NCBI GenBank assembly: GCA_002500605.1
Contig: DLRR01000021.1
Location: 130,418 to 194,417, forward strand
DNA length: 64,000 bases
Source of the DNA: Nitrospinaceae bacterium UBA7883
Lineage (GTDB): Bacteria; Nitrospinota_A; UBA7883
Reading direction: 5' to 3'
The translations under genes were made by a program, and so were the position numbers. Position 1 is the first letter of the stretch; every line of letters starts with the position of its first letter. Below the pieces are notes generated by a model. It made no database searches. It worked only from the letters and a program-made list of their open reading frames with translations, and had not been told where the DNA came from. Positions 1 to 64,000 of the stretch are shown one piece after another.

Positions 1-756
1 TTCCAGGAATTCTATGTTAGGTCTAGCCATTTCTTTCAGGTGCTTTTCATCTTCGCCTGACCCAACAATTACAAGGGGCTCTCCCAGTTTATTGAACGCT
101 CTGATAGTCAAGTCTATTCTTTTATACGGCGCGAAAGATGAGACCACTAAATATTTTTTCCGCTCAGTTTTGATGTCTGGCAACTCATAAAAAGAAGTAT
201 CGACTGGAGGATAGATTGTTTTGGCTTCAACCCTATAGCATTTGCGAATTCTATCAGACACGTTTTGTGAGTTTGCTATAAACATGTCAACCCTAGAAGC
301 ACTCTTCCTATCCCACTTCCGCATGTGGGGCATCACTTTCCCAATCAGGTAAAGCAATGCAGGGCTAAACCTACTTCGATTGAAGTAGGTATTGTACTGA
401 TCCCAAGCATACCTCATTGGTGTATGGCAATAGCTTATATGAGGCGTACCACTTGGCTTTACACCTTTTGCAACACAATGGCTAGAAGAAAGGACCAGAT
501 CATAATCATGCAATATAAATGACTCTATTGCCAACGGCATGAGCGGAAGATACCAACGATACTTGCGCGATATGTCAGGCATCTTTTGCAAAAATGAAGT
601 GTATATTTGATGGCTCTCTATAACCTCAGAAACGGAATTAGGAATATGAACCAGCGTAAAGATATCTGCTTTAGGATACATTTCGCAAAAAACCTCTAGG
701 ACCTTTTCTCCTCCCCGCATTCCTGTTAGCCAATCGTGAACCAGGGCAACTTTCAT
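1..756 (-). CDS. Glycosyltransferase family 4 (GT4). The N-terminal ~252 aa are present; the C-terminus runs past the window edge.
   Basis: Reverse-complement of 661-756 translates MKVALVHDWLTGMRGGEKVLEVFCEMYPKADI, a classic GT4 N-terminus. The ATG at 756..754 overlaps the stop of the downstream GT4 (ATGA), indicating translational coupling. Confidence 0.8.
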   Translation of the reverse strand, partial: MKVALVHDWLTGMRGGEKVLEVFCEMYPKADIFTLVHIPNSVSEVIESHQIYTSFLQKMPDISRKYRWYLPLMPLAIESFILHDYDLVLSSSHCVAKGVKPSGTPHISYCHTPMRYAWDQYNTYFNRSRFSPALLYLIGKVMPHMRKWDRKSASRVDMFIANSQNVSDRIRKCYRVEAKTIYPPVDTSFYELPDIKTERKKYLVVSSFAPYKRIDLTIRAFNKLGEPLVIVGSGEDEKHLKEMARPNIEFLE

Positions 757-1844
757 TGCACTGCCTCTTTGTAGCACTGCATGGTTGCCTTCGCTGTGTT
801 AAGCCACGAAAATAGTTTTACTCTTTCCTGCCCTAGTTTGACATACCTTCTTCGGTTAGGTTTATTAGTAACGAGGCGTACTAGTTCCTTTGCCTGAGTT
901 TTGTGGTCATCAGGGTCGACCAGCACCGAGGCGTTACCAACAATCTCAGGCAAACATGAACGGTTAGAACATACTACAGGTGTATTGCATGCCATCGCTT
1001 CAAGTGGTGGCAGACCAAATCCTTCAAGGTATGAGGGGAATAACAACGCGCTGGCACCTGTGTACAATGCAGTCATCTCTGGTTTTCCAAGGTTGTCAAA
1101 AAATAAAACATTGTCACCAAATTTAGCAAACCTTTGCTTAACAACCTCGCTAACACGGCCGACGATCACAAATCGGGCCTTATCATCTAAGTGTTTCATT
1201 ACGCTAGCAATGGCATTGATGTTTTTATGAGGTCGGTCGCTACCTACATAGAGGAAGTATGGAACAAAAATGGACATTTGCTCGAGGATAGCAATCAGTT
1301 CTTTCGTGTCCGTAGGATGAAAGTCCGACCCGCCTCCATTGTGTATTACTTTTATTTTAACAGGATCAATATTAAAATAGCTCTCCAGGTCGTTTTTTGT
1401 AGTCTGGGAGACTGTTAAAACACGTCTTGATTTTCTAACCGCATTACCAATCATGACATGAGCATAGTTTTTTGCAAACTTACCAACAGTCCGATCTTTT
1501 AGATGGATAATGTCATGAATCGTCACAACCGACGGCTGTGTGATGAAGTACGGTAGCACATAATGGGGTGAATGAAAAAGGTCTATCTGGTGCTTACTGG
1601 CTTTCCTAGGAATTGTAAAATGTTCAGACACGGAATATTTTTTGGATGCTTCAATAACCTCAACCACGCGTCCCGTAGGAAAATTGTATTTAGCAAGACC
1701 TTCTGGTGAGGAAAAAAGAACATATTCGTTCTCTTCATCTAATGTCAGCAAGTTTTCGACAAGATTTTCTATGTATCTCCCTATGCCTGTGTCGTCTATC
1801 TTGCGGACATCAATACCAATGCGCATTCTTTTTAAATCCACCAT
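753..1844 (-). CDS. Glycosyltransferase family 4 (GT1 clan), 363 aa
   Basis: Carries the C-terminal GT4 motif [20 protein letters not shown]...PEIVGNASVLVDP. The start may instead be the internal MRIGIDV. Confidence 0.85.
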   Translation of the reverse strand: MVDLKRMRIGIDVRKIDDTGIGRYIENLVENLLTLDEENEYVLFSSPEGLAKYNFPTGRVVEVIEASKKYSVSEHFTIPRKASKHQIDLFHSPHYVLPYFITQPSVVTIHDIIHLKDRTVGKFAKNYAHVMIGNAVRKSRRVLTVSQTTKNDLESYFNIDPVKIKVIHNGGGSDFHPTDTKELIAILEQMSIFVPYFLYVGSDRPHKNINAIASVMKHLDDKARFVIVGRVSEVVKQRFAKFGDNVLFFDNLGKPEMTALYTGASALLFPSYLEGFGLPPLEAMACNTPVVCSNRSCLPEIVGNASVLVDPDDHKTQAKELVRLVTNKPNRRRYVKLGQERVKLFSWLNTAKATMQCYKEAVQ

Positions 1845-2064
1845 TAATTTATATTTCTTTAACTTTAAGCACCTTGTAGCTAGTTAGTCAATCAAGACCT
1901 ATTAGCTAACTGCAAAAATTTAATAATTAAAAACTGTTCTCACAGCAAAAAAATTTCCGTACTAGCAGTCTAGTTGAAATATAATTAGGCACAGTACTTT
2001 TAATTTGTTCACCTTTGAAAACTGTAAAATGAAAGGGATTTATAAATGGGCAATCCAAGGTTAG

Positions 2065-2655
2065 ATGGATCATAAGCAGTCTTGGTCGGCCAAGCTGCAT
2101 GAACTATTCGACCCTTACAGAAGATGGTTTAAGAATAAACTACCCAAAAAAAACACCATGAGGAGTGGTCGAGTATACAGACTGTTTGGGTCTACGTTGT
2201 TCAAGCCTGAGCTCTGGAGTTTTAAGGCCGAGCAAATGGCTAGAGGAGTGGCACTTGGTACGTTTATAGCATTAACTCCTACAATTGGTTTTCAGATGGC
2301 ACTTGTCTGTGCGCTAATCATATTTATACCAGGCAACCTGCCAATTGCACTTGCTGCATGCTGGATAACAAACCCGATTAGCTCACCAGCCATATATTAC
2401 CTGGAATACAAACTAGGTGAGTGGATAATGAGTACAGCTAGACTCATGCCGGGATACGTGTTTAACGATTCTGCTTCTATTTCAGGAATATATGACATTG
2501 CAGAAGCAATGTGGATAGGTTCTCTTGTCTCGGGTATATTTGGTGCACTAGTTGGGTATTTTGTTACTCTATGGCTTGTCGGACTTGAAAGAAAACTTCG
2601 GTTTGGCAAGTGGAGAGACCTTAGAAACAGAAAGCGAAAAAGAACGACTACTTAA
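2065..2655 (+). CDS. DUF2062 family membrane protein
   Basis: GVALGTFIALTPTIGFQMALVCALIIFIPGNLPIALAACWITNPISSPAIYYLEYKLGEW matches the DUF2062 signature. This family is often linked to LPS/GT loci. Confidence 0.65.
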   Translation: MDHKQSWSAKLHELFDPYRRWFKNKLPKKNTMRSGRVYRLFGSTLFKPELWSFKAEQMARGVALGTFIALTPTIGFQMALVCALIIFIPGNLPIALAACWITNPISSPAIYYLEYKLGEWIMSTARLMPGYVFNDSASISGIYDIAEAMWIGSLVSGIFGALVGYFVTLWLVGLERKLRFGKWRDLRNRKRKRTTT

Positions 2656-2859
2656 ACCAAACAACTATTATTCAATTTTACATCTTAAGTTTTGCAAGTA
2701 TCAGTTTCATATTTTTTAATCAAATGGTTGCCCATACCTTTATATGGCTTTACAATCACTATCATTAAATGTTTTGAACGGTTTTAACTGCTTGTAGGTT
2801 CAAGAACAATTCATGACAAAACCAGCTTGCTTAGTTTGACACTGCTAAATAGTTAACAA

Positions 2860-3942
2860 ATGATAGAAAAAAAGAAGGTAAAACTTACAACCCTGTCTAA
2901 ATCCGGTGGATGAGGCGCAAAAATAGGTCCGGAGGACCTTCATGAGGTGCTCAGTTCACTAGAGTACGGTGCAGATCCTAATGTGCTTTACGGAGCAGAT
3001 GTGGGTGATGACACTGGTGTATATCAGGTTAGTGAGGATCTTGCCATTGTCCAGTCCCTTGATTATATGACACCAATTGTGGATGACCCATTTCTTTTTG
3101 GGCGCATAGCAGCTGCAAATTCCCTGTCTGACATCTATACAATGGCGGCAAGACCAATTACTGCACTTAACATAATGTCATTCCCATCCAAGGTCGGTGT
3201 GGAAATAATTCAAGAGATCCTAAAAGGTGGTTTGGATGCGTTAAAAGAGGCGGGTGTCGCACTTTTGGGAGGACACAGCATAGAAGACAAGGAACCTAAA
3301 TATGGACTTTCAGTAACTGGCATTGTTAACCCAAAGGATATGGTAACAAGCCACAACGCAAAAGCGGGTGATGTATTGATACTGACAAAAAAAATTGGTA
3401 CCGGCATTTTAAGCAACGTTGCAAAGCTTGCGAGTGGATTCCAACCTGTCATAAAAAATAAGGGGAAAAACATTAGGAAAAGTGTTTACAGGGAAGGGGA
3501 GCAGAGCATGGCCAGATTAAACAGGTATGCTGCAGAAACCATGGCTAAGTTTAGGCCAATCACCTGTACTGATGTGACAGGATTCGGACTTCTGGGACAC
3601 GCCAGAAGTATTGCAGAAAAGTCGAATGTTTCACTAGATATTGAATATTCAAAAGTTCCTGTGTTTGAGGGGGTAGAACAATGCTCCATTGCCGGGACCA
3701 AAGGGGGAGGAGAAAGAAACTACAATTGGGTAAAGCCAATACTTCAAACTCACAATACAATCTCCCACGAAAAAGTTATGGTTTTATGCGACGCCCAAAC
3801 CTCAGGAGGATTACTAATTTCATGTGAGGAGACCAAAAGCAACAAACTGCTCTCAGCTATTATAGACGCTGGTGACGAAAACGCTGCTATCATAGGAACA
3901 GTAAGCGGTGACAAACGGGGTGTTATAAGAATTAACCCATAA
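2860..3942 (+). CDS. selD: Selenide, water dikinase (selenophosphate synthetase) SelD, a selenoprotein with an in-frame UGA (Sec) at 2911-2913
   Basis: The ORF track starts at GTG 2947. The same frame is open back to ATG 2860 and reads through TGA as MIEKKKVKLTTLSKSGGUGAKIGPEDL, matching the conserved SelD Gly-rich Cys/Sec loop. Downstream motifs (FGRIAAANSLSDIYTMAARP, TDVTGFGLLGHA, DAQTSGGLLIS) are typical of SelD. Confidence 0.85.
2925..2939 (+). promoter_or_regulatory. Putative bacterial SECIS hairpin (AGGUCC-GGA-GGACCU) 12 nt downstream of the UGA
   Basis: A 6 bp perfect stem with a 3 nt GGA apical loop lies immediately 3' of the in-frame UGA of selD. The position fits a bSECIS. Confidence 0.4.
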
Positions 3943-4014
3943 CCAGCTTGATTTGACTTGCAATGTTCCAATGGGCTGGATTAAGTTGTCCTTGAATGCC
4001 AGAAACACATCCAT

Positions 4015-4671
4015 ATGAAAAGTATATTTAACATTTATGTTGCACCGTTTTTAGCCTATTGGTTGCTACGTCTGTTATCGTTTACACTACGTCTTGAGCT
4101 GGTTGGTGAAGAGATAGAGGTGCAATTACGGAAGAGAGGGCCAACCATTTTGCTTTTGTGGCATGGCAGGCTATTATATTATCCACACCACTACAGGAAT
4201 AGAAGCCATGAATTTAATCTTCTTGTCAGCCCCAGTTCAGACGGTGAAATCATGGCTAGAGTCCTGACTGCATTTGGATTTCAAACAATACGCGGCTCTT
4301 CATACAGTAAAGCCCGTTCTGCACTCCGTGAGCTAAAAAGAAGCACTGATAACGGCAACTGTACAGCCATGATTGCAGATGGGTCACGTGGTCCTGTCTA
4401 TAAACTGCAATCAGGAGCCTTAATGCTAGCAAAGCTAACTGGAGCCCCGATTCTACCCACTGCTGTATCGTTTTCCAATCGCTGGACTCTTAACTCATGG
4501 GATAAGCTTATGATCCCTAAACCGTTCTCAAAAGTTATTTTTATGTACGAAAAACCAGTCTACGTTCCGAGCAATTGCAGTTCGGCCAAACTTAAAAAAA
4601 TTAGAGTAGGTTTAGAAAAAACAATGATAGAAATGACTGCCCGAGCCGACACTTGGTTTAACCTACAATGA
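4015..4671 (+). CDS. DUF374 / lysophospholipid acyltransferase-family protein (commonly found upstream of waaA)
   Basis: Length, the single N-terminal TM, and the LLLWHGRLLYYPHH...SSDGEIMARV...IADGSRGP motifs match the DUF374 family. Its stop overlaps the waaA start. Confidence 0.6.
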   Translation: MKSIFNIYVAPFLAYWLLRLLSFTLRLELVGEEIEVQLRKRGPTILLLWHGRLLYYPHHYRNRSHEFNLLVSPSSDGEIMARVLTAFGFQTIRGSSYSKARSALRELKRSTDNGNCTAMIADGSRGPVYKLQSGALMLAKLTGAPILPTAVSFSNRWTLNSWDKLMIPKPFSKVIFMYEKPVYVPSNCSSAKLKKIRVGLEKTMIEMTARADTWFNLQ

Positions 4672-5948
4672 TGCGGCTATTTTATTGCCTGATGGTATAT
4701 TTGGCTATTATCATAACCTCTCCATATATTATCTGGATAATCCTAACTCAGCCCAAGTATCGAACTGGGTTGGGGCAAAAACTTGGGTTTTTCCTTCCAC
4801 AACAAACCAAGCCAACCTTATGGATACATGCAGTTAGCGTTGGCGAAACCATGGTTGCCACTGACTTGGCCAAGTCATTTATGGAAATTTCTACGGATTA
4901 TCGAATTATGTTTTCTACTACCACCAAAACTGGGCAAGAGTTAGCCAAGAAAAGATTGGCACCAGATGCAAACATTTTTTATTTTCCCTATGATCTGCCT
5001 GGTGCCGTTAAGCGCTCGATAAAAGCTATCAACCCTGCAGCATTAGTGTTAGTTGATACAGAGCTTTGGCCGAATGTGGTTAGAGCATGTGTCAAACATG
5101 GCGGGAAAGCTGTGCTAGTAAACGGAAGGATTTCAGACAGGGCGTTTCCATTTTACATGCGGTATTCTTGGTTGTTCAAGGGAATGCTAAAGGATTTTTC
5201 ACTATTCTTAATGCAAACAGAGAGAGATGGAGAACGGATTGTTCAAATGGGAACAAATCCTAAAAAGGTGAACGTCGCTGGAACATTAAAATTTGATAGA
5301 AACATCACTAAACTTGGCAAAAATGAAAACCAAAGAATCCGACGCTCCCTAGGAATAGAAGAAAACGCTATCGTCCTTTTTTTGGGAAGTCCACACCAAG
5401 GAGAGGAGGCGGCGCTCAGGGCAGCCATGACTGCTATTGGTGCTATTCCATCAGCAAGGCTTGTTATAGCGCCGCGCAGAATCGAGAATGTAGAATGGAT
5501 AGAGAAATCGTTAGCAGGTTTTTCAATGAAGATTGCCTTAAAAACAGAAATGGTAATGGGGGCAATACCAACTGGGCCAAAGTCTGTACCCATAATAGAT
5601 ACTTTTGGTGAATTGGCTAATCTTTATGGGATCGCAGATGTGGCTTTTGTAGGTGGTAGCATGATATCCCACGGCGGTCAGAATCCACTGGAACCGGCGG
5701 CACACGGCAAAGCAATAATCTATGGACCCGACATGGTCAACTTTCACGAGGCAGCAAAGGCACTAGAGGAAGGTGGAGGAGCCGTAAGAATAAATAGCGA
5801 GGAAGAACTTTCAATAAAGTTTATTACTCTGCTTTCAGATGCTAGTCAAAGAGAAGAAATGGGCAAAGCATCCTTGGCAGTAATAGAAAACAACCGTGGT
5901 GCGATTAATAAAACTGCAAACATAATCAAAGGACTCTTGGATGATTGA
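4668..5948 (+). CDS. waaA: 3-deoxy-D-manno-octulosonic acid (Kdo) transferase WaaA/KdtA
   Basis: WIHAVSVGETMVATDL at the N-terminus and the C-terminal FVGGSMISHGGQNPLEPAAHGKAIIYGPDMVNF are typical of WaaA. 426 aa. Confidence 0.9.
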   Translation: MMRLFYCLMVYLAIIITSPYIIWIILTQPKYRTGLGQKLGFFLPQQTKPTLWIHAVSVGETMVATDLAKSFMEISTDYRIMFSTTTKTGQELAKKRLAPDANIFYFPYDLPGAVKRSIKAINPAALVLVDTELWPNVVRACVKHGGKAVLVNGRISDRAFPFYMRYSWLFKGMLKDFSLFLMQTERDGERIVQMGTNPKKVNVAGTLKFDRNITKLGKNENQRIRRSLGIEENAIVLFLGSPHQGEEAALRAAMTAIGAIPSARLVIAPRRIENVEWIEKSLAGFSMKIALKTEMVMGAIPTGPKSVPIIDTFGELANLYGIADVAFVGGSMISHGGQNPLEPAAHGKAIIYGPDMVNFHEAAKALEEGGGAVRINSEEELSIKFITLLSDASQREEMGKASLAVIENNRGAINKTANIIKGLLDD

Positions 5949-6954
5949 TGAGATTGACTCCTCAATTGTAAAAAATGCAGTCGCTAACGTTCTCCCAAAT
6001 TTCCAGATAAGCAACATTGAACCGCTTTGCGGGGATGCTTCCACTAGGAGGTATTACCGTATTCGCAATCATTCAATTAATACATTAGCAGTGATGGTTG
6101 CAGCAAATGCAGAGGCTGTAGAATGGTTTCAGGAGATAAGCGGGCTAATGAAAATTTTGTGTGTCGATACTCCCAAGTTCATAGGTTTATATAAACAGTG
6201 CGCCGTGCTAGAGGATCTGGGCGACGAAATGTTACAAAACAGAATGGCAGGAGCAGGGGAGGATGACTATCGTCGGGAGTACACTCCTATTCTTGCTGAT
6301 CTGGCCGAGTTTCAGGAAAAGTCAGCGCCAAAACCTAAAAACCATATGAAATGCTATGGGGTATTGTTCGACTTAGAGAAATTGATGTGGGAGGTGGAGT
6401 TTAGTAACAACCATTTTCTGACTAACAATTTAGATCTGCCCCCTAACGATCACTATCTGAAAAAACTGGGACAGGAATGGACGAAATTGTGTGAAGATAT
6501 TTCAGCCACAGCGCCAACGCTTACACATAGGGATCTACACAGCAGAAATATTATGATGCATGACGGACGACGAGTATGGATAGATTATCAGGACGCCAGG
6601 ATGGGCCGCATAGAATATGACCTCGCATCACTCTTGTATGATCCCTACGTGAATATGCCACAAGGTATACGTGATGAACTGGCAACAGGGTTTTTTAGTT
6701 TAACTGTTAAAGGAAATAGATATAGTGAAAATAGCAGCAAACTGCTTAACCTTAGTGCGGCACAGAGGCTCTACAAAGCTTTGGGTACATATGGATATCA
6801 AACGCACGTAAATAAAAGTTATTTATACTTACAATACATACCGGTGGCATGCCGGTCACTCTTGTACGTGTTGAAAAAAGAGAATGCCCTTAGAAGGTTG
6901 TACGATCTTATGGCCCCAGCGCTAGAACCATTTGCTGACAGCAATAGGGACTAA
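5941..6954 (+). CDS. Aminoglycoside-phosphotransferase (APH, PF01636-like) family kinase; likely a sugar kinase (AmgK-like MurNAc/GlcNAc kinase or LPS sugar kinase)
   Basis: Brenner motif HRDLHSRNIMMH and WIDYQDARMGRIEYDLASLL are present. It overlaps the waaA stop by 8 bp. Confidence 0.6.
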   Translation: MIDEIDSSIVKNAVANVLPNFQISNIEPLCGDASTRRYYRIRNHSINTLAVMVAANAEAVEWFQEISGLMKILCVDTPKFIGLYKQCAVLEDLGDEMLQNRMAGAGEDDYRREYTPILADLAEFQEKSAPKPKNHMKCYGVLFDLEKLMWEVEFSNNHFLTNNLDLPPNDHYLKKLGQEWTKLCEDISATAPTLTHRDLHSRNIMMHDGRRVWIDYQDARMGRIEYDLASLLYDPYVNMPQGIRDELATGFFSLTVKGNRYSENSSKLLNLSAAQRLYKALGTYGYQTHVNKSYLYLQYIPVACRSLLYVLKKENALRRLYDLMAPALEPFADSNRD

Positions 6955-7378
6955 ATAACTACGCAGTTACACATAATGCAATACTTCTAGCATAGCCATG
7001 AACCAGAAAAGTGTACAACTGATAAAACGCTAGAAAGGAATACTCACAATACATGTAGAGACAAATACTATATTCTGTACTTAACATAACATCAAAATTT
7101 GAACAGTCAAGGCTAAGCGAGATAGATCAAAAGCGAAATTGACAGTTTTTGCGATTTTTGACTCAATTTTGGCCAATTTTTCAAAAAAAATGGCGAAAAT
7201 ATATCGTTTTTTACTTTTTTAGGTTTGGTTACTTTTTTAGATGAACACGGATCCCAGTTTTATAGGGATTGCATCAAACAGATACCTGTACTCGCATAAA
7301 CAGTATGAAAAAGATGCACCGTTCAAGGCTAGTTAAGGTTACTAGCAAAAAAACAATATTTCGAATTATTAATATTTT

Positions 7379-7468
7379 TGGTGCCGAAGGGGGGATTCGA
7401 ACCCCCACACCCGTAAGGACACATGACCCTGAATCATGCGCGTCTACCAGTTCCGCCACTTCGGCACC
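7379..7468 (-). tRNA. tRNA-Leu (anticodon CAG), type II with a long variable arm and encoded CCA
   Basis: Reverse complement is GGTGCCGAAGTGGCGGAACTGGTAGACGCGCATGATTCAGGGTCATGTGTCCTTACGGGTGTGGGGGTTCGAATCCCCCCTTCGGCACCA. It is near-identical in architecture to E. coli tRNA-Leu(CAG), with anticodon loop UUCAGGG. Confidence 0.9.
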
Positions 7469-7784
7469 AGATTTTCAAGATACATTACACTACTGATTTT
7501 TGTAACGCAACTGGCTTCAAACGCTAACTCCACCTTTTTGATAAGATTACCGGAAAGAGCAATAGACATAATGGACACTAAAAATTTATGAGGATAAATC
7601 TTATACAATTTTTGGTTTCGTGCTGGCTCTATAAAGAATAATCGTGTTGGAATAATATACTTTCTCGTGTTTATCAACAGAGCGTATCACCATGAATTCA
7701 TTCCACTCATGCCTCTTTCCTTGATGACTGTACGCTCTTGCAGTAAAATCAATCAGTTTTAATCATGAGATTAAGTAACAACTT

Positions 7785-8735
7785 ATGGCACAAGATCCTA
7801 GGGTGTCGCTGGTGACGCCTATGTATAACGAGGCAGATAATCTCGACCGTTTTTTTGCGGAAATTATTCCAATTCTCGAAGGGCTGAAAGGTGGTTTTGA
7901 GATCTTGGCAATTGACGATGGCAGTACAGACTCCACTTACGAGAAACTTCAAAATCAACACAACAGCGACAACAGAATCAAGGTAATCCGTTTTAGGAGC
8001 AACTTTGGGCAAACGGCAGCATTTTCTGCGGGGTTTAAACATTCCAAAGGTGACATTGTAATAACGATAGATGCCGATCTGCAAAACGACCCAAAAGACA
8101 TTCCAGGAATGATAAAGAAACTAGACGAAGGGTTCGATATAGTAGCGGGATGGAGGTATCACAGGCAAGACAAACTGTTTTCAAGAAGGCTTCCCTCCTT
8201 ACTTGCTAACAAACTGATCTCCTGGACAACAAAAGTTCACCTTAAAGATTACGGCTGCTCTTTAAAGATTTTCCGCAAGGACATCGTTAAAAATATTCAA
8301 CTGTACGGTGAAATGCATCGTTTTATACCAGCAGTCGCCTCATGGATGGGTGTCAATGTGGCGGAAGTTAAAGTAAACCACCGTCCACGAATAGCGGGAG
8401 TAAGCAAATATGGAATAGACCGAAGCATAAGAGTAGTGTTAGATTTGATAACAGTCAAATTTCTCTTAAGCTACTCCACCAGCCCTATACAAATATTTGG
8501 GCTGATTGGTGTTACAAGCGGCGCTTTGGGATTTCTCGTTGCCTTGTGGATGTCCATACAAAAACTTTTTATGGGAATTCCTTTGGGAGGCAGACCAGCC
8601 CTTCTTTTGGCAGTTATGCTTATCCTCATTGGTGTTCAGTTTGTCTCTATTGGCCTAGTAGCTGAAATGCTATCGCGGACCTATCATGAGTCACAAGGTA
8701 AGTCAACATACGTCATCAAAAACATTCTGAGCTAG
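7785..8735 (+). CDS. GT2 polyprenyl-phosphate glycosyltransferase (ArnC/GtrB/DPM1-like) with two C-terminal TM helices
   Basis: VSLVTPMYNEADNL...EILAIDDGSTDST...ITIDADLQNDPKDI (the DXD region) is present. The C-terminal hydrophobic hairpin is typical of ArnC-like enzymes. Confidence 0.8.
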   Translation: MAQDPRVSLVTPMYNEADNLDRFFAEIIPILEGLKGGFEILAIDDGSTDSTYEKLQNQHNSDNRIKVIRFRSNFGQTAAFSAGFKHSKGDIVITIDADLQNDPKDIPGMIKKLDEGFDIVAGWRYHRQDKLFSRRLPSLLANKLISWTTKVHLKDYGCSLKIFRKDIVKNIQLYGEMHRFIPAVASWMGVNVAEVKVNHRPRIAGVSKYGIDRSIRVVLDLITVKFLLSYSTSPIQIFGLIGVTSGALGFLVALWMSIQKLFMGIPLGGRPALLLAVMLILIGVQFVSIGLVAEMLSRTYHESQGKSTYVIKNILS

Positions 8736-8748
8736 CCATATTGGTTCA

Positions 8749-10011
8749 TTGACAGTGTCTCCACTAAAAAAGATCGGGACAAACCTGGCTTATAAGACCA
8801 CCACAGAACTCATTGGTCGGGTCTTAGCCTTTATCTTTTACATGATGATTGCAAGGTGGCTAGGTGAGGTCGCCTTTGGTACTTTTTCACTAGTCTATTC
8901 TGTGCTGGCGGTACTTGTCTTCTTGGTTGACCCTGGACTCAACCTTTTGCTTATACGGCAAGGCTCAAGGGATAGCAATTTCATCGATTCGGCATTGGGC
9001 GGTATGCTCGGATTGAAAGTTACACTTTCGTTTTTAATGACGACAATAGCCCTTGTATACGCCGTACTTGGTGGTTTTGAAACAACAGTTATCTGGATAT
9101 TTTTTCTTCTGGGAATACAGATGGCTGGGTTTGCAATAACAGAGTATGCATCTGCCATTTTCCAATCTCAAGAAAAAATGCAATACGAAACCATGATCAT
9201 GGGTGCCAGTAAAATAGCAGTGACAGGGCTGGCTTCATTGTGTCTAGCACTGGGGGCTGGGCTTTTATTTGCCGTAGCAGTAATGACTTTAGTCCAGAGT
9301 GTGGCTGCAATATGCTCTCTATCTTTTACATTCCGACAGGGTTACACCTCCATCCTGCCGTCCTTTGCTGTCCCGCAGTGGGCTAATCTTCTACGTCAGG
9401 CTTTCCCATTAGCCGCGATAACTTTTTTCGTAATCGCTTTCTACAGAATTGATATCGCAATAGCACCGTTTCTTGGCATGGGATTAGCTGAGATTGGCTG
9501 GTATTCATCCGGTGTAAAGTTGTTAGATGTGGCCTTGGCGGTGCCAACACTTGGCATGGCCGCTGCATTTCCAACTCTGTCCCGCCTTGCAGCTCAGGAC
9601 AGGAGTAGGTTTTTGCGACTTTCAAACCTGCTCCTGTTAGCTATTGCACTTTCCGGTCTGACCTGTGCTTTGCTAGTTTTCTTTTTTGCAAAAAATATTG
9701 TTCTTACTATTTTTGGAGCCGGGTTTGTGCCTGCCGTAAGTTCCACAAGCTTGCTTGGCATTGCTTCATTTTTTGTTTTCACGAGACACGGTTTGCTGAC
9801 TTTGATGATTCTTGATGGCAAGTCCGATAGTGCTGTTAAAATAGTTGCAATCGGACTTGCAGTTAATATTACATGTAACCTAATGCTGATTCCTACCAAC
9901 GGGGCAATAGGTGCTGCTTGGTCCAAAGTTATCACGGATCTAAGCGTTTGTATCGCTGGATCCTGGGTTTGGTTTTCTATAGTAAGACGCGGAGTTAAAC
10001 TAGATGAATAA
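8749..10011 (+). CDS. Oligosaccharide/polysaccharide flippase family protein (MOP superfamily, Wzx-like), about 12 TM
   Basis: A 420 aa, highly hydrophobic multi-TM protein with the Wzx/polysaccharide-biosynthesis-protein pattern. It uses a TTG start. Confidence 0.65.
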   Translation: MTVSPLKKIGTNLAYKTTTELIGRVLAFIFYMMIARWLGEVAFGTFSLVYSVLAVLVFLVDPGLNLLLIRQGSRDSNFIDSALGGMLGLKVTLSFLMTTIALVYAVLGGFETTVIWIFFLLGIQMAGFAITEYASAIFQSQEKMQYETMIMGASKIAVTGLASLCLALGAGLLFAVAVMTLVQSVAAICSLSFTFRQGYTSILPSFAVPQWANLLRQAFPLAAITFFVIAFYRIDIAIAPFLGMGLAEIGWYSSGVKLLDVALAVPTLGMAAAFPTLSRLAAQDRSRFLRLSNLLLLAIALSGLTCALLVFFFAKNIVLTIFGAGFVPAVSSTSLLGIASFFVFTRHGLLTLMILDGKSDSAVKIVAIGLAVNITCNLMLIPTNGAIGAAWSKVITDLSVCIAGSWVWFSIVRRGVKLDE

Positions 10012-10540
10012 TAGCACTGAAATAACGACCTTAGACATGGGGTGTGGATCCGCCAAACAGAAAAATTCACTCGGTTTAGACATATTCAAGAGTCCGCATG
10101 TTGATGTTGTGGCCAACATGAACTTTCCAATGCCGTTCAAGGATGAATCTTTCCATGCTATTTACATGATTGACTCACTGGAGCATGTAGAAGATGTGGC
10201 AAAAACACTATCTGAGGCGAGTCGAATTCTTAAGCAGAGTGGTGTTATCAATGTGAGAACCCCTCATTTTTCATCTCTACATGCCTACAGTGACTTTACT
10301 CACAAACAGTTTTTCTCCGTAGAAGGACTTAAATCCTTATTGGAAAAGAATAGCTCGTACCAAGGATATGGCGTAAATAATTTGACGTTAACCCATGTGC
10401 GGTTAAAGTTATGGAAAGCGTGGCGCTTATTGGGCGTGGAGCTATTTGCAAATCTTTTCACGCAATATTATGAAAAACTGTTTGCCTTCTGGTTTCCTGC
10501 AATGTGTATTGAATTTAGTTTGACCAAAGAAACGAAATGA
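10004..10540 (+). CDS. Class I SAM-dependent methyltransferase (type 11-like)
   Basis: LDMGCGSAKQ (motif I), FHAIYMIDSLEHVED and ASRILKQSGVI are present. It overlaps the flippase stop. Confidence 0.7.
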   Translation: MNNSTEITTLDMGCGSAKQKNSLGLDIFKSPHVDVVANMNFPMPFKDESFHAIYMIDSLEHVEDVAKTLSEASRILKQSGVINVRTPHFSSLHAYSDFTHKQFFSVEGLKSLLEKNSSYQGYGVNNLTLTHVRLKLWKAWRLLGVELFANLFTQYYEKLFAFWFPAMCIEFSLTKETK

Positions 10541-10664
10541 GATAGATGTTTCAGCAATAATTCTAATTCGGTGAAAGTCCACTGTGACTTTTGTATCTAG
10601 CAAATTAGATATTTTTGCATTTTGTTACGGCAGATTTAGACATAATAGAGGACAGTCATCCAAG

Positions 10665-11795
10665 ATGAAAATTGGCATTGATATAAGAACTATAAACAAG
10701 CCCAAATCAGGAGTTGGCTATTACGTTACAAACCTATTAAAAGAGTTTGCTGAGGTTGATTACAATTGCCAGTACTGTCTAATTTCAAACGAAGGCACCG
10801 AAGAGTGGGCTTCAATAAACACGCCGAAGTTTCAAAACTATGTTACATGGATATCAAACGAAAATCACATAATTGGTGATTTATGGGAAAGCCTTTACCT
10901 CCCGTTTTTCCTTAAAAACGGGGGTGTAGACGTTTTCCATGGACCAGCTTTCATGATTCCTTTGCTGCAAAAAAAGAAAGTCCGCATGGTAGTAACAATA
11001 CACGATATAGTAGCCTATCTGATGCCAAACACCGTCCCGCTCAAATACGCGAAATACATGCAGTTGCTCATCAAACTCGTGGCAATGAGGGCAGACAAGA
11101 TAATCACCCCGTCAACCAGCACGAAAAATGATCTTATGAATTACCTCAACATTACCGACTCCAAAATTCAGGTTATCCATGAAGGCGTCTCAACCAAGTT
11201 TAAGCCACTATCTTCTGAGAAAGATCACAGCTACCTCCAAAAAAAGTTCGGAATCAAAAACCAATATATGCTTTTCATTGGCAATTTGGAACCGCGCAAG
11301 AACATAATACGGCTGATGCTTGCATATGACCAAGCCAGAGATAAGTTAAATGGAAATTGGCAGCTTGTAATATGTGGGAAAAAGGGGTGGTTGTACAAAG
11401 AAATATTGGAAACATACAATAAGCTAAAGAGAAACGGAGATATAGTATTGACCAATTATGTTAATGAGGTCGATCTTTTGGAACTATACAGGGGGGCTGA
11501 TATTTTTGCCTTTCCCACCCTTTACGAGGGATTTGGCTTGCCACCACTCGAAGCCATGGCCAGCGGTGTTCCTGTGCTTACTTCAAACGTTTCCTCTCTC
11601 CCGGAAATCGTAGGGGATGCTGCCCTACTTGTCGATCCAACAAGCGTGGATCAGATCAGTCAAGGTTTAGTAAAACTTGCACTATCCGAAAGCCTTCGAA
11701 AAAATTTGCGGGAAAAAGGGATCCGCCAAGCTTCCAAGTTCTCATGGAAGAAAACCGCAAAGGAAACTATGGATGCCTACTTTTCTGTTTTATAA
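10665..11795 (+). CDS. Glycosyltransferase family 4
   Basis: ATG at 10665 with RBS AGAGGA upstream. The C-terminal [38 protein letters not shown] matches GT4. Confidence 0.85.
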
Positions 11796-11828
11796 ACAGT
11801 GTCGTGAAAAATTGTCGTTCAGTTTCTC

Positions 11829-12980
11829 ATGACAGGTCTAATCGGTCTTATAATTGCCTTAATTATTTTCTTTACAAGATTTTTACTCAGTCCTCTTGGC
11901 TTGGGCAGGGCACCGTCAAAAGTTTTGGGCCAGCAATTTTTCAAAGATAAAGCCGCTGATCTCTCTTTTCTTACATTGCTAATTGACGGCGAGCAGGCAT
12001 TTGGTACCATTTTTAATTCTATCGAAAATGCAAAACGAAATGTGTTCATCCAGGCTTTCATTTGGCGCGATGATGCTACTGGCAACCGCATGGTAAAACA
12101 AGTAATCAAAGCTACTGCAAGCGGAGCTTTTGTTACCATACGCAAGGATCTGCTTGGTTCATATTTTGAGATAAAAGATATGATAAAAGGGAAGCCTAGC
12201 CCTGTCTTTGCCAATTCGGTAATGAGAGGGCATGGTGCTATCCGTATTATTACAAATCTCTTCGACAGTTCGGACCATAGCAAATACTACATAGTAGACA
12301 GGGAAAAAATTATTTTGGGTGGTATGAATATAGCTCTTGAATACCGTAACGAAATGCACGACTACATGGTAATGGTTAATGACTTAACAGTTGTTATGGC
12401 GATGGAGCGAAAACTGATTGGAGATGGTGCTTATATGCCGAAGACCCCTGGGCTGTTTCTTGCAACTAACAACCATCGTAAATGCGAGATAATAACTGCG
12501 TATCTCGAGATGATTCGCAATGCAAAAGAGCGAGTGATTTTACAGCACGCCTATTTTTCGGATAGGGAAATTATTTCTACTATCATTGAGGTGGCAAGGC
12601 ATGGTATACAAGTTGATGTGATCATTCCAAAATCACCAGATGTTAATGTTTACGCCAACTTAATTTCAATAAACGTACTCCTAGGTTCCTCTGCAGCATG
12701 CAATATTAATGTTTGGCTTTATCCGGGGAGTATCCATGCCAAGGTTGGGTTGGCAGACGGAAAAGTAGCAGCTGTGGGCTCAGCAAATTTCACTCATAGA
12801 AGCATGAGAAGAAACCGTGAGCTAACATTGTTTGTCCATGGTTCACCAGAAGAAACATTTATCAGCGATCTTTCCACACAGATGGAAATTGATATAAAAA
12901 GCAGCGAACTGATTAAAACTCCCGTCAATCTATCCACTAAAGAACGCCTATTGGCCTTGTACGACTATGCTGTCTGGTGA
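11829..12980 (+). CDS. Phospholipase D-family protein (cardiolipin synthase-like) with an N-terminal TM anchor and two HKD motifs
   Basis: HSKYYIVDREKIILGGMNI and IHAKVGLADGKVAAVGSANFTHRS are two HxK(x4)D motifs. Confidence 0.75.
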   Translation: MTGLIGLIIALIIFFTRFLLSPLGLGRAPSKVLGQQFFKDKAADLSFLTLLIDGEQAFGTIFNSIENAKRNVFIQAFIWRDDATGNRMVKQVIKATASGAFVTIRKDLLGSYFEIKDMIKGKPSPVFANSVMRGHGAIRIITNLFDSSDHSKYYIVDREKIILGGMNIALEYRNEMHDYMVMVNDLTVVMAMERKLIGDGAYMPKTPGLFLATNNHRKCEIITAYLEMIRNAKERVILQHAYFSDREIISTIIEVARHGIQVDVIIPKSPDVNVYANLISINVLLGSSAACNINVWLYPGSIHAKVGLADGKVAAVGSANFTHRSMRRNRELTLFVHGSPEETFISDLSTQMEIDIKSSELIKTPVNLSTKERLLALYDYAVW

Positions 12981-13025
12981 TCCTTCAGCAATTGACGCTG
13001 ATGGTTAAAGGTTTATAATCGCCGG

Positions 13026-14102
13026 ATGAATAGAATTATTGCCACTTTTATTACATTATTGTTAACAGCTGCCCCTGTGTGGTCCAAACCGTTGTTTGAA
13101 ACTTACCAAGTGTTTACTCCTGAAGGATATATGAAGCCTCATGGGGCATCCATGGTGGAACTTAAGAATGGAAACATTTTGGCCACATGGTTTGCCGGTA
13201 AAGAGGAGGGGCATGCGGAAGCAAAAATAATCAGTTCCGTTTGGGACAGGGCAACAGGCAAATGGAGTGCCTCTTCCAACGTTGTACCCGCTGACTATTC
13301 CAAGTCAGTTGGCAACACATGCTTGTTCCGTGATGACGACGGTATCATATGGATGTTTTTCGCGTCGGTTAAGTTTGGAGGATGGAGCGGAGCCATGATT
13401 GATTATGTCCAATCCCATGATGAAGGAAAAACTTGGACAGAAGGTAAAAACTTGGTTCTGGCTTTAGGCAACCTGCCTCGTAACCCACCCATCAAAACAG
13501 GAGATCATAAGATTCTGTTGCCACTATTTGTAGATTTCATGTACGAATTGAATTTGGTTGGTTCTTACACAGCCATCATTGAGTACAAAAATGGCAAAAT
13601 ACTCTCCAAAACTTATGCCGAACTTGACAACCACAATGCGATACAGCCTGCTGTGGTAAAGCTTAAAGACGGCAGGATCCTACTCCTGGCACGAGACAAA
13701 TCAGGCAGGTTTGTGAGAAGATCCTATTCAAACAACAATGGCAAAACGTGGGGATCCGTCGATCTAACGGAACTGCCTAATCCAGATTCTGCTTTAGCCG
13801 CAATCATTGTAGAAGAATTGGATGCTGTTCTGGTGGCGTATAACCACTCGCATCTAAAACGGAATCCGCTTTCGCTTGCCATTTCAACTGATTATGGTCA
13901 ATCTTTTTCTAGAGTGGCCGATTTGGAGTTTAAACCAGGCAACCTTGATACTAGCTTTTCTTACCCTGCCATACTTCGCTCATCCGACGGATTTATCCAT
14001 TTACTTTGGTCACATGACAATCGGAAAACAATCAAACATGCCCGCTTCAACCTCCAATGGTTAATGGAAGTAATAAAAAATCCCAAAATAATGTATAAAT
14101 AA
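13026..14102 (+). CDS. Secreted BNR/Asp-box repeat protein, sialidase-like glycoside hydrolase fold; possibly a Kdo hydrolase subunit-like enzyme
   Basis: Signal peptide MNRIIATFITLLLTAAPVWS. Asp-box repeats are SHDEGKTW, SNNNGKTW and STDYGQSF. Confidence 0.6.
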   Translation: MNRIIATFITLLLTAAPVWSKPLFETYQVFTPEGYMKPHGASMVELKNGNILATWFAGKEEGHAEAKIISSVWDRATGKWSASSNVVPADYSKSVGNTCLFRDDDGIIWMFFASVKFGGWSGAMIDYVQSHDEGKTWTEGKNLVLALGNLPRNPPIKTGDHKILLPLFVDFMYELNLVGSYTAIIEYKNGKILSKTYAELDNHNAIQPAVVKLKDGRILLLARDKSGRFVRRSYSNNNGKTWGSVDLTELPNPDSALAAIIVEELDAVLVAYNHSHLKRNPLSLAISTDYGQSFSRVADLEFKPGNLDTSFSYPAILRSSDGFIHLLWSHDNRKTIKHARFNLQWLMEVIKNPKIMYK

Positions 14103-14210
14103 AGAAACTGGGCTTTTCTCATTACTAACCACAGAGGACTAATCTACCTTGACAGATTGCCCAGAGGTGGATAACTTATCTCACTTATCCTGTAATTTAA
14201 CGTTTCAATA

Positions 14211-15155
14211 ATGGTTAATACGGCTGTAGTTTTTCCTGGTCAAGGATCTCAGTTTGTCGGTATGGGCCGCGAGCTTATAGAGTCCTCAGTAAAAGCTAAA
14301 GAACGAGTAGAGGAAGCCAACGACATCGTTGGCTTTAATATTGGTAAACTAATGCTTGAAGGGCCGGAAAGTGAATTGAATCTAACCTCCAATACCCAGC
14401 CTTCAATGCTGCTAATTTCAGTTATGATTTACGAAGAAATACAAGCACAGTTTGATTTTACACCAGTAGCGTTAGCAGGGCACAGCCTTGGTGAATTCTC
14501 AGCATGCTGGGCCGCAGGTGCAATTGGTTTTTCAGATGCAATTAAGCTAGTTAAAAAGCGTGGTGAATTTATGCAATCGGCGGTACCAGTTGGAGAAGGT
14601 ATAATGGCTGCTATCATTGGGCTTGATGCTGATGCAGTTACAGCAATCTGTGATTCGATTGAGGGCGTAGTTGAGCCAGCAAACTTTAATAGCCCTGAAC
14701 AAGTGGTGATTGGAGGTCGGGTTGCAGCAGTAAAGCAGGCAATGAAAGTTGCAAGTGATAAAGGCGCAAAAAAAGTTGTGTCCCTTTCGGTAAGCGCTCC
14801 ATTCCACACAAGCTTAATGGAACCTGCTGGTGTGAAGTTAGCTAGAGAACTAGAAAACATTTCACTTACAGACCCTAACATCCCAGTGGTTAGAAACATT
14901 GATGCAAAAGTTAATAAGACTAGCAAAGATGTGAGAAATGCCTTAACCAAACAGGTTACAGGGTGTGTTCTTTGGGTTGATTGTATAAAAAAATTAAAGG
15001 AATTTGATGTTTCTCTCGCTTTTGAAGTGGGCGCAGGAAGGGTGTTAACAGGGCTTATGCGGCGGATTGACAGAGCACTCAAAACCATACCAATTCATAG
15101 TGTAATAGATATTAACAAAGCAGTGGAGGAGTTAAATGGGCAAACTCGACGGTAA
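14211..15155 (+). CDS. fabD: Malonyl CoA-ACP transacylase FabD
   Basis: FPGQGSQ and the active-site GHSLGEFSA are present. Confidence 0.92.
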   Translation: MVNTAVVFPGQGSQFVGMGRELIESSVKAKERVEEANDIVGFNIGKLMLEGPESELNLTSNTQPSMLLISVMIYEEIQAQFDFTPVALAGHSLGEFSACWAAGAIGFSDAIKLVKKRGEFMQSAVPVGEGIMAAIIGLDADAVTAICDSIEGVVEPANFNSPEQVVIGGRVAAVKQAMKVASDKGAKKVVSLSVSAPFHTSLMEPAGVKLARELENISLTDPNIPVVRNIDAKVNKTSKDVRNALTKQVTGCVLWVDCIKKLKEFDVSLAFEVGAGRVLTGLMRRIDRALKTIPIHSVIDINKAVEELNGQTRR

Positions 15156-15876
15156 AGCTGCCATTATAACTGGTTCGGCAAAAGGCATTGGAAGAGCTAT
15201 TGCAGTGGCCTTTGCAAAACATGGTGCCGATCTTTTATTAATTACACGCTCTACACCACTTGACAGGTTAGCTGAAACATGCAGAGCGCACGGATCCAAC
15301 GTCGAGTGCATCACAGCAGACATTTCAGACCCAGCACAGGCACTCGCTGCAATTGAAACATGCAAAGATGTATTTGGAAAAGTTGATATACTAGTAAATA
15401 ACGCTGGTATAGCTCGTGACGGACTGCTTGTTAGGATGAAAGATCATGATTTCGAACTAGTATTGAAAACAAATTTAACCGGCTCCTTCAACTGTCTCCG
15501 CGCTGCCACAAAAATAATGATGAAACAAAGATATGGTCGTATAATCAACATTTCCTCTGTTGCAGGGCAAATGGGAAATGTGGGGCAGATAAACTACTCC
15601 GCAGCAAAGGCTGGGCTAATTGGCATGACAAAGTCTGCGGCAAAGGAGTTAGCTAGTCGCTCTATTACTGTAAATGCAATAGCGCCAGGGTTTATAGCTA
15701 CGGACATGACAAATGCCATGTCCGATAGAGCCAAGGAAGAAGCTCTAAAACTTATACCTATGGGCAGATTAGGCGATGTGGATGATATAGCAGCCGGAGC
15801 ACTATTTTTGGCTTCTGATGATGCAGCGTACGTAACAGGCCATACGCTTTCGATAAATGGTGGTATGTATATGTGA
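15136..15876 (+). CDS. fabG: 3-oxoacyl-ACP reductase FabG (SDR)
   Basis: AIITGSAKGIGRAIA, NAGI and YSAAKAG are SDR motifs. The gene lies in fab-cluster context. Confidence 0.9.
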   Translation: MGKLDGKAAIITGSAKGIGRAIAVAFAKHGADLLLITRSTPLDRLAETCRAHGSNVECITADISDPAQALAAIETCKDVFGKVDILVNNAGIARDGLLVRMKDHDFELVLKTNLTGSFNCLRAATKIMMKQRYGRIINISSVAGQMGNVGQINYSAAKAGLIGMTKSAAKELASRSITVNAIAPGFIATDMTNAMSDRAKEEALKLIPMGRLGDVDDIAAGALFLASDDAAYVTGHTLSINGGMYM

Positions 15877-15941
15877 AGTTTATATTGGAATTATTAAAGT
15901 TTAAACTAAAATGTTGAAATCCGAAAATTGGAGAAAAACTT

Positions 15942-16187
15942 ATGGCATCTATTGAAGAAAAAGTAAAAGACATTATTATTGAGCAACTCGAAGTAGAAGG
16001 AAACCAAGTTACACCTGAAGCAAGGTTCGATTCTGACTTAGACGCTGATTCACTGGACGTTGTTGAATTGGTTATGGCCTTTGAGGAGGAGTTTGACATT
16101 GAAATTCCAGACGAGGATGCTGAGAAAATTCATACGGTCCAACAGGCGACGGATTACATTTCCACTGCAGCTAACGCTTCTGAATGA
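15942..16187 (+). CDS. acpP: Acyl carrier protein
   Basis: [26 protein letters not shown] with the phosphopantetheine Ser. Confidence 0.92.
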
Positions 16188-16260
16188 ATTTCTTGTGCTC
16201 TATTTAGAGATCACCTTGAAACATCACACCACACAGGTGAAACAAGACAGCCTTTAACAC

Positions 16261-17505
16261 ATGAAAGATATAGTTGTTACCGGTCTCGGGATGGTTACCC
16301 CGCTTGGAATAGGCGTTAACGAGTCATGGAATAATATTCTGAACTCTAAAAGTGGCATTGGGCCTATCACAAAGTTTGACACAACAGGCTATCCAGTTAC
16401 GATTGCCGGCGAAGTTAAAGGATTCGATCCACTAGATTATGTGAGCAGAAAAGAAGCAAAAAAAATGGATACATTTATCCATTTTGCCATAGCATGTGCC
16501 CAATTTGCTCTTGATGATGCAGGGATTGACTTTTCCAATATTTCTAACGAACTACGAAACAGGTTTGCTGTAATTATTGGAGTAGGAATAGGGGGGCTTC
16601 CTGAGATAGAACGAACAGCAACAATTTTAAAGGATCGTGGACCACGAAAGATATCACCCTTTTTTATTCCATCTGTACTTACAAACCTAGCTGCTGGCCA
16701 AGTATCGATTAAATTTGGGCTTAAGGGACCTAGTTCATGTCCAGTCACCGCATGCACAACCGGCTCATCAGCTATTGGGGATGCAGCAAAGCTTATAGAA
16801 CGAGGAGATGCAGATATTGCCCTTGCAGGTGGGTCAGAGGCAGCAATTACGGGTCTAGGTGTTGCAGGATTTGCAGCGGCTAAAGCACTGTCTAGACGAA
16901 ATGATGACCCAGAACGTGCATCACGACCATTTGACAATGACAGAGATGGGTTTGTAATGGGCGAGGGCTGTGGCATTGTTGTCTTAGAAAGTAAAGAAAG
17001 AGCTAAAGAACGCGGAGCAAAAATCTATGCGGAATTAGTTGGATATGGAATGAGTTCAGACGCATACCATATGACAGCTCCACCGGTAAACGGAGAAGGG
17101 GCTGTGGCGTGTATGACAAATGCGCTTAAAGATGCGGGAATAAAACCAGAAGAAGTTGGGTATATAAATGCGCATGCAACATCCACAATGGCAGACAGCA
17201 TTGAGACCAAGGCAATAAAAACCGCTTTTGGCAAACATGCGTACAAGCTGGCTATATCTTCCACCAAGTCTATGACAGGGCACCTATTGGGTGCGGCCGG
17301 GGGAGTGGAAAGCATATTAACTATTTTGGCTCTTCAAACTAGTCTAATTCCGCCAACAATTAACAATGATAATCCAGACCCAGAATGTGATTTATTTTAT
17401 GTTCCCAACAAATCAATAAAAAAAGGTATTAATTTTGCCTTATCAAACTCATTTGGTTTCGGTGGTGTTAACGGATCGCTGGTTTTCAAAAAGTTTGATC
17501 ACTAA
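16261..17505 (+). CDS. fabF: 3-oxoacyl-ACP synthase II FabF
   Basis: 414 aa KAS II with the active-site Cys region CTTGSSAIG, plus HATST and GHLLGAAG. Confidence 0.92.
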   Translation: MKDIVVTGLGMVTPLGIGVNESWNNILNSKSGIGPITKFDTTGYPVTIAGEVKGFDPLDYVSRKEAKKMDTFIHFAIACAQFALDDAGIDFSNISNELRNRFAVIIGVGIGGLPEIERTATILKDRGPRKISPFFIPSVLTNLAAGQVSIKFGLKGPSSCPVTACTTGSSAIGDAAKLIERGDADIALAGGSEAAITGLGVAGFAAAKALSRRNDDPERASRPFDNDRDGFVMGEGCGIVVLESKERAKERGAKIYAELVGYGMSSDAYHMTAPPVNGEGAVACMTNALKDAGIKPEEVGYINAHATSTMADSIETKAIKTAFGKHAYKLAISSTKSMTGHLLGAAGGVESILTILALQTSLIPPTINNDNPDPECDLFYVPNKSIKKGINFALSNSFGFGGVNGSLVFKKFDH

Positions 17506-17520
17506 AACGATAAACAGAGA

Positions 17521-18249
17521 ATGGATAAAAAACGATTAGCAGAACTAAAATGCCTGACTATGGTGTTTGGGTACACTTTGAGAGATGAGCAATTGTTTAA
17601 CAAATCTCTCACGCATAAATCATTTGCTAATGAAAACCAGCACCAGGGGTTAGAGATTCGCCATAACGAAAGATTTGAATTTCTTGGTGACTCCGTCATA
17701 GACCTCATTATCTCCCGTTATATGGTTTTTCAAAATCGAAACATGACTGAGGGAGAATTGTCTAAAATTAGGGCACAGCTGGTTAATGAATACTCCCTAG
17801 CAGAATTCGCAAAATCTATTGGTTTAGGTGAATATCTGTTACTTGGGAAAGGTGAGGAGGCAAGTGGCGGCAGAAACAAAACTTCAATACTGGCTAATTC
17901 TTTTGAGGCCCTCATTGCTGCTTTTTTTCTCGACTCATCATTTGACGAGACCTATGAGTTATTCCTAAATCTTTTCCGCGATAAAATAGACAGTATTACA
18001 ATAGAGAAAAAGATTACGGACTACAAAGGCCATCTTCAAAAACACTGCCAAGCCCACATTTTGTCAACACCTACATACAAACTGATTGATCAAAGCGGAC
18101 CAGACCACCAGAAGTCATTCAAGGTTCAAGCTTTCATTTTGGGAGATGCCTATGGAATCGGCACGGGGAAAACCAAGAAAGAGGCCGAACAAGCAGCTGC
18201 TAGAATTAGCTACGAAACCCTTTCGATGCAAAGTAAATATCACCCTTAG
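17521..18249 (+). CDS. rnc: Ribonuclease III
   Basis: ERFEFLGDSVIDLIIS signature with a C-terminal dsRBD. Confidence 0.9.
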   Translation: MDKKRLAELKCLTMVFGYTLRDEQLFNKSLTHKSFANENQHQGLEIRHNERFEFLGDSVIDLIISRYMVFQNRNMTEGELSKIRAQLVNEYSLAEFAKSIGLGEYLLLGKGEEASGGRNKTSILANSFEALIAAFFLDSSFDETYELFLNLFRDKIDSITIEKKITDYKGHLQKHCQAHILSTPTYKLIDQSGPDHQKSFKVQAFILGDAYGIGTGKTKKEAEQAAARISYETLSMQSKYHP

Positions 18250-18264
18250 TTAGTTGACGGCTTC

Positions 18265-18921
18265 ATGAACGTCGATATCAAGCTTAAAGTAGAAGAAATT
18301 TTTGCTTCCATTCAGGGTGAATCCACGCATGCCGGAACTCCTTGTGTAATGGTTCGCCTTGCCGGTTGTAATCTAGAATGCTTTTACTGTGACACAAAAA
18401 CAGCTATAAATTCGGCTGGGAAACCTATGACTATCACTAAAATAATGGACGTAGTAGGAAAGCATAGAATCAAGATGGTAGAAGTCACTGGAGGAGAACC
18501 GCTTTTACAACCAAGTTGTAATGTACTGATAGCCTCCCTTATCAAGGCAAAATACAAAACACTGGTAGAAACCAATGGAACAGTTAACCTTTCTTCTTTC
18601 CCTCGCGAAGCAAGCTATATTGTAGATATTAAAACTCCAGGTTCTGGCCATGCAGGGTCATTTCTGGAGTCTAATTATAAGAATCTTCAAAAACGTGACG
18701 AGGTGAAATTTGTTATATCTAGCAAAAGAGATTTTGATTGGGCATGTGAAATTGTAAACTCAGGCAAGCTAAATGAATGCGGGCAAATTCTCTACTCTCC
18801 TGCGGCAGGCAGTATCGAATATAAAAAACTTGCGGGGTGGATTATCAACTCTGGTGTTCGCGGCAGGTTAAATCTACAACTGCATAAAATCATATGGGGT
18901 CCAAATGAAGAAGGTGTGTAA
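18265..18921 (+). CDS. queE: Radical SAM 7-carboxy-7-deazaguanine synthase (QueE-like)
   Basis: GESTHAGTPCVMVRLAGCNLECFYCDT with a CX3CX2C cluster. The size fits QueE. Confidence 0.7.
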   Translation: MNVDIKLKVEEIFASIQGESTHAGTPCVMVRLAGCNLECFYCDTKTAINSAGKPMTITKIMDVVGKHRIKMVEVTGGEPLLQPSCNVLIASLIKAKYKTLVETNGTVNLSSFPREASYIVDIKTPGSGHAGSFLESNYKNLQKRDEVKFVISSKRDFDWACEIVNSGKLNECGQILYSPAAGSIEYKKLAGWIINSGVRGRLNLQLHKIIWGPNEEGV

Positions 18922-18983
18922 ACCCGACAATGTAATTGGATAAAAGGTCTATTCATATCTATGCGGAGTTAATACCTATAGGG

Positions 18984-20111
18984 CTACCCCGTAACCAGTC
19001 TTGCTATGTCATTGTAAAAAGCAAGTGCCATCAGACACAAAATTAACACTATTCCAAGTTGTTGCGCCAGTTCTTGGTACTTAATTTTAACTGGTTTGCC
19101 CATTATGGCCTCTAAACTATAAAAAACTATATGCCCTCCATCTAGTACTGGAATTGGAAGTAGGTTTAGTATGGCCAAGTTTACAGATATCAAACCAATA
19201 AAATGCAATAAGTCTACAAAACCTTTCTGCGCTTGTTGTCCTGCAAGTTGCATTATACCAATGGGGCCGGCGATTTGGTCTGCTGGGATGTCACGCGATA
19301 AAAGCTTTGATATGGACCAAAAGGTAAATTTTGTCATATTCCATGTCCAGACAACGCCCTTATAAATGGCCTGATGAATTGGATATGCTTGCTTTTCAGT
19401 TTTAGGGATCACACCGATTAGCCCGATAGTTATTTTTTGTCCGTCAATGGTTTTTGTATTAAAAACTTTGGGAATGATCTTCACATTCTTCATCCTGCCA
19501 CTAGAGCGCTGTATCGAAATGGTTATTTCTTTCCCCGGGGATTTGTGTATAGCATCACGCACTTGGTCCCATGATTCTACGTTGATTTCACCTACCGCAT
19601 CTATCCGGTCTCCAGGTAAAATACCCGCAACCTCAGCTGGATCGCCCGCCATCACTTTTGCTACAACTCTAATCGGTTTATCAATACCGTACATAAATGC
19701 AATGGATAATATTACAGCAGCCAAACCAAAGTTAAATACTGGACCAGCGGCTACAATTGGCAAGCGTTTCCACACGGGCTGGCTCAAAAAAGAGCCTTCC
19801 GGCATATCTTCGTGATCGCTCATTTCATCGCCGAAAAATTTTACATACCCTCCCAATGGTATCCACGCCAAGATATACTCTGTTTCACCAACCTTGCGAC
19901 TTATAATAGTTTTCCCAAATCCTACACTAAATTTTTCTACCCTTACGCCAAGCAAACGACCAACAATAAAGTGGCCAAACTCGTGCACAATGATAAGAAA
20001 CGCTAATATAGCAAGGGCTGATGCTCCAAACTGTATCCAGCCAACAGCACGCCCTACCAAAATCCCTGGATCAGTCGTTCCAACCAAGCTAAGCAGTGTT
20101 ATAATTTCCAT
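18984..20111 (-). CDS. rseP: RIP metalloprotease RseP (site-2 protease, M50 with PDZ)
   Basis: HEFGHFIVGRLLGV HExxH in TM1, a PDZ region, and the C-terminal LDGGH motif. Confidence 0.88.
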   Translation of the reverse strand: MEIITLLSLVGTTDPGILVGRAVGWIQFGASALAILAFLIIVHEFGHFIVGRLLGVRVEKFSVGFGKTIISRKVGETEYILAWIPLGGYVKFFGDEMSDHEDMPEGSFLSQPVWKRLPIVAAGPVFNFGLAAVILSIAFMYGIDKPIRVVAKVMAGDPAEVAGILPGDRIDAVGEINVESWDQVRDAIHKSPGKEITISIQRSSGRMKNVKIIPKVFNTKTIDGQKITIGLIGVIPKTEKQAYPIHQAIYKGVVWTWNMTKFTFWSISKLLSRDIPADQIAGPIGIMQLAGQQAQKGFVDLLHFIGLISVNLAILNLLPIPVLDGGHIVFYSLEAIMGKPVKIKYQELAQQLGIVLILCLMALAFYNDIARLVTG

Positions 20112-20148
20112 AATTTACCAGTTGTAGACCCATAACGAAGTTTATGAT

Positions 20149-20859
20149 TTATTGCAATGATTGTGTGTTAGGAAAGGACTTAGTAATTGTTCCTTCCGGT
20201 GCAATGAAGTTAAACCTAGAACAATCAATTTCTAAGCCTATTTTAACATCTGTATACGTTATTTGGTTTTTGTTTCCGAGGTAATCCACAAACGTAGTTT
20301 GCATTAGCTTAAAGGTATTCTTGTCCACCTTTAGCAATACCCCTTTAATTGACCTTTGAGGCTTTTTTGGTATAAGCCTTAGCATTATGTGTTCAAGTTT
20401 ATCGTTTTTTTTTCCAGGAACCAAGTCGATATTAAATAGCTCACTTATCAAAACCTCGCCAGACAAGAAAGTTGCAGGTGAAATTGAATGAAAATTGCCG
20501 GTGAAGTCCTCATAGTAAACGGATTTGTCCTCTGGATCGTAAAACCAAAGTCTAGAGCCGTTAACAACTATACTCATACCTTTTGGTGTTTCATAGTTCC
20601 ACCTCATCATAGAAGGTTTTTTTAAGATCAGCCGGCCATTGGTTTCTCCAGCAACTCCAAACCCACGAGTGATTGATATTTGCGAAAATTTCGCCGAAAG
20701 GGAATTAATTTCTCCTATCGCCTTCTCCACTTTGTTGATAACCTGCTTATTGTTCAGTCCAACCTTTTCCTCGGCCATCGAAACCAAAGAATCAACAGGT
20801 AACACAGGCAATAAGAACAGAACTAGAAATAAAGTTTTCATAAAAAACAAACTAAACAA
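20149..20859 (-). CDS. lolA: LolA-like outer-membrane lipoprotein carrier protein
   Basis: Signal peptide, then FSAKFSQ...GRLILKKPSMMRWNYETPKGMSIVVNGSRLWFYDP, matching the LolA fold pattern. Confidence 0.65.
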   Translation of the reverse strand: MFSLFFMKTLFLVLFLLPVLPVDSLVSMAEEKVGLNNKQVINKVEKAIGEINSLSAKFSQISITRGFGVAGETNGRLILKKPSMMRWNYETPKGMSIVVNGSRLWFYDPEDKSVYYEDFTGNFHSISPATFLSGEVLISELFNIDLVPGKKNDKLEHIMLRLIPKKPQRSIKGVLLKVDKNTFKLMQTTFVDYLGNKNQITYTDVKIGLEIDCSRFNFIAPEGTITKSFPNTQSLQ

Positions 20860-20890
20860 ACTGAATGATTGGTTAAACTACTCGTTGCTT

Positions 20891-21496
20891 TTATCCTAGC
20901 CACCTTTTCACTTCGCCAGACGCGATCATTTGTATGGCCTTAGGATAAATAATATGCTCCTGCTCCAGAATTCTGGCAGAAAGAGACTCAACTGTATCTC
21001 TTGGCATAACTGGTACACATGACTGGATTATGATAGGCCCCGTATCCACACCTTCATCAACAAAATGAACTGTACAACCAGAAACCTTTACGCCATGATC
21101 CAGCGCCTGTCGTTGTGCGGCCAGACCAGGAAAAGACGGTAAAAGCGAAGGATGAACGTTTATGATATTCCCATCAAAACGGTGAATAAACTTTTTCGAG
21201 AGTATACGCATAAATCCAGCCAGACAAACAAGGTCAGCTCCAGACTCTTCCACTGCATCGGAAAGGGCAACATCATAAGTTGCTACATCATCATAGTTTT
21301 TACGCTGTAATACTTTACTTTTTATTGATTGATTCCTTGCACGCTCAAGTGCTTTCGCTTTAGAGTTATCTGACAAGACCAATACGGTGTCTGCATTTAT
21401 TTCACCAGACCTGCATGCGTCTACAATTGATTGTAAGTTGCTTCCCCTACCAGACACTAGTACAGCTATCTTCAGTTTATCTGTGGCAAACATCAA
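20891..21496 (-). CDS. purN: Phosphoribosylglycinamide formyltransferase PurN
   Basis: IAVLVSGRGSNLQ and NVHPSLLPSFPG are present. The start overlaps the stop of the upstream fusion gene by 4 bp. Confidence 0.9.
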   Translation of the reverse strand: MMFATDKLKIAVLVSGRGSNLQSIVDACRSGEINADTVLVLSDNSKAKALERARNQSIKSKVLQRKNYDDVATYDVALSDAVEESGADLVCLAGFMRILSKKFIHRFDGNIINVHPSLLPSFPGLAAQRQALDHGVKVSGCTVHFVDEGVDTGPIIIQSCVPVMPRDTVESLSARILEQEHIIYPKAIQMIASGEVKRWLG

Positions 21497-23538
21497 CTTT
21501 TTACCAGTGTTTCGTTGATTTTCCTAACCATTTCAATGTTTTGTGTATGTCCTGATTGACGGGCTGTAAATTTCCCGCAAATTGGTCGGCCCAGAAGGTA
21601 AAGGTCGCCAATCAGATCCAAAACCTTGTGTCGAGCAGGTTCGTTTGGGAAGCGCAAAGGTGTATTGATAACCTTTTCGCTATCTATCAGGATAAAGTTT
21701 GAAAGCTTACCACCACTTGCTAGCCCCATTTTTTCAAGCATTTTTATGTCTTTCAAAAATCCAAATGTTCTTGCTGGGGCTACGGTATCTTTATAATGAG
21801 AGCCACCACGGTATTCGTATTGATATCTCTGTTTACCAACTGGCTGTGGGTAATCTAGAAAATAGTCTATTGTAAATCCATCAGCCGGCTCAACTGTCAG
21901 AGTAGATGTCCCATCGGTGGCAGATACTGTCATCTCCTCTTTAATAACAATTGGCTCAATATTAGCTTCTTGTTCCACAAGTTCACCGTTCTCGATAAGT
22001 TCACAGAACTCTCGTGCCGATCCGTCCATTATTGGTGCCTCATCACCAATTTTGATTAGTAGGTTTGTAATCCCATAACTATGCAGCGCTGACAGTATAT
22101 GCTCTACTGTTTTTATGGTTACAATCTCACTAGACAATGTGGTTGCATACTCAGTAGATTTCACGCTTTCAAGGGAGGCTGGTATTTTGGTGCCAGTTGA
22201 AATACTCCAAAATAATATACCTGAATCAGGTGGCAACGGAGAAAGGATAAGTCCTGTATTAAGCCCAGAATGGAGTCCTTGACCACACAATACAACAGAG
22301 CTTTTAAGTGTGCATTGTGGGATGCTTTTTGGGCTTTTTGTACCTACCATACGAGAAGACAACTTTTTCTTTTTGGATTCCTTCTTCTGTTCACTTTCTT
22401 TTATGCTTTCTTCTTGCCCTGCTATTATCACGTGTTCTCCCGTTAAGGTATCTCCATCTGATCCAAGTGTAGCTAGTTCAAGCACGTGACGCAGTTCATC
22501 TGTATACCTAATAGCTGAAGAGCTTGTGAGTCTATCAAGTAGATTACTTTCAATAATCTTTATATTTTTCCCATATTGTTTTGAAATCGACTCTACAAAC
22601 TGTTGGGACAGTTCAAGCATATCCTCTCTTCGTTTAAACAGTGGTTCTATCAGCACGGTGTTGGGTTGTAACTTATCTGAAATGGCTTTGAATACCTTGG
22701 AAGAGCGTTTACTAGAACTTATTTTAGCTGATACGATTATAAGTAAGTCTTCTGTCTTAGCTTGGACAGAAAGAACTTCTAAAATCTTTCTGCGTGTTCT
22801 AGCAGGCAATGCATCTATTCGATCTACGAACAAAGTACCACCCGCTACCTTGGAAAGCATGGGCTGCGTTTTAGCGTATTTTTTGTTCTTAGTTTCCAAC
22901 CCAAAGCACTCCAACAATCCATCTTCGCCACTTGATATTAGACCAGAAACATGCATAAACAGATTTTTTGACTTACCTGAATTTCCGGCTATGTATCGCG
23001 CTGCCATCTCTGATGTTAAGCCAGGTTCACTAATTAGCAAAACTGGCTTGTTCGCTTTAGCGGCATCATCGAGATCTTTTAGGATGCGCCTTGAAATTCT
23101 CGACGGCCCACAAAACCAGTTTTCACTCTGGTAATGTTCTGCTTTACCTGATAAAACTGGTATTCGATTCTTTGCACCTTCTAAAGCAGAAGATATGGTT
23201 TTTAATATGGTTTCAAGTGAGAAAGGTTTTTCTATAAAATCAAATGCGCCCAGCTTTGTTGCTTTGACCGCCGTATCTATTGCACCATGCCCGCTCATCA
23301 TGATAACTTCTGATTTCAAGCCCATCCCCCTTAATAGCTTTAATGTTTGAATTCCATCAATGCCAGGCATCCAAATATCCAGCAGAATTATATCTGGGCT
23401 GTGCGCCCTAGCCATTCTGACGGCTGTCTCACCATCTTTGGCCATATTGACTTCGTACCCTTCATCAGAAAGAATTCCATGAATTGAAACGCGGATGTTT
23501 TCCTCATCGTCTATTACAAGTATCTTTACCTTGGCCAT
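21493..23538 (-). CDS. lpxC: Three-domain fusion protein (681 aa). It carries a response-regulator receiver (REC), a degenerate NtrC-type sigma54-interaction AAA+ domain that lacks ATPase motifs, and UDP-3-O-acyl-N-acetylglucosamine deacetylase LpxC.
   Basis: The REC domain is intact: KILVIDDEENIR...ILLDIWMPGIDG...MMSGHG...IEKPF. The central domain aligns to NtrC AAA+ but has Walker A SEPGLTSE, no GAFTGA, and Walker B DR. The C-terminus is full LpxC: CTLKSSVVLCGQGLHSGLNTGLILSP, TVEHILSAL, APIMDGSA, ARTFGFLKD, ARHKVLDLIGD and ARQSGHT. A K/E-rich linker replaces the HTH. The reading frame is continuous and there is no RBS before the LpxC part. Confidence 0.8.
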   Translation of the reverse strand: MAKVKILVIDDEENIRVSIHGILSDEGYEVNMAKDGETAVRMARAHSPDIILLDIWMPGIDGIQTLKLLRGMGLKSEVIMMSGHGAIDTAVKATKLGAFDFIEKPFSLETILKTISSALEGAKNRIPVLSGKAEHYQSENWFCGPSRISRRILKDLDDAAKANKPVLLISEPGLTSEMAARYIAGNSGKSKNLFMHVSGLISSGEDGLLECFGLETKNKKYAKTQPMLSKVAGGTLFVDRIDALPARTRRKILEVLSVQAKTEDLLIIVSAKISSSKRSSKVFKAISDKLQPNTVLIEPLFKRREDMLELSQQFVESISKQYGKNIKIIESNLLDRLTSSSAIRYTDELRHVLELATLGSDGDTLTGEHVIIAGQEESIKESEQKKESKKKKLSSRMVGTKSPKSIPQCTLKSSVVLCGQGLHSGLNTGLILSPLPPDSGILFWSISTGTKIPASLESVKSTEYATTLSSEIVTIKTVEHILSALHSYGITNLLIKIGDEAPIMDGSAREFCELIENGELVEQEANIEPIVIKEEMTVSATDGTSTLTVEPADGFTIDYFLDYPQPVGKQRYQYEYRGGSHYKDTVAPARTFGFLKDIKMLEKMGLASGGKLSNFILIDSEKVINTPLRFPNEPARHKVLDLIGDLYLLGRPICGKFTARQSGHTQNIEMVRKINETLVKS

Positions 23539-23673
23539 TTATATTTTTCCGTAACCGTTAGACATTCTGTGACTTTTTCTCTTGGTGTTACCAATAACGT
23601 GGCATCTTCAGTAATCCATAAAGGATACATCGGCGTGAAATGGGCTCTCCACTATACCCGGCAAATTGTAGCA

Positions 23674-26016
23674 CTAATTCGATGACAATTCGATAGTAAA
23701 CACTGCACCGGTCGGCTTGTTATCACTAACTTTAATAGTACCGCCATGGTCCACCACGACCTGACTAGCAATGGCTAGCCCCAATCCAGTGCCTTGCGCT
23801 TTAGTAGAAAAGTAGGACTGGAATATTTTCTCTTTATCTTTTTCCGATACTCCGTGCCCGTTGTCTATAACTTCAATCACAACTTTATCCCTAGCACTAT
23901 CATATATTGTTCTTATTATAATCAAACCCCCTTCGCCTATAGAGTCCATTGCATTTTCAACAAGATTTATCAATGCTCTTCTAAACTGTTCGGCATCAAT
24001 CGTAACCAGCTGAATCGCCGAGTCAAGTTCAGTTTCTATCAGTAAATTCTGCCGCGTATTTTGGTACAACTTCACTACTTCAAAAATAATATCATGTAGC
24101 ATCGTTGGTTCAGGACGAAGCCCCAAGGTAATAGATTCGCCTGGATCTAAAGGACCAGAGTACGATTCTGGTGATTCCGAAAACTGGCGAAACTTATCAA
24201 CCAGTGCTTTGAGCTGTTCTACTTCTTGGATAATGATATTTGTCGCATCGTCAAGCGCCTTTGGAAAATCAGCTGCATTTTGCTCATATTTTCTACGAAG
24301 TCGCTGTGTGTTTAATTGTATTGGGGTAAGCGGGTTTTTTATTTCATGAGCTATGGCTCTTGCCATTTCTCTCCAAGCTATGGTTCTCTGCGCCCCTATA
24401 AGATCCGTTATGTCGTCAAAAACAAATACCATCCCCACATACTGGCCCAAATGATCGGTCAACACTGAGCCTCCGGCTTTGAGTATTCGCTTCTTATTAT
24501 CAATTAGTAGATTTATTTCTCTTACGATCGTTTTTTCACCTTGCTCGCTCATTTCTCTTACCACGTTTCGAACTGGTGACAAATATTTAGGTTCTAACAT
24601 TGTATTAAAATTTTGCCCTCGGGATTTATCTTGTTCTATACCAAACATATGCGCGGCCGATTCGTTTATGGTTGTAACTACTCCAAGTTTGTCTAACGAA
24701 AAAATACCTCCGCCAACATTCTCAAGTATAGCTTCGACATACTGACCCCAATGATAAAGCTCTGTATTAGATTCTGATAATTCCACGTTAATACGTTCGA
24801 CTTGTTCTTTAGAATTTTTCAGGTCCAGCGTCATTTTATTAAACGCGCCTACCAGTTGCGCAGCCTCGTCACCCTTATTAGGTAAGTCTATTTGAATATC
24901 CAAGTTTCCTTTAGCCACAGCTTCGGTGGCCTCCGCAAGTAACTTGAGAGGAACAGTGATTCCTTTCGCAATGTAGAAACCAAACCAGATGGATGAAAAC
25001 ACAAGAACCAAAGCAACTGTTGCAAGTGTCAGTTGATATGAATCCTTTATCATCTCCTTTTTTATTCTTAGCTGCTTATAATCCTGAAAGGCCTCCAGAA
25101 TCCCCTGCACTTTTTCAAGTAGTCTTCTGGAAACAGTCTTTATTACCACAACAACGCCAAGCACATGGCTAGGCTTGCCCTTTGGTCTTATTAATATTGG
25201 TACCATGGAAACGACGTGGTTTTCTTCACGCACATCCTCTATGCTAGAAACAGCCTCTCCCATAGCAACTTTGGCAAGCATATTAAGTTCAGTGCGTAGA
25301 TCAAAATTCACAAAAAAAGCATTGTCCTTTCTTGCCTCTTCTATGATTTCAAAATCAGAGTTGTATACCTGAATCACGTCGACATCGTATTCGAAAGTCT
25401 TTTTTTGGATTTCTCGTTTAAGAACTTCACGGGCATCGGGATTCAATAGTTTTCCACGGTGTATAAGCCCTGCCACGTAAGCAGCATAAGACATGGTCTG
25501 TTTTTCAGAATTTTTGTATAGTGCCTCAGCAACAGCTACTGATTCATGTAAAGTTTGCTCAATAGGACTGTTTATCCATTTGTCTATTGTGTCACTAAGA
25601 AGTTCTGAAGCTACAGTAAACACAAGGATGGAAGGAATAAGGGTCAAACTAAGAAAAGCTATAACAAGACGAGCTTGAAATCTTGATCCGGCAATACCTC
25701 CTCGACGTTCGAAATAAAGCTTTATGATGTTACGGGCCACTAACAACAACAGAACAAGAACGAGGATTAATCCGAAGTTGAGGGAAATTGCTACAAGAAT
25801 ATTGTTTGAAATTGGAGTATTGATTTCTGATTCGGATAAAAACAGCGTGGCCATGAATAAAACGATGAAAAGTACAAACCCGGCCAACATAACGTATCTG
25901 GTTTTCCGCTTGCGTATATTTATTATGGAGTCAGGTTTTTCATCCCTGTAGTCTCCAGGGAGCACAAGCCATTTGGCAAAGTTCAAAGCACGATTCATTT
26001 GATGTTTGATATTCAT
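23674..26016 (-). CDS. ntrY: NtrY-like sensor histidine kinase (multi-TM N-terminal region, HAMP, PAS, HisKA, HATPase)
   Basis: Its H-box AIAHEIKNPLTPIQLNTQRL is characteristic of NtrY. The C-terminal HATPase_c carries GTGLGLAIASQVVVDHGG. The gene is syntenic with DUF4390 upstream and the REC/AAA gene downstream. Confidence 0.8.
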   Translation of the reverse strand: MNIKHQMNRALNFAKWLVLPGDYRDEKPDSIINIRKRKTRYVMLAGFVLFIVLFMATLFLSESEINTPISNNILVAISLNFGLILVLVLLLLVARNIIKLYFERRGGIAGSRFQARLVIAFLSLTLIPSILVFTVASELLSDTIDKWINSPIEQTLHESVAVAEALYKNSEKQTMSYAAYVAGLIHRGKLLNPDAREVLKREIQKKTFEYDVDVIQVYNSDFEIIEEARKDNAFFVNFDLRTELNMLAKVAMGEAVSSIEDVREENHVVSMVPILIRPKGKPSHVLGVVVVIKTVSRRLLEKVQGILEAFQDYKQLRIKKEMIKDSYQLTLATVALVLVFSSIWFGFYIAKGITVPLKLLAEATEAVAKGNLDIQIDLPNKGDEAAQLVGAFNKMTLDLKNSKEQVERINVELSESNTELYHWGQYVEAILENVGGGIFSLDKLGVVTTINESAAHMFGIEQDKSRGQNFNTMLEPKYLSPVRNVVREMSEQGEKTIVREINLLIDNKKRILKAGGSVLTDHLGQYVGMVFVFDDITDLIGAQRTIAWREMARAIAHEIKNPLTPIQLNTQRLRRKYEQNAADFPKALDDATNIIIQEVEQLKALVDKFRQFSESPESYSGPLDPGESITLGLRPEPTMLHDIIFEVVKLYQNTRQNLLIETELDSAIQLVTIDAEQFRRALINLVENAMDSIGEGGLIIIRTIYDSARDKVVIEVIDNGHGVSEKDKEKIFQSYFSTKAQGTGLGLAIASQVVVDHGGTIKVSDNKPTGAVFTIELSSN

Positions 26017-26028
26017 TTAGCAATCCCG

Positions 26029-26796
26029 CTATGGGTTCTTGTTATATTGTTCACTAACCTCAACTAGCTCAGCTGCTTTTTCTGAAAAATCAAAAGAAAT
26101 TGGCTTAGATTTCGACCAATCAGTGCCTAAGTTCCAATGCGATAGGAAAAACAGGATGTAGTTGAACGGAGGTATAAGTTTGAGTGCTTTTATTTGAGCT
26201 TTTACTCTAATATAGTAAACTGCATCGCTATCCAATTCGTCCACACTGCCGATTCCTTCCTCCTCTAGCTTTTTCATCCATTGCTCTAGTTCCTGGGTCT
26301 TCCTAATGACAATTGGGCTTTGCACTAGTGGCACTATTTGGCCGTTTTTGGTTGTTATTGCATTATTTTTTCCGCCCTTGATATTTTCTTTACCTCTCCT
26401 CATTAAAGCCTCGTCGATTTCATTTTCAAAATCGATATCGTCACTATCCTCGGCCAGTTTCTCCCACGTTAAGTACTCTTTAGTAAATGCGTCAAACATT
26501 GTCATACGCTTAATAGTGACTTGTTTCTCGGTCGTATCCCAATAGAAAAGGCGTTCTCTCCTAAGCTGAATTATGTAAGTAAAAGTAATGGGGGCTCCAC
26601 TGGCAAGAGTTTCTCTGATTTCTTGTGTAAATGCATCAGCCAAGAAAGTAGAAAGAATAATCTCTTTCTCCTTTATTTCAACGAATACATCAACCACCTC
26701 TGGGTCGCCTGCAAAAGAAAATCCGTACCACAGTGGCACCATTAACATACAGAAAGTAATTATGCGCAAATAAACCTTATGACAATCGTTGGTCAT
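26029..26796 (-). CDS. DUF4390-like protein. In Betaproteobacteria this family precedes ntrY-ntrX.
   Basis: An N-terminal hydrophobic segment is followed by RRERLFYWDTTEKQVTIKRMTMFDAFTKEYL. The pattern resembles the conserved DUF4390 core. It lies first in the operon with ntrY. Confidence 0.5.
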   Translation of the reverse strand: MTNDCHKVYLRIITFCMLMVPLWYGFSFAGDPEVVDVFVEIKEKEIILSTFLADAFTQEIRETLASGAPITFTYIIQLRRERLFYWDTTEKQVTIKRMTMFDAFTKEYLTWEKLAEDSDDIDFENEIDEALMRRGKENIKGGKNNAITTKNGQIVPLVQSPIVIRKTQELEQWMKKLEEEGIGSVDELDSDAVYYIRVKAQIKALKLIPPFNYILFFLSHWNLGTDWSKSKPISFDFSEKAAELVEVSEQYNKNP

Positions 26797-26888
26797 TATG
26801 TGTTCTCAACGCTCCATCTAAACAGTATAGTTGTTGTTACAAACACCAAAAGTGTTGTGCTTCTGCTTATAGTGCTCTTCCTGTCTAA

Positions 26889-29081
26889 TCAATATAATGG
26901 TTTCATTGCAATCACCGAGAGTGGCGGCAGCGTAACAGAGAAATGGAACTTCCACTTTCCTCGTTTCCCTTCGTAGGCTTGAACTACACCCATGTTACCC
27001 ATGTTTGAACCATTGTAAGATTCGGAATCTGAGTTAAACACCTCTATGTATCTACCCAATTCAGGACTTCCTACTAAATAATTTTCTCTTGGTGTGGGAG
27101 TAAAATTAAATATAAATATCATATAGTCGCCTAGTTTTTTTCCTTTTCGCATAAAAGATATAACAGAATTTTCGGTGTCGCTATGGTCTATCCATTCAAA
27201 GCCATCTACAGTAAAGTCACTCTCCCACAAACTCGGTGAGTCTAAGTACAATCTGCCAAGATCGGACATATATCGATGAAGCTTTGCATTAGATTGATTT
27301 TCAAGTAGGCTCCACTCTACAGATCCATCAAAGTTCCATTCCTCCTTTTGTCCAATATCCAAGCCTTGGAACAGCATTTTTTTCCCAGGATGGGCAAACA
27401 TATATCCATACAGCAAACGTAAGTTGGCAAATTTCTGCCACAAATCTCCAGGCATCTTGTCAAACAATGAACCTTTCCCATGAACAACTTCATCGTGGCT
27501 CAAAGTAAGAATGAAATTTTCATCAAATGCATACAACAAAGAGAAAGTTAACACACCATGGTGATATTTTCTATAAACCGGGTCCTTACGGAAGTAGCCC
27601 AAGATGTCATGCATCCAGCCCATGTTCCATTTCATAGTAAACCCAAGTCCATTCGAATGCGTGGGTCGCGATACACCTGGCCACGAAGTTGATTCCTCAG
27701 CTATGGTAATTACCCCTGGAAATTTGTCATGAATCAGTATGTTCATTCTCTTCAAAAACTCAACAGCCTCTAGATTTTCCCTGCCATTAAACACATTAGG
27801 AAGCCACTCTCCTTCTTCACGGGAATAATCCAAGTAAAGCATGGAAGACACAGCATCCACACGAAGTCCGTCCACGTGGTAATGTTCAAACCAGAAAAGT
27901 GCTGATGATAGTAAAAAATTGCTTACTTCGGTTCTACCATAATTAAATACACGAGTTCCCCACTCTTTGTGCTCACCCTTACGCGAGTCTTCATGTTCAT
28001 AGAGTGCAGTTCCATCAAACCTGCTAAGGCCATGTTCATCTTTAGGAAAATGACCCGGCACCCAATCAATAATCACGCCTATTTCATTCTGATGCATAAA
28101 GTCAATGAAGTATTTAAAGTCATCTGGATCGCCAAACCTTGATGTTGGGCAAAAATAGCCCGTTACTTGGTAGCCCCAAGATGGATCGTATGGGAATTCT
28201 CCAATAGGCATAAGCTCTAAATGCGTATAATTCTGTTGCCTACAATGTTCAACCAGCAAAGGTGCTAATTCGCAATAAGAAATCCATCCACCGCCTTCAT
28301 CAGCCTTTGACCATGAGCCTAAATGCACTTCGTAAACACTCATTGGTCTGTTTAACAGATCAAGGTTCGGTCTATTTGCAATCCATTCTTTATCTTCCCA
28401 AGCATATTCAGTAATATCCCAAACAACACTCGCCGATTCCGGTCGAAGCTGGCTAGCAAATGCAAAGGGGTCTGCCTTCTTAATTAAATCACCGTTTTGA
28501 GCTTTTATTTCAAACTTATAGATGTCGTATTTGGTTATACCAGGGATAAATATTTCCCATATTCCAGAAACGCCTATTTTGCGCATCTGGTATCGCCTAC
28601 CATCCCAATCGCAAAAGTTTCCGATTACGGAAACACTTTTAGCGTTTGGCGCCCATACACCAAACCGTGTTCCAGACACACCGTCGATGTTTACTTTGTG
28701 TGCTCCAAGTTTTTTATGTGCATCTAGGTGGGTCCCTTCATTGAAAAGGTAAGTGTCTATCTCACCAATAGATGGGAGGAAGCTGTACGGATCACGTGTT
28801 ATTGTGTGCAAGCCTTTAAATGTGACCAAATGTAAATCGTAGGCAAAAATGGAGCGTTTAGGTATAACCACCTCAAAAAAACCGTCGCTACAGACTTTCT
28901 TCATGCTGTACCGATTTGCCCGGTTGTGTAAATCAATAACGGCTGCCTCAGCTGCCTCAGGCAAAAAAGCCCTCACAACAACATCGTTGCCATCCTTGTG
29001 AATGCCGAGAATTGAGTGTGGGTTATCGTGCTCCACAGCAAGAATTCTAGCTAAGTTGTGCTTATAGGCCAACCGTGTCAT
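26889..29081 (-). CDS. glgB: 1,4-alpha-glucan branching enzyme GlgB
   Basis: 730 aa with an N-terminal CBM48, a GH13 catalytic core (GVIIDWVPGHF, GLRVDAVSSMLY) and the typical GlgB N-terminus. Confidence 0.92.
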   Translation of the reverse strand: MTRLAYKHNLARILAVEHDNPHSILGIHKDGNDVVVRAFLPEAAEAAVIDLHNRANRYSMKKVCSDGFFEVVIPKRSIFAYDLHLVTFKGLHTITRDPYSFLPSIGEIDTYLFNEGTHLDAHKKLGAHKVNIDGVSGTRFGVWAPNAKSVSVIGNFCDWDGRRYQMRKIGVSGIWEIFIPGITKYDIYKFEIKAQNGDLIKKADPFAFASQLRPESASVVWDITEYAWEDKEWIANRPNLDLLNRPMSVYEVHLGSWSKADEGGGWISYCELAPLLVEHCRQQNYTHLELMPIGEFPYDPSWGYQVTGYFCPTSRFGDPDDFKYFIDFMHQNEIGVIIDWVPGHFPKDEHGLSRFDGTALYEHEDSRKGEHKEWGTRVFNYGRTEVSNFLLSSALFWFEHYHVDGLRVDAVSSMLYLDYSREEGEWLPNVFNGRENLEAVEFLKRMNILIHDKFPGVITIAEESTSWPGVSRPTHSNGLGFTMKWNMGWMHDILGYFRKDPVYRKYHHGVLTFSLLYAFDENFILTLSHDEVVHGKGSLFDKMPGDLWQKFANLRLLYGYMFAHPGKKMLFQGLDIGQKEEWNFDGSVEWSLLENQSNAKLHRYMSDLGRLYLDSPSLWESDFTVDGFEWIDHSDTENSVISFMRKGKKLGDYMIFIFNFTPTPRENYLVGSPELGRYIEVFNSDSESYNGSNMGNMGVVQAYEGKRGKWKFHFSVTLPPLSVIAMKPLY

Positions 29082-29402
29082 TTATATAACTTCCTTATGC
29101 TATACCACTGCCCTCTAGGTTGTCCGGGTAATTAAGAACTTTTGCGCATGCCAACAAATTAAAGCCGTGCAGTTCACTGAATTCACTATAAACCTAAGGG
29201 ATAACGCCAAGCTGATTAACCCAACTCAAACCAACATTGATATTGTACGTGTTTTCCCACTACGGCTTTTGGAATTATAGTATTTTTAGCACCATATTGA
29301 TTTTGGTAGCCTGTGCCGGTCGAACCCAACATTCTCCCCGCCTGAACAAAAAACTCTAAATAGGTGTCTTTGGGGCTCACGTTTCCACCTAAAAACAAAC
29401 TT

Positions 29403-29447
29403 TTAGTGACAATAATAGCATTATTGCCACTATTATTCTTTTTTTTT
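29403..29447 (+). terminator. Orphan intrinsic-terminator-like structure (nested hairpin followed by T9), a candidate 3' end of an unannotated small RNA
   Basis: An inner 8 bp stem AATAATAG/CTATTATT (29411-29437, 11 nt loop) sits inside an outer 10 bp inverted repeat TTAGTGACAA/TTGTCACTAA. It is followed by TTTTTTTTT (29439-29447). No plus-strand CDS lies upstream. Confidence 0.35.
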
Positions 29448-29556
29448 GTCACTAATGTCTAATAATTAGCAGCTCTGAGCTATAAAATATTTATTAATAA
29501 GCATTTAGATTTTGGCATGCGTATTGTATTGTATTGCAGTAAAGGCTGACTAACTT

Positions 29557-29606
29557 GTTCATTTTAAATATGAATTATTTTGTTCATTTTAAATATGAAT
29601 TATTTT
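29557..29606. repeat. Perfect tandem duplication of the 25 bp unit GTTCATTTTAAATATGAATTATTTT. Each unit contains the inverted repeat TTCAT-N7-ATGAA. It sits about 80 bp upstream of the porin-like gene.
   Basis: 29557-29581 is identical to 29582-29606. A (GTATT)x3 microsatellite precedes it at 29521-29535. Confidence 0.9.
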
Positions 29607-29687
29607 CATCAGATAATTGGAGCGAACTTCAACGAAAAAAGGGATTTTCTCCTTTTTAAATTTTGAATCATGAGGAGGGTTTTAATC

Positions 29688-30692
29688 ATGAAACTACGAG
29701 TCTTATTTTTATTTACAATTTTACTTGCACTAGTATCGGTGCACAGTAAAACTACTAATATTGCCGAGGGTATTACTATTTCCGGCTTTGTGGACACTAG
29801 TTACTACAGCAATGCATTGGACGGGTCATCAACTTTTGGCCTTGATCAGGCTGAAGTTGATTTTGAAAAAACTGTTGAAGGGCTAGGCGGGCTTAGGTTG
29901 GACCTTCAGCATTTAAATAACACGGATACTGGTGATGAAGTAATGGAACAGGGTTACGTATGGTTAGATTTGACTGCTGGTACAAACCTCACTTTCGGCA
30001 AGTTTAATGCTCCAATAGGCTTTGAACTAGGCGACCCCAACGAAATGTACCAATTTTCCCACGCCATGGTATTTGATTACGGTCTACCAGGAAATCTTAC
30101 TGGTGCAATGGTTTCAGGTGGATCCGGCATAATCGATTTTGCTGTTTACGCTGTTAACGGCTGGGACCTTATTGCAGATGACAACAAAGAAAAGACTATT
30201 GGAGGTAGAATTGGCTTAACCCCAATGGAAGGTGTAAACCTAGGTGTGTCACACATATCTGGTAAAGAGGGTGCAGCATCGGACAATCTATCGGTTCTCG
30301 ATGTTGACTTAACAATTACTACGATTGAAAACCTTACAATCGGTGGCGAATTCAATTCTGGGACACATGCAAAAGCTTCAGTTGTAACAGCTGGGGCAGA
30401 CGCAACTTGGGCCGGATGGTTGGTCATGGCCAATTACGCTTTCACTGACAAGGTGGCTCTTACATTGCGCTATGATGAGTTTGATGACAAAGACGGTGCA
30501 CGTCTCGGATCCGGTATTACGGAAAAACGAAATGCAGTTACTATTAGCCCGAGCTACGCAATAGGCGATGGTTTTGGGGTGTTAGCTGAGTATAGGTTGA
30601 CTAAATCGAATCAGAAGGTTTTCGCTGATGCAGATGGAAACTTACAAGATAGCATTTCAGAAATGGCTGTTGAGTTTACTTACTCTTTTTAA
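29688..30692 (+). CDS. Putative outer-membrane beta-barrel porin
   Basis: ATG 29688 with a GGAGGG RBS. Signal peptide MKLRVLFLFTILLALVSVHS. The sequence has alternating amphipathic beta-strand character and ends EFTYSF, a C-terminal aromatic OMP signature. Confidence 0.6.
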   Translation: MKLRVLFLFTILLALVSVHSKTTNIAEGITISGFVDTSYYSNALDGSSTFGLDQAEVDFEKTVEGLGGLRLDLQHLNNTDTGDEVMEQGYVWLDLTAGTNLTFGKFNAPIGFELGDPNEMYQFSHAMVFDYGLPGNLTGAMVSGGSGIIDFAVYAVNGWDLIADDNKEKTIGGRIGLTPMEGVNLGVSHISGKEGAASDNLSVLDVDLTITTIENLTIGGEFNSGTHAKASVVTAGADATWAGWLVMANYAFTDKVALTLRYDEFDDKDGARLGSGITEKRNAVTISPSYAIGDGFGVLAEYRLTKSNQKVFADADGNLQDSISEMAVEFTYSF

Positions 30693-30807
30693 TTGGTTGA
30701 GAATGGTAAATGAAGTCTTAAAGAAAGTTGAGGCAACAACAAGGCCTTTTAAAGTAGAGAATGTGAAAGGTGCTTTTAACCAACAGCTACGGTAACCAAA
30801 AAAATCG

Positions 30808-30834
30808 CTGGCAGGAAAATATTTGTCCTGCCAG
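30808..30834 (+). terminator. GC-rich hairpin (CTGGCAGG - 11 nt loop - CCTGCCAG) about 115 bp after the porin stop; a possible terminator or RNA structure without a clear U-tract
   Basis: Perfect 8 bp inverted repeat seen directly. Confidence 0.3.
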
Positions 30835-30990
30835 TAGAAGGGACTATACGTATTTGAACTGGCAAATGTGGTGTTTAACATTATAACTAAATGAATAACA
30901 ACAAAGGAGTTTCCCTTGTTATTATGGTGGTTTCCTTTAGCTTTAATTGAACCATTTCAAGGTTAACAAGAGTTGCAGATGGACGATAAT

Positions 30991-31013
30991 CTGCACCAGC
31001 AAACATGGTGCAG
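30991..31013. promoter_or_regulatory. Perfect 8 bp inverted repeat CTGCACCA-N7-TGGTGCAG about 350 bp upstream of glnA; resembles NtrC-type TGCACC/GGTGCA half-sites with a longer spacer
   Basis: Seen directly. Half-sites are identical to the enterobacterial NtrC consensus, with a spacer of 7 rather than 3. Confidence 0.45.
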
Positions 31014-31362
31014 ACATTATTGGCTTTTCAGGTGATAAATTATGGTATTCTCTGTCATCCTTTACGATGTAGTTTAGATTTGCAATCCTAATCGGTGTGA
31101 TTGTAGCGGATCTCGGTAATGGGATATGGGGACTATTTGCCATTGGGTGTTTTAAAGACTGAACAGGCTTTATGAGTGGTGGTGGATTTGTACTGTTCTT
31201 GGCACTTAATTCAGCGTTGGTTTGTCAAGAATATCTGTAGCCATTTCACCATTTTAAAGGGTAGTTTATTTCATATGAAACTGGTGACAACAACGATCAT
31301 AATCATTAAGTTTAATGATTTGATGTCACCTCATCTAACGTCATAGTTTGGAGGAAAGATTG

Positions 31363-32775
31363 ATGACGCCAAAAGAGGTTATTAAATTAGCAGAAAAAAA
31401 CAATGCTGTTATGTTCGATGTTAAGTTTCTTGATTTGCCAGGCATATGGCAGCACTGTTCATTTCCAGTGTCAGAGTTGTCAGAGGATATATTTCAGGAT
31501 GGCTTGGGGTTTGACGGTTCATCCATTAGAGGTTGGAAAGCAATCAACAATTCTGACATGTTGATCATCCCTGACCCTACCACAGCAATAATGGATCCAT
31601 TCACAAAATATCCTACTCTTTCGCTAGTGGCAAACATAGCAGACCCTATAACAATGGAAAAATACAGCCGTGACCCGCGAAACGTAGCTATGAAAGCGGA
31701 AGCATACCTCAAATCAACTGGTATAGCTGACACTTGCTATTTCGGTCCTGAGGCAGAGTTTTTTGTATTTGATGATATTCGTTACCAAAGTGATGAATCT
31801 GGTGCGTTTTACCAAGTAGATTCTGTGGAAGCGCAGTGGAACACAGGTCGAGAAGAAGACCCCAACTTAGGTTATAAACCAAGATACAAGGAAGGTTACT
31901 TCCCTGTTCCACCAACAGATACTTTAATGGATATACGCTCTGAGATGGCCATGGTTATGCAAGAAAGCGGTATCGACGTTGAAGCACACCACCATGAGGT
32001 TGCCACCGCTGGTCAAGGTGAGATCGATATGCGATTCTCCCCACTGCTCAAAATGGCTGACAACCTGATGCTGTTCAAGTACATCATCAGAAATGTTGCA
32101 AAAAAACACAATAAAACTGCCACCTTTATGCCGAAGCCAGTGTGGAATGATAATGGCTCTGGTATGCATGTCCACCAGTCATTGTGGAAAGCTGGCAAAC
32201 CCTTGTTTGCAGGCGATAAATATGGTGGACTCTCTGAGATGGGACTGCACTACATTGGCGGGATACTTAAACATGCCAGAGCACTCGCGGCTCTAGTAGC
32301 CCCAACTACGAATTCATACAAGCGCCTTGTTCCTGGTTTTGAGGCCCCTGTTAATTTGGCTTACTCCTCAAGGAATAGATCGGCCGCAATTCGTATCCCG
32401 ATGTATTCTACAAGTCCAAAAGCCAAGCGCATCGAGCTTCGTTTCCCAGATCCATCCTGCAACCCATACCTGGCCTTTGCTGCCATGATGATGGCTGGCC
32501 TGGATGGGGTGCAAAACAAAATTGACCCTGGGCAACCTCTCGACAAGGATATCTACGGACTCACACCAGAAGAGTTATCTGAGATTCCGGCTCTACCGGG
32601 AAGTCTTGATGAATCGCTTGATGCTTTGGAAGCTGATCAGGATTTCTTACTTAAAGGTGATGTCTTTACACAAGATGTAATAGATGTTTGGCTCAGTTAC
32701 AAAAGGGAAAACGAAGTTGCTGAACTTCGGCTAAGACCACATCCATATGAATTTACGATGTATTACGATATCTGA
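31363..32775 (+). CDS. glnA: Glutamine synthetase type I
   Basis: ATG 31363 with RBS GGAGGAAAG. The N-terminus is [17 protein letters not shown] motifs include [18 protein letters not shown], and [16 protein letters not shown] near the adenylylation Tyr region. Confidence 0.92.
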
Positions 32776-33090
32776 TTTTATTTTCGACCCGCTGGTTGGG
32801 AAGTCTACCAGCGGGTCGCTTTTAATCTGCTTTCCTGCCAAAAACTTCCCTATGCCAAAATAATTTGATATCAAGCTTTGATTGAAACGGCTGCATATGT
32901 ACGGCCTACAAAAAAATAACCAAATATTGCGCTTTACAGAAAAAATTTTCTTGACAGCTAAAAATGATTCTTGGAGTATTGACGCTCTCATCGGTATTAT
33001 TTAATGGTTTGTAAAGATACCTGCGTAACACCTTGGGTTGTAGGAGCTGCTTACTGCAAGCAAAAAACCAGAAATTAGAAAGGAAACAAA

Positions 33091-33489
33091 GTGAAAAAAT
33101 ATGTTTGGGAAATCGTTGCACTGGGTATTGTTGTAATAGTCGCCGTCTCCGGATCAACGGTTGCTGCTAGTGACGTTAATAATGGTAAACGCCTTTGGAA
33201 GAAAGCCAAATGCAATACCTGCCATTACTATAACAAAAAAAAGAAAAAGGTCGGTCCCACCGTTATGGGTGTAACAAAAAAACGAAGTGAAGCCTGGCTA
33301 GTTAAATGGCTAAAAGATCCCCAAGGAACATGGGAAGAGAATGATGCCGAAACGCAGGAAATGAGAAAGTGGAAAAAAAGAGCCATAAAAGCAAAAAGAA
33401 CGAAAATGAAAATCAAAAAGCTTTCTGATGAACAGGTAGCAGACCTAGTTGCCTTTCTCAAGGCTAATGACAAGGAATATACTCCTTAA
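33091..33489 (+). CDS. Small mono-heme c-type cytochrome, very basic (Lys-rich), with a signal peptide
   Basis: Single CXXCH (KCNTCHYY). Signal peptide MKKYVWEIVALGIVVIVAVSGSTVAAS. Lysine runs KKKKKV and KWKKRAIKAKRTKMKIKK. Confidence 0.6.
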   Translation: MKKYVWEIVALGIVVIVAVSGSTVAASDVNNGKRLWKKAKCNTCHYYNKKKKKVGPTVMGVTKKRSEAWLVKWLKDPQGTWEENDAETQEMRKWKKRAIKAKRTKMKIKKLSDEQVADLVAFLKANDKEYTP

Positions 33490-33504
33490 AATCAACTAAA
33501 CATT

Positions 33505-33556
33505 CCTTATTACTTAAACTGGCGTGGGTCCCGCGTTAGTTTAAGCAATAATAAGG
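33505..33556. terminator. Bidirectional terminator-like imperfect palindrome between convergent genes
   Basis: CCTTATTACTTAAAC ... GTTTAAGCAATAATAAGG inverted repeat flanking a GC-rich core. It lies between the stop at 33489 (plus) and the stop at 33621 (minus). Confidence 0.3.
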
Positions 33557-33620
33557 GTGTTAATCTGTTAGACCTGCAATTTTTCACTGGTTCTAGTTTT
33601 AGTGCCAACACATTTCGACA

Positions 33621-34550
33621 TCAGCGATCGTATACAATTGCATCATAGCTTTTTAAGTCTAGCCCGAGCTCTGCTCGAAGAGTATTTAATATCAATTTGT
33701 TAATATTCATGAGCAACATATTAGATTCTGCTGGCTTTAGATAAAGTCGTACTGACGCTTCGTCCACCACCTCCTCATACGAGTTTATAAAACTAACTAC
33801 AGTATTAACCTCTCCGGGGACCCAAATGAACTCTTGCTCAATTGCATCAACAATTTCCCGTACAACAAAATCATTTATGAAGTCTGACTCAATTTTTGCT
33901 AGAAAATCGCTTTCTAAGGAGAAGTTGCTAAACTCGCTATCATATTTTTCTACCAAAGCTTGGGCTGCATGTTCAAGACGCTCTATAGCAATATTCATCC
34001 TCTCCTCCCTCTCAGCTGAGATCATAGGCACACGAAACTTTCCTTTTTGCGTAGGACCTAAAGTTGCAGGTTCAATAAAGTTTATAAGGTCACCAATCTG
34101 CTTTTCAGAACTCTCTCCGTACTCAGATGGATCGAAAGGGGTAAAAGTGTCTGTAAGCGTTCCAATTGTTATATCAGCTGTAACGATGTTTACATCCAGA
34201 TTTTCATCAGGCGGAACCTCAAACTCTCCGTTTACATACATTACAGGGCCAAACTCATCAAACTCTATGGCAACCACCTTTACTTCAAATATGCCACTAT
34301 CTTCTGCTTGAAGTCGGGCGGAGTTGGCCAATTTGTCTACAGTCGAGACCTTGGCCATCGGTCCTGCTAATCTTTCATCTCGCTCTTTAGCAACAAGCAC
34401 AGGTGTATAGAATTTCCATCTCGGTTTCTCATCTTTCTGTGAATTTTGTGCCCGTCTATCCTCAGTTAAGTCATCGGTTTGCATCCGCGATGCGATAGCA
34501 AGAATCAAGGCAAACCCAACTGCCATCCATGCCCAGCTATCAACACCCAT
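33621..34550 (-). CDS. Hypothetical acidic protein with an N-terminal membrane anchor; function unknown
   Basis: 309 aa. The N-terminal TM is MGVDSWAWMAVGFALILAIAS and the rest is highly acidic. No family recognised. It lies co-directionally downstream of the cbpA-like gene. Confidence 0.4.
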   Translation of the reverse strand: MGVDSWAWMAVGFALILAIASRMQTDDLTEDRRAQNSQKDEKPRWKFYTPVLVAKERDERLAGPMAKVSTVDKLANSARLQAEDSGIFEVKVVAIEFDEFGPVMYVNGEFEVPPDENLDVNIVTADITIGTLTDTFTPFDPSEYGESSEKQIGDLINFIEPATLGPTQKGKFRVPMISAEREERMNIAIERLEHAAQALVEKYDSEFSNFSLESDFLAKIESDFINDFVVREIVDAIEQEFIWVPGEVNTVVSFINSYEEVVDEASVRLYLKPAESNMLLMNINKLILNTLRAELGLDLKSYDAIVYDR

Positions 34551-34736
34551 ATGCCCTATTCTCCTTACATTTAACCTTACATGACTATAGAAATAGTTTT
34601 TATGTTCAGTTTATTCTTGCACCTAATCAGGCAAGTTATTTGGTTCTTCTTTTATTTTATACGGTTTTAGCTTGCAAGCGCCTCAAAAGATTAAAGACTG
34701 CTTTCCCCAAAATTGATTAGCAGGCATAAGCCATGG

Positions 34737-35690
34737 CTAAAGGTTTATTTTAGCAAGCTTCTTAGCTAGTTCTTTGTGCTCTTTGGATATTTTATCCGGA
34801 ACTTCCACGTTTAGGGTAACATATAGATCTCCTGATTTACTCTTGCCCAGTATTGGTGCTCCAGCCCCTTTGATACGTATTTTTTTTGACGGTTCATACC
34901 CAGCTTTAACCTTTAACTCCCTTGAGCCACCAAGCGTTGGAACCTCAATGGAACCTCCAATTATTAGCGCTGAGTATTTAATAGGACTTTCAACGTAAAG
35001 GTCAGACCCTATCCTTTTAAAACGAGAATCTTCCTTAACCGTTATTTCTATATAAAGATCGCCATTAGGGCCACCCATTCCAGGACCTCCAGAACCTTTC
35101 ATACGAAGTTTCTTCCCAGTCTCGATCCCTGGAGGAATTTTTACAGTCAAGGTCTTTATGCCTTGGTGTGTATTAATGGAAATTGTTTTTTCAACTCCTT
35201 CCATTGCCTCGTTAAATTCTATTGTCATTTCAGTAGTCAAATCATGGCCTCTTGCTCTACTGTTCCCCATTCTTGGACCACCTCCGTACGTCTGGTCAAA
35301 ACTAAAGCCACCACCCGGAGAGGCATCAAACCGAAATCCCCTAGCACCGCCTCGACCAGTCTGCTGTCCAGTAAAGAATTGTCCAAACGATTCTTCACCA
35401 ATGCCAAATTCACGCAAAATATCTCCCAAGTTTGAATTGCCAAAAATATCTTCCTGGGAAAAACGTTGCCGGAAGCTATCGTGGCCAAATCTATCGTATT
35501 GGGCCCGTTTATCGCTATCAGATAGGACAGCGTATGCCTCACTTATTGATTTGAATTTGATTTCGGCAGTTTTGTCTTCTGGGTTTTTATCAGGGTGGTA
35601 TTTTTTTGCTAAACGACGGTATGCTTTTTTAATCTCAGTCTCAGACGCCGATCTGCCAACACCAAGAATTTCATAATAATCTTTACTCAT
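34737..35690 (-). CDS. cbpA: DnaJ-family co-chaperone lacking the Zn-finger (CbpA-like curved-DNA-binding protein)
   Basis: J-domain [34 protein letters not shown], a G/F-rich region, and C-terminal CTD I/II. No CxxCxGxG repeats. Confidence 0.8.
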
Positions 35691-35822
35691 AAGACCATAT
35701 CTAAATTTTTCAAAGCCATTATCATGGTAAGCCGTTATATTTGTATTATTACGGTGTTTCTTTCTTCCCTATAGTTTATTGGTTCTGGTCATGCAAAAGT
35801 CAAGATAATTGATTTAATTTTT

Positions 35823-36485
35823 TTACCTTGATTTTCTTACACCAACTTTTGGGCACATTCCAGCTAGCTTGCATTTGGAACACATTGGTGAAACTGGTTT
35901 GCAAAGGTTTTGACCAAACGTGACCAACAAATCATTAAATTCTATCCAGTATTTCTCAGGTAACTTGTTGCGTAATGCCATCTCCGTTTTATCTGGATTC
36001 TTCGTATCCACATATCCCCATATATTGCAAATACGGTGTACATGGGTATCTACACATATTCCGAGCTTGCTGTAACCAAGTGTCACCACTAGATTAGCAG
36101 TTTTACGACCTACACCCTTTAATGATACAAGCTGTTCAATAGTATCTGGTGTTTTGCTGTCATATTTATCTATTAGTGTTTGAGATACCTCCCTAACAGT
36201 GTTCGCCTTATTTCTATAAAAGCCAACCGGGTAGATTAGTTTTTCTATTTCCTCAGCTGGCAGGTTGGCAATTTCTTTTGGTGTTTCGGCAACCGCGAAC
36301 AGTCTTTTGGATGCTGCTGCTGTTTGCTTGTCCCTAGTTCGTAGTGATAAAATACAACTAATCAATACAAGAAAAGCACTTCTTTTATTTCCTCTGCTGT
36401 AGATAGTCACTATCGGGACTTCCCACTTTTTAACTTCCCTACGCAATATTCTAATCACTTTAGTAATGTCAAATTTAATCTTCAC
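35823..36485 (-). CDS. nth: Endonuclease III (HhH-GPD DNA glycosylase with a 4Fe-4S cluster)
   Basis: HhH-GPD LVSLKGVGRKTANLV...VDTHVHRI, and the C-terminal CX6CX2CX5C (CKPVSPMCSKCKLAGMC). Confidence 0.88.
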   Translation of the reverse strand: MKIKFDITKVIRILRREVKKWEVPIVTIYSRGNKRSAFLVLISCILSLRTRDKQTAAASKRLFAVAETPKEIANLPAEEIEKLIYPVGFYRNKANTVREVSQTLIDKYDSKTPDTIEQLVSLKGVGRKTANLVVTLGYSKLGICVDTHVHRICNIWGYVDTKNPDKTEMALRNKLPEKYWIEFNDLLVTFGQNLCKPVSPMCSKCKLAGMCPKVGVRKSR

Positions 36486-36742
36486 CTAAAGCCCCCAAGA
36501 GTGTCTTATTGCTCATAGAACAGAAAAACTCAATTTACTGCCTTCTTGCTAAAGCTATGTATGATATTAGCACTCAAAGGCAGTTGGCTCGGGTTAGAAT
36601 ATCATCATTAAAGTTTAAGTATTGATAAGAGTAATCAAAAGATACTTCAGCCGGATATGAGCAGTGAAGCTATCGTAGGTTTAACTGATAAAAGAGGAAT
36701 ACAAATAATACAAGGAACTTCATGCAGTTTAAATTATAAATT

Positions 36743-37684
36743 ATGTTTCCTAATCCGCGAATTGCAGCTAGTGCCTGTCTGATGGGAAAACCCACCCGTT
36801 ATGATGGTGGAAATAAAAAGTCCCACATTCTTGCCTGCCAAGTTTCTAAGGTTTTTGAGTTAATATCCGTGTGTCCTGAAGTTGATATTGGATTACCTAC
36901 TCCTAGAAATCCTGTCGCGCTTGTGCAAAATTTCGATGTTCAGCTTATCGGCACAATTGATAATGACAAGGATATCACTAATGAAATAGTTGACTACTCC
37001 CGAAGGTTTGCTAGGCAGAACGCAATTATATGCGGTTTAATAGTAAAGGCCTCTTCGCCTAGCTGCGGTTATAAAAGTGCAACAGTTTACAGGAAGAGCG
37101 GGAAAAGCCGATATGGTGTAAATGGTTTATTTACATCAGCTTTTTTGGCTGCAAAACCATGGGTACCGATCATCGACGAAAACGATTTACAAAACTTAGA
37201 TATGAGAATTTTTTTTATAGAAGCTGCACTGGCCTTGCACGATTTTCTGTCATTAGCTGAATCTCATATAAATAGTGAAACTTTGCGACAATTCCATGAT
37301 CGGCAAAGGTTGTTTGTAGCTTCTCGAAGCCAAAGGGCTCAGTCTGCCTTAGACAAAGCTCTGTTAAACAATGGAACGGTACAAGATAAGTTTAAAGCTA
37401 CAAAAATGCTATTCTTAAAGACAGTCAAAAGACGACCGACCAAAAAAAAACAAGCCAAGGCAATGCTAGGGAGTCTCAAAACAATAAAAGGTAAACTCGC
37501 ACCTGCGGCCTACAATAAAGTGTCGGCGATGATTGCAAGGTATGGTAGAGGCAAAACCTTTAACTATCCCGACGTACTGGAAAGTCTTAAGCTAGTCACT
37601 TTAGAGTCGGGTGATGCTCTATTAAAATCACAGTCGTGCTTGAATTACTCTAAGCCAGTATTGAATCTATTAAAATTAATCTGA
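36743..37684 (+). CDS. DUF523 (TudS-like) + DUF1722 fusion protein
   Basis: The N-terminal IAASACLMGKPTRYDGGNKK matches the DUF523 Cys pattern. A C-terminal ~120 aa helical DUF1722-like region follows. Confidence 0.6.
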   Translation: MFPNPRIAASACLMGKPTRYDGGNKKSHILACQVSKVFELISVCPEVDIGLPTPRNPVALVQNFDVQLIGTIDNDKDITNEIVDYSRRFARQNAIICGLIVKASSPSCGYKSATVYRKSGKSRYGVNGLFTSAFLAAKPWVPIIDENDLQNLDMRIFFIEAALALHDFLSLAESHINSETLRQFHDRQRLFVASRSQRAQSALDKALLNNGTVQDKFKATKMLFLKTVKRRPTKKKQAKAMLGSLKTIKGKLAPAAYNKVSAMIARYGRGKTFNYPDVLESLKLVTLESGDALLKSQSCLNYSKPVLNLLKLI

Positions 37685-37801
37685 ATGGCGAGGCCTAGTA
37701 AGCACTCAAAGTGTAAAAGGCATTGCTGTAGACTAAAAACTCTGGAGTAGCTTAGAGATTATAATGTTAACATTGACGCTAAAGTTTAATTAGGACAATA
37801 G

Positions 37802-38491
37802 ATGCAAGAAATAATTTGGCAAGTTGCGATTATGGCTATACCGATAGTGCTGGCAGTAGTTTTACACGAAGTGGCACATGGGTATGTTGCGTGGCTCAGA
37901 GGTGATGACACTGCACTGCAAATGGGAAGATTAACCCTAAACCCAATAGCTCATGTTGATTGGTTTGGAACCGTTGCCTTACCAATTATTTTCTACAACC
38001 TAACAGGGTTTCTGTTTGCGTACGCAAAACCAGTTCCAGTAAACTTTTCTAATTTACAAAACCCTAAACACGATATGGTTTTTGTAGCGGCAGCCGGTCC
38101 TCTTACCAACATACTTCTAGCCATGATTTCTGCTGCTTTACTTAAAACTATGGTCTGGCAATATCCCGATGTGGCTATAGAAGTAAGCGGCATACTAGGT
38201 AACCAAAACTCTGAATCTGACTTCTCGATATTAGCTAGAGTTATTATGTTACTTCACTTCTCCGTTTTAATTAATGTTATCTTGGCATTGATAAACCTAA
38301 TTCCTGTGCCTCCAGCTGATGGCGGTCGAATCGTTACAGGGATGCTACCTGACAGCATGGCTCGTTCCTACGCAAAAATGGAGCCCATTGGAATGTTTAT
38401 TCTAATATTCATCCTATTTGCGAACCCGGGTAATATTTTGAACTGGACAATTTACCCGCTCATCAGCATCATTTTAGATCTATTGCGGTAA
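37802..38491 (+). CDS. Site-2 protease family (M50) membrane metalloprotease
   Basis: HEVAHGYVA HExxH in TM1, multi-TM, and a C-terminal PPADGGRI (LDG-like) motif. Confidence 0.75.
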   Translation: MQEIIWQVAIMAIPIVLAVVLHEVAHGYVAWLRGDDTALQMGRLTLNPIAHVDWFGTVALPIIFYNLTGFLFAYAKPVPVNFSNLQNPKHDMVFVAAAGPLTNILLAMISAALLKTMVWQYPDVAIEVSGILGNQNSESDFSILARVIMLLHFSVLINVILALINLIPVPPADGGRIVTGMLPDSMARSYAKMEPIGMFILIFILFANPGNILNWTIYPLISIILDLLR

Positions 38492-38524
38492 ATCAAAAGA
38501 ACATTGTGCAGCAAAAACTATATT

Positions 38525-39535
38525 ATGACTAAAAAGCGTGTCTTGTCTGGAATGCAGACAACAGGAAAACTTCACTTGGGAAATCTTCTGGGTGCCCTTA
38601 CAAACTGGGTGTCAATGCAAGATCATTTGGATTGTTATTATTTTGCCGCTGATTGGCATGCCCTGTCTAGCAACTATGAAGATACGGAACAGCTACAAGA
38701 AAACATGCTTGACCTTGGTATTAATTGGTTGTCTGCTGGACTTGACCCTGAAAAAAGCACCCTATTTGTGCAATCGTACATCCCTGAGCACGCAATGATG
38801 CATTTACTTTTTTCAATGATAACTCCCATACCATGGCTAGAACGTGTGCCAAGCTACAAAGAAAAGATGGCGCAGGTGGAAAAAGATTTGAGATCGTATG
38901 GATTTCTAGGTTATCCGGTTTTACAAGCGGCTGACATTGTGCTCTATCAAGCCAATTTCGTTCCAGTTGGTATTGACCAACTTCCTCATCTAGAACTTAC
39001 GCGTGAAATCGTTCGTCGTTTTCACGACATTTACAAAACCAAAGTTTTCGTGGAACCAGAGGGCAAAATAAGCGAAGTTCCTAAACTGCCTGGCATAGAT
39101 GGAAGAAAAATGAGTAAATCCTACAATAACGCCATCTACTTATCAGACACAAAGGAAAATATAATTAATAAAATTAAAAATGTGGTTACCGACCCTGCAC
39201 GTGTGAAAAAAACTGACCCCGGCGACCCCAATAAATGTGTTGCTTTTAACTTTCATAAAGTTTTTAGCTCAGCAGAGGAAAATGAAATTACTGCTGTCGA
39301 GTGTAAAAAAGCAGCCCGTGGTTGTGTTGCATGCAAAGAACAATTGGCTTCGAATTTGCTCAACTATCTCGAGCCACTGCTTGAAAAAAGACATTTTTGG
39401 ATGGGCCGGCCAAGCAACGTATTTGATATTCTCAAGGAGGGAACCCGAAAAGCTAGATTAGTGGCCAAAGACACCCTTGAAAGGGCTGAAACTTCAATGA
39501 ATATAAACTTTCGAAAAGTTCTTGGAGACCGATAA
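38525..39535 (+). CDS. trpS: Tryptophan--tRNA ligase
   Basis: ATG 38525. SGMQTTGKLHLGNLLGA (HIGH-type) and KMSKS are present. Confidence 0.92.
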   Translation: MTKKRVLSGMQTTGKLHLGNLLGALTNWVSMQDHLDCYYFAADWHALSSNYEDTEQLQENMLDLGINWLSAGLDPEKSTLFVQSYIPEHAMMHLLFSMITPIPWLERVPSYKEKMAQVEKDLRSYGFLGYPVLQAADIVLYQANFVPVGIDQLPHLELTREIVRRFHDIYKTKVFVEPEGKISEVPKLPGIDGRKMSKSYNNAIYLSDTKENIINKIKNVVTDPARVKKTDPGDPNKCVAFNFHKVFSSAEENEITAVECKKAARGCVACKEQLASNLLNYLEPLLEKRHFWMGRPSNVFDILKEGTRKARLVAKDTLERAETSMNINFRKVLGDR

Positions 39536-39658
39536 TAGCTCTATAAAAAGCAAGCTTATATCACCTGACCCTTACTTCCTGTCATTTACTTTTATTGCCA
39601 ATTTAAATCTTAGTTGTCTTGTCCGTTCCAATACCACATTAACTAGGTGCGTGTTTAA

Positions 39659-40588
39659 GTGCTTGATAAACTAAACTTCTCAAAAAAAGCTTGGATTGCT
39701 ATGCAGCTTTTCATAATCTTGTGGATAGCATGGATGGTTTCAGGAGTCATGAATAAAGCCATATTAAGACTTTTTGACCATGACTACAATATGCAATCTC
39801 CTAAGCACTATACAAGACACTCCATCTTCAAGTCCAACATTCTTCGGCCTGACTATTCGGCTGTTATCTACGGGAACATTTTTGACTCATCTCTTGTCCA
39901 GCTGGGGAAGATAGGTGGTTTACGTCAGAGTTTACAGAACGGTTTATCTTCCAGTGTGGGTGCAAACGGATTGAAGACTAGTCTTCAATTGAAACTAGTT
40001 GGGACCATATGGGACATGGAAGGCAATACTTCAATAGCAGCCATTATTGGTGGCAAATCAATGGATAAGCTTATATACAGGGTGGGAGACCAAATACTTG
40101 GGGCAACTATCGTTTCAATCAGCAGAGTAAATGTTGAATTAATGAACAACGGTAAACTCGAAATTCTGGAGATGGATTTTCGCCAAGGTTCTGCTAGAGC
40201 TTACAATGGAAGACCTTCCATAGCTACAGGGCGCAATAGTACTCTACAGGACGTCCTCAGACAAAGCGATGTTGATTATACAATTTCACGGCAATATGTT
40301 GACTCACAGTTAAAAAACATAAATAGGCTACTTACCGAAGTGCGTGCTGTACCAATCATCCAAGGTGGTAAGGCTACAGGTTTTCGACTTTTTTCCATCC
40401 GAAAAGGGTCGGTTTTCAGCAAAATTGGGTTTAAAAACCGCGATTTAGTCCAAAGGATAAACGGTGTCGCTATAGACTCCGCTGAAAAAGGGCTTGAACT
40501 TTTCCAGGCTCTTCGCAATGAAAACAATTTTGAAGTCGATCTATTGCGTAATTCGCAGAAAAAAACCTTGAGGTATTCAATCCAATGA
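39659..40588 (+). CDS. gspC: Type II secretion system protein C (N-terminal TM, C-terminal PDZ)
   Basis: First gene of the gsp operon. The PDZ-like C-terminus is GFRLFSIRKGSVFSKIGFKNRDLVQRINGVAIDS. It overlaps the gspD start. Confidence 0.7.
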   Translation: MLDKLNFSKKAWIAMQLFIILWIAWMVSGVMNKAILRLFDHDYNMQSPKHYTRHSIFKSNILRPDYSAVIYGNIFDSSLVQLGKIGGLRQSLQNGLSSSVGANGLKTSLQLKLVGTIWDMEGNTSIAAIIGGKSMDKLIYRVGDQILGATIVSISRVNVELMNNGKLEILEMDFRQGSARAYNGRPSIATGRNSTLQDVLRQSDVDYTISRQYVDSQLKNINRLLTEVRAVPIIQGGKATGFRLFSIRKGSVFSKIGFKNRDLVQRINGVAIDSAEKGLELFQALRNENNFEVDLLRNSQKKTLRYSIQ

Positions 40589-42723
40589 CAGACCAGAAAA
40601 ACTTTTTTGAAAAGATTGTCTGCATTGTAATCGCAGTCGTTCTTTCTATTGGACCCGTTGAGCGTATCGCAAATGCAGAGAAAAATAATTCCAAGGCACA
40701 AAACAAAGCAATAACAAAACCTACTAACCCTTCTGCTAAAAGTACTGTCAAGCAGGGCACACCCCAAGTTAAGCAGAAGTTATCTAGTGCCAAAAAAGTG
40801 ATTATCAACTTCAATGAAGCCGACATAAAGGTCTTTATTAAGTTCATGTCTGAGCTTACGGGAAAAAACTACATTGTCGACGACAAGGTAAAAGGGAAGG
40901 TGACTGTGATATCACCCAAAGAGGTGTCGATGGAAGAGGCCATGAAAGTTTTCGAGTCGACGCTTCAGGTTTATGGGTACACTCTTCTCTCTGCTGGCGA
41001 AGTCATCAAGGTTATTCCAACATCGGAGGCAAAGCGTCAAGGCCCCTACTATTCAGGTAAAAGTGAAGTTGGGGATAGGATGACCACAAGACTCATACCA
41101 CTAAACTATATTATGTCCGATGAGATGGTAAATGTGCTAAGGCCTCTTATCCCAGTATCTAGTTTTATAACCTCATACGCATCTACCAACACACTCATTT
41201 TAGTCGATCTAGCATCTAATGCCGATAAAATCATAGGAATAATCAAGCAACTCGATGTAGCAGGTCACGAGGAAGAACTTACTGTGATGAGTCTTAAGTA
41301 TGCCGGAGCAAAAGAACTGGCAGAACGACTATCTAAAATATTCAAGGGTGATAAACGCTCCACCAGTAGGAGGAAGCCGACCCCGGGGTCAAGATCGTCA
41401 CTGGTACCAGTAAACATTGCTTGGAGCAACACTAAAGCCCGTGTTATTCCAGATGAAAGGGTAAACGCCTTAATTGTAATGGCTACAAAGTTTCAAACCA
41501 AAAGGATAAGGTCACTTGTCAAAAAGCTGGATATTAGACCACCAGCTGGGCAAGGCAAGATTAACGTTTACTACTTAAAAAATGCCGATGCTGAGAAACT
41601 TTCTAAAGTGCTTAATCAACTAACTGGTAAGGTCGTTCCAATATCCAAAAAACCAACAGGTAATCGCAACCCTAGTTCAATAAACCTGCAAAGTGAGGTT
41701 TTCGTCACCCCTGATAAGGCATCAAACTCTCTTGTTATTGCAGCTTCACGCGAGGATTACTCAACAATACGTGAAGTAATTGAAAAGCTGGATAAGCGCC
41801 GTAAACAGGTTTTTGTCGAGGCCCTGATCATGGAAATCACCACAGACAAAAGCAGGGAATTCGGAGTTGAGTGGCGGGCTACCGCTGACTTCAACGATGG
41901 CTCAATAGTCGGAATCGGAGGAACAAATTTTGGCAACATTAACAAGGTGGCCGAAAATCCTTTTGACGCACCACCAGGCATTACTATTGGCGTCGTGGAT
42001 GGGATAATAAACTTTGGTGGCCAGAACTACTTAAACATAGGTGCATTACTATACGCCTTGCAAAAAGAGTCCGGGATTAATATCCTTTCCACACCAAATT
42101 TACTTACAACTGATAATGAAGAAGCTGAGATTGTCGTAGCACAAAATGTTCCTTTTATCACGGGCCAATCGCAAAACACTGGTGGAACAACTTTGACCAC
42201 CATAGAGCGAAAAAATATAGGGATTACTTTAAAGATAAAACCACAGATAAGCGCTTCAGACACTGTTAAATTAGATGTATTTCAAGAAATTTCTTCAATT
42301 TCTCCAACTCAGATTGACAAAGCCCAGGATCTGATTACCTTCACACGTTCTGTTAAAACCACTGTGACAGTGAATAACAAGCAAAATATAGTTATTGGCG
42401 GTTTAATTCGCGATGACTTTAACGAGATTGAATCCAAGGTCCCGTTTTTTGGTGACATACCAGGCTTGGGGTGGTTATTTAAAAATCAGTCAAAACAAAA
42501 GCAAAAAACTAATCTTCTTATTTTTCTTACACCGCATATTATCAATTCTAGTGACGATATTAAACATATTACCGAAAAGCAAAACCGCATTATGCGAGTG
42601 GATGATGAGAAAAAGAACACACCATTTGAGGCTCCATTAACTACAGATCCATTGAAGAAAAAAGAAAAAAAGAAAAAGGAAACTGGTTTCCGGGGTTCGT
42701 TTGAACTAGATGGCTATCAATGA
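40585..42723 (+). CDS. gspD: Type II secretion system secretin GspD
   Basis: 712 aa with N0-N3 domains and a C-terminal secretin domain (VPFFGDIPGLGWLFKNQSKQKQKTNLLIFLTPHII). Confidence 0.9.
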   Translation: MTDQKNFFEKIVCIVIAVVLSIGPVERIANAEKNNSKAQNKAITKPTNPSAKSTVKQGTPQVKQKLSSAKKVIINFNEADIKVFIKFMSELTGKNYIVDDKVKGKVTVISPKEVSMEEAMKVFESTLQVYGYTLLSAGEVIKVIPTSEAKRQGPYYSGKSEVGDRMTTRLIPLNYIMSDEMVNVLRPLIPVSSFITSYASTNTLILVDLASNADKIIGIIKQLDVAGHEEELTVMSLKYAGAKELAERLSKIFKGDKRSTSRRKPTPGSRSSLVPVNIAWSNTKARVIPDERVNALIVMATKFQTKRIRSLVKKLDIRPPAGQGKINVYYLKNADAEKLSKVLNQLTGKVVPISKKPTGNRNPSSINLQSEVFVTPDKASNSLVIAASREDYSTIREVIEKLDKRRKQVFVEALIMEITTDKSREFGVEWRATADFNDGSIVGIGGTNFGNINKVAENPFDAPPGITIGVVDGIINFGGQNYLNIGALLYALQKESGINILSTPNLLTTDNEEAEIVVAQNVPFITGQSQNTGGTTLTTIERKNIGITLKIKPQISASDTVKLDVFQEISSISPTQIDKAQDLITFTRSVKTTVTVNNKQNIVIGGLIRDDFNEIESKVPFFGDIPGLGWLFKNQSKQKQKTNLLIFLTPHIINSSDDIKHITEKQNRIMRVDDEKKNTPFEAPLTTDPLKKKEKKKKETGFRGSFELDGYQ

Positions 42724-44288
42724 AAAACCAAATAGGGCTAAAAAAACTTACAGACGAACTGGGTTTGCAGTGGCTGGACAATGTAGACACCAACTCTGTG
42801 GATATTGAGCTTGCGGAAAAAATTTCATTTCAGTTTGCCAAATCTAATTTAATACTACCGCTCCGCAAAGAGGAAGGAAAGCTACAAGCTGTTTCGGCGG
42901 ATCCTCTTGATACTCAAACTCTAGACGATCTTCGCCTCCTCTTCAAAAGCCCAGTGGAGGTCTCTGTGACCGACCCTGACCGCATGATGGATCTTATTAA
43001 CAAGGTTTATGATATGTCGTCCCAGTCTGCAAACAAAACCATGGATGATATAGGCGAAGAAGAAGACCTTGACTCTTTGCTTCATAGCCTGCCTGAAGAC
43101 CTACTCGAAACTTCTGCTGAGGCACCAGTTATTCGGCTTGTGAACTCGGTGTTAGTTCAAGCGGTTAAAGAAAAAGCATCCGATATACATTTAGAACCGT
43201 ACGAAAGGGATTTGGTTGTTCGATACAGAATTGATGGCAACCTAATAAATATAATATCACCTCCCAAAAGATTGCAGGCACTCATAGTCTCTCGTATAAA
43301 GATTATGGCCGGTCTCAATATCGCAGAAAAACGCCTGCCACAGGATGGGCGCGTCAAAATAGTTATAGCTGGTAAAGAAGTAGACATTCGCGTAAGCGTC
43401 ATACCAACGTCCCACGGAGAAAGAGTGGTGATGCGTTTATTGGACAAATCCAATATGTTAATTGACCTTGGGAACCTTGGACTTAGGGGAGACAACCTAA
43501 AGCGATTAAAAAGTCTAATACAATTACCACATGGTATTGTACTCGTATCTGGTCCCACAGGTTCTGGCAAAACAACCACTCTTTACTCGGCTCTCTCTAG
43601 CATTAACACCGTGGAGAAAAATATCATAACAGTTGAAGATCCAGTGGAATACCTGCTACCTGGAATTGGTCAAATGCCAGTTAATACAAAGGTTGGCCTA
43701 ACATTTTCCAATGGCCTAAGGTCGATCCTGCGTCAGGATCCAGACATAATTATGGTTGGTGAAATCCGTGATTTGGAAACCGCAGAGATAGCTGTACAAG
43801 CTTCACTTACAGGACACTTGGTTTTCTCAACCATTCACACTAACGATGCCGCCGGCTCCGTAACTCGGCTTGTCGATATTGGTGTTCAACCTTTTCTAAT
43901 TTCATCTTCATTAGTAGCAACGTTGGCTCAGCGATTGGTAAGGGTGCTTTGCCCACATTGCCGTGAAGCATATGATCCTACAGAACGGAGTTTAGCCCAA
44001 CTTGGTTTAAAGCCAGATGATATTGACAAGGGAATAGTGTTCTACCGAGCTCAAAGTTGCCAAATTTGCCGGAATACTGGTTATATTGGAAGAACGGGCA
44101 TCTTTGAGCTTCTGGTAGTAGATGAAGAAATCCGACCGCTGATTACTGATGATATAAATTCTGTGCAAATAAAGGCAGCGGCTGCAAAACGTGGGTTTTT
44201 GGATCTTAAATCTAGTGGGACAAAGCTTGTTATTGAAGGTGCTACCTCGGTTGAAGAAGTAGTACGTGTAACCTCCGACGCGATATAG
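42720..44288 (+). CDS. gspE: Type II secretion ATPase GspE
   Basis: N1E domain, Walker A VSGPTGSGKTTTL, and a tetracysteine CPHC...CQIC motif. Confidence 0.92.
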   Translation: MKNQIGLKKLTDELGLQWLDNVDTNSVDIELAEKISFQFAKSNLILPLRKEEGKLQAVSADPLDTQTLDDLRLLFKSPVEVSVTDPDRMMDLINKVYDMSSQSANKTMDDIGEEEDLDSLLHSLPEDLLETSAEAPVIRLVNSVLVQAVKEKASDIHLEPYERDLVVRYRIDGNLINIISPPKRLQALIVSRIKIMAGLNIAEKRLPQDGRVKIVIAGKEVDIRVSVIPTSHGERVVMRLLDKSNMLIDLGNLGLRGDNLKRLKSLIQLPHGIVLVSGPTGSGKTTTLYSALSSINTVEKNIITVEDPVEYLLPGIGQMPVNTKVGLTFSNGLRSILRQDPDIIMVGEIRDLETAEIAVQASLTGHLVFSTIHTNDAAGSVTRLVDIGVQPFLISSSLVATLAQRLVRVLCPHCREAYDPTERSLAQLGLKPDDIDKGIVFYRAQSCQICRNTGYIGRTGIFELLVVDEEIRPLITDDINSVQIKAAAAKRGFLDLKSSGTKLVIEGATSVEEVVRVTSDAI

Positions 44289-44297
44289 GAGAAACAC

Positions 44298-45518
44298 ATG
44301 CCGATTTTTGAGTACATAGGTTACAGCCCAGTTGGGGAAAAAATCGCCGGAATCGTCGACGCAGACAACCCAAGAGCGGCCCGCCAAAAACTGAGAAGAA
44401 ACGGAATAAGAACAACAGGCATCATGGCCGATTCTGGTGGCACCAAGGAGTTTTTGCGGGCACCGATGGTAGTTTTAACCAGCAGAATATCATCCAAAGA
44501 TATATCTGTGTTCACTCGACAATTAGCAACAATGCAAGCAGCTGGGGTTACATTGGTAGAATCATTAGACACTTTGATATACCAAATAGATAATGTAAGG
44601 TTTAAAAAAGTCATCACTGATATTCGAGAACGAGTCTCCCACGGTTCTTCCTTTTCAGATGCTCTTGCTGAACACTCTACTCACTTTAATGATATGTACG
44701 TTTATCTTGTTAGAGCAGGCGAGATGTCTGGAGCCATGGAGCAGACTCTAAATAAGTTGGCCCACTTTAATGAACACAGAATGAAACAAAAAAGCAAGCT
44801 AACAACTTCAATGGTATATCCACTAATAATGACCTTTGCTGGTTGTGGCATACTACTTTTCCTTCTAGGCTATGTGGTGCCAAAAACACAAACAATGTTT
44901 GAAGAAATGAGTCAAGCATTGCCATTGCCAACCATAATTCTTATTGCTGTGTCTAATTTTCTATCTAATTGGTGGATTGCTATACTACTTTTCATAATCA
45001 TTGGGCTTGTTGCGCTGAAGTATTACTCAACTAAAGAAAAGGGAAGGGAAAATCTGCACCGAATGCTATTAAAAACTCCTATTATTGGACCAATAATACT
45101 GAATTCAAATATAGCCCAGTTTACTGGTGCATTAAGTGTCCTATTAACTGGCGGAGTGGGACTTATTGAAGCTCTTAACCTAACCGAAAAGATGCTGGAC
45201 AACCAAGTGATAGGGGATGCTATAGCAAAGTCAGCTGTGGCCGTTACAGAGGGTGAATCAATTGCCGTTCCACTGCAAAGTTCTGGTCTTTTTCCGCCAA
45301 CAGTAACCCAAATGATCACTACTGGCGAAAAGTCAGGATCTCTTGAAAATATGCTTGCCAAAATATCTGAGGCCTACGAATTTGAAGTGGAAACCTCACT
45401 CTCTGTATTGACCTCTATGGTTGAACCGATTCTAATACTTGTCATGGGGGCCGTAGTAGGCTTTATTGTCCTCGCCATATTGCTACCAATATTTGAACTA
45501 AGCCATATTGTGGGTTAG
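44298..45518 (+). CDS. gspF: Type II secretion inner-membrane platform protein GspF
   Basis: 406 aa with two T2SSF repeats and 3 TM. Confidence 0.9.
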
Positions 45519-45528
45519 TTGGGAGGTT

Positions 45529-45975
45529 ATGTCTGATATGAAAAGAGTAATAAAAAATTGTCACGGTTTCACACTTATAGAAATCCTTATTGTTGTCGCT
45601 ATAATAGGTATTTTAGCTGCTTTCATCATCCCGCGAATCATGGCTAAACCTGAGGAGGCACGACGTATCAAGGCTGTGGTAGATATAAAGTCAATTGAAA
45701 CCGGACTCAATATGTACCATATAGATAATGGTGTCTTCCCAACTTCAGAACAGGGGCTCAACGCACTGGTGAATATTCCAACAACAGGAAACATCCCGAA
45801 AAGATGGCGCGAATACGGTTATTTGCCCCGCATACCTAAAGACCCTTGGGGGGGTGATTATATTTACCTATCCCCTGGTGCCAACAGCCCATATGACCTA
45901 TCTAGCTATGGCCCTGATGGTCAAAGGGGTGGGGAAGGTAAGGACGCTGATATAACCAACTGGGAAATACAGTGA
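45529..45975 (+). CDS. gspG: Major pseudopilin GspG
   Basis: Prepilin leader ending ...NCHG|[27 protein letters not shown]. The conserved GspG C-terminus is [11 protein letters not shown]. Confidence 0.88.
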
Positions 45976-46541
45976 AATCGTCTCCACTACTTAATCGTTA
46001 TGGATTCACTTTAATAGAGCTTTCAGTTGTGTTGCTGATAATAGGAATTATATCGGCTTTAATTATTCCTCGATTGACCAGTGTTGGCGACTGGCAACTA
46101 AGATCTTCTGCAAGACGGTTAGCTGCTTCCATAACATACTTGTATGATAAGGCTTCCACTTCCCGCCTTGTGTATCGACTTACAATTGATCTGGATAATG
46201 GAAAATATTTTGCGAGTTTATTAAACACAGATAACCAGTTTGAAAAAATTGCAACGCGGTATGCAAAAAACACCACTTTACCCAAAACCATTAAAATCAA
46301 TTGGGCGCGTACTCAAAGACATGGTTTAACTAAAGATGGTACTATTACCATCCATTTCCTGCCCTCCGGTTTTATGGACTTTGCAATTATTGAACTTGCA
46401 GATAACGCTAATAATGTCTACACACTTAAATCAAATCCGCTTACCGGAGAAGTGAAAATCACCGAAGGAAAATCGCAGCCAGGCTTGCTTGATGACCGTA
46501 TATCTCTATACATAGACTCAGAACATAGAAGTGCAGCATGA
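45972..46541 (+). CDS. gspH: Minor pseudopilin GspH
   Basis: RYG|[15 protein letters not shown] prepilin motif. Overlapping start/stop. Confidence 0.8.
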
Positions 46542-46921
46542 TCAATAAACGCAACAAAACATCTTTCAAAAAAGGATTCACCCTCCTCGAGGTAATGGTG
46601 GCTTTAGCAGTGCTTTCATTCTCTTTGATTTCTCTGCTTTCGGCACATAATCAAGCTATTCACATGGGAGCAGAGTCTATAAAAATTACTAGAGCAGTGA
46701 CTCTTGCTCGCGAAGAAATGGAACGAATATTCATAACCACACTTCCAACAGTTGGGGAACCGATCACACATAAGCGTGAAGATTATCCTGAGTTTGAATG
46801 GAAAACTTATGTTGACAAAACTCCCATACGTGAAACTTTTAAAGTTGCAATTGCAGTTTATAAAATAAGTGATCAAGAAGGATCCAATGTTTTTACCCTT
46901 AAAGCATATCTGACAAAATGA
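46538..46921 (+). CDS. gspI: Minor pseudopilin GspI
   Basis: KKG|FTLLEVMVALAVLS prepilin motif. Confidence 0.8.
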   Translation: MINKRNKTSFKKGFTLLEVMVALAVLSFSLISLLSAHNQAIHMGAESIKITRAVTLAREEMERIFITTLPTVGEPITHKREDYPEFEWKTYVDKTPIRETFKVAIAVYKISDQEGSNVFTLKAYLTK

Positions 46922-47562
46922 GCACATTATATGGCAGCAATTTAAGGCCGGGCCGAAAAGGGTTTACCTTAATAGAGGTGCTTGTAACAACTGCTATCAT
47001 CTCACTAATAGTAATCATGATTTATTCTTCATTTGCCGCTGTTTCTGCTAGTAGCGCTATTATGGATGAAAAAACAAGACTTAACCACACTGCACGTTTC
47101 ATTATACAAACATTAAATAATGATTTAGCCTCAGCCTCCCTGTTGCCAAATAATAAAGCTGGAGTATTTAATGGTGAGGATAGCATAGGAGATATGCAGA
47201 CAGACAAAATCAAATTTACAGGGTATGGGAAGAAGTTTTCATTCCACGGGCCAGATCAAGCCCTTATCGTATGGTATGTCGATGAAACTGGAAAAGATAA
47301 TCAAAATGTTCTCATGCGGGGCGAAAGCTTTACTGCATTAAAACTTTCCACTGCAAGTGACGAGGAAGGTGCTATCCCTGTTACCACTAAATTGCTGTCC
47401 TTTGACATAAAATATTTAGTTGCAAATGAGTGGGAAGAAAGCTTCGATTCAACACAATCTTGGCAACTACCAAAAGCGGTAAAAGTAACAGTTAAGCTGA
47501 GTGGACAGACAGGTGCGGTATTAGAAAGCAAAAGCCTGATTCCAATAGGAGGCGGAGAATGA
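46918..47562 (+). CDS. gspJ: Minor pseudopilin GspJ
   Basis: RKG|FTLIEVLVTTAII prepilin motif. Confidence 0.8.
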   Translation: MSTLYGSNLRPGRKGFTLIEVLVTTAIISLIVIMIYSSFAAVSASSAIMDEKTRLNHTARFIIQTLNNDLASASLLPNNKAGVFNGEDSIGDMQTDKIKFTGYGKKFSFHGPDQALIVWYVDETGKDNQNVLMRGESFTALKLSTASDEEGAIPVTTKLLSFDIKYLVANEWEESFDSTQSWQLPKAVKVTVKLSGQTGAVLESKSLIPIGGGE

Positions 47563-48491
47563 GACGTAACCGCATTCTACAAAGCCAATCTGGGGTTGCT
47601 CTCATACTTACAATTTTTATCGTAGCCTTACTTACAATCACTGTGTTTGATTTCCTGTATAATTCGTGGATACAAGCTACACTTGCCACCTCTTATCGTG
47701 ATGAAACCAAAGCTTATTTTGCTGCTCGCTCAGGCCAGGAAGTAGCAAAGCGTATCTTAATAGCAGATGCTAAGTCAAAGATTAAACTTGATACTCTAAG
47801 CGAGGAGTGGGCCCAGAAGGCCATACCATTACCTATAGATGACACATATGCATTTTTGACGATCCAAGACGAGTCCGGCAAAATCAATCTGAACAAACTA
47901 ACTTCCGACAAAGGCTATAGAAATGACAAGTGGGTTGCACTGTTCACCAGACTTTTAGACCAGCTGGGTCTAGATTATACCCTAGCTGCCTCAATAGTGG
48001 ATTGGTCCGATAAAAATAGCCTAATATCAACTGGGGGAGCAGAAGATGGTTATTATTTATCCTTGAAAAACCCATACCATTCAAAAAACTCTCGTCTTGA
48101 TTCCCTAGATGAATTATACCTAATCAAAGGTATCACCAAGGAAGTTATGACCAAGCTTCGGCCCCATGTAACTCTATGGGGAGATGGTCCAATCAACATA
48201 AACACTGCCACTCCTTACGCATTACTAGCCCTTGACGAGGCCATGACAAATGGTCTGGTAAAATCAATTGTCGCTAAAAGGCTAATTAGACCTTTTAAAA
48301 AGCGCGAAGATATTAAAACAATTGCAGGCATGGCCGATATATACCCCAATATCGCTCTGCTAATTAATGTAAAAAGCGATTACTACTCAGTAGATACCAG
48401 CGCTACTTTTGGTGAATCATCCAGGTCCATTCATGCCGTCTACAGGCGAAACGCGGCAGGGACCAAAACACTTTTTTACAAAACTTACTAG
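47559..48491 (+). CDS. gspK: Minor pseudopilin GspK
   Basis: N-terminal hydrophobic GVALILTIFIVALLTI. The size and position match GspK. Confidence 0.75.
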   Translation: MRRNRILQSQSGVALILTIFIVALLTITVFDFLYNSWIQATLATSYRDETKAYFAARSGQEVAKRILIADAKSKIKLDTLSEEWAQKAIPLPIDDTYAFLTIQDESGKINLNKLTSDKGYRNDKWVALFTRLLDQLGLDYTLAASIVDWSDKNSLISTGGAEDGYYLSLKNPYHSKNSRLDSLDELYLIKGITKEVMTKLRPHVTLWGDGPININTATPYALLALDEAMTNGLVKSIVAKRLIRPFKKREDIKTIAGMADIYPNIALLINVKSDYYSVDTSATFGESSRSIHAVYRRNAAGTKTLFYKTY

Positions 48492-48500
48492 GATCTTACT

Positions 48501-49943
48501 ATGGCAAACAAGGTGTTTGGAATCGAAGTCAGGAATGATGACATAAGAATAGCCATTATTGATAGTCGGTTTCGCGTACAAAAGGCTATACATCTCTTGA
48601 GAAAGAGTCAATGGCTCAAGTCTGATAAGAGCACGCAAGAATACTTACGGTCTGCCATGGACTTGCTTGGGTTTAATCCTGAAGTGGATTATGTAGTCAC
48701 AGTTTTACCAGGAAGGTTGCTTACTTGTAGGAAGTTGACTTTCCCAATGAAAAAGCGACGGCAGATTGAGGAAGTGCTCCCTTACGAGTTGGAATCATAC
48801 ATGCCTTTCGAAGTGGAAGATATCTGCGTAGGTTTCGACATAATTGAAGAAGATGAAAACGGTGCGACAGTGTTGGTGGCCGTTGCATGTAAAAATGACA
48901 TGAAAAAGCATCTTGAATTTTTTGATCAGGCCGAGGTAGTTCCTGATGCAGTAGTGGCAGGGCCACTATCTTTATTTAATAACGAACTTTCCGGCACACA
49001 AATGCTACCACGTATTTTGGTCTCAATAGAATCAGACTATATTTCTGTGGCCCTTTCGGAAAACCAACAGCCGTTAATGTTCCATTCATTTCCGGCCACA
49101 AATGATCCGACTAAAGTTGCAAGAGAAGTAAAAAGGCTAACCTATTCAGTAGGTCAAGAAAAAGGAACAAACCTTGGCGAAGTAATCGTACAAGGAGCTG
49201 GTTGCGTGAATGCAGATTTTATCAATAGACTTGGTAACAACTTAAATGTACCAGTAAAATTTCCAGTACTAGATAACTTTGAAGCAACAGTAGATAGCGA
49301 TAATTCAAATGACATCAGTAATCTCGCAGCTGTGTTTTCTGTTCCACTAGGCGCTGCGTACGCCCTAGCCAACGCCAAAGTAGATAAACTTTTGAATTTT
49401 CGCACTGGTGAATTTAAACGAAAAGCCAGACTTATAGGACAACGAGCCCAGATGCTTACAACCGCAGCTCTAATAATGCTGGGAATATTTGTGTGGGCTT
49501 TATCATTTGGTGGGGAAGTAATCGCTCTTAGTTCAACATACAATGACTTAAAGAATCGAACAAGAGCCGAGTTCAGGCGGGCAATACCAAATGAAACAAA
49601 TATAGTCTATGAAACGCAACAGCTTAAAAACAGTTATAAAAGATTACTGAACAAATCTCATTCACTCGGAATTATCGGGTCGATTACTGACCCAGCTCTA
49701 GACCGACTTCTAGACATCACTCGATCAGTACCAAGGACTGGCAAACTTGATGTAGAAAATTTTGTATATGAAGATACAGAAATAGTCATTGCTGGAAGAA
49801 CCGAATCTTTCGAACAAGTGGAGCAACTCAAAAAAGAGATCTCGAGATTGCTTTGGGTAAATACCACCACTGTGGACCATGCAAAGGCTGGGGTGAATTC
49901 TGCGTATGTGAATTTCCGACTAAAAGTAACTGTCAGTCAGTAG
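48501..49943 (+). CDS. gspL: Type II secretion protein GspL (cytoplasmic actin-like domain + TM + periplasmic domain)
   Basis: 480 aa with a single mid-protein TM (LTTAALIMLGIFVWALSF). Its position is between gspK and gspM. Confidence 0.65.
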   Translation: MANKVFGIEVRNDDIRIAIIDSRFRVQKAIHLLRKSQWLKSDKSTQEYLRSAMDLLGFNPEVDYVVTVLPGRLLTCRKLTFPMKKRRQIEEVLPYELESYMPFEVEDICVGFDIIEEDENGATVLVAVACKNDMKKHLEFFDQAEVVPDAVVAGPLSLFNNELSGTQMLPRILVSIESDYISVALSENQQPLMFHSFPATNDPTKVAREVKRLTYSVGQEKGTNLGEVIVQGAGCVNADFINRLGNNLNVPVKFPVLDNFEATVDSDNSNDISNLAAVFSVPLGAAYALANAKVDKLLNFRTGEFKRKARLIGQRAQMLTTAALIMLGIFVWALSFGGEVIALSSTYNDLKNRTRAEFRRAIPNETNIVYETQQLKNSYKRLLNKSHSLGIIGSITDPALDRLLDITRSVPRTGKLDVENFVYEDTEIVIAGRTESFEQVEQLKKEISRLLWVNTTTVDHAKAGVNSAYVNFRLKVTVSQ

Positions 49944-49947
49944 ACCC

Positions 49948-50502
49948 ATGAAAGGTATCGATTTGATCTTTTTAACAAACATGAGTCATCGAGAACGATT
50001 ATTGCTTGGTGTAATAATCATCATTAGCCTTGTTACATTCTTATGGGTTGGAATTTACGAGCCTTTGACCGACCAGCGAGCATCGTTAGAACAAAAAATA
50101 TTAAGTAAAAGAGGTGAGCTGATGGAGATTTCAGCAATTGCCGATAGATATGTAGAAGTCAAAACCGTTATTGATTTGATTAATCAACGGATTAGCTCTG
50201 GAAAAACCAATAAATCTCTCCTCGCTTCAATGGAACTCCTGGCAAAAAATTCTGGGCTTAGCAGTAATGTGGTTTCCATGTCCCCCACGCAGACCATGCA
50301 ATTTGACGGTTACAAAGAATACGGGGTTGAGCTTAGACTTGAAAAGGTTTCGTTGCCTGCACTAGTTTCATTGCTACAAGAAATAAAAAAAACAACTGGG
50401 TACGCCAGAGTCAAGCGTATGTCTGTAAAAACAAATTATGAAAATCCAGCATTTCTTAAAGTGGCTCTCCGGGTATCAAACTACAAACGCATCACAAAAT
50501 AG
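49948..50502 (+). CDS. gspM: Type II secretion protein GspM
   Basis: 184 aa bitopic protein in conserved operon position. Confidence 0.6.
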   Translation: MKGIDLIFLTNMSHRERLLLGVIIIISLVTFLWVGIYEPLTDQRASLEQKILSKRGELMEISAIADRYVEVKTVIDLINQRISSGKTNKSLLASMELLAKNSGLSSNVVSMSPTQTMQFDGYKEYGVELRLEKVSLPALVSLLQEIKKTTGYARVKRMSVKTNYENPAFLKVALRVSNYKRITK

Positions 50503-50505
50503 CCT

Positions 50506-51387
50506 ATGCAAGTTACCTTAACGAAGATAAAGACATTGTTTAGGGCCAAACCAATGGCAACCACGATAGCAATTTATATAGTTTTTTTTATTGTTGCTTG
50601 CCTGTTATTTTCTTATCTTCGCTTTCCAGCAATAGTGTTTAAGCCTGTAGTAGTTTCTGCTGCCAAAGATTTAGGCATTAACATGGACGTCTCACAAATG
50701 GATCTAGTTTTCCCGCTTGGTCTCTCGATGACAGATGTAGAGGTAATTCCACAAAAACGGGCACGGCGAGGGATACATCTAGAAAAATTAAATATACGGC
50801 CAGCTTTGATCTCAAGCATTTTTGGTAATGAGAAGTACATATTAAAGGCCATGGCCTATGGTGGAACTAGTGCAGCAGAGGTAGGGGTATACGGCAAGGA
50901 TTTAAGTGTTAGCTTCACCTTCGACGATCTTAATCTGGGAGAAGTTGAGTTACTAAAAAAAAGAAAATGGTTTGTACTCTCTACCGCATTATCCGGATCA
51001 GGGAATTTGGAACTTCCTAAAGGGCTGCTTATAAAAGGATCTGGCGATCTGGACGCAAAGTTAAACAGCGGAATTGTCAAGCTTGGTAAAATCTTTGCCC
51101 CTGACGTACAACCAGTAATAGTTTCTTCAGGAACAGCCCGCCTAAAGATGAGGGGAGGTAGAATAGAGTTCAATCGATTCGAGGTGGCAGGGCCCCAGTT
51201 GAGCATCAAAGTAACAGGTAGTATCAACCTTACATCAGCACCTCGACATTCGCGACTAGCTCTTACCGTAGCAATTAATTTAGATAAACAGCTTGCCGAG
51301 CAGCTTGGCCCAATGGGAATGATATTTTCCGAAGGGAAAAAAACATTTCGAGTTGGGGGCACTTTACAAGACCCAATCCTCCGTTAA
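50506..51387 (+). CDS. gspN: Type II secretion protein GspN-like
   Basis: 293 aa with an N-terminal TM. It is the last gene of the gsp cluster. Confidence 0.5.
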   Translation: MQVTLTKIKTLFRAKPMATTIAIYIVFFIVACLLFSYLRFPAIVFKPVVVSAAKDLGINMDVSQMDLVFPLGLSMTDVEVIPQKRARRGIHLEKLNIRPALISSIFGNEKYILKAMAYGGTSAAEVGVYGKDLSVSFTFDDLNLGEVELLKKRKWFVLSTALSGSGNLELPKGLLIKGSGDLDAKLNSGIVKLGKIFAPDVQPVIVSSGTARLKMRGGRIEFNRFEVAGPQLSIKVTGSINLTSAPRHSRLALTVAINLDKQLAEQLGPMGMIFSEGKKTFRVGGTLQDPILR

Positions 51388-51751
51388 TATAAATCTTGTT
51401 CAAGGCAACCTTTTGAGCTGATAAAAGGTTATTACGCTCTTATGATCTGACATCTTTGCCTTCCATTCAATTTAATAATTGTTTGCATGAAATTGTCATC
51501 AATAATTACCATGATAACGTTTTTAAAGCCCATGGGCGCCGTGTATGCCCATTTGCTATTCTTGTGACATATCCGATATACTTTAATTCATTGTTCGCAT
51601 TGAATTTGGGCCATTGGCAGATGGGTTTTTATGCTGATATTTTTTATGTGTGAGTTCAGCCAATCTCTTTACCGTTCCCTTAAGTGTACGGACTCTGATT
51701 GTTATTTTTACCGCTTATTTCTATAAGAATCGTTTTCAAGGAGGTTTCACT

Positions 51752-52711
51752 ATGAAAAAAGTCTTCGTCGCGCTGGTCGCCATTATTTCTATCGTTCTGT
51801 TGGCAGAGACAGCCTTGGCTAAGCGAATATTTGTAACCATCGGGTCCGGCAGTGTAACTGGCGTTTATTACCCGACGGCGGGGGCTATTTCCAAGATAGT
51901 GAACAAAGGCAAAAAAGATCATGGCATCAGAGCCACAGTCGAATCTACAGGTGGCTCTGCATATAACGTGAACGCCATGGCTATTAAAGAACTAGACATG
52001 GCCATAGTCCAATCCGACGTGGGATACCGGGCCTATAACGGCATCGGCGATTTCAAGGGCAAGCAGGTGAAAAAGCTTCGCTCGGTTTTCTCCATACATC
52101 CAGAGCCGTTTCACATTGTCGCCTCCGATAAGAGTGGAATCAGGACTTTTCGTGACCTCAAGGGCAAACGGGTAAACATTGGTAATCCTGGCTCAGGCCA
52201 GCGCTCCACATCTGAGGTCTTATTCGGAGTCACTCCCTTTGGTGTCAATGATATGAAGGTGGAAAGTCTTAAGGCATCGGAGGCTCCCGACTTCCTTCGC
52301 GATGGAAGGATTGACGCATACTTTTACACAGTTGGCATAGGCTCTGCCAATATCATGGATGTGGCCTCTTCCCATAAAGTTAACATCATATCCGTGGGTG
52401 ATCTGGTCATTGAAAAGCTTACTAAAGGCAGGCCATACTTTGTCGCCGTGGATATTCCTGGTAATGTGTACCCTGGTAATCCAAATCCAATAAGGACATT
52501 TGCAGTCAAAGCCACATTGCTTACCACCACAGATGTATCCGATGTAGTGGTATACAACGTTGTGAAAATGGTTTTTGAAAACTTTGAAGAATTCAAGAAA
52601 ACCCACCCCGCCCTCTCCATTCTTACTCCTGATCAAATGATGCAGGGTCTATCGGCCCCATTTCATCCAGGCGCGGTAAAATATTATAAGGAGAGGGGAT
52701 GGATCAAGTAA
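51752..52711 (+). CDS. TAXI-family TRAP transporter solute-binding protein
   Basis: ATG 51752 with RBS AAGGAGG. Signal peptide. RIFVTIGSGSVTGVYYPTAGAI and GKRVNIGNPGSGQRSTSEV are typical of TAXI receptors. Confidence 0.85.
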   Translation: MKKVFVALVAIISIVLLAETALAKRIFVTIGSGSVTGVYYPTAGAISKIVNKGKKDHGIRATVESTGGSAYNVNAMAIKELDMAIVQSDVGYRAYNGIGDFKGKQVKKLRSVFSIHPEPFHIVASDKSGIRTFRDLKGKRVNIGNPGSGQRSTSEVLFGVTPFGVNDMKVESLKASEAPDFLRDGRIDAYFYTVGIGSANIMDVASSHKVNIISVGDLVIEKLTKGRPYFVAVDIPGNVYPGNPNPIRTFAVKATLLTTTDVSDVVVYNVVKMVFENFEEFKKTHPALSILTPDQMMQGLSAPFHPGAVKYYKERGWIK

Positions 52712-53031
52712 TTTTCTCCATGTTTTGGGAACCATCAACACATGGTAACCTTGTATTTGTGAGGTGCAGGCCGTCACCTAGGAAGGTAACAATTTTTTTC
52801 AAATTGAAAAATTAACGAGGTAATAGAAAGCCAGATAGATCGTGGATGAAAATTATCGTATTAATGCAGTAACCTTTGTAGATAGATTCGGCAAAGTAAG
52901 GGTCACTGTATCTGCTTCTGAGACCGGGGATCCTTTCATTGCCGTGTAAACTTCCAGGGTGAGGATTATGCCCGATACAGGACAAGCACACCTTGCCTGA
53001 TTCCGTATATTGGCAGAAATAGTAATTTGTA

Positions 53032-55065
53032 ATGATTAATCATACCCACGGGCGGCAGGATGCGGTTGAGAGCGCGCTTGAAGTGGAGGCTGGCAGAAGG
53101 CATACCCACGGCCCAGCAAAATGGACTCTGGCGGCCCTTTGCGTTGGGTGGTCTTTGTTTCAGTTATCTGTGGCCAGCTTTGTAACTTTGGACGCATGGA
53201 GGGCAAGGGTAATACATATCGCTTTTGCCCTGGCCATTGCCTACCTGGCCTTTCCGGCCAAGAAAAAGTCTAAAGCCATCGATTACATCCCTTGGTACGA
53301 CTGGCTATTGGCCTTTGCGTCTGTTTTGTCGGTAATGTATATAATTTTCGACTTTCAAGGTTTGCACCAACGTCCAGGCATACCCCTGACCCGGGATATA
53401 ATAATTGGGCTATTAGGTGTTGCCTTTATTATGGAAGCCTCTCGCAGATCCCTTGGTCTTGCCCTAACCGTTGTAGCGGGAGCATTCCTCGCCTATTCAA
53501 TGCTAGGTCCATATCTACCCGAGATCATCGAGCATCGGGGTTACTCTATACGCAGAATCGTCGATCATCAGTTTTTAACAACTGAAGGTATCTTTGGTGT
53601 TCCATTGGGTGTATCGGCGGCATTTGTGTTTTTATTCGTGCTCTTCGGCAGCATGCTGGAAAAGGCTGGGGCTGGACAATATTTCATAAACGTCTCTTTC
53701 AGCCTGCTAGGGAGGTTCCGTGGTGGTCCGGCCAAGGCGGCCATACTCTCATCCGGGCTCACTGGCATGGTCAATGGCTCTTCTGTGGCCAACACCGTTA
53801 CTACCGGAACGTTTACCATACCGCTTATGAAAAAAGTAGGGTACCCGGCCGAGAAAGCGGGCGCCATAGAAGTTGCGGCTAGCACTGATGGTCAGCTCAT
53901 GCCGCCAATCATGGGTGCGGCAGCATTTATTATCGCCGAGTTTTTAGGAATTACTTACCTTGACGTAGTTCGAGCCGCCATAATTCCAGCGCTGGCCAGC
54001 TATCTCACACTTTTTTATATCAGCCACCTCGAGGCGCTCAAACTTGGGCTGAAGGGATCGCCCCCAGACGAGATTCCAAGGTTTTGGCCAACATTGCTCC
54101 GTGGTTCACACTTTCTAATTCCTGTTGCCGCACTAGTAATATCGCTTCTGATATTAAAACAGTCCCCTGTGGCAAGCGCCTTCAACGCCATCGTTATACT
54201 TATGGGTGTGATGGTAATTCAATCGCCACTTAATGCGATGATATCCAAACAACCAGTGGGACCGGCATTTTTGGATGCATTTACAGATATCTACCATGGA
54301 CTGGAAAGCGGGGCGAGAAACATGGTTGCCATTGCCGTGGCCACAGCGGCGGCAGGTATAATCGTGGGCACCGTCACACTTACAGGCCTTGGGTTACGGG
54401 TGGTGGAGGTTGTCGAAGCGATCTCCATGGGATCGCTGCCATTAATGCTATTCATAACCGCCATCGCGTGCCTCATGCTTGGCATGGGCCTGCCGACAAC
54501 AGCCACATATATTGTCATGGCCACTCTTACAGCCCCTGTGATCGTTACCTTGGCCGGAGACTCAGGTGTGATGATCCCGCTACTTGCGGTACATCTATTT
54601 GTGTTTTATTTCGGTATTTTGGCAGACGATACGCCACCGGTGGGTCTATGCGCCTATGCCGCAGCGGGTATATCTGGGGCCGATCCAGTAAAAACGGGGA
54701 TTCAGTCTTTCACGTACGATATCCGTGTAGCGTTGCTACCCTTCATGTTCATATACAACAACGAAATTCTGCTCATCGGTGTTGAAAATTTCTGGTATGG
54801 ACTCTTTGTCCTGATCAGTACTGTTGGTGGAATGTATGCTTTCGCCTCGGCCATACAAGGGTACGCCATCAGCAAAATCGGCTGGCCAACCCGGGTTATC
54901 ATGCTGGTAATCACCATCGCGCTTATAAACCCTTATTTGCTAAACGCCGTTATCAAACTTCCCAGCGAGAAGATATACGCCGCCGCTGGATACCTTGTCT
55001 ACGCAGCCATACTGTTATGGCAATGGAGATCAATCCGAGGTAAATCGGAGATTTTGGAAAGATGA
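53032..55065 (+). CDS. TRAP transporter fused permease (TAXI-associated 4TM/12TM fusion)
   Basis: 677 aa polytopic membrane protein paired with the TAXI receptor. Confidence 0.85.
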   Translation: MINHTHGRQDAVESALEVEAGRRHTHGPAKWTLAALCVGWSLFQLSVASFVTLDAWRARVIHIAFALAIAYLAFPAKKKSKAIDYIPWYDWLLAFASVLSVMYIIFDFQGLHQRPGIPLTRDIIIGLLGVAFIMEASRRSLGLALTVVAGAFLAYSMLGPYLPEIIEHRGYSIRRIVDHQFLTTEGIFGVPLGVSAAFVFLFVLFGSMLEKAGAGQYFINVSFSLLGRFRGGPAKAAILSSGLTGMVNGSSVANTVTTGTFTIPLMKKVGYPAEKAGAIEVAASTDGQLMPPIMGAAAFIIAEFLGITYLDVVRAAIIPALASYLTLFYISHLEALKLGLKGSPPDEIPRFWPTLLRGSHFLIPVAALVISLLILKQSPVASAFNAIVILMGVMVIQSPLNAMISKQPVGPAFLDAFTDIYHGLESGARNMVAIAVATAAAGIIVGTVTLTGLGLRVVEVVEAISMGSLPLMLFITAIACLMLGMGLPTTATYIVMATLTAPVIVTLAGDSGVMIPLLAVHLFVFYFGILADDTPPVGLCAYAAAGISGADPVKTGIQSFTYDIRVALLPFMFIYNNEILLIGVENFWYGLFVLISTVGGMYAFASAIQGYAISKIGWPTRVIMLVITIALINPYLLNAVIKLPSEKIYAAAGYLVYAAILLWQWRSIRGKSEILER

Positions 55066-55081
55066 TGGGCACCATATGTTT

Positions 55082-55095
55082 TCTACTATAGTAGA
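55082..55095. promoter_or_regulatory. Perfect 14 bp palindrome TCTACTATAGTAGA just after the TRAP permease stop
   Basis: Seen directly. It is a loopless palindrome and therefore more likely a protein-binding site than a hairpin. Confidence 0.3.
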
Positions 55096-55233
55096 TCACT
55101 GGCAAGATGTGATTAGGTTTTTAGATAACAATATGTCAACCAACATAAGAAAATTTGACAGTCAATTTTTCTTAGAGCTTCCAATTCTTTTTATTTTTTT
55201 CAGCACTGGCAGTTCACTATCTAACATACATGT

Positions 55234-55992
55234 CTATATCGGATTTGAAACATCCACAAACTCGGAAGTCACATCAAGGTTCTCATTTATCCATTTTGCT
55301 AAAGCCATTGGGCCAAGTCGTTCGGTAGCATGATGACCTGCTGCAACGTAATATATGCCTTCCTCCCGGGCAAGATGATATATCCATTCGCTCTCTTCCC
55401 CAGTGAGAAATACATTTGCTCCTACACTTATCGCTTCGCGTAACAATGACGGCGCACCCCCTGAACATATCGCGATTTTCAATATTGCGCCTGACCCTAA
55501 ACCATAACATTTTGCGTCTGGGTTGATTTTCTTACGCACCGCACTTATAAAATCATCTATGGAAATAGGTCTTTGCGCTTGTGCCAAATAACCTATTGAC
55601 CTGCCATTAAATTCTCCAAAGGGCTTTTCATCAATCAGGTTAAGTGCCCTTACAAGGCCAATATTATTTCCTACTTCTGGATGGCAATCTAGCGGCAAGT
55701 GATATCCTAGCAGGCTGATATCGTTGCTCAGTAATATTTTTAGTCTGGCCTTTAAGCTCCCCCGCACAAGCTTATGATCTGAATCCCAAAACATTCCATG
55801 GTGAACTAATATCGCCTGCGCACCCATGGATACTGCTCTCTCGAATAACTCCATACAAGCGGATACACCCACTACCATCTTGTATATTTCTGCTGCACCT
55901 TCTACCTGCAACCCTTTGGGGCTGGAATCACTAATCGTGCTCACATCCAGAAGCTCATCTAATGTGGCCACCAAATCTTTGAGTTTCATCAT
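55234..55992 (-). CDS. Nif3-family dinuclear metal center protein (YqfO/YbgI-like)
   Basis: Starts MMKLKDLVATLDELLD...LQVEG...AQAILVHHGMFW, with a conserved C-terminal HH...E metal site. The ORF-track extension to 56151 is rejected. Confidence 0.8.
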   Translation of the reverse strand: MMKLKDLVATLDELLDVSTISDSSPKGLQVEGAAEIYKMVVGVSACMELFERAVSMGAQAILVHHGMFWDSDHKLVRGSLKARLKILLSNDISLLGYHLPLDCHPEVGNNIGLVRALNLIDEKPFGEFNGRSIGYLAQAQRPISIDDFISAVRKKINPDAKCYGLGSGAILKIAICSGGAPSLLREAISVGANVFLTGEESEWIYHLAREEGIYYVAAGHHATERLGPMALAKWINENLDVTSEFVDVSNPI

Positions 55993-56117
55993 TTTTGTAA
56001 TTCTCTCTAATTCAGTTGTCAGGTTAGTTAACAGTTTACAACAAAGCTGGGCCAAGGTTTTAACCACATTTGATATAATCCTTATTTTACTATTAAGATC
56101 GATAAAGCAGCAAAGAA

Positions 56118-57047
56118 ATGAACCGAGTAGCAGCCATAGATCTTGGGACAAATACCATTCGTATCCTTGTGGTCAAACCCAATCAGGCTGGGTACGATAC
56201 CCTTTACTCAGATCAGAGAATCACCCGCCTAGGGGAAAACCTGGAAAACAGTGGCTTTCTAGACCAGAGAGCCATGGAACGAACCACAAAGGCTATAGTT
56301 GAAATGTTGGAAAATACAAAAAAATTTGCCCCCACTCGTCTTCGTATCGCAGCTACAAGCGCAGGTCGCACTGCGCAGAACACTGCTGAGCTCGCTGTAA
56401 TGATACAACAAGCCACTGGCTATTGTTTGGAAGTAATTCCTTGGATTGATGAGGCGAGGCTTTCCATGCTAGGTGTGCAATCCCATCTCGATAAAGCGAT
56501 AGGCGATTTTATTCTATTCGATATTGGAGGTGGGAGCACTGAATACATTAGCTCGACTAACGGAACAGTTGCTTCAAGCGCAGGTACAAACCTTGGTGTG
56601 GTGAGGCTTACGGAGAAATATATTACAAAACATCCAGTGGACAACGATGAGTACAAGGCCATGCAACAAGAAGTAGAAACGACGGTTGAACAAGCTTTTA
56701 ATAAACTAGGTGAGAAATCTTATAAATCAATTAGGTCATTAGTGGGTACGGCGGGCACAGTAACTTCTTTAGCAGCAATCGACCTTGGGCTGGTGGAGTA
56801 CTCAGCTCAGTTAGTCAACAACCATGTGTTGACATCTGAAATAATTGATAGAATGAAGAACAAACTTTTTGCCATGGAACTGCATGAGAGGGGTAAAATA
56901 CCTTGTCTGGAAGGTGGGCGTGAAGATCTTATTGTGGCCGGATTTGCCATCATTGAATCAACAATGAAATTAGCTGGGCTAGACCGGATATATGTATCCG
57001 ATTACGGATTACGCGAAGGTTTAATAATAGACATGCTGTATAAATAA
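56118..57047 (+). CDS. Ppx/GppA-family phosphatase (exopolyphosphatase / pppGpp phosphohydrolase N-terminal module only)
   Basis: MNRVAAIDLGTNTIRILVV...DIGGGSTE actin-like ATPase-fold motifs. Confidence 0.8.
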   Translation: MNRVAAIDLGTNTIRILVVKPNQAGYDTLYSDQRITRLGENLENSGFLDQRAMERTTKAIVEMLENTKKFAPTRLRIAATSAGRTAQNTAELAVMIQQATGYCLEVIPWIDEARLSMLGVQSHLDKAIGDFILFDIGGGSTEYISSTNGTVASSAGTNLGVVRLTEKYITKHPVDNDEYKAMQQEVETTVEQAFNKLGEKSYKSIRSLVGTAGTVTSLAAIDLGLVEYSAQLVNNHVLTSEIIDRMKNKLFAMELHERGKIPCLEGGREDLIVAGFAIIESTMKLAGLDRIYVSDYGLREGLIIDMLYK

Positions 57048-57048
57048 A

Positions 57049-57936
57049 ATGAAAAATAAAAGTTTATCAATTCCACTTGCCATTATCGGTGGTAGCGGTG
57101 CACATAGCCTGCTTTCAAAAAATATTATTGGAAAGCCTAAAATAATTACTGGTATTAAAACACCATTCGGTAAAACTGCAAATCTTTATTCCTATAAATC
57201 AAAAGGACTAGAATTTTTATTTCTACCAAGACACGGGTCAGATGGATATAAGACATCTGCTCCATTTGTTAACTATAGAGCCAACATATGGGGTCTTAAA
57301 GAGCTTGGGGTACAACGCATAATTGCTTGGTCCGGACCTGGGGTAATCAATCCAACGTTCGAAGTTGGACATTACGCTGTACCACACGACGTTCTGGATG
57401 TAACCAAAAACCGACCGTCCACATTTTTTGAGAAAGGTGGGTTAGGGTTTATACGCATGAGCCATCCGTTTTGCCCCGATATGCGGCATGCTATTATTTA
57501 TGCCCTTAATCAATTCGGATGTCCACATTATGATGAATCTATATATTGTTGCACTGAAGGGCCAAGACTTGAGACACCGGCAGAGATTAACCTTTATCAC
57601 TCCTATGGGGCTGACCTAGTGGGAATGACTCTGGCTCCAGAAGTTTTTTTGGCCCGTGAATTGGAAATGTGCTATGCAGCTGTGTGTTATCTGACAAACT
57701 TTGCTGAGGGCCTTGCCACTAGAGACTACAAAAGTGGCGTGTTGTTTGAGGGAATGATGACCGACAAAGAAAAAGTGGCTGTGGATAGTTCTCTTGGCAA
57801 GATTCCTAGCATAGTCACATCGGCCTTTCAAGCCATCGTAAATCATGACAGGGAGTGCGATTGTAAAAATGCAATGTTACGTTACCGGGAAAGGGGTGAT
57901 ATTAAAGACGACTGGAGAACATGGATTGACCCATAA
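57049..57936 (+). CDS. PNP/MTAP-family phosphorylase (5'-methylthioadenosine or methylthioinosine phosphorylase)
   Basis: AIIGGSGAHSL...PRHG...NYRANIWGLKELGV and the conserved MTAP core. Adjacent to an MtaD-like deaminase. Confidence 0.8.
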   Translation: MKNKSLSIPLAIIGGSGAHSLLSKNIIGKPKIITGIKTPFGKTANLYSYKSKGLEFLFLPRHGSDGYKTSAPFVNYRANIWGLKELGVQRIIAWSGPGVINPTFEVGHYAVPHDVLDVTKNRPSTFFEKGGLGFIRMSHPFCPDMRHAIIYALNQFGCPHYDESIYCCTEGPRLETPAEINLYHSYGADLVGMTLAPEVFLARELEMCYAAVCYLTNFAEGLATRDYKSGVLFEGMMTDKEKVAVDSSLGKIPSIVTSAFQAIVNHDRECDCKNAMLRYRERGDIKDDWRTWIDP

Positions 57937-57951
57937 TCAGGACTTACTGCC

Positions 57952-59196
57952 TTGGCACAATCACATAAGACACTAAAGGTTTCAGCACCACTAGTAGTAG
58001 CCACCAATAGGCAATGGCTAGAAAATGCGACAATTATAGTTAAAAATGGAATAATTACTGATATCGGACCAACGAGAAACCTTTCAAACGTAAAAGCAGA
58101 TAAAGTAATTAAACTCAAAGAAGGTTTAATATCAGCTGGCCTTGTAAATGCTCATTGCCACTTGGAACTGAGTTTTTTAGCTGGTAAACTCAAACGACGA
58201 ACTCTATTCACCGACTGGATTGAGGACCTCATAGCGGCACGTCTAAAGGCTACAAAAATCACAGTATCTACTGCTACCGCGAAGGCCGCTAGGCGGCTGA
58301 TAGAAATGGGTGTTACTTGTGTTGGTGATGTAACCTCAAGTTTTGACGTCACACCCGTACTGGTAAAGACTGGTCTTCGTGCCACTGTGTACCATGAAAC
58401 ATTGGGATATGATCCGGGAATTGCCAACGAACAGCACAACAATTTAATTTCCAGAGTTTCCTCTGCCACGTGTACTGATCTTATTAGGCTAGGTGTTTCA
58501 CCCCACGCAGCATATTCCGTTTCTGGCGCTTTACTAAAAAAAACTACAGAATACGCAAAAACAAAAAGGCTTCCGCTCACAGTTCACCTGTGTGAAACAG
58601 AAGATGAAACCACGTTTAGCAAATTTGGCAAAGGACCATTCTCACTATTACATAATCGCAGAGGGGTATTTAATGTTAGTGTGCATGGAAAAACACCTGC
58701 CAGGGTTATGGCCGATGGCAATGCATTAGAAAATGCTCTATGTGTGCACTTCAATTATCCTTCAAGGGGTGATATTGCCCTACTGAAGAAAAAAGGTGCA
58801 TCAGTGGTTTTCTGTCCGAACTCGAACAAGTGGTTTAAAAGAAAAGTTAATCATGCACTGCCTAAGTTGCTTAAAAATGGGATTGCCGTTGGATTAGGGA
58901 CCGACTCTCTTGCATCAAATACTGACTTAGATATTCGTGCCGAAGCCAGGCAGGTAATGAAATTATTTCCGGACATGCCTCTAGAAACAGTTTATAAGTT
59001 GATGACAACAGGTGGTGCAAAGGCAATGGGAGTGGATAATGGACTGGGGGAATTAAAACCGAGTTCTCCTTTTGATGCAATCCACTTAAACATAAATGTA
59101 AGTGGGAAAAAAAGTCCGCTACATGCAATAATTGATTCTCGTGGTCCAGTTCTCCGATCATGGGTAGCTGGTAAGGAAATATTTAATAATAATTAA
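57952..59196 (+). CDS. Amidohydrolase-superfamily deaminase (MtaD/chlorohydrolase-like)
   Basis: GLVNAHCHLELSF HxH metal site, with HxH...H...D spacing typical of the family. Confidence 0.7.
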   Translation: MAQSHKTLKVSAPLVVATNRQWLENATIIVKNGIITDIGPTRNLSNVKADKVIKLKEGLISAGLVNAHCHLELSFLAGKLKRRTLFTDWIEDLIAARLKATKITVSTATAKAARRLIEMGVTCVGDVTSSFDVTPVLVKTGLRATVYHETLGYDPGIANEQHNNLISRVSSATCTDLIRLGVSPHAAYSVSGALLKKTTEYAKTKRLPLTVHLCETEDETTFSKFGKGPFSLLHNRRGVFNVSVHGKTPARVMADGNALENALCVHFNYPSRGDIALLKKKGASVVFCPNSNKWFKRKVNHALPKLLKNGIAVGLGTDSLASNTDLDIRAEARQVMKLFPDMPLETVYKLMTTGGAKAMGVDNGLGELKPSSPFDAIHLNINVSGKKSPLHAIIDSRGPVLRSWVAGKEIFNNN

Positions 59197-59215
59197 CACA
59201 AAAAAGCTTTTTGAC

Positions 59216-60616
59216 ATGAATGATATCGTTATCGATTACACAAATATTTTTCAAGAGATCATTGGCGAAGAAAACGGTATTACCGAAGAAGCAATAACAG
59301 CCCTTAATAACAGGGCTAAAGACATTCATAAAGACCTTGTTGCACGAAGGAAATCTGGAGACAAACCATTTTATGATCTACCTTATGAAATGGAAAAGAC
59401 CAATAAACTCATACGGGCAGCCAAACAAATACAAAAGCAGTTTACAACCTTTGTGGTATTAGGAATTGGAGGTTCTGCACTGGGGACAACGGCACTTCTT
59501 ACTGCCCTCGGACACCCAATACATAACAACTTAACCTCAAATAAAAGAAACGGTGCATGCCGCCTATTAGTGGCCGATAACATAGATCCTGATGAATTTT
59601 CTGCACTGCTATCATCACTTAAAATAAGCGACACGGTCTTTAATGTTGTCTCTAAAAGTGGTTCGACTGCTGAAACCATGAGCCAGTTCATGATAGTGCA
59701 AAAGTTGCTTGAAAAAAAACTTGGCGAGAAATGGAAAAAACACATCATCGTTACTACAGATGCTAATAGCGGCACGCTCCGAAACATTGCCGACAAGTTC
59801 AAGTTAAAATCTTTTGTAGTCCCTGATGCAATTGGGGGGAGGTTTACTGTCCTCACCCCCGTGTGTTTATTACCAGCCGCAGCGGCAGGGCTGGATGTGA
59901 TCGGCCTACTCAAGGGAGCAGCAAGGATGGATAAACGATGTAGTAAGGCTGAAATAAGGAAAAATCCAGCATACCTTTTTGCCTCCATACATTACCTCTT
60001 AGACACTACCAGGGGTAAGAAAATAACCGTAATGCTGCCATACTCATATCGCCTTAAAGACGTGTCTGACTGGTTCCGCCAACTATGGGCAGAATCCTTA
60101 GGCAAAAAGGTAGATGTAGATGGCAACCATGTCCACCTAGGTCAAACACCTGTTAATGCATTAGGAGCAACTGACCAGCATTCACAGATACAATTGTATG
60201 TAGAGGGCCCTTTTGACAAGCTAGTTTGCTTCCTTGAGACTGAAAAGTTTAATGCAGATGTAACTATCCCTGAAGGCTTTGAGGATCATCCAGGGATCTC
60301 TTACCTCTCAGGTCATACAATGGCAAATCTTCTTATGACTGAAAAGAGCGGAACTGAGCATGCGCTTGTGATAAATCACAGGCCAAACATGACTATCAGA
60401 CTACCTGAGGTTAATGCCAACAGTGTTGGCCAGCTACTTTACATGCTTGAGGTCTCTACAGCTTTTGCCGGAGGATTATACCGTGTGAATGCTTTTGATC
60501 AGCCTGGGGTTGAGTTTGGCAAGCAGTATGCCTATGCCGTAATGGGTAAGCAAGGATTCGAAAAGAAAAAAGCCGAGTTCGAACAGACAAAGCTCCCTCC
60601 ACGTAAAGTACTATAA
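59216..60616 (+). CDS. pgi: Glucose-6-phosphate isomerase
   Basis: SIS-domain VVLGIGGSALGT and PGI family signatures. 466 aa. Confidence 0.8.
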   Translation: MNDIVIDYTNIFQEIIGEENGITEEAITALNNRAKDIHKDLVARRKSGDKPFYDLPYEMEKTNKLIRAAKQIQKQFTTFVVLGIGGSALGTTALLTALGHPIHNNLTSNKRNGACRLLVADNIDPDEFSALLSSLKISDTVFNVVSKSGSTAETMSQFMIVQKLLEKKLGEKWKKHIIVTTDANSGTLRNIADKFKLKSFVVPDAIGGRFTVLTPVCLLPAAAAGLDVIGLLKGAARMDKRCSKAEIRKNPAYLFASIHYLLDTTRGKKITVMLPYSYRLKDVSDWFRQLWAESLGKKVDVDGNHVHLGQTPVNALGATDQHSQIQLYVEGPFDKLVCFLETEKFNADVTIPEGFEDHPGISYLSGHTMANLLMTEKSGTEHALVINHRPNMTIRLPEVNANSVGQLLYMLEVSTAFAGGLYRVNAFDQPGVEFGKQYAYAVMGKQGFEKKKAEFEQTKLPPRKVL

Positions 60617-60749
60617 ATGGAAATAAGCTAGCCCTATCCTAACTTTTCCCTTCCTGTTTTACGCAGCAGACTCATCGAGTTTCTTTGACGATAAAGATTG
60701 GCGTTATGGTATGATTTTACATGTGATAAGCACCAAGAAGAGGGAAGAA

Positions 60750-61334
60750 ATGAATATAAGTAAAAAGGGTGCTGTATATATTTCTTCTCTTATGATATCG
60801 GCATTTCTTGTAAGTTGTGTTACGAACGCGGTTACTCAAATGCCATTTCAAACTCATAGCATTAGAAAAGAATCAAAAGATGAACTTAGGAATGTAAAGT
60901 CCGTATATATTGATTTCTTTAAATGTCAATGCGAAGAAACGATACCGTTAATAATCCAAAGTAGCATAATTGAAACATTCCTACCCAACGGGGTCAGCTT
61001 GACGGCCAAAAGAAATGATGCAGAAGCAATAATAGAAGGTGTTATTGCTATAGTCGATGATTCTAAGTCTGGAGTATTTACAGGAGCAAACATTTTTTCT
61101 GGTTCCCATGGTTCTGGCATATATGTCTCAGCAGTTACGGCTAGAGTTACAAACAGAAAAGGAAATATTCTAGCTATGGCTTCTGCAACACAGGTTAGAA
61201 GCAGAGATTGGGTTCCAGACCCACCGCCACTCATTGGAAGATGGGTTGGAGAAAAATTAGTATTCGTTCTTACGGGTAAAGATATATCAAGTCGTCGTCC
61301 TCGGTCTGCTAAAGACTCGAGTTTGCCAAAGTAG
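60750..61334 (+). CDS. Hypothetical lipoprotein
   Basis: ATG 60750 with RBS AAGAGGGAAG. The signal peptide carries the lipobox LVSC. No recognisable family. Confidence 0.45.
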   Translation: MNISKKGAVYISSLMISAFLVSCVTNAVTQMPFQTHSIRKESKDELRNVKSVYIDFFKCQCEETIPLIIQSSIIETFLPNGVSLTAKRNDAEAIIEGVIAIVDDSKSGVFTGANIFSGSHGSGIYVSAVTARVTNRKGNILAMASATQVRSRDWVPDPPPLIGRWVGEKLVFVLTGKDISSRRPRSAKDSSLPK

Positions 61335-61383
61335 TATGTTTTAAGTGGCAATAAGTGTTGGCTGTTCCAAGGACAAAAATAGG

Positions 61384-61860
61384 TTAGAATGAGAGTTGTA
61401 TAGATGCATCTGTCGCGTAGTCAAGAAAGGTAGCGGCTCCACCAACCTCTACACCCTCAATTAGGTCACTCTCTTTCACTCCCATAACATCCATAGTCAT
61501 CTGGCACCCTATCAATTTCACGTTTCCCATTCTACACATTTCAAGTAGGCTTTCAATAGAAGCCACATTCTGTTTACCCATCCAGTTTTTCATCATTCCA
61601 GTTGCCACAGCAGTCATACCGGGTAACATACCAATGATATTTGGCACTGGCATAGGTGCCGCCGGGTTTGCAATAGGCGACACACCCAGTGATTTATTCT
61701 TGTGTTTATTAATGATATCCAGGCCGTAGAAAGTGAAAAAAATTCCCGCCTCCATTTCCATTGCCGCAGCGGTGGAGGCCAAAATAAGTGGTGGGTAAGC
61801 CATGTCTAAAGATCCGTGTACAGCTATAATGGCTATCCGTTTAGGAGTTTCTTCTGACAT
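61384..61860 (-). CDS. DsrE/DsrF-like sulfur-relay family protein
   Basis: RIAIIAVHGSLDMAYPPLILASTAAAMEMEAGIFFTFYGL and a conserved Cys (LIGCQMT). It is paired with tusA. Confidence 0.7.
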   Translation of the reverse strand: MSEETPKRIAIIAVHGSLDMAYPPLILASTAAAMEMEAGIFFTFYGLDIINKHKNKSLGVSPIANPAAPMPVPNIIGMLPGMTAVATGMMKNWMGKQNVASIESLLEMCRMGNVKLIGCQMTMDVMGVKESDLIEGVEVGGAATFLDYATDASIQLSF

Positions 61861-61892
61861 ACCGTCGCCTATGCAAAATTAAAAGTTCTTCA

Positions 61893-62117
61893 TTATCCCT
61901 TTTTTATTGTAAAAGTGTAAACACCATCTGCTTCGCTACTTTCTAAAAGTTCATTTCCTGTTCTTTTGGCCCAGGCAGCAATGTCATTGGCTGATCCGCT
62001 GTCAGTCGCACTCATCTCTAGAATCTGTCCTGCCTCAAGCTCGTTGATCGCCATTTTAGTTCTTAAAACAGGCTCTGGGCAGGAAAGACCTTTGCAATCA
62101 AGTATTTTATCGGCCAT
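61893..62117 (-). CDS. tusA: TusA-like sulfurtransferase
   Basis: LDCKGLSCPEPVLRTKMAI CPxP motif. 74 aa. Confidence 0.85.
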   Translation of the reverse strand: MADKILDCKGLSCPEPVLRTKMAINELEAGQILEMSATDSGSANDIAAWAKRTGNELLESSEADGVYTFTIKKG

Positions 62118-62288
62118 GCAATAACTCCTTTAACAAACGTGGTTGTCATATTTCACAAAATTAACCTTCTCAATCAAGCCTGCTATTTTTGTGCAAGCTA
62201 TGCGTAAAGAGATTACAAGAATACCTACATCCTGTATTATTACCTTACCATATGACAATTGATCTAATAAATACATAGTGAGTTTATT

Positions 62289-62978
62289 ATGGCAAAGTTC
62301 AATCAAATTAACGGGTTAGACAATCCTGTCCCATTATTTCCTCTGCCAAACGTCGTTCTCTTCCCTGGTGTAGACCTATCTCTCCATATCTTTGAGCCTA
62401 GATACCGTGACATGTGTCACGAAGTTTTGAAAAATTCACAGTTGCTAGCAATGGCTAATTTCAAGCCCAATTGGGAAAAAGATTATTACAAGAACCCTGA
62501 AATACACGAGACAGTGTGCGTCGGAAAGGTAGTATTAAGCGAAGAGCTTGAAAATGGAAAATACAATATTACACTTTTGGGAATAACCCGAGCAACGGTA
62601 TTGAGTGAAAATAGGACACGCCCATACCGCGTGGCTACAATTAAACCCATTAGAGATGAGATTCCGCCGGATAATCTAAAGGAAACATATGACAAATGTA
62701 TCCAGGTTATAGATCTTGTTCGCAAATGGGGAAGCAATAGTCAATTATTAGAGATGGGTCTTCCAAATGTGCAAAGAGATGATCCTGAGTCGATTATTAT
62801 CGCCTCGTACAGGATCGCAAGTGCTATAAAATCTAACGCTGAAATAATGCTATTTTTGCGGGAAGCTGAGTCAGTGCTGCAACGGTTTGAATATTCGCAC
62901 AAGTTACTTTCACGGGATTTAGGTGCTGCTGCGTTTCACCAAACCAATAGTTCATTTATGGGGCAGTCGCTAAATTAG
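62289..62978 (+). CDS. Stand-alone Lon protease N-terminal (LON substrate-binding) domain protein
   Basis: PLFPLPNVVLFPGVDLSLHIFEPRYRDM is the canonical Lon-N motif. There is no AAA or protease domain. Confidence 0.7.
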   Translation: MAKFNQINGLDNPVPLFPLPNVVLFPGVDLSLHIFEPRYRDMCHEVLKNSQLLAMANFKPNWEKDYYKNPEIHETVCVGKVVLSEELENGKYNITLLGITRATVLSENRTRPYRVATIKPIRDEIPPDNLKETYDKCIQVIDLVRKWGSNSQLLEMGLPNVQRDDPESIIIASYRIASAIKSNAEIMLFLREAESVLQRFEYSHKLLSRDLGAAAFHQTNSSFMGQSLN

Positions 62979-63017
62979 CAATGTATTATCAACATGTAGA
63001 AAGTACGATAGCCAGCC

Positions 63018-63476
63018 TTAAATAAAATGGTTATAGAACACTGCCATTATCCATGCGAAATTGGCAAGTACCAGCACCACCTTTTCATACATTAAAGTGC
63101 GCTTAGTTAATGCTTTATGCTCATCATCTTTCCCAGCTTTTTTTAGTTTCCGTTTTTTTCCACGCCAGTAAAAGTGCAACAAAGCTCCAATTATTATAGC
63201 TAACCCCCCCAAAGTTATCTTCACTTGAAGCCAAATGGACCCAAATATGATTTCCTGTTTTACCATTAAAAGATAAGTTGCGGTGGCTATCATTAAAATA
63301 ATTATGATGTCTGTGGATAGTCTTATCCGACCATGGATTATTTTTACAGCATGTTCTTTGCCAGGGCTTGGCAAAATTTTACCCATCGCCGGGCCTACCC
63401 CAAGTTGCATGATAACCAGCGTAACGGCAAAAGCTGCCCCACAAAGCATATGGACTACTGTTACTAATTCACTCAT
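63018..63476 (-). CDS. Hypothetical integral membrane protein (4 TM)
   Basis: 152 aa with four hydrophobic segments. Family not recognised. Confidence 0.4.
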   Translation of the reverse strand: MSELVTVVHMLCGAAFAVTLVIMQLGVGPAMGKILPSPGKEHAVKIIHGRIRLSTDIIIILMIATATYLLMVKQEIIFGSIWLQVKITLGGLAIIIGALLHFYWRGKKRKLKKAGKDDEHKALTKRTLMYEKVVLVLANFAWIMAVFYNHFI

Positions 63477-63611
63477 TATTAAATTCCTTTATAATATTTA
63501 CTACCTGGACCAACTCCCAACTAAATTTATGACACGGATTATGAAAATTGATTTATGTGGCAAAAGCAAACTGGAAATCACTGGGTATCAGTAGTTTGAA
63601 GTTAAAAATAA

Positions 63612-64000
63612 CTAACCTGTCTGTTGATTTAGAATTTTTCCTATTTCCTCTTTTTCCTTTTTGGTCATTTTTATCTCCAATGATTTCATGTTGTCCTCAA
63701 CCTGACCAGGGGTATTCATGCCAAGCAAGGCAGAGGTTACGCCTTTTTGGTTAATCACCCAATTAATTGCTAGATGTGACAAAGATATGTTTCTGTCCTC
63801 TGCAAAGGTTTTCAGCTTCTCAATTGTATTAAAAGCTTGACCAAGTTTTCTCTTTTGGAAAATCCCAATCCGACCTCTCTCCCTCCAACCAGTAAACTTT
63901 GAGTTTCTATCATACTTACCGGTCAGAAGCCCGGATGCAAGTGGGCTATATGCCAACACGCCAATATCTTTTTCAACACACACGTCTAATTCATTCCCTA
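63612..64000 (-). CDS. Aldo/keto reductase, C-terminal part; the N-terminus lies beyond the window edge
   Basis: The AKR C-terminal pattern GVLAYSPLASGLLTGKY...ALAINWVINQKGVTSALLGMNTPGQVEDN is present. The frame is open to position 64000. Confidence 0.75.
   Translation of the reverse strand, partial: GNELDVCVEKDIGVLAYSPLASGLLTGKYDRNSKFTGWRERGRIGIFQKRKLGQAFNTIEKLKTFAEDRNISLSHLAINWVINQKGVTSALLGMNTPGQVEDNMKSLEIKMTKKEKEEIGKILNQQTG

Follow-up and report, generated by a model that had tools for sequence, protein, structure and literature searches.

Through analysis of a 64-kb stretch of DNA (the window), a protein has been identified in which a receiver domain (REC), a degenerate σ54-type AAA+ module and a complete LpxC deacetylase are joined on a single polypeptide. 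It is one of a large, monophyletic family whose origin, judging from sequence comparison, was the addition of lpxC to a complete NtrX-like regulator (REC-AAA-HTH). The HTH has since been lost repeatedly, and many lineages have given up the AAA+ module as well. Two parts are under strong selection everywhere, the phosphorylatable receiver and the catalytically complete LpxC. The fusion is probably a response regulator with LpxC as its output, in which signalling from a kinase to D54 tunes lipid A synthesis post-translationally.

The fusion gene and its presumed operon

The features of the locus are listed in Table 1. The three-domain fusion described in the initial annotation is real: the gene is one unbroken frame of 681 codons, and the proposed HMM check, run against Pfam and NCBIfam, matched Response_reg, Sigma54_activat and LpxC in the translation. 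At least 120 full-length homologues, scoring about 500 bits or higher against the window protein, share its architecture, which excludes a frameshift or an assembly chimera. The A5 runs in the A-rich linker might have favoured an artificial joining of ntrX and lpxC by chimeric assembly, frameshift or pseudogene formation, but the continuous architecture recurs in over 120 independent clusters drawn from assemblies of NCBI, ENA, JGI and Logan, some on contigs longer than 2 Mb, and the composition of the gene is uniform from end to end. Moreover, an independent 265-kb Tara Oceans scaffold bears a 99.7 % identical protein (two substitutions) in an identical gene order. The artefact reading is refuted, its probability being practically nil. 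The AlphaFold2 (AF2) model of the fusion (mean pLDDT 84.4, pTM 0.52) consists of three well-folded modules with disordered tethers between them and predicts no fixed inter-domain arrangement.

Table 1. Features of the fusion locus (positions within the window)
Feature	Position	Strand	Residues	Remarks
DUF4390 protein	26029..26796	-		first gene of presumed operon; PF14334, E 4.8e-17
NtrY-like membrane sensor histidine kinase	23674..26016	-		NtrY_N, HAMP, PAS, HisKA, HATPase_c (Pfam); presumed phosphodonor
Whole fusion gene	21493..23538	-	681 aa	REC, degenerate σ54-type AAA+ with lid, disordered linker, LpxC
REC domain	23194..23523	-	6-115	PF00072 Response_reg, E 1.6e-30
Vestigial σ54-type AAA+ core and lid	22393..23109	-	144-382	Pfam, motif tables
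Lys/Glu-rich linker	22318..22392	-	383-407	located where longer members have a Fis-type HTH
LpxC (UDP-3-O-acyl-GlcNAc deacetylase) domain	21514..22317	-	408-675	PF03331, E 1.9e-83
purN	20891..21493	-		Formyl_trans_N, E 4.9e-64
LolA-like lipoprotein carrier	20149..20859	-		PF03548, E 2e-25; conserved downstream neighbour
RseP-type site-2 (M50) protease with PDZ	18984..20111	-		PF02163, E 2e-66; conserved downstream neighbour

The gene context that had been read from the DNA, successively DUF4390–ntrY-like kinase–fusion–purN–lolA–rseP, agrees with the Pfam assignments, and the TGA stop of the fusion overlaps the ATG of purN (TGATG). The whole operon order is maintained at about 50 % protein identity. 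DUF4390 adjoins the kinase across the clade of the window protein, and the order fusion–purN–lolA–rseP is kept in the Nitrospinota loci L002, L007, L082 and L083. An NtrY-like kinase lies directly upstream of the fusion in many phyla; the homologous kinase takes this place in loci L001, L008, L009 and L011-L017 and also adjoins P0016 and P0018. The partner is not always adjacent, as no kinase is found within 10 kb upstream of the fusion in L002 and L007.

Domains of the fusion protein

The receiver is an intact CheY-type domain with all five functional residues at the places first assigned: the acidic pair (DD 10-11), the phospho-acceptor D54 in LLDIWMPG, S82 in MMSGHG and K104 in EKPF. D10, D11, D54, S82 and K104 are unchanged in 120/120 homologues listed, and the mean pairwise identity of the domain within the clade of the window protein is 0.73.

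The C-terminal part had been interpreted as a full-length LpxC with a complete catalytic set, and both the HMMs and the motifs bear this out. The match to PF03331 covers model positions 1-267 of 268, NCBIfam TIGR00325 (lpxC) is passed at 250 bits against a cutoff of 187, PDB structures of LpxC match at E 1e-53, and Foldseek superposition on LpxC gives target-normalised TM values of 0.83-0.94 with an rmsd of 1.6-2 Å. Residues E479/H480, T591/F592, H637/K638, D641, D645 and H664 are all in place, and the catalytic residues are unchanged in 120/120 homologues listed. The window also holds a Kdo transferase gene, from which it follows that the organism makes lipid A.

The AAA+ module is recognised by Sigma54_activ_2 at residues 144-283 (2.7e-10) and by Sigma54_activat at 146-258 (3.2e-7, 30.6 bits, cutoff 20.2; long-form relatives reach 65-163 bits), while AAA_lid_14 at 302-382 scores marginally below its cutoff (26.2 against 27 bits). 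Its degeneration, recognised at the outset, is evident from (i) a Walker A motif reading SEPGLTSE (170-177); (ii) a Walker B motif reading FVDRID, with DR in place of DE and thus the Glu gone; (iii) the absence of any GAFTGA-like motif in a motif scan across the protein; (iv) a degenerate arginine finger and sensor II. Within the family GAFTGA is present in 0/121 members and the Walker B Glu is lost in 117/121 (DE is kept in 4/121), whereas the GxxGxGK Walker A is retained in 115/121; among these motif losses, only that of Walker A appears to be peculiar to the window protein. Such a module would no longer bind or hydrolyse ATP, and contact with σ54 would be impossible.

AF2 still gives the AAA+ module an α/β fold (pLDDT about 70-95), but its identity to its own clade is only 0.23, and mean pairwise identities are 0.34-0.42 for AAA core and lid against 0.62-0.73 for REC and LpxC. 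The suggestion that a dead AAA+ ring acts as an oligomerisation switch is therefore disfavoured: the module is the least conserved part (0.34 identity, as against 0.73 in REC and LpxC), it is missing from 114 REC-LpxC clusters, and in the window protein it lacks the nucleotide-binding residues normally needed for ring assembly. We infer a vestigial spacer rather than a ring switch; the module may persist as a folded spacer or as a dimerisation scaffold between two flexible tethers.

In the linker region, residues 374-401 have pLDDT below 50. The segment between lid and LpxC comprises 13-37 residues in short forms and 62-85 residues, with an HTH-like segment, in long forms, the latter accounting for 59 retrieved members. 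Of six long forms tested with HTH_8 (Pfam), two reach the threshold and two are sub-threshold. As the long forms hold both an HTH-like segment and LpxC, LpxC did not take the place of the HTH, as had been supposed; it was added to a regulator that was still complete, and deletion of the HTH came later. The claim that LpxC has no independent start stands in so far as neither a stop codon nor a Shine-Dalgarno sequence is found ahead of the internal Met. The accompanying idea of an ancestral Met and stop-codon loss finds no support, since M397 is not conserved (a Met occurs within 15 residues upstream of QxTLK in only 17/115 homologues) and the canonical LpxC N-terminus aligns close to residue 403.

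Distribution and phylogeny of the family

The architecture, for which the initial annotation knew of no description, is not unique to the window: at least 236 clusters, defined at 90 % identity, have been found in Nitrospinota, Thermodesulfobacteriota, Nitrospirota, Binatia, Acidobacteriota and Aminicenantes. They fall into three architectures, REC-AAA-HTH-LpxC (59 of the 236 retrieved), REC-AAA-LpxC (63) and REC-LpxC (114). In a neighbour-joining tree whose outgroup is limited to 30 stand-alone LpxCs, chiefly from Proteobacteria, the fused LpxC domains come out as a single clade in 200/200 bootstraps; the architectures are intermixed within it, none being separately monophyletic. Annotation pipelines label these proteins merely LpxC or NtrX. 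The family is undescribed in the literature searched, where no report of a REC/LpxC fusion, or of LpxC as a response-regulator output, was found.

Comparison with known systems

The window kinase matches the NtrY_N-HAMP-PAS-HisKA-HATPase layout of NtrY from Brucella, Rhodobacter sphaeroides and Caulobacter. NtrX is the best NCBIfam model for the regulator module, though at 200 bits against an equivalog cutoff of 600, a wide miss. GAFTGA is lacking in the fusion, and NtrX counts among the atypical enhancer-binding proteins (EBPs) with variant GAFTGA motifs (PMC6158489). NtrYX controls cell-envelope genes, and its loss in R. sphaeroides raises lpxC mRNA about 9-fold and increases LPS (PMC7240162, PMC12444477). 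However, NtrX represses or activates as a DNA-binding protein bearing a Fis-type HTH, and its action on lpxC is indirect, whereas the window protein has no HTH, a destroyed Walker A and LpxC on the same polypeptide. Atypical σ54-independent EBPs (TyrR, HupR, PhhR, VpsR, NtrX) share with the fusion the σ54-type AAA+ fold and GAFTGA variation, and some carry non-consensus Walker motifs (PMC6158489), but they stay transcription factors with an HTH, while the window protein has neither HTH nor nucleotide-binding site.

In Desulfovibrio, DVU2931/DVU2934 (Dde_3000/Dde_3003) form a dedicated two-component system whose sole mapped target is lpxC (PMC3333781, PMC4045070). In 2011 its authors noted orthologs in Geobacter and Acidobacterium, and that in Syntrophobacter fumaroxidans lpxC adjoins the orthologous operon. 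Related lineages carry fusions, namely a Syntrophobacter MAG, Acidobacteriota MAGs and MAGs labelled "Deltaproteobacteria". DVU2934 is described as a σ54-dependent activator at a σ54 promoter; it therefore works on transcription, and regulator and LpxC are separate proteins.

In E. coli (FtsH/LapB/YejM) and P. aeruginosa (activation by MurA), LpxC is controlled in trans by proteolysis or a partner enzyme, unlike the fusion, where a phospho-receiver is covalently joined to it. CheB, PleD/WspR, RpfG and RssB likewise combine an N-terminal receiver, a flexible linker and a catalytic domain with a cognate kinase nearby; the fusion differs in having LpxC as output and a vestigial AAA+ between receiver and enzyme. 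The receiver of CheB, when unphosphorylated, blocks the active site.

Proposed control of LpxC by the receiver

The LpxC-like domain could sense a ligand or, as a paralogue, act on a different substrate, a separate stand-alone lpxC doing the housekeeping. Such a gene could lie beyond the window, and the fused domains make up a clade by themselves, share only about 39 % identity with stand-alone LpxCs and have 17 clade-specific positions. This identity would, however, lie within the usual range for LpxCs of different phyla; TIGR00325 is an equivalog model; and the 48 positions invariant across fused and stand-alone LpxC, among them the Zn ligands and the catalytic Glu and His, are all retained. 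Furthermore, no DNA-binding domain is left in the window protein for a sensor to signal through, and no second lpxC is present in the window or in the 10-kb flanks of 20 related loci, which makes this reading very improbable. The fusion may alternatively be a Rosetta-stone co-expression device without allosteric coupling, LpxC being constitutive and the N-terminal part a phosphate sink or the decaying remnant of a regulator that formerly controlled lpxC transcription. This would suit the HTH of ancestral forms, the action of related unfused regulators on lpxC transcription, the visible decay of the AAA+ and HTH modules and the lack of confident docking in the AF2 model of the window protein. 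Yet a useless remnant would go first, and the receiver is undecayed, conserved like the enzyme with its five residues invariant; lineages without AAA+ and HTH still have REC and LpxC fused, with the kinase upstream. Its retention thus speaks against this explanation, which is doubtful.

Phosphorylation may also set the amount or location of LpxC rather than its catalysis, either with the receiver, alone or together with the AAA+ remnant, serving as a degron or adaptor that depends on phosphorylation, much like RssB or the FtsH/LapB and Lon control of LpxC, or by tethering to the membrane kinase, where the lipid substrate and downstream enzymes are. REC domains dock on the DHp domain of kinases, the NtrY-like kinase is membrane-bound according to Pfam, flexible tethers flank the fusion modules, and rseP and lolA, both conserved as neighbours, serve envelope quality. 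All well-studied control of LpxC is by proteolysis, partner protein or membrane localisation, as for FtsH/LapB, Lon, MurA and Ght (PMC12444477). Against this, rseP, encoding a membrane site-2 protease, is the only conserved protease or adaptor gene beside the fusion, the 17 fused-specific positions suit an intramolecular interface at least equally, and the AF2 model of the minimal REC-LpxC form (pTM 0.81) hints at a defined intramolecular contact, being compatible with REC packing on LpxC. Control of amount or location has a modest chance of being correct.

Direct signalling from the membrane kinase to LpxC, proposed in the initial annotation, is strengthened by the invariance of the phospho-acceptor residues (120/120) and by the NtrY-like kinase upstream in many lineages. 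The kinase would phosphorylate D54, and the receiver would control LpxC possibly by contact or occlusion, as in CheB, or by dimerising the enzyme. Two-component systems that influence lpxC at the level of transcription are already known (NtrYX; DVU2934). In the fusion family, REC and LpxC are conserved while AAA+ drifts and is often absent, so that kinase → receiver → LpxC is the unit conserved, through which an envelope or redox signal may tune lipid A flux at the post-translational level.

Domain content and continuity of the fusion gene

The ORF read of the window together with the Pfam search confirms that one uninterrupted frame on the minus strand runs through a receiver, an AAA+ and an LpxC domain (see the table). 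Base composition is even along the entire gene. The Response_reg, Sigma54_activat and LpxC models all score above their cutoffs, and the receiver, AAA+ and LpxC motifs named in the initial annotation lie where it had placed them. In the NCBIfam comparison, the protein exceeds the cutoff of the lpxC equivalog TIGR00325 (250.2 bits; cutoff 187.25). It stays below that of the NtrX equivalog NF051870 (200.5 bits; cutoff 600; model positions 3-400 of 452 covered), although NtrX is the top model for the N-terminal 390 residues. The bifunctional LpxC/FabZ model NF009667 also falls short of its cutoff (205.7 bits against 465), with a match confined to the LpxC part. Sequence comparison with solved structures aligns residues 405-673 with LpxC of P. 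aeruginosa, A. aeolicus and E. coli (E 1e-53 to 1e-45), and residues 5-391 with NtrC4, NtrC1 and Brucella NtrX (E about 1e-37).

Two other readings of the ORF have been rejected. An assembly chimera or frameshift is contradicted by more than 120 independent full-length homologs and by a near-identical Tara scaffold. The production of free LpxC from an internal start is contradicted by the lack of a Shine-Dalgarno-like sequence before ATG-397 (ttgtcttctcgtATG) and by the lack of conservation of its Met. The linker DNA 5' of this Met contains neither a stop codon nor a Shine-Dalgarno sequence, in line with the claim that the LpxC part has no start of its own; the proposal that the residue is the ancestral Met of LpxC finds no evidence, as it is not conserved in the homologs. 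Receiver and catalytic domain share one polypeptide in the window protein, and the minimal receiver-LpxC (REC-LpxC) relatives are likewise single ORFs. At the 3' end, the TGA of the fusion and the ATG of purN overlap.

The nearest protein, P0001 (locus L081), differs by two substitutions (N124H, P245S) and is encoded, in the same gene order, on a Tara Oceans scaffold of 265 kb. These differences indicate that the window represents a very close relative or variant of the Tara assembly, not the identical sequence.

Positions of the features in the window, the fusion protein and related loci
Feature	Position	Strand	Assignment
REC-AAA-LpxC fusion gene	21493-23538	-	681 codons, single open frame
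Response_reg, CheY-like receiver (PF00072)	residues 6-115		Pfam, E 1.6e-30, 105.9 bits
Sigma54_activ_2 and Sigma54_activat	residues 144-283		weak Pfam matches; Sigma54_activat 30.6 bits (cutoff 20.2)
AAA_lid_14	residues 302-382		Pfam, score slightly below cutoff
LpxC (PF03331)	residues 408-675		Pfam, model 1-267 of 268, E 1.9e-83, 280.5 bits (cutoff 27)
Fused-specific LpxC positions	V416, T428, G429, I431, S461, Y464, Y488, L494, K496, C512, Y559, P564, G568, P588, L617, K622, T626
Neighbours of the fusion gene			DUF4390; NtrY_N-HAMP-PAS-HisKA-HATPase kinase; PurN; LolA; RseP-type protease (Pfam)
NtrY-like kinase gene	23674-26016	-
LPS-type/polysaccharide glycosyltransferase cluster	0.7-14 kb
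GT4, GT2, flippase, methyltransferase and PLD-like genes	753-12980
Kdo transferase gene waaA	4668-5948	+	PF04413, 190 bits
APH-family kinase gene	5941-6954	+	possibly Kdo or heptose kinase
fabD-fabG-(acpP)-fabF	14211-17505	+
β-barrel porin gene	29670-30692	+	BBP2/OmpL-like
309-aa ORF	33621-34550	-	no Pfam match at E 1e-5
Type II secretion cluster	39659-51387	+	GspC-like, secretin GspD, GspE, GspF, then GspK, GspL
TRAP-type transporter pair	51650-55065	+	NMT1_3 binding protein and 677-aa DctM-family membrane protein
Minimal REC-LpxC gene, locus L012	9992-11251
Minimal REC-LpxC gene, locus L013	9944-11284
σ54 response regulator and PAS histidine kinase, locus L012	15602-18257	-	Sigma54_activat 239 bits, HTH_8 49 bits (regulator)

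Conservation of the receiver and LpxC domains

The receiver residues D10, D11, D54, S82 and K104 are invariant in all 120 homologs compared. The same holds for nine catalytic or Zn-binding residues of LpxC, all of which are present in the window protein: E479, H480, T591, F592, H637, K638, D641, D645 and H664. H480, H637 and D641 are presumably the counterparts of the Zn ligands H79, H238 and D242 in E. coli numbering, and we take E479, H664, T591, K638 and D645 to be those of the catalytic E78, H265, T191, K239 and D246. The P. aeruginosa enzyme has also been aligned with the LpxC domain of the window protein. Fused and stand-alone enzymes have 48 invariant positions in common, and a further 17, spread over residues 416-626, are specific to the fused forms (conserved in at least 93 % of the fused LpxC domains, shared with at most 10 % of the stand-alone ones); these may form a surface for receiver docking or regulation.

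Within the window's clade, mean pairwise identity is 0.73 for both the receiver and LpxC, well above that of the AAA core (0.34) and the lid (0.37), and this pattern is repeated in the other two architecture groups. Such conservation shows, at the level of sequence, that strong purifying selection has kept a phosphorylatable receiver together with a catalytically complete LpxC across hundreds of lineages. They are retained with or without intervening modules, and often beside a dedicated membrane kinase.

Degeneration of the AAA+ module

The AAA+ fold itself is recognizable: Sigma54_activat scores above its cutoff, and five parallel strands with lid helices are predicted by AlphaFold2 (AF2; pLDDT about 70-95). 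The ATP site departs from consensus, with Walker A reading SEPGLTSE and Walker B FVDRID, and the arginine finger and sensor II are degenerate. Motif reading thereby confirms that the window module lacks the GAFTGA loop, Walker A and the Walker B Glu. Only part of this is particular to the protein, since GAFTGA and the Walker B Glu were already lost at the base of the family. A GAFTGA-like loop occurs in none of the 121 AAA-containing fusions, the window protein included, and the Walker B DE pair in four, while Walker A GxxGxGK is kept in 115. From these counts, the loss of σ54 contact is old and family-wide, and so, probably, is that of ATP hydrolysis. The window protein is among the six that have also lost the Walker A consensus; its AAA core shares an identity of only 0.23 with its own clade. 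On sequence, the window protein is the most degenerate AAA-containing member.

The Fis-type helix-turn-helix (HTH) was proposed to have been replaced by LpxC. No HTH_8 match is found by Pfam in the window protein, where a 25-residue disordered linker occupies this place; an HTH_8-like segment is detectable in some long forms, so that the HTH was instead lost after fusion. The initial annotation had also assigned the dead AAA+ ring the role of an oligomerisation switch. This role is disfavoured for a module that has no nucleotide site and is the fastest-evolving part of the protein. The window AAA+, probably unable to bind nucleotide, best fits the description of a vestigial folded spacer or dimer scaffold, and not that of a hexameric switch.

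Predicted structure

An AF2 run with an 84-sequence alignment gave a mean pLDDT of 84.4 and a pTM of 0.52 for the window protein. The receiver and LpxC are confident modules, the five-stranded α/β AAA+ core and lid helices are also predicted, and residues 126-134 and 374-401 form low-confidence tethers. The LpxC part is predicted to adopt the two-domain β-α-α-β fold (target-normalised TM 0.83-0.94, rmsd 1.6-2.0 Å against solved LpxC structures). As the pTM is only 0.52, no fixed inter-domain arrangement is predicted. The minimal REC-LpxC protein P0121 reaches a pTM of 0.81 despite its 30-residue disordered tether. This value is above expectation for two independently placed domains, and the model is compatible with packing of the receiver on the enzyme.

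Distribution and architectures of the family

The protein search covered 5.8 billion proteins. It returned at least 120 clusters with receiver, Sigma54, lid and LpxC domains at 38-53 % full-length identity to the window protein, drawn from four independent data sources and in part from contigs longer than 2 Mb, so the architecture is not unique but belongs to a large family. Named carriers of REC-AAA-LpxC-type fusions are Nitrospinota/Nitrospinae, Candidatus Schekmanbacteria and Thermodesulfobacteriota. Among the matches listed in the scan of GTDB species genomes, fusions are found in Nitrospinota, Nitrospina, Desulfomonile, Syntrophobacter, Thermodesulfovibrionia, Binataceae, Acidobacteriota and Aminicenantes. 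Annotation pipelines name these proteins just as LpxC or NtrX.

Three architectures are represented in the 236 retrieved clusters: (i) the long form REC-AAA-HTH-LpxC (59); (ii) the short form REC-AAA-LpxC (63); (iii) the minimal form REC-LpxC (114). By alignment, many members of about 730 residues keep GExGTGKE and carry roughly 68 extra residues between lid and LpxC, with an 'AWEKEFI…'-like motif. In six long forms compared with HTH_8, this segment scores at or above the gathering threshold in two (P0100, P0083), below it in two, and has no match in the remaining two. Against the NtrX cutoff of 600, P0052, which is the best preserved of the long forms, scores 408.6 bits. The minimal form has no AAA+ and consists of a receiver, about 30 residues and LpxC, in single ORFs of 393-463 aa, typically about 420-440 aa (loci L008, L009 and L011-L020). 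It occurs in Syntrophobacter, Thermodesulfovibrionia, Binataceae, Acidobacteriota and Aminicenantes, usually directly 3' of an NtrY-like kinase gene, and accounts for about 110 of the best 120 clusters in a second protein search (Nitrospirota, 'Deltaproteobacteria', Binatia).

Origin of the fusion

Neighbour-joining of 67 fused LpxC domains with 30 stand-alone ones, the latter a mostly proteobacterial outgroup, places the fused domains in one clade in 200 of 200 bootstraps. The REC-LpxC forms are monophyletic in 14 of the 200 and the AAA-containing forms in none. Identity is 0.55-0.68 among fused domains and 0.39 between fused and stand-alone ones. The simplest reading of these sequence relationships is that lpxC was joined once, long ago, to the C-terminal end of a full REC-AAA-HTH regulator, and that the HTH and AAA+ were later deleted from within the protein on repeated occasions.

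The nearest unfused relatives are about 450 aa long, with 40-47 % identity over REC-AAA-HTH. A GAFTGA-like loop is present in 115 of 134 of them, and the Walker B DE pair in the same number, so lpxC may have fused to a regulator that was still an active σ54 activator. The best NCBIfam model for the fused module and for five of the six unfused relatives scanned is NtrX, all below cutoff; in the sixth, P0240, AtoC scores marginally above NtrX. This points to an origin of the regulatory module in the NtrX-like part of the NtrC family. Direct descent from a bona fide NtrX is only partly supported, NtrX being the top model yet far below cutoff.

Gene context

The order DUF4390-kinase-fusion-purN-lolA-rseP is as initially annotated, and the Pfam identities of the neighbours agree with it. 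The kinase gene ends 135 nt upstream of the fusion on the same strand. A promoter and terminator scan of 18.8-29.4 kb returned counts no higher than expected from shuffled sequence, and the gap between kinase and fusion was uninformative. The order (glgB)-DUF4390-ntrY-like-fusion-purN-lolA-rseP is conserved in the window's clade at about 50 % protein identity, and an NtrY-like kinase lies directly upstream of the fusion in L001, L008, L009 and L011-L017. The Nitrospinota/Nitrospinaceae loci L002 and L007 have no histidine kinase within 10 kb upstream, where rlpA-like, greA and trmB genes are found, yet keep fusion-purN-lolA-rseP; the fusion there is an 'orphan' response regulator. Within Nitrospinota, the purN-lolA-rseP linkage is thus more conserved than that to the kinase. 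In L012, a canonical σ54 response regulator and a PAS histidine kinase are encoded about 4 kb downstream of the REC-LpxC gene, and tblastn gives receiver and kinase matches at the same position in L011.

With the fused domain and two LpxCs of the stand-alone type as queries, tblastn gave no second lpxC in the 64-kb window or in the 10-kb flanks of L001-L020. The presence of waaA, an LPS-type cluster and fabD-fabG-acpP-fabF in the window shows that the organism makes Kdo-lipid A. The end of waaA overlaps the APH-family kinase gene. With these two, the genes for GT4, GT2, flippase, methyltransferase and PLD-like proteins make up what resembles a cluster for LPS core or polysaccharide, some 15 kb away from the fused lpxC. 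The fatty-acid genes beside the fused LpxC are convergent to the rseP end of the locus, and both pathways compete for R-3-hydroxyacyl-ACP. Elsewhere in the window, the porin gene lies just past glgB, and the type II secretion cluster looks complete; the table also gives a transporter pair and a 309-aa ORF.

Proposed regulation of LpxC and its alternatives

The receiver retains its conserved residues, and the adjacent NtrY-like kinase, kept beside the fusion in many related loci, is a candidate cognate partner. The kinase would phosphorylate D54, and the state of the receiver would change LpxC output and so lipid A flux. By analogy with other enzymatic response regulators, the most economical route would be for the receiver to contact or occlude the catalytic domain, or to drive dimerisation. 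In CheB, the active site is occluded by the receiver in its unphosphorylated state. Phosphorylation-dependent LpxC activity receives indirect support from the co-conservation of receiver and LpxC and from the pTM of the REC-LpxC model. The initial proposal of a phospho-relay wired onto LpxC is plausible, and now better supported than before.

The same phosphorylation could act in another way, on the stability or membrane recruitment of LpxC, and this is retained as an alternative to a catalytic switch. A fusion that merely secures co-expression, with no coupling between the domains, is disfavoured, as the receiver is conserved. A specialised paralogue in place of a true LpxC is likewise disfavoured by the equivalog score and the retained catalytic residues. 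Tentatively, and with rather less than even confidence, we propose that Nitrospinota and several other phyla have no lpxC besides the fused gene, that receiver phosphorylation by an NtrY-like envelope or redox sensor directly switches LpxC catalysis, a post-translational way of setting lipid A flux that would stand where FtsH/LapB proteolysis does in E. coli, and that the family records a stepwise conversion of REC-AAA-HTH to REC-LpxC.

Relation to known systems and significance

Two-component control of lpxC has been described at the level of transcription. In R. sphaeroides, NtrYX represses lpxC, which is 8.8-fold derepressed in the mutant, with more LPS and no NtrX site at lpxC, and NtrYX also represses lpxC in Caulobacter (PMC7240162, PMC12444477). 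In Desulfovibrio, lpxC is the sole target of the σ54-dependent regulator DVU2934/Dde_3003 and its kinase (PMC3333781, PMC4045070), and in Syntrophobacter fumaroxidans lpxC adjoins an operon orthologous to that of DVU2934 (PMC3333781). In contrast to these transcriptional systems, the receiver in the window is covalently joined to LpxC. The fusion would, if the proposal is true, also provide a two-component-to-enzyme route that differs from the proteolytic control by FtsH/LapB in E. coli. Atypical enhancer-binding proteins with a variant GAFTGA are a known class that includes TyrR, HupR, HsfA, PhhR, NtrX and VpsR (PMC6158489). Known controls of LpxC comprise proteolysis (FtsH/LapB, Lon), a partner enzyme (MurA), localisation (Ght) and two-component transcription, and the 2025 review of lipid A regulation that covers them uses none of the words 'fused', 'fusion' or 'receiver' (PMC12444477). 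No description of a receiver fused to LpxC was found in the full-text library searched, which takes in a minority of subscription-journal papers and no domain-architecture databases. The fusion family is experimentally uncharacterised; response regulators with enzymatic output and two-component control of lpxC are both already known.

LpxC is a leading antibiotic target and the point at which Gram-negatives balance LPS against phospholipid and peptidoglycan synthesis. A receiver attached to this enzyme, with a dedicated kinase, across hundreds of lineages would add direct phospho-control to its known controls. If so, the NtrYX-lpxC link of Alphaproteobacteria and the DVU2934-lpxC link of Desulfovibrio would be signs of a coupling that is both old and widespread. 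The family would further represent an evolutionary series in which a σ54-type transcription factor loses σ54 contact, then ATP hydrolysis, then DNA binding and lastly the whole AAA+, and gains an enzymatic output. As an experimental system the family is simple, with a single polypeptide, a single aspartate and a standard enzyme assay. Nitrospinota, which are among the organisms concerned, are the principal known marine nitrite oxidisers, and the fusion therefore bears on the envelope physiology of environmentally important uncultured bacteria.
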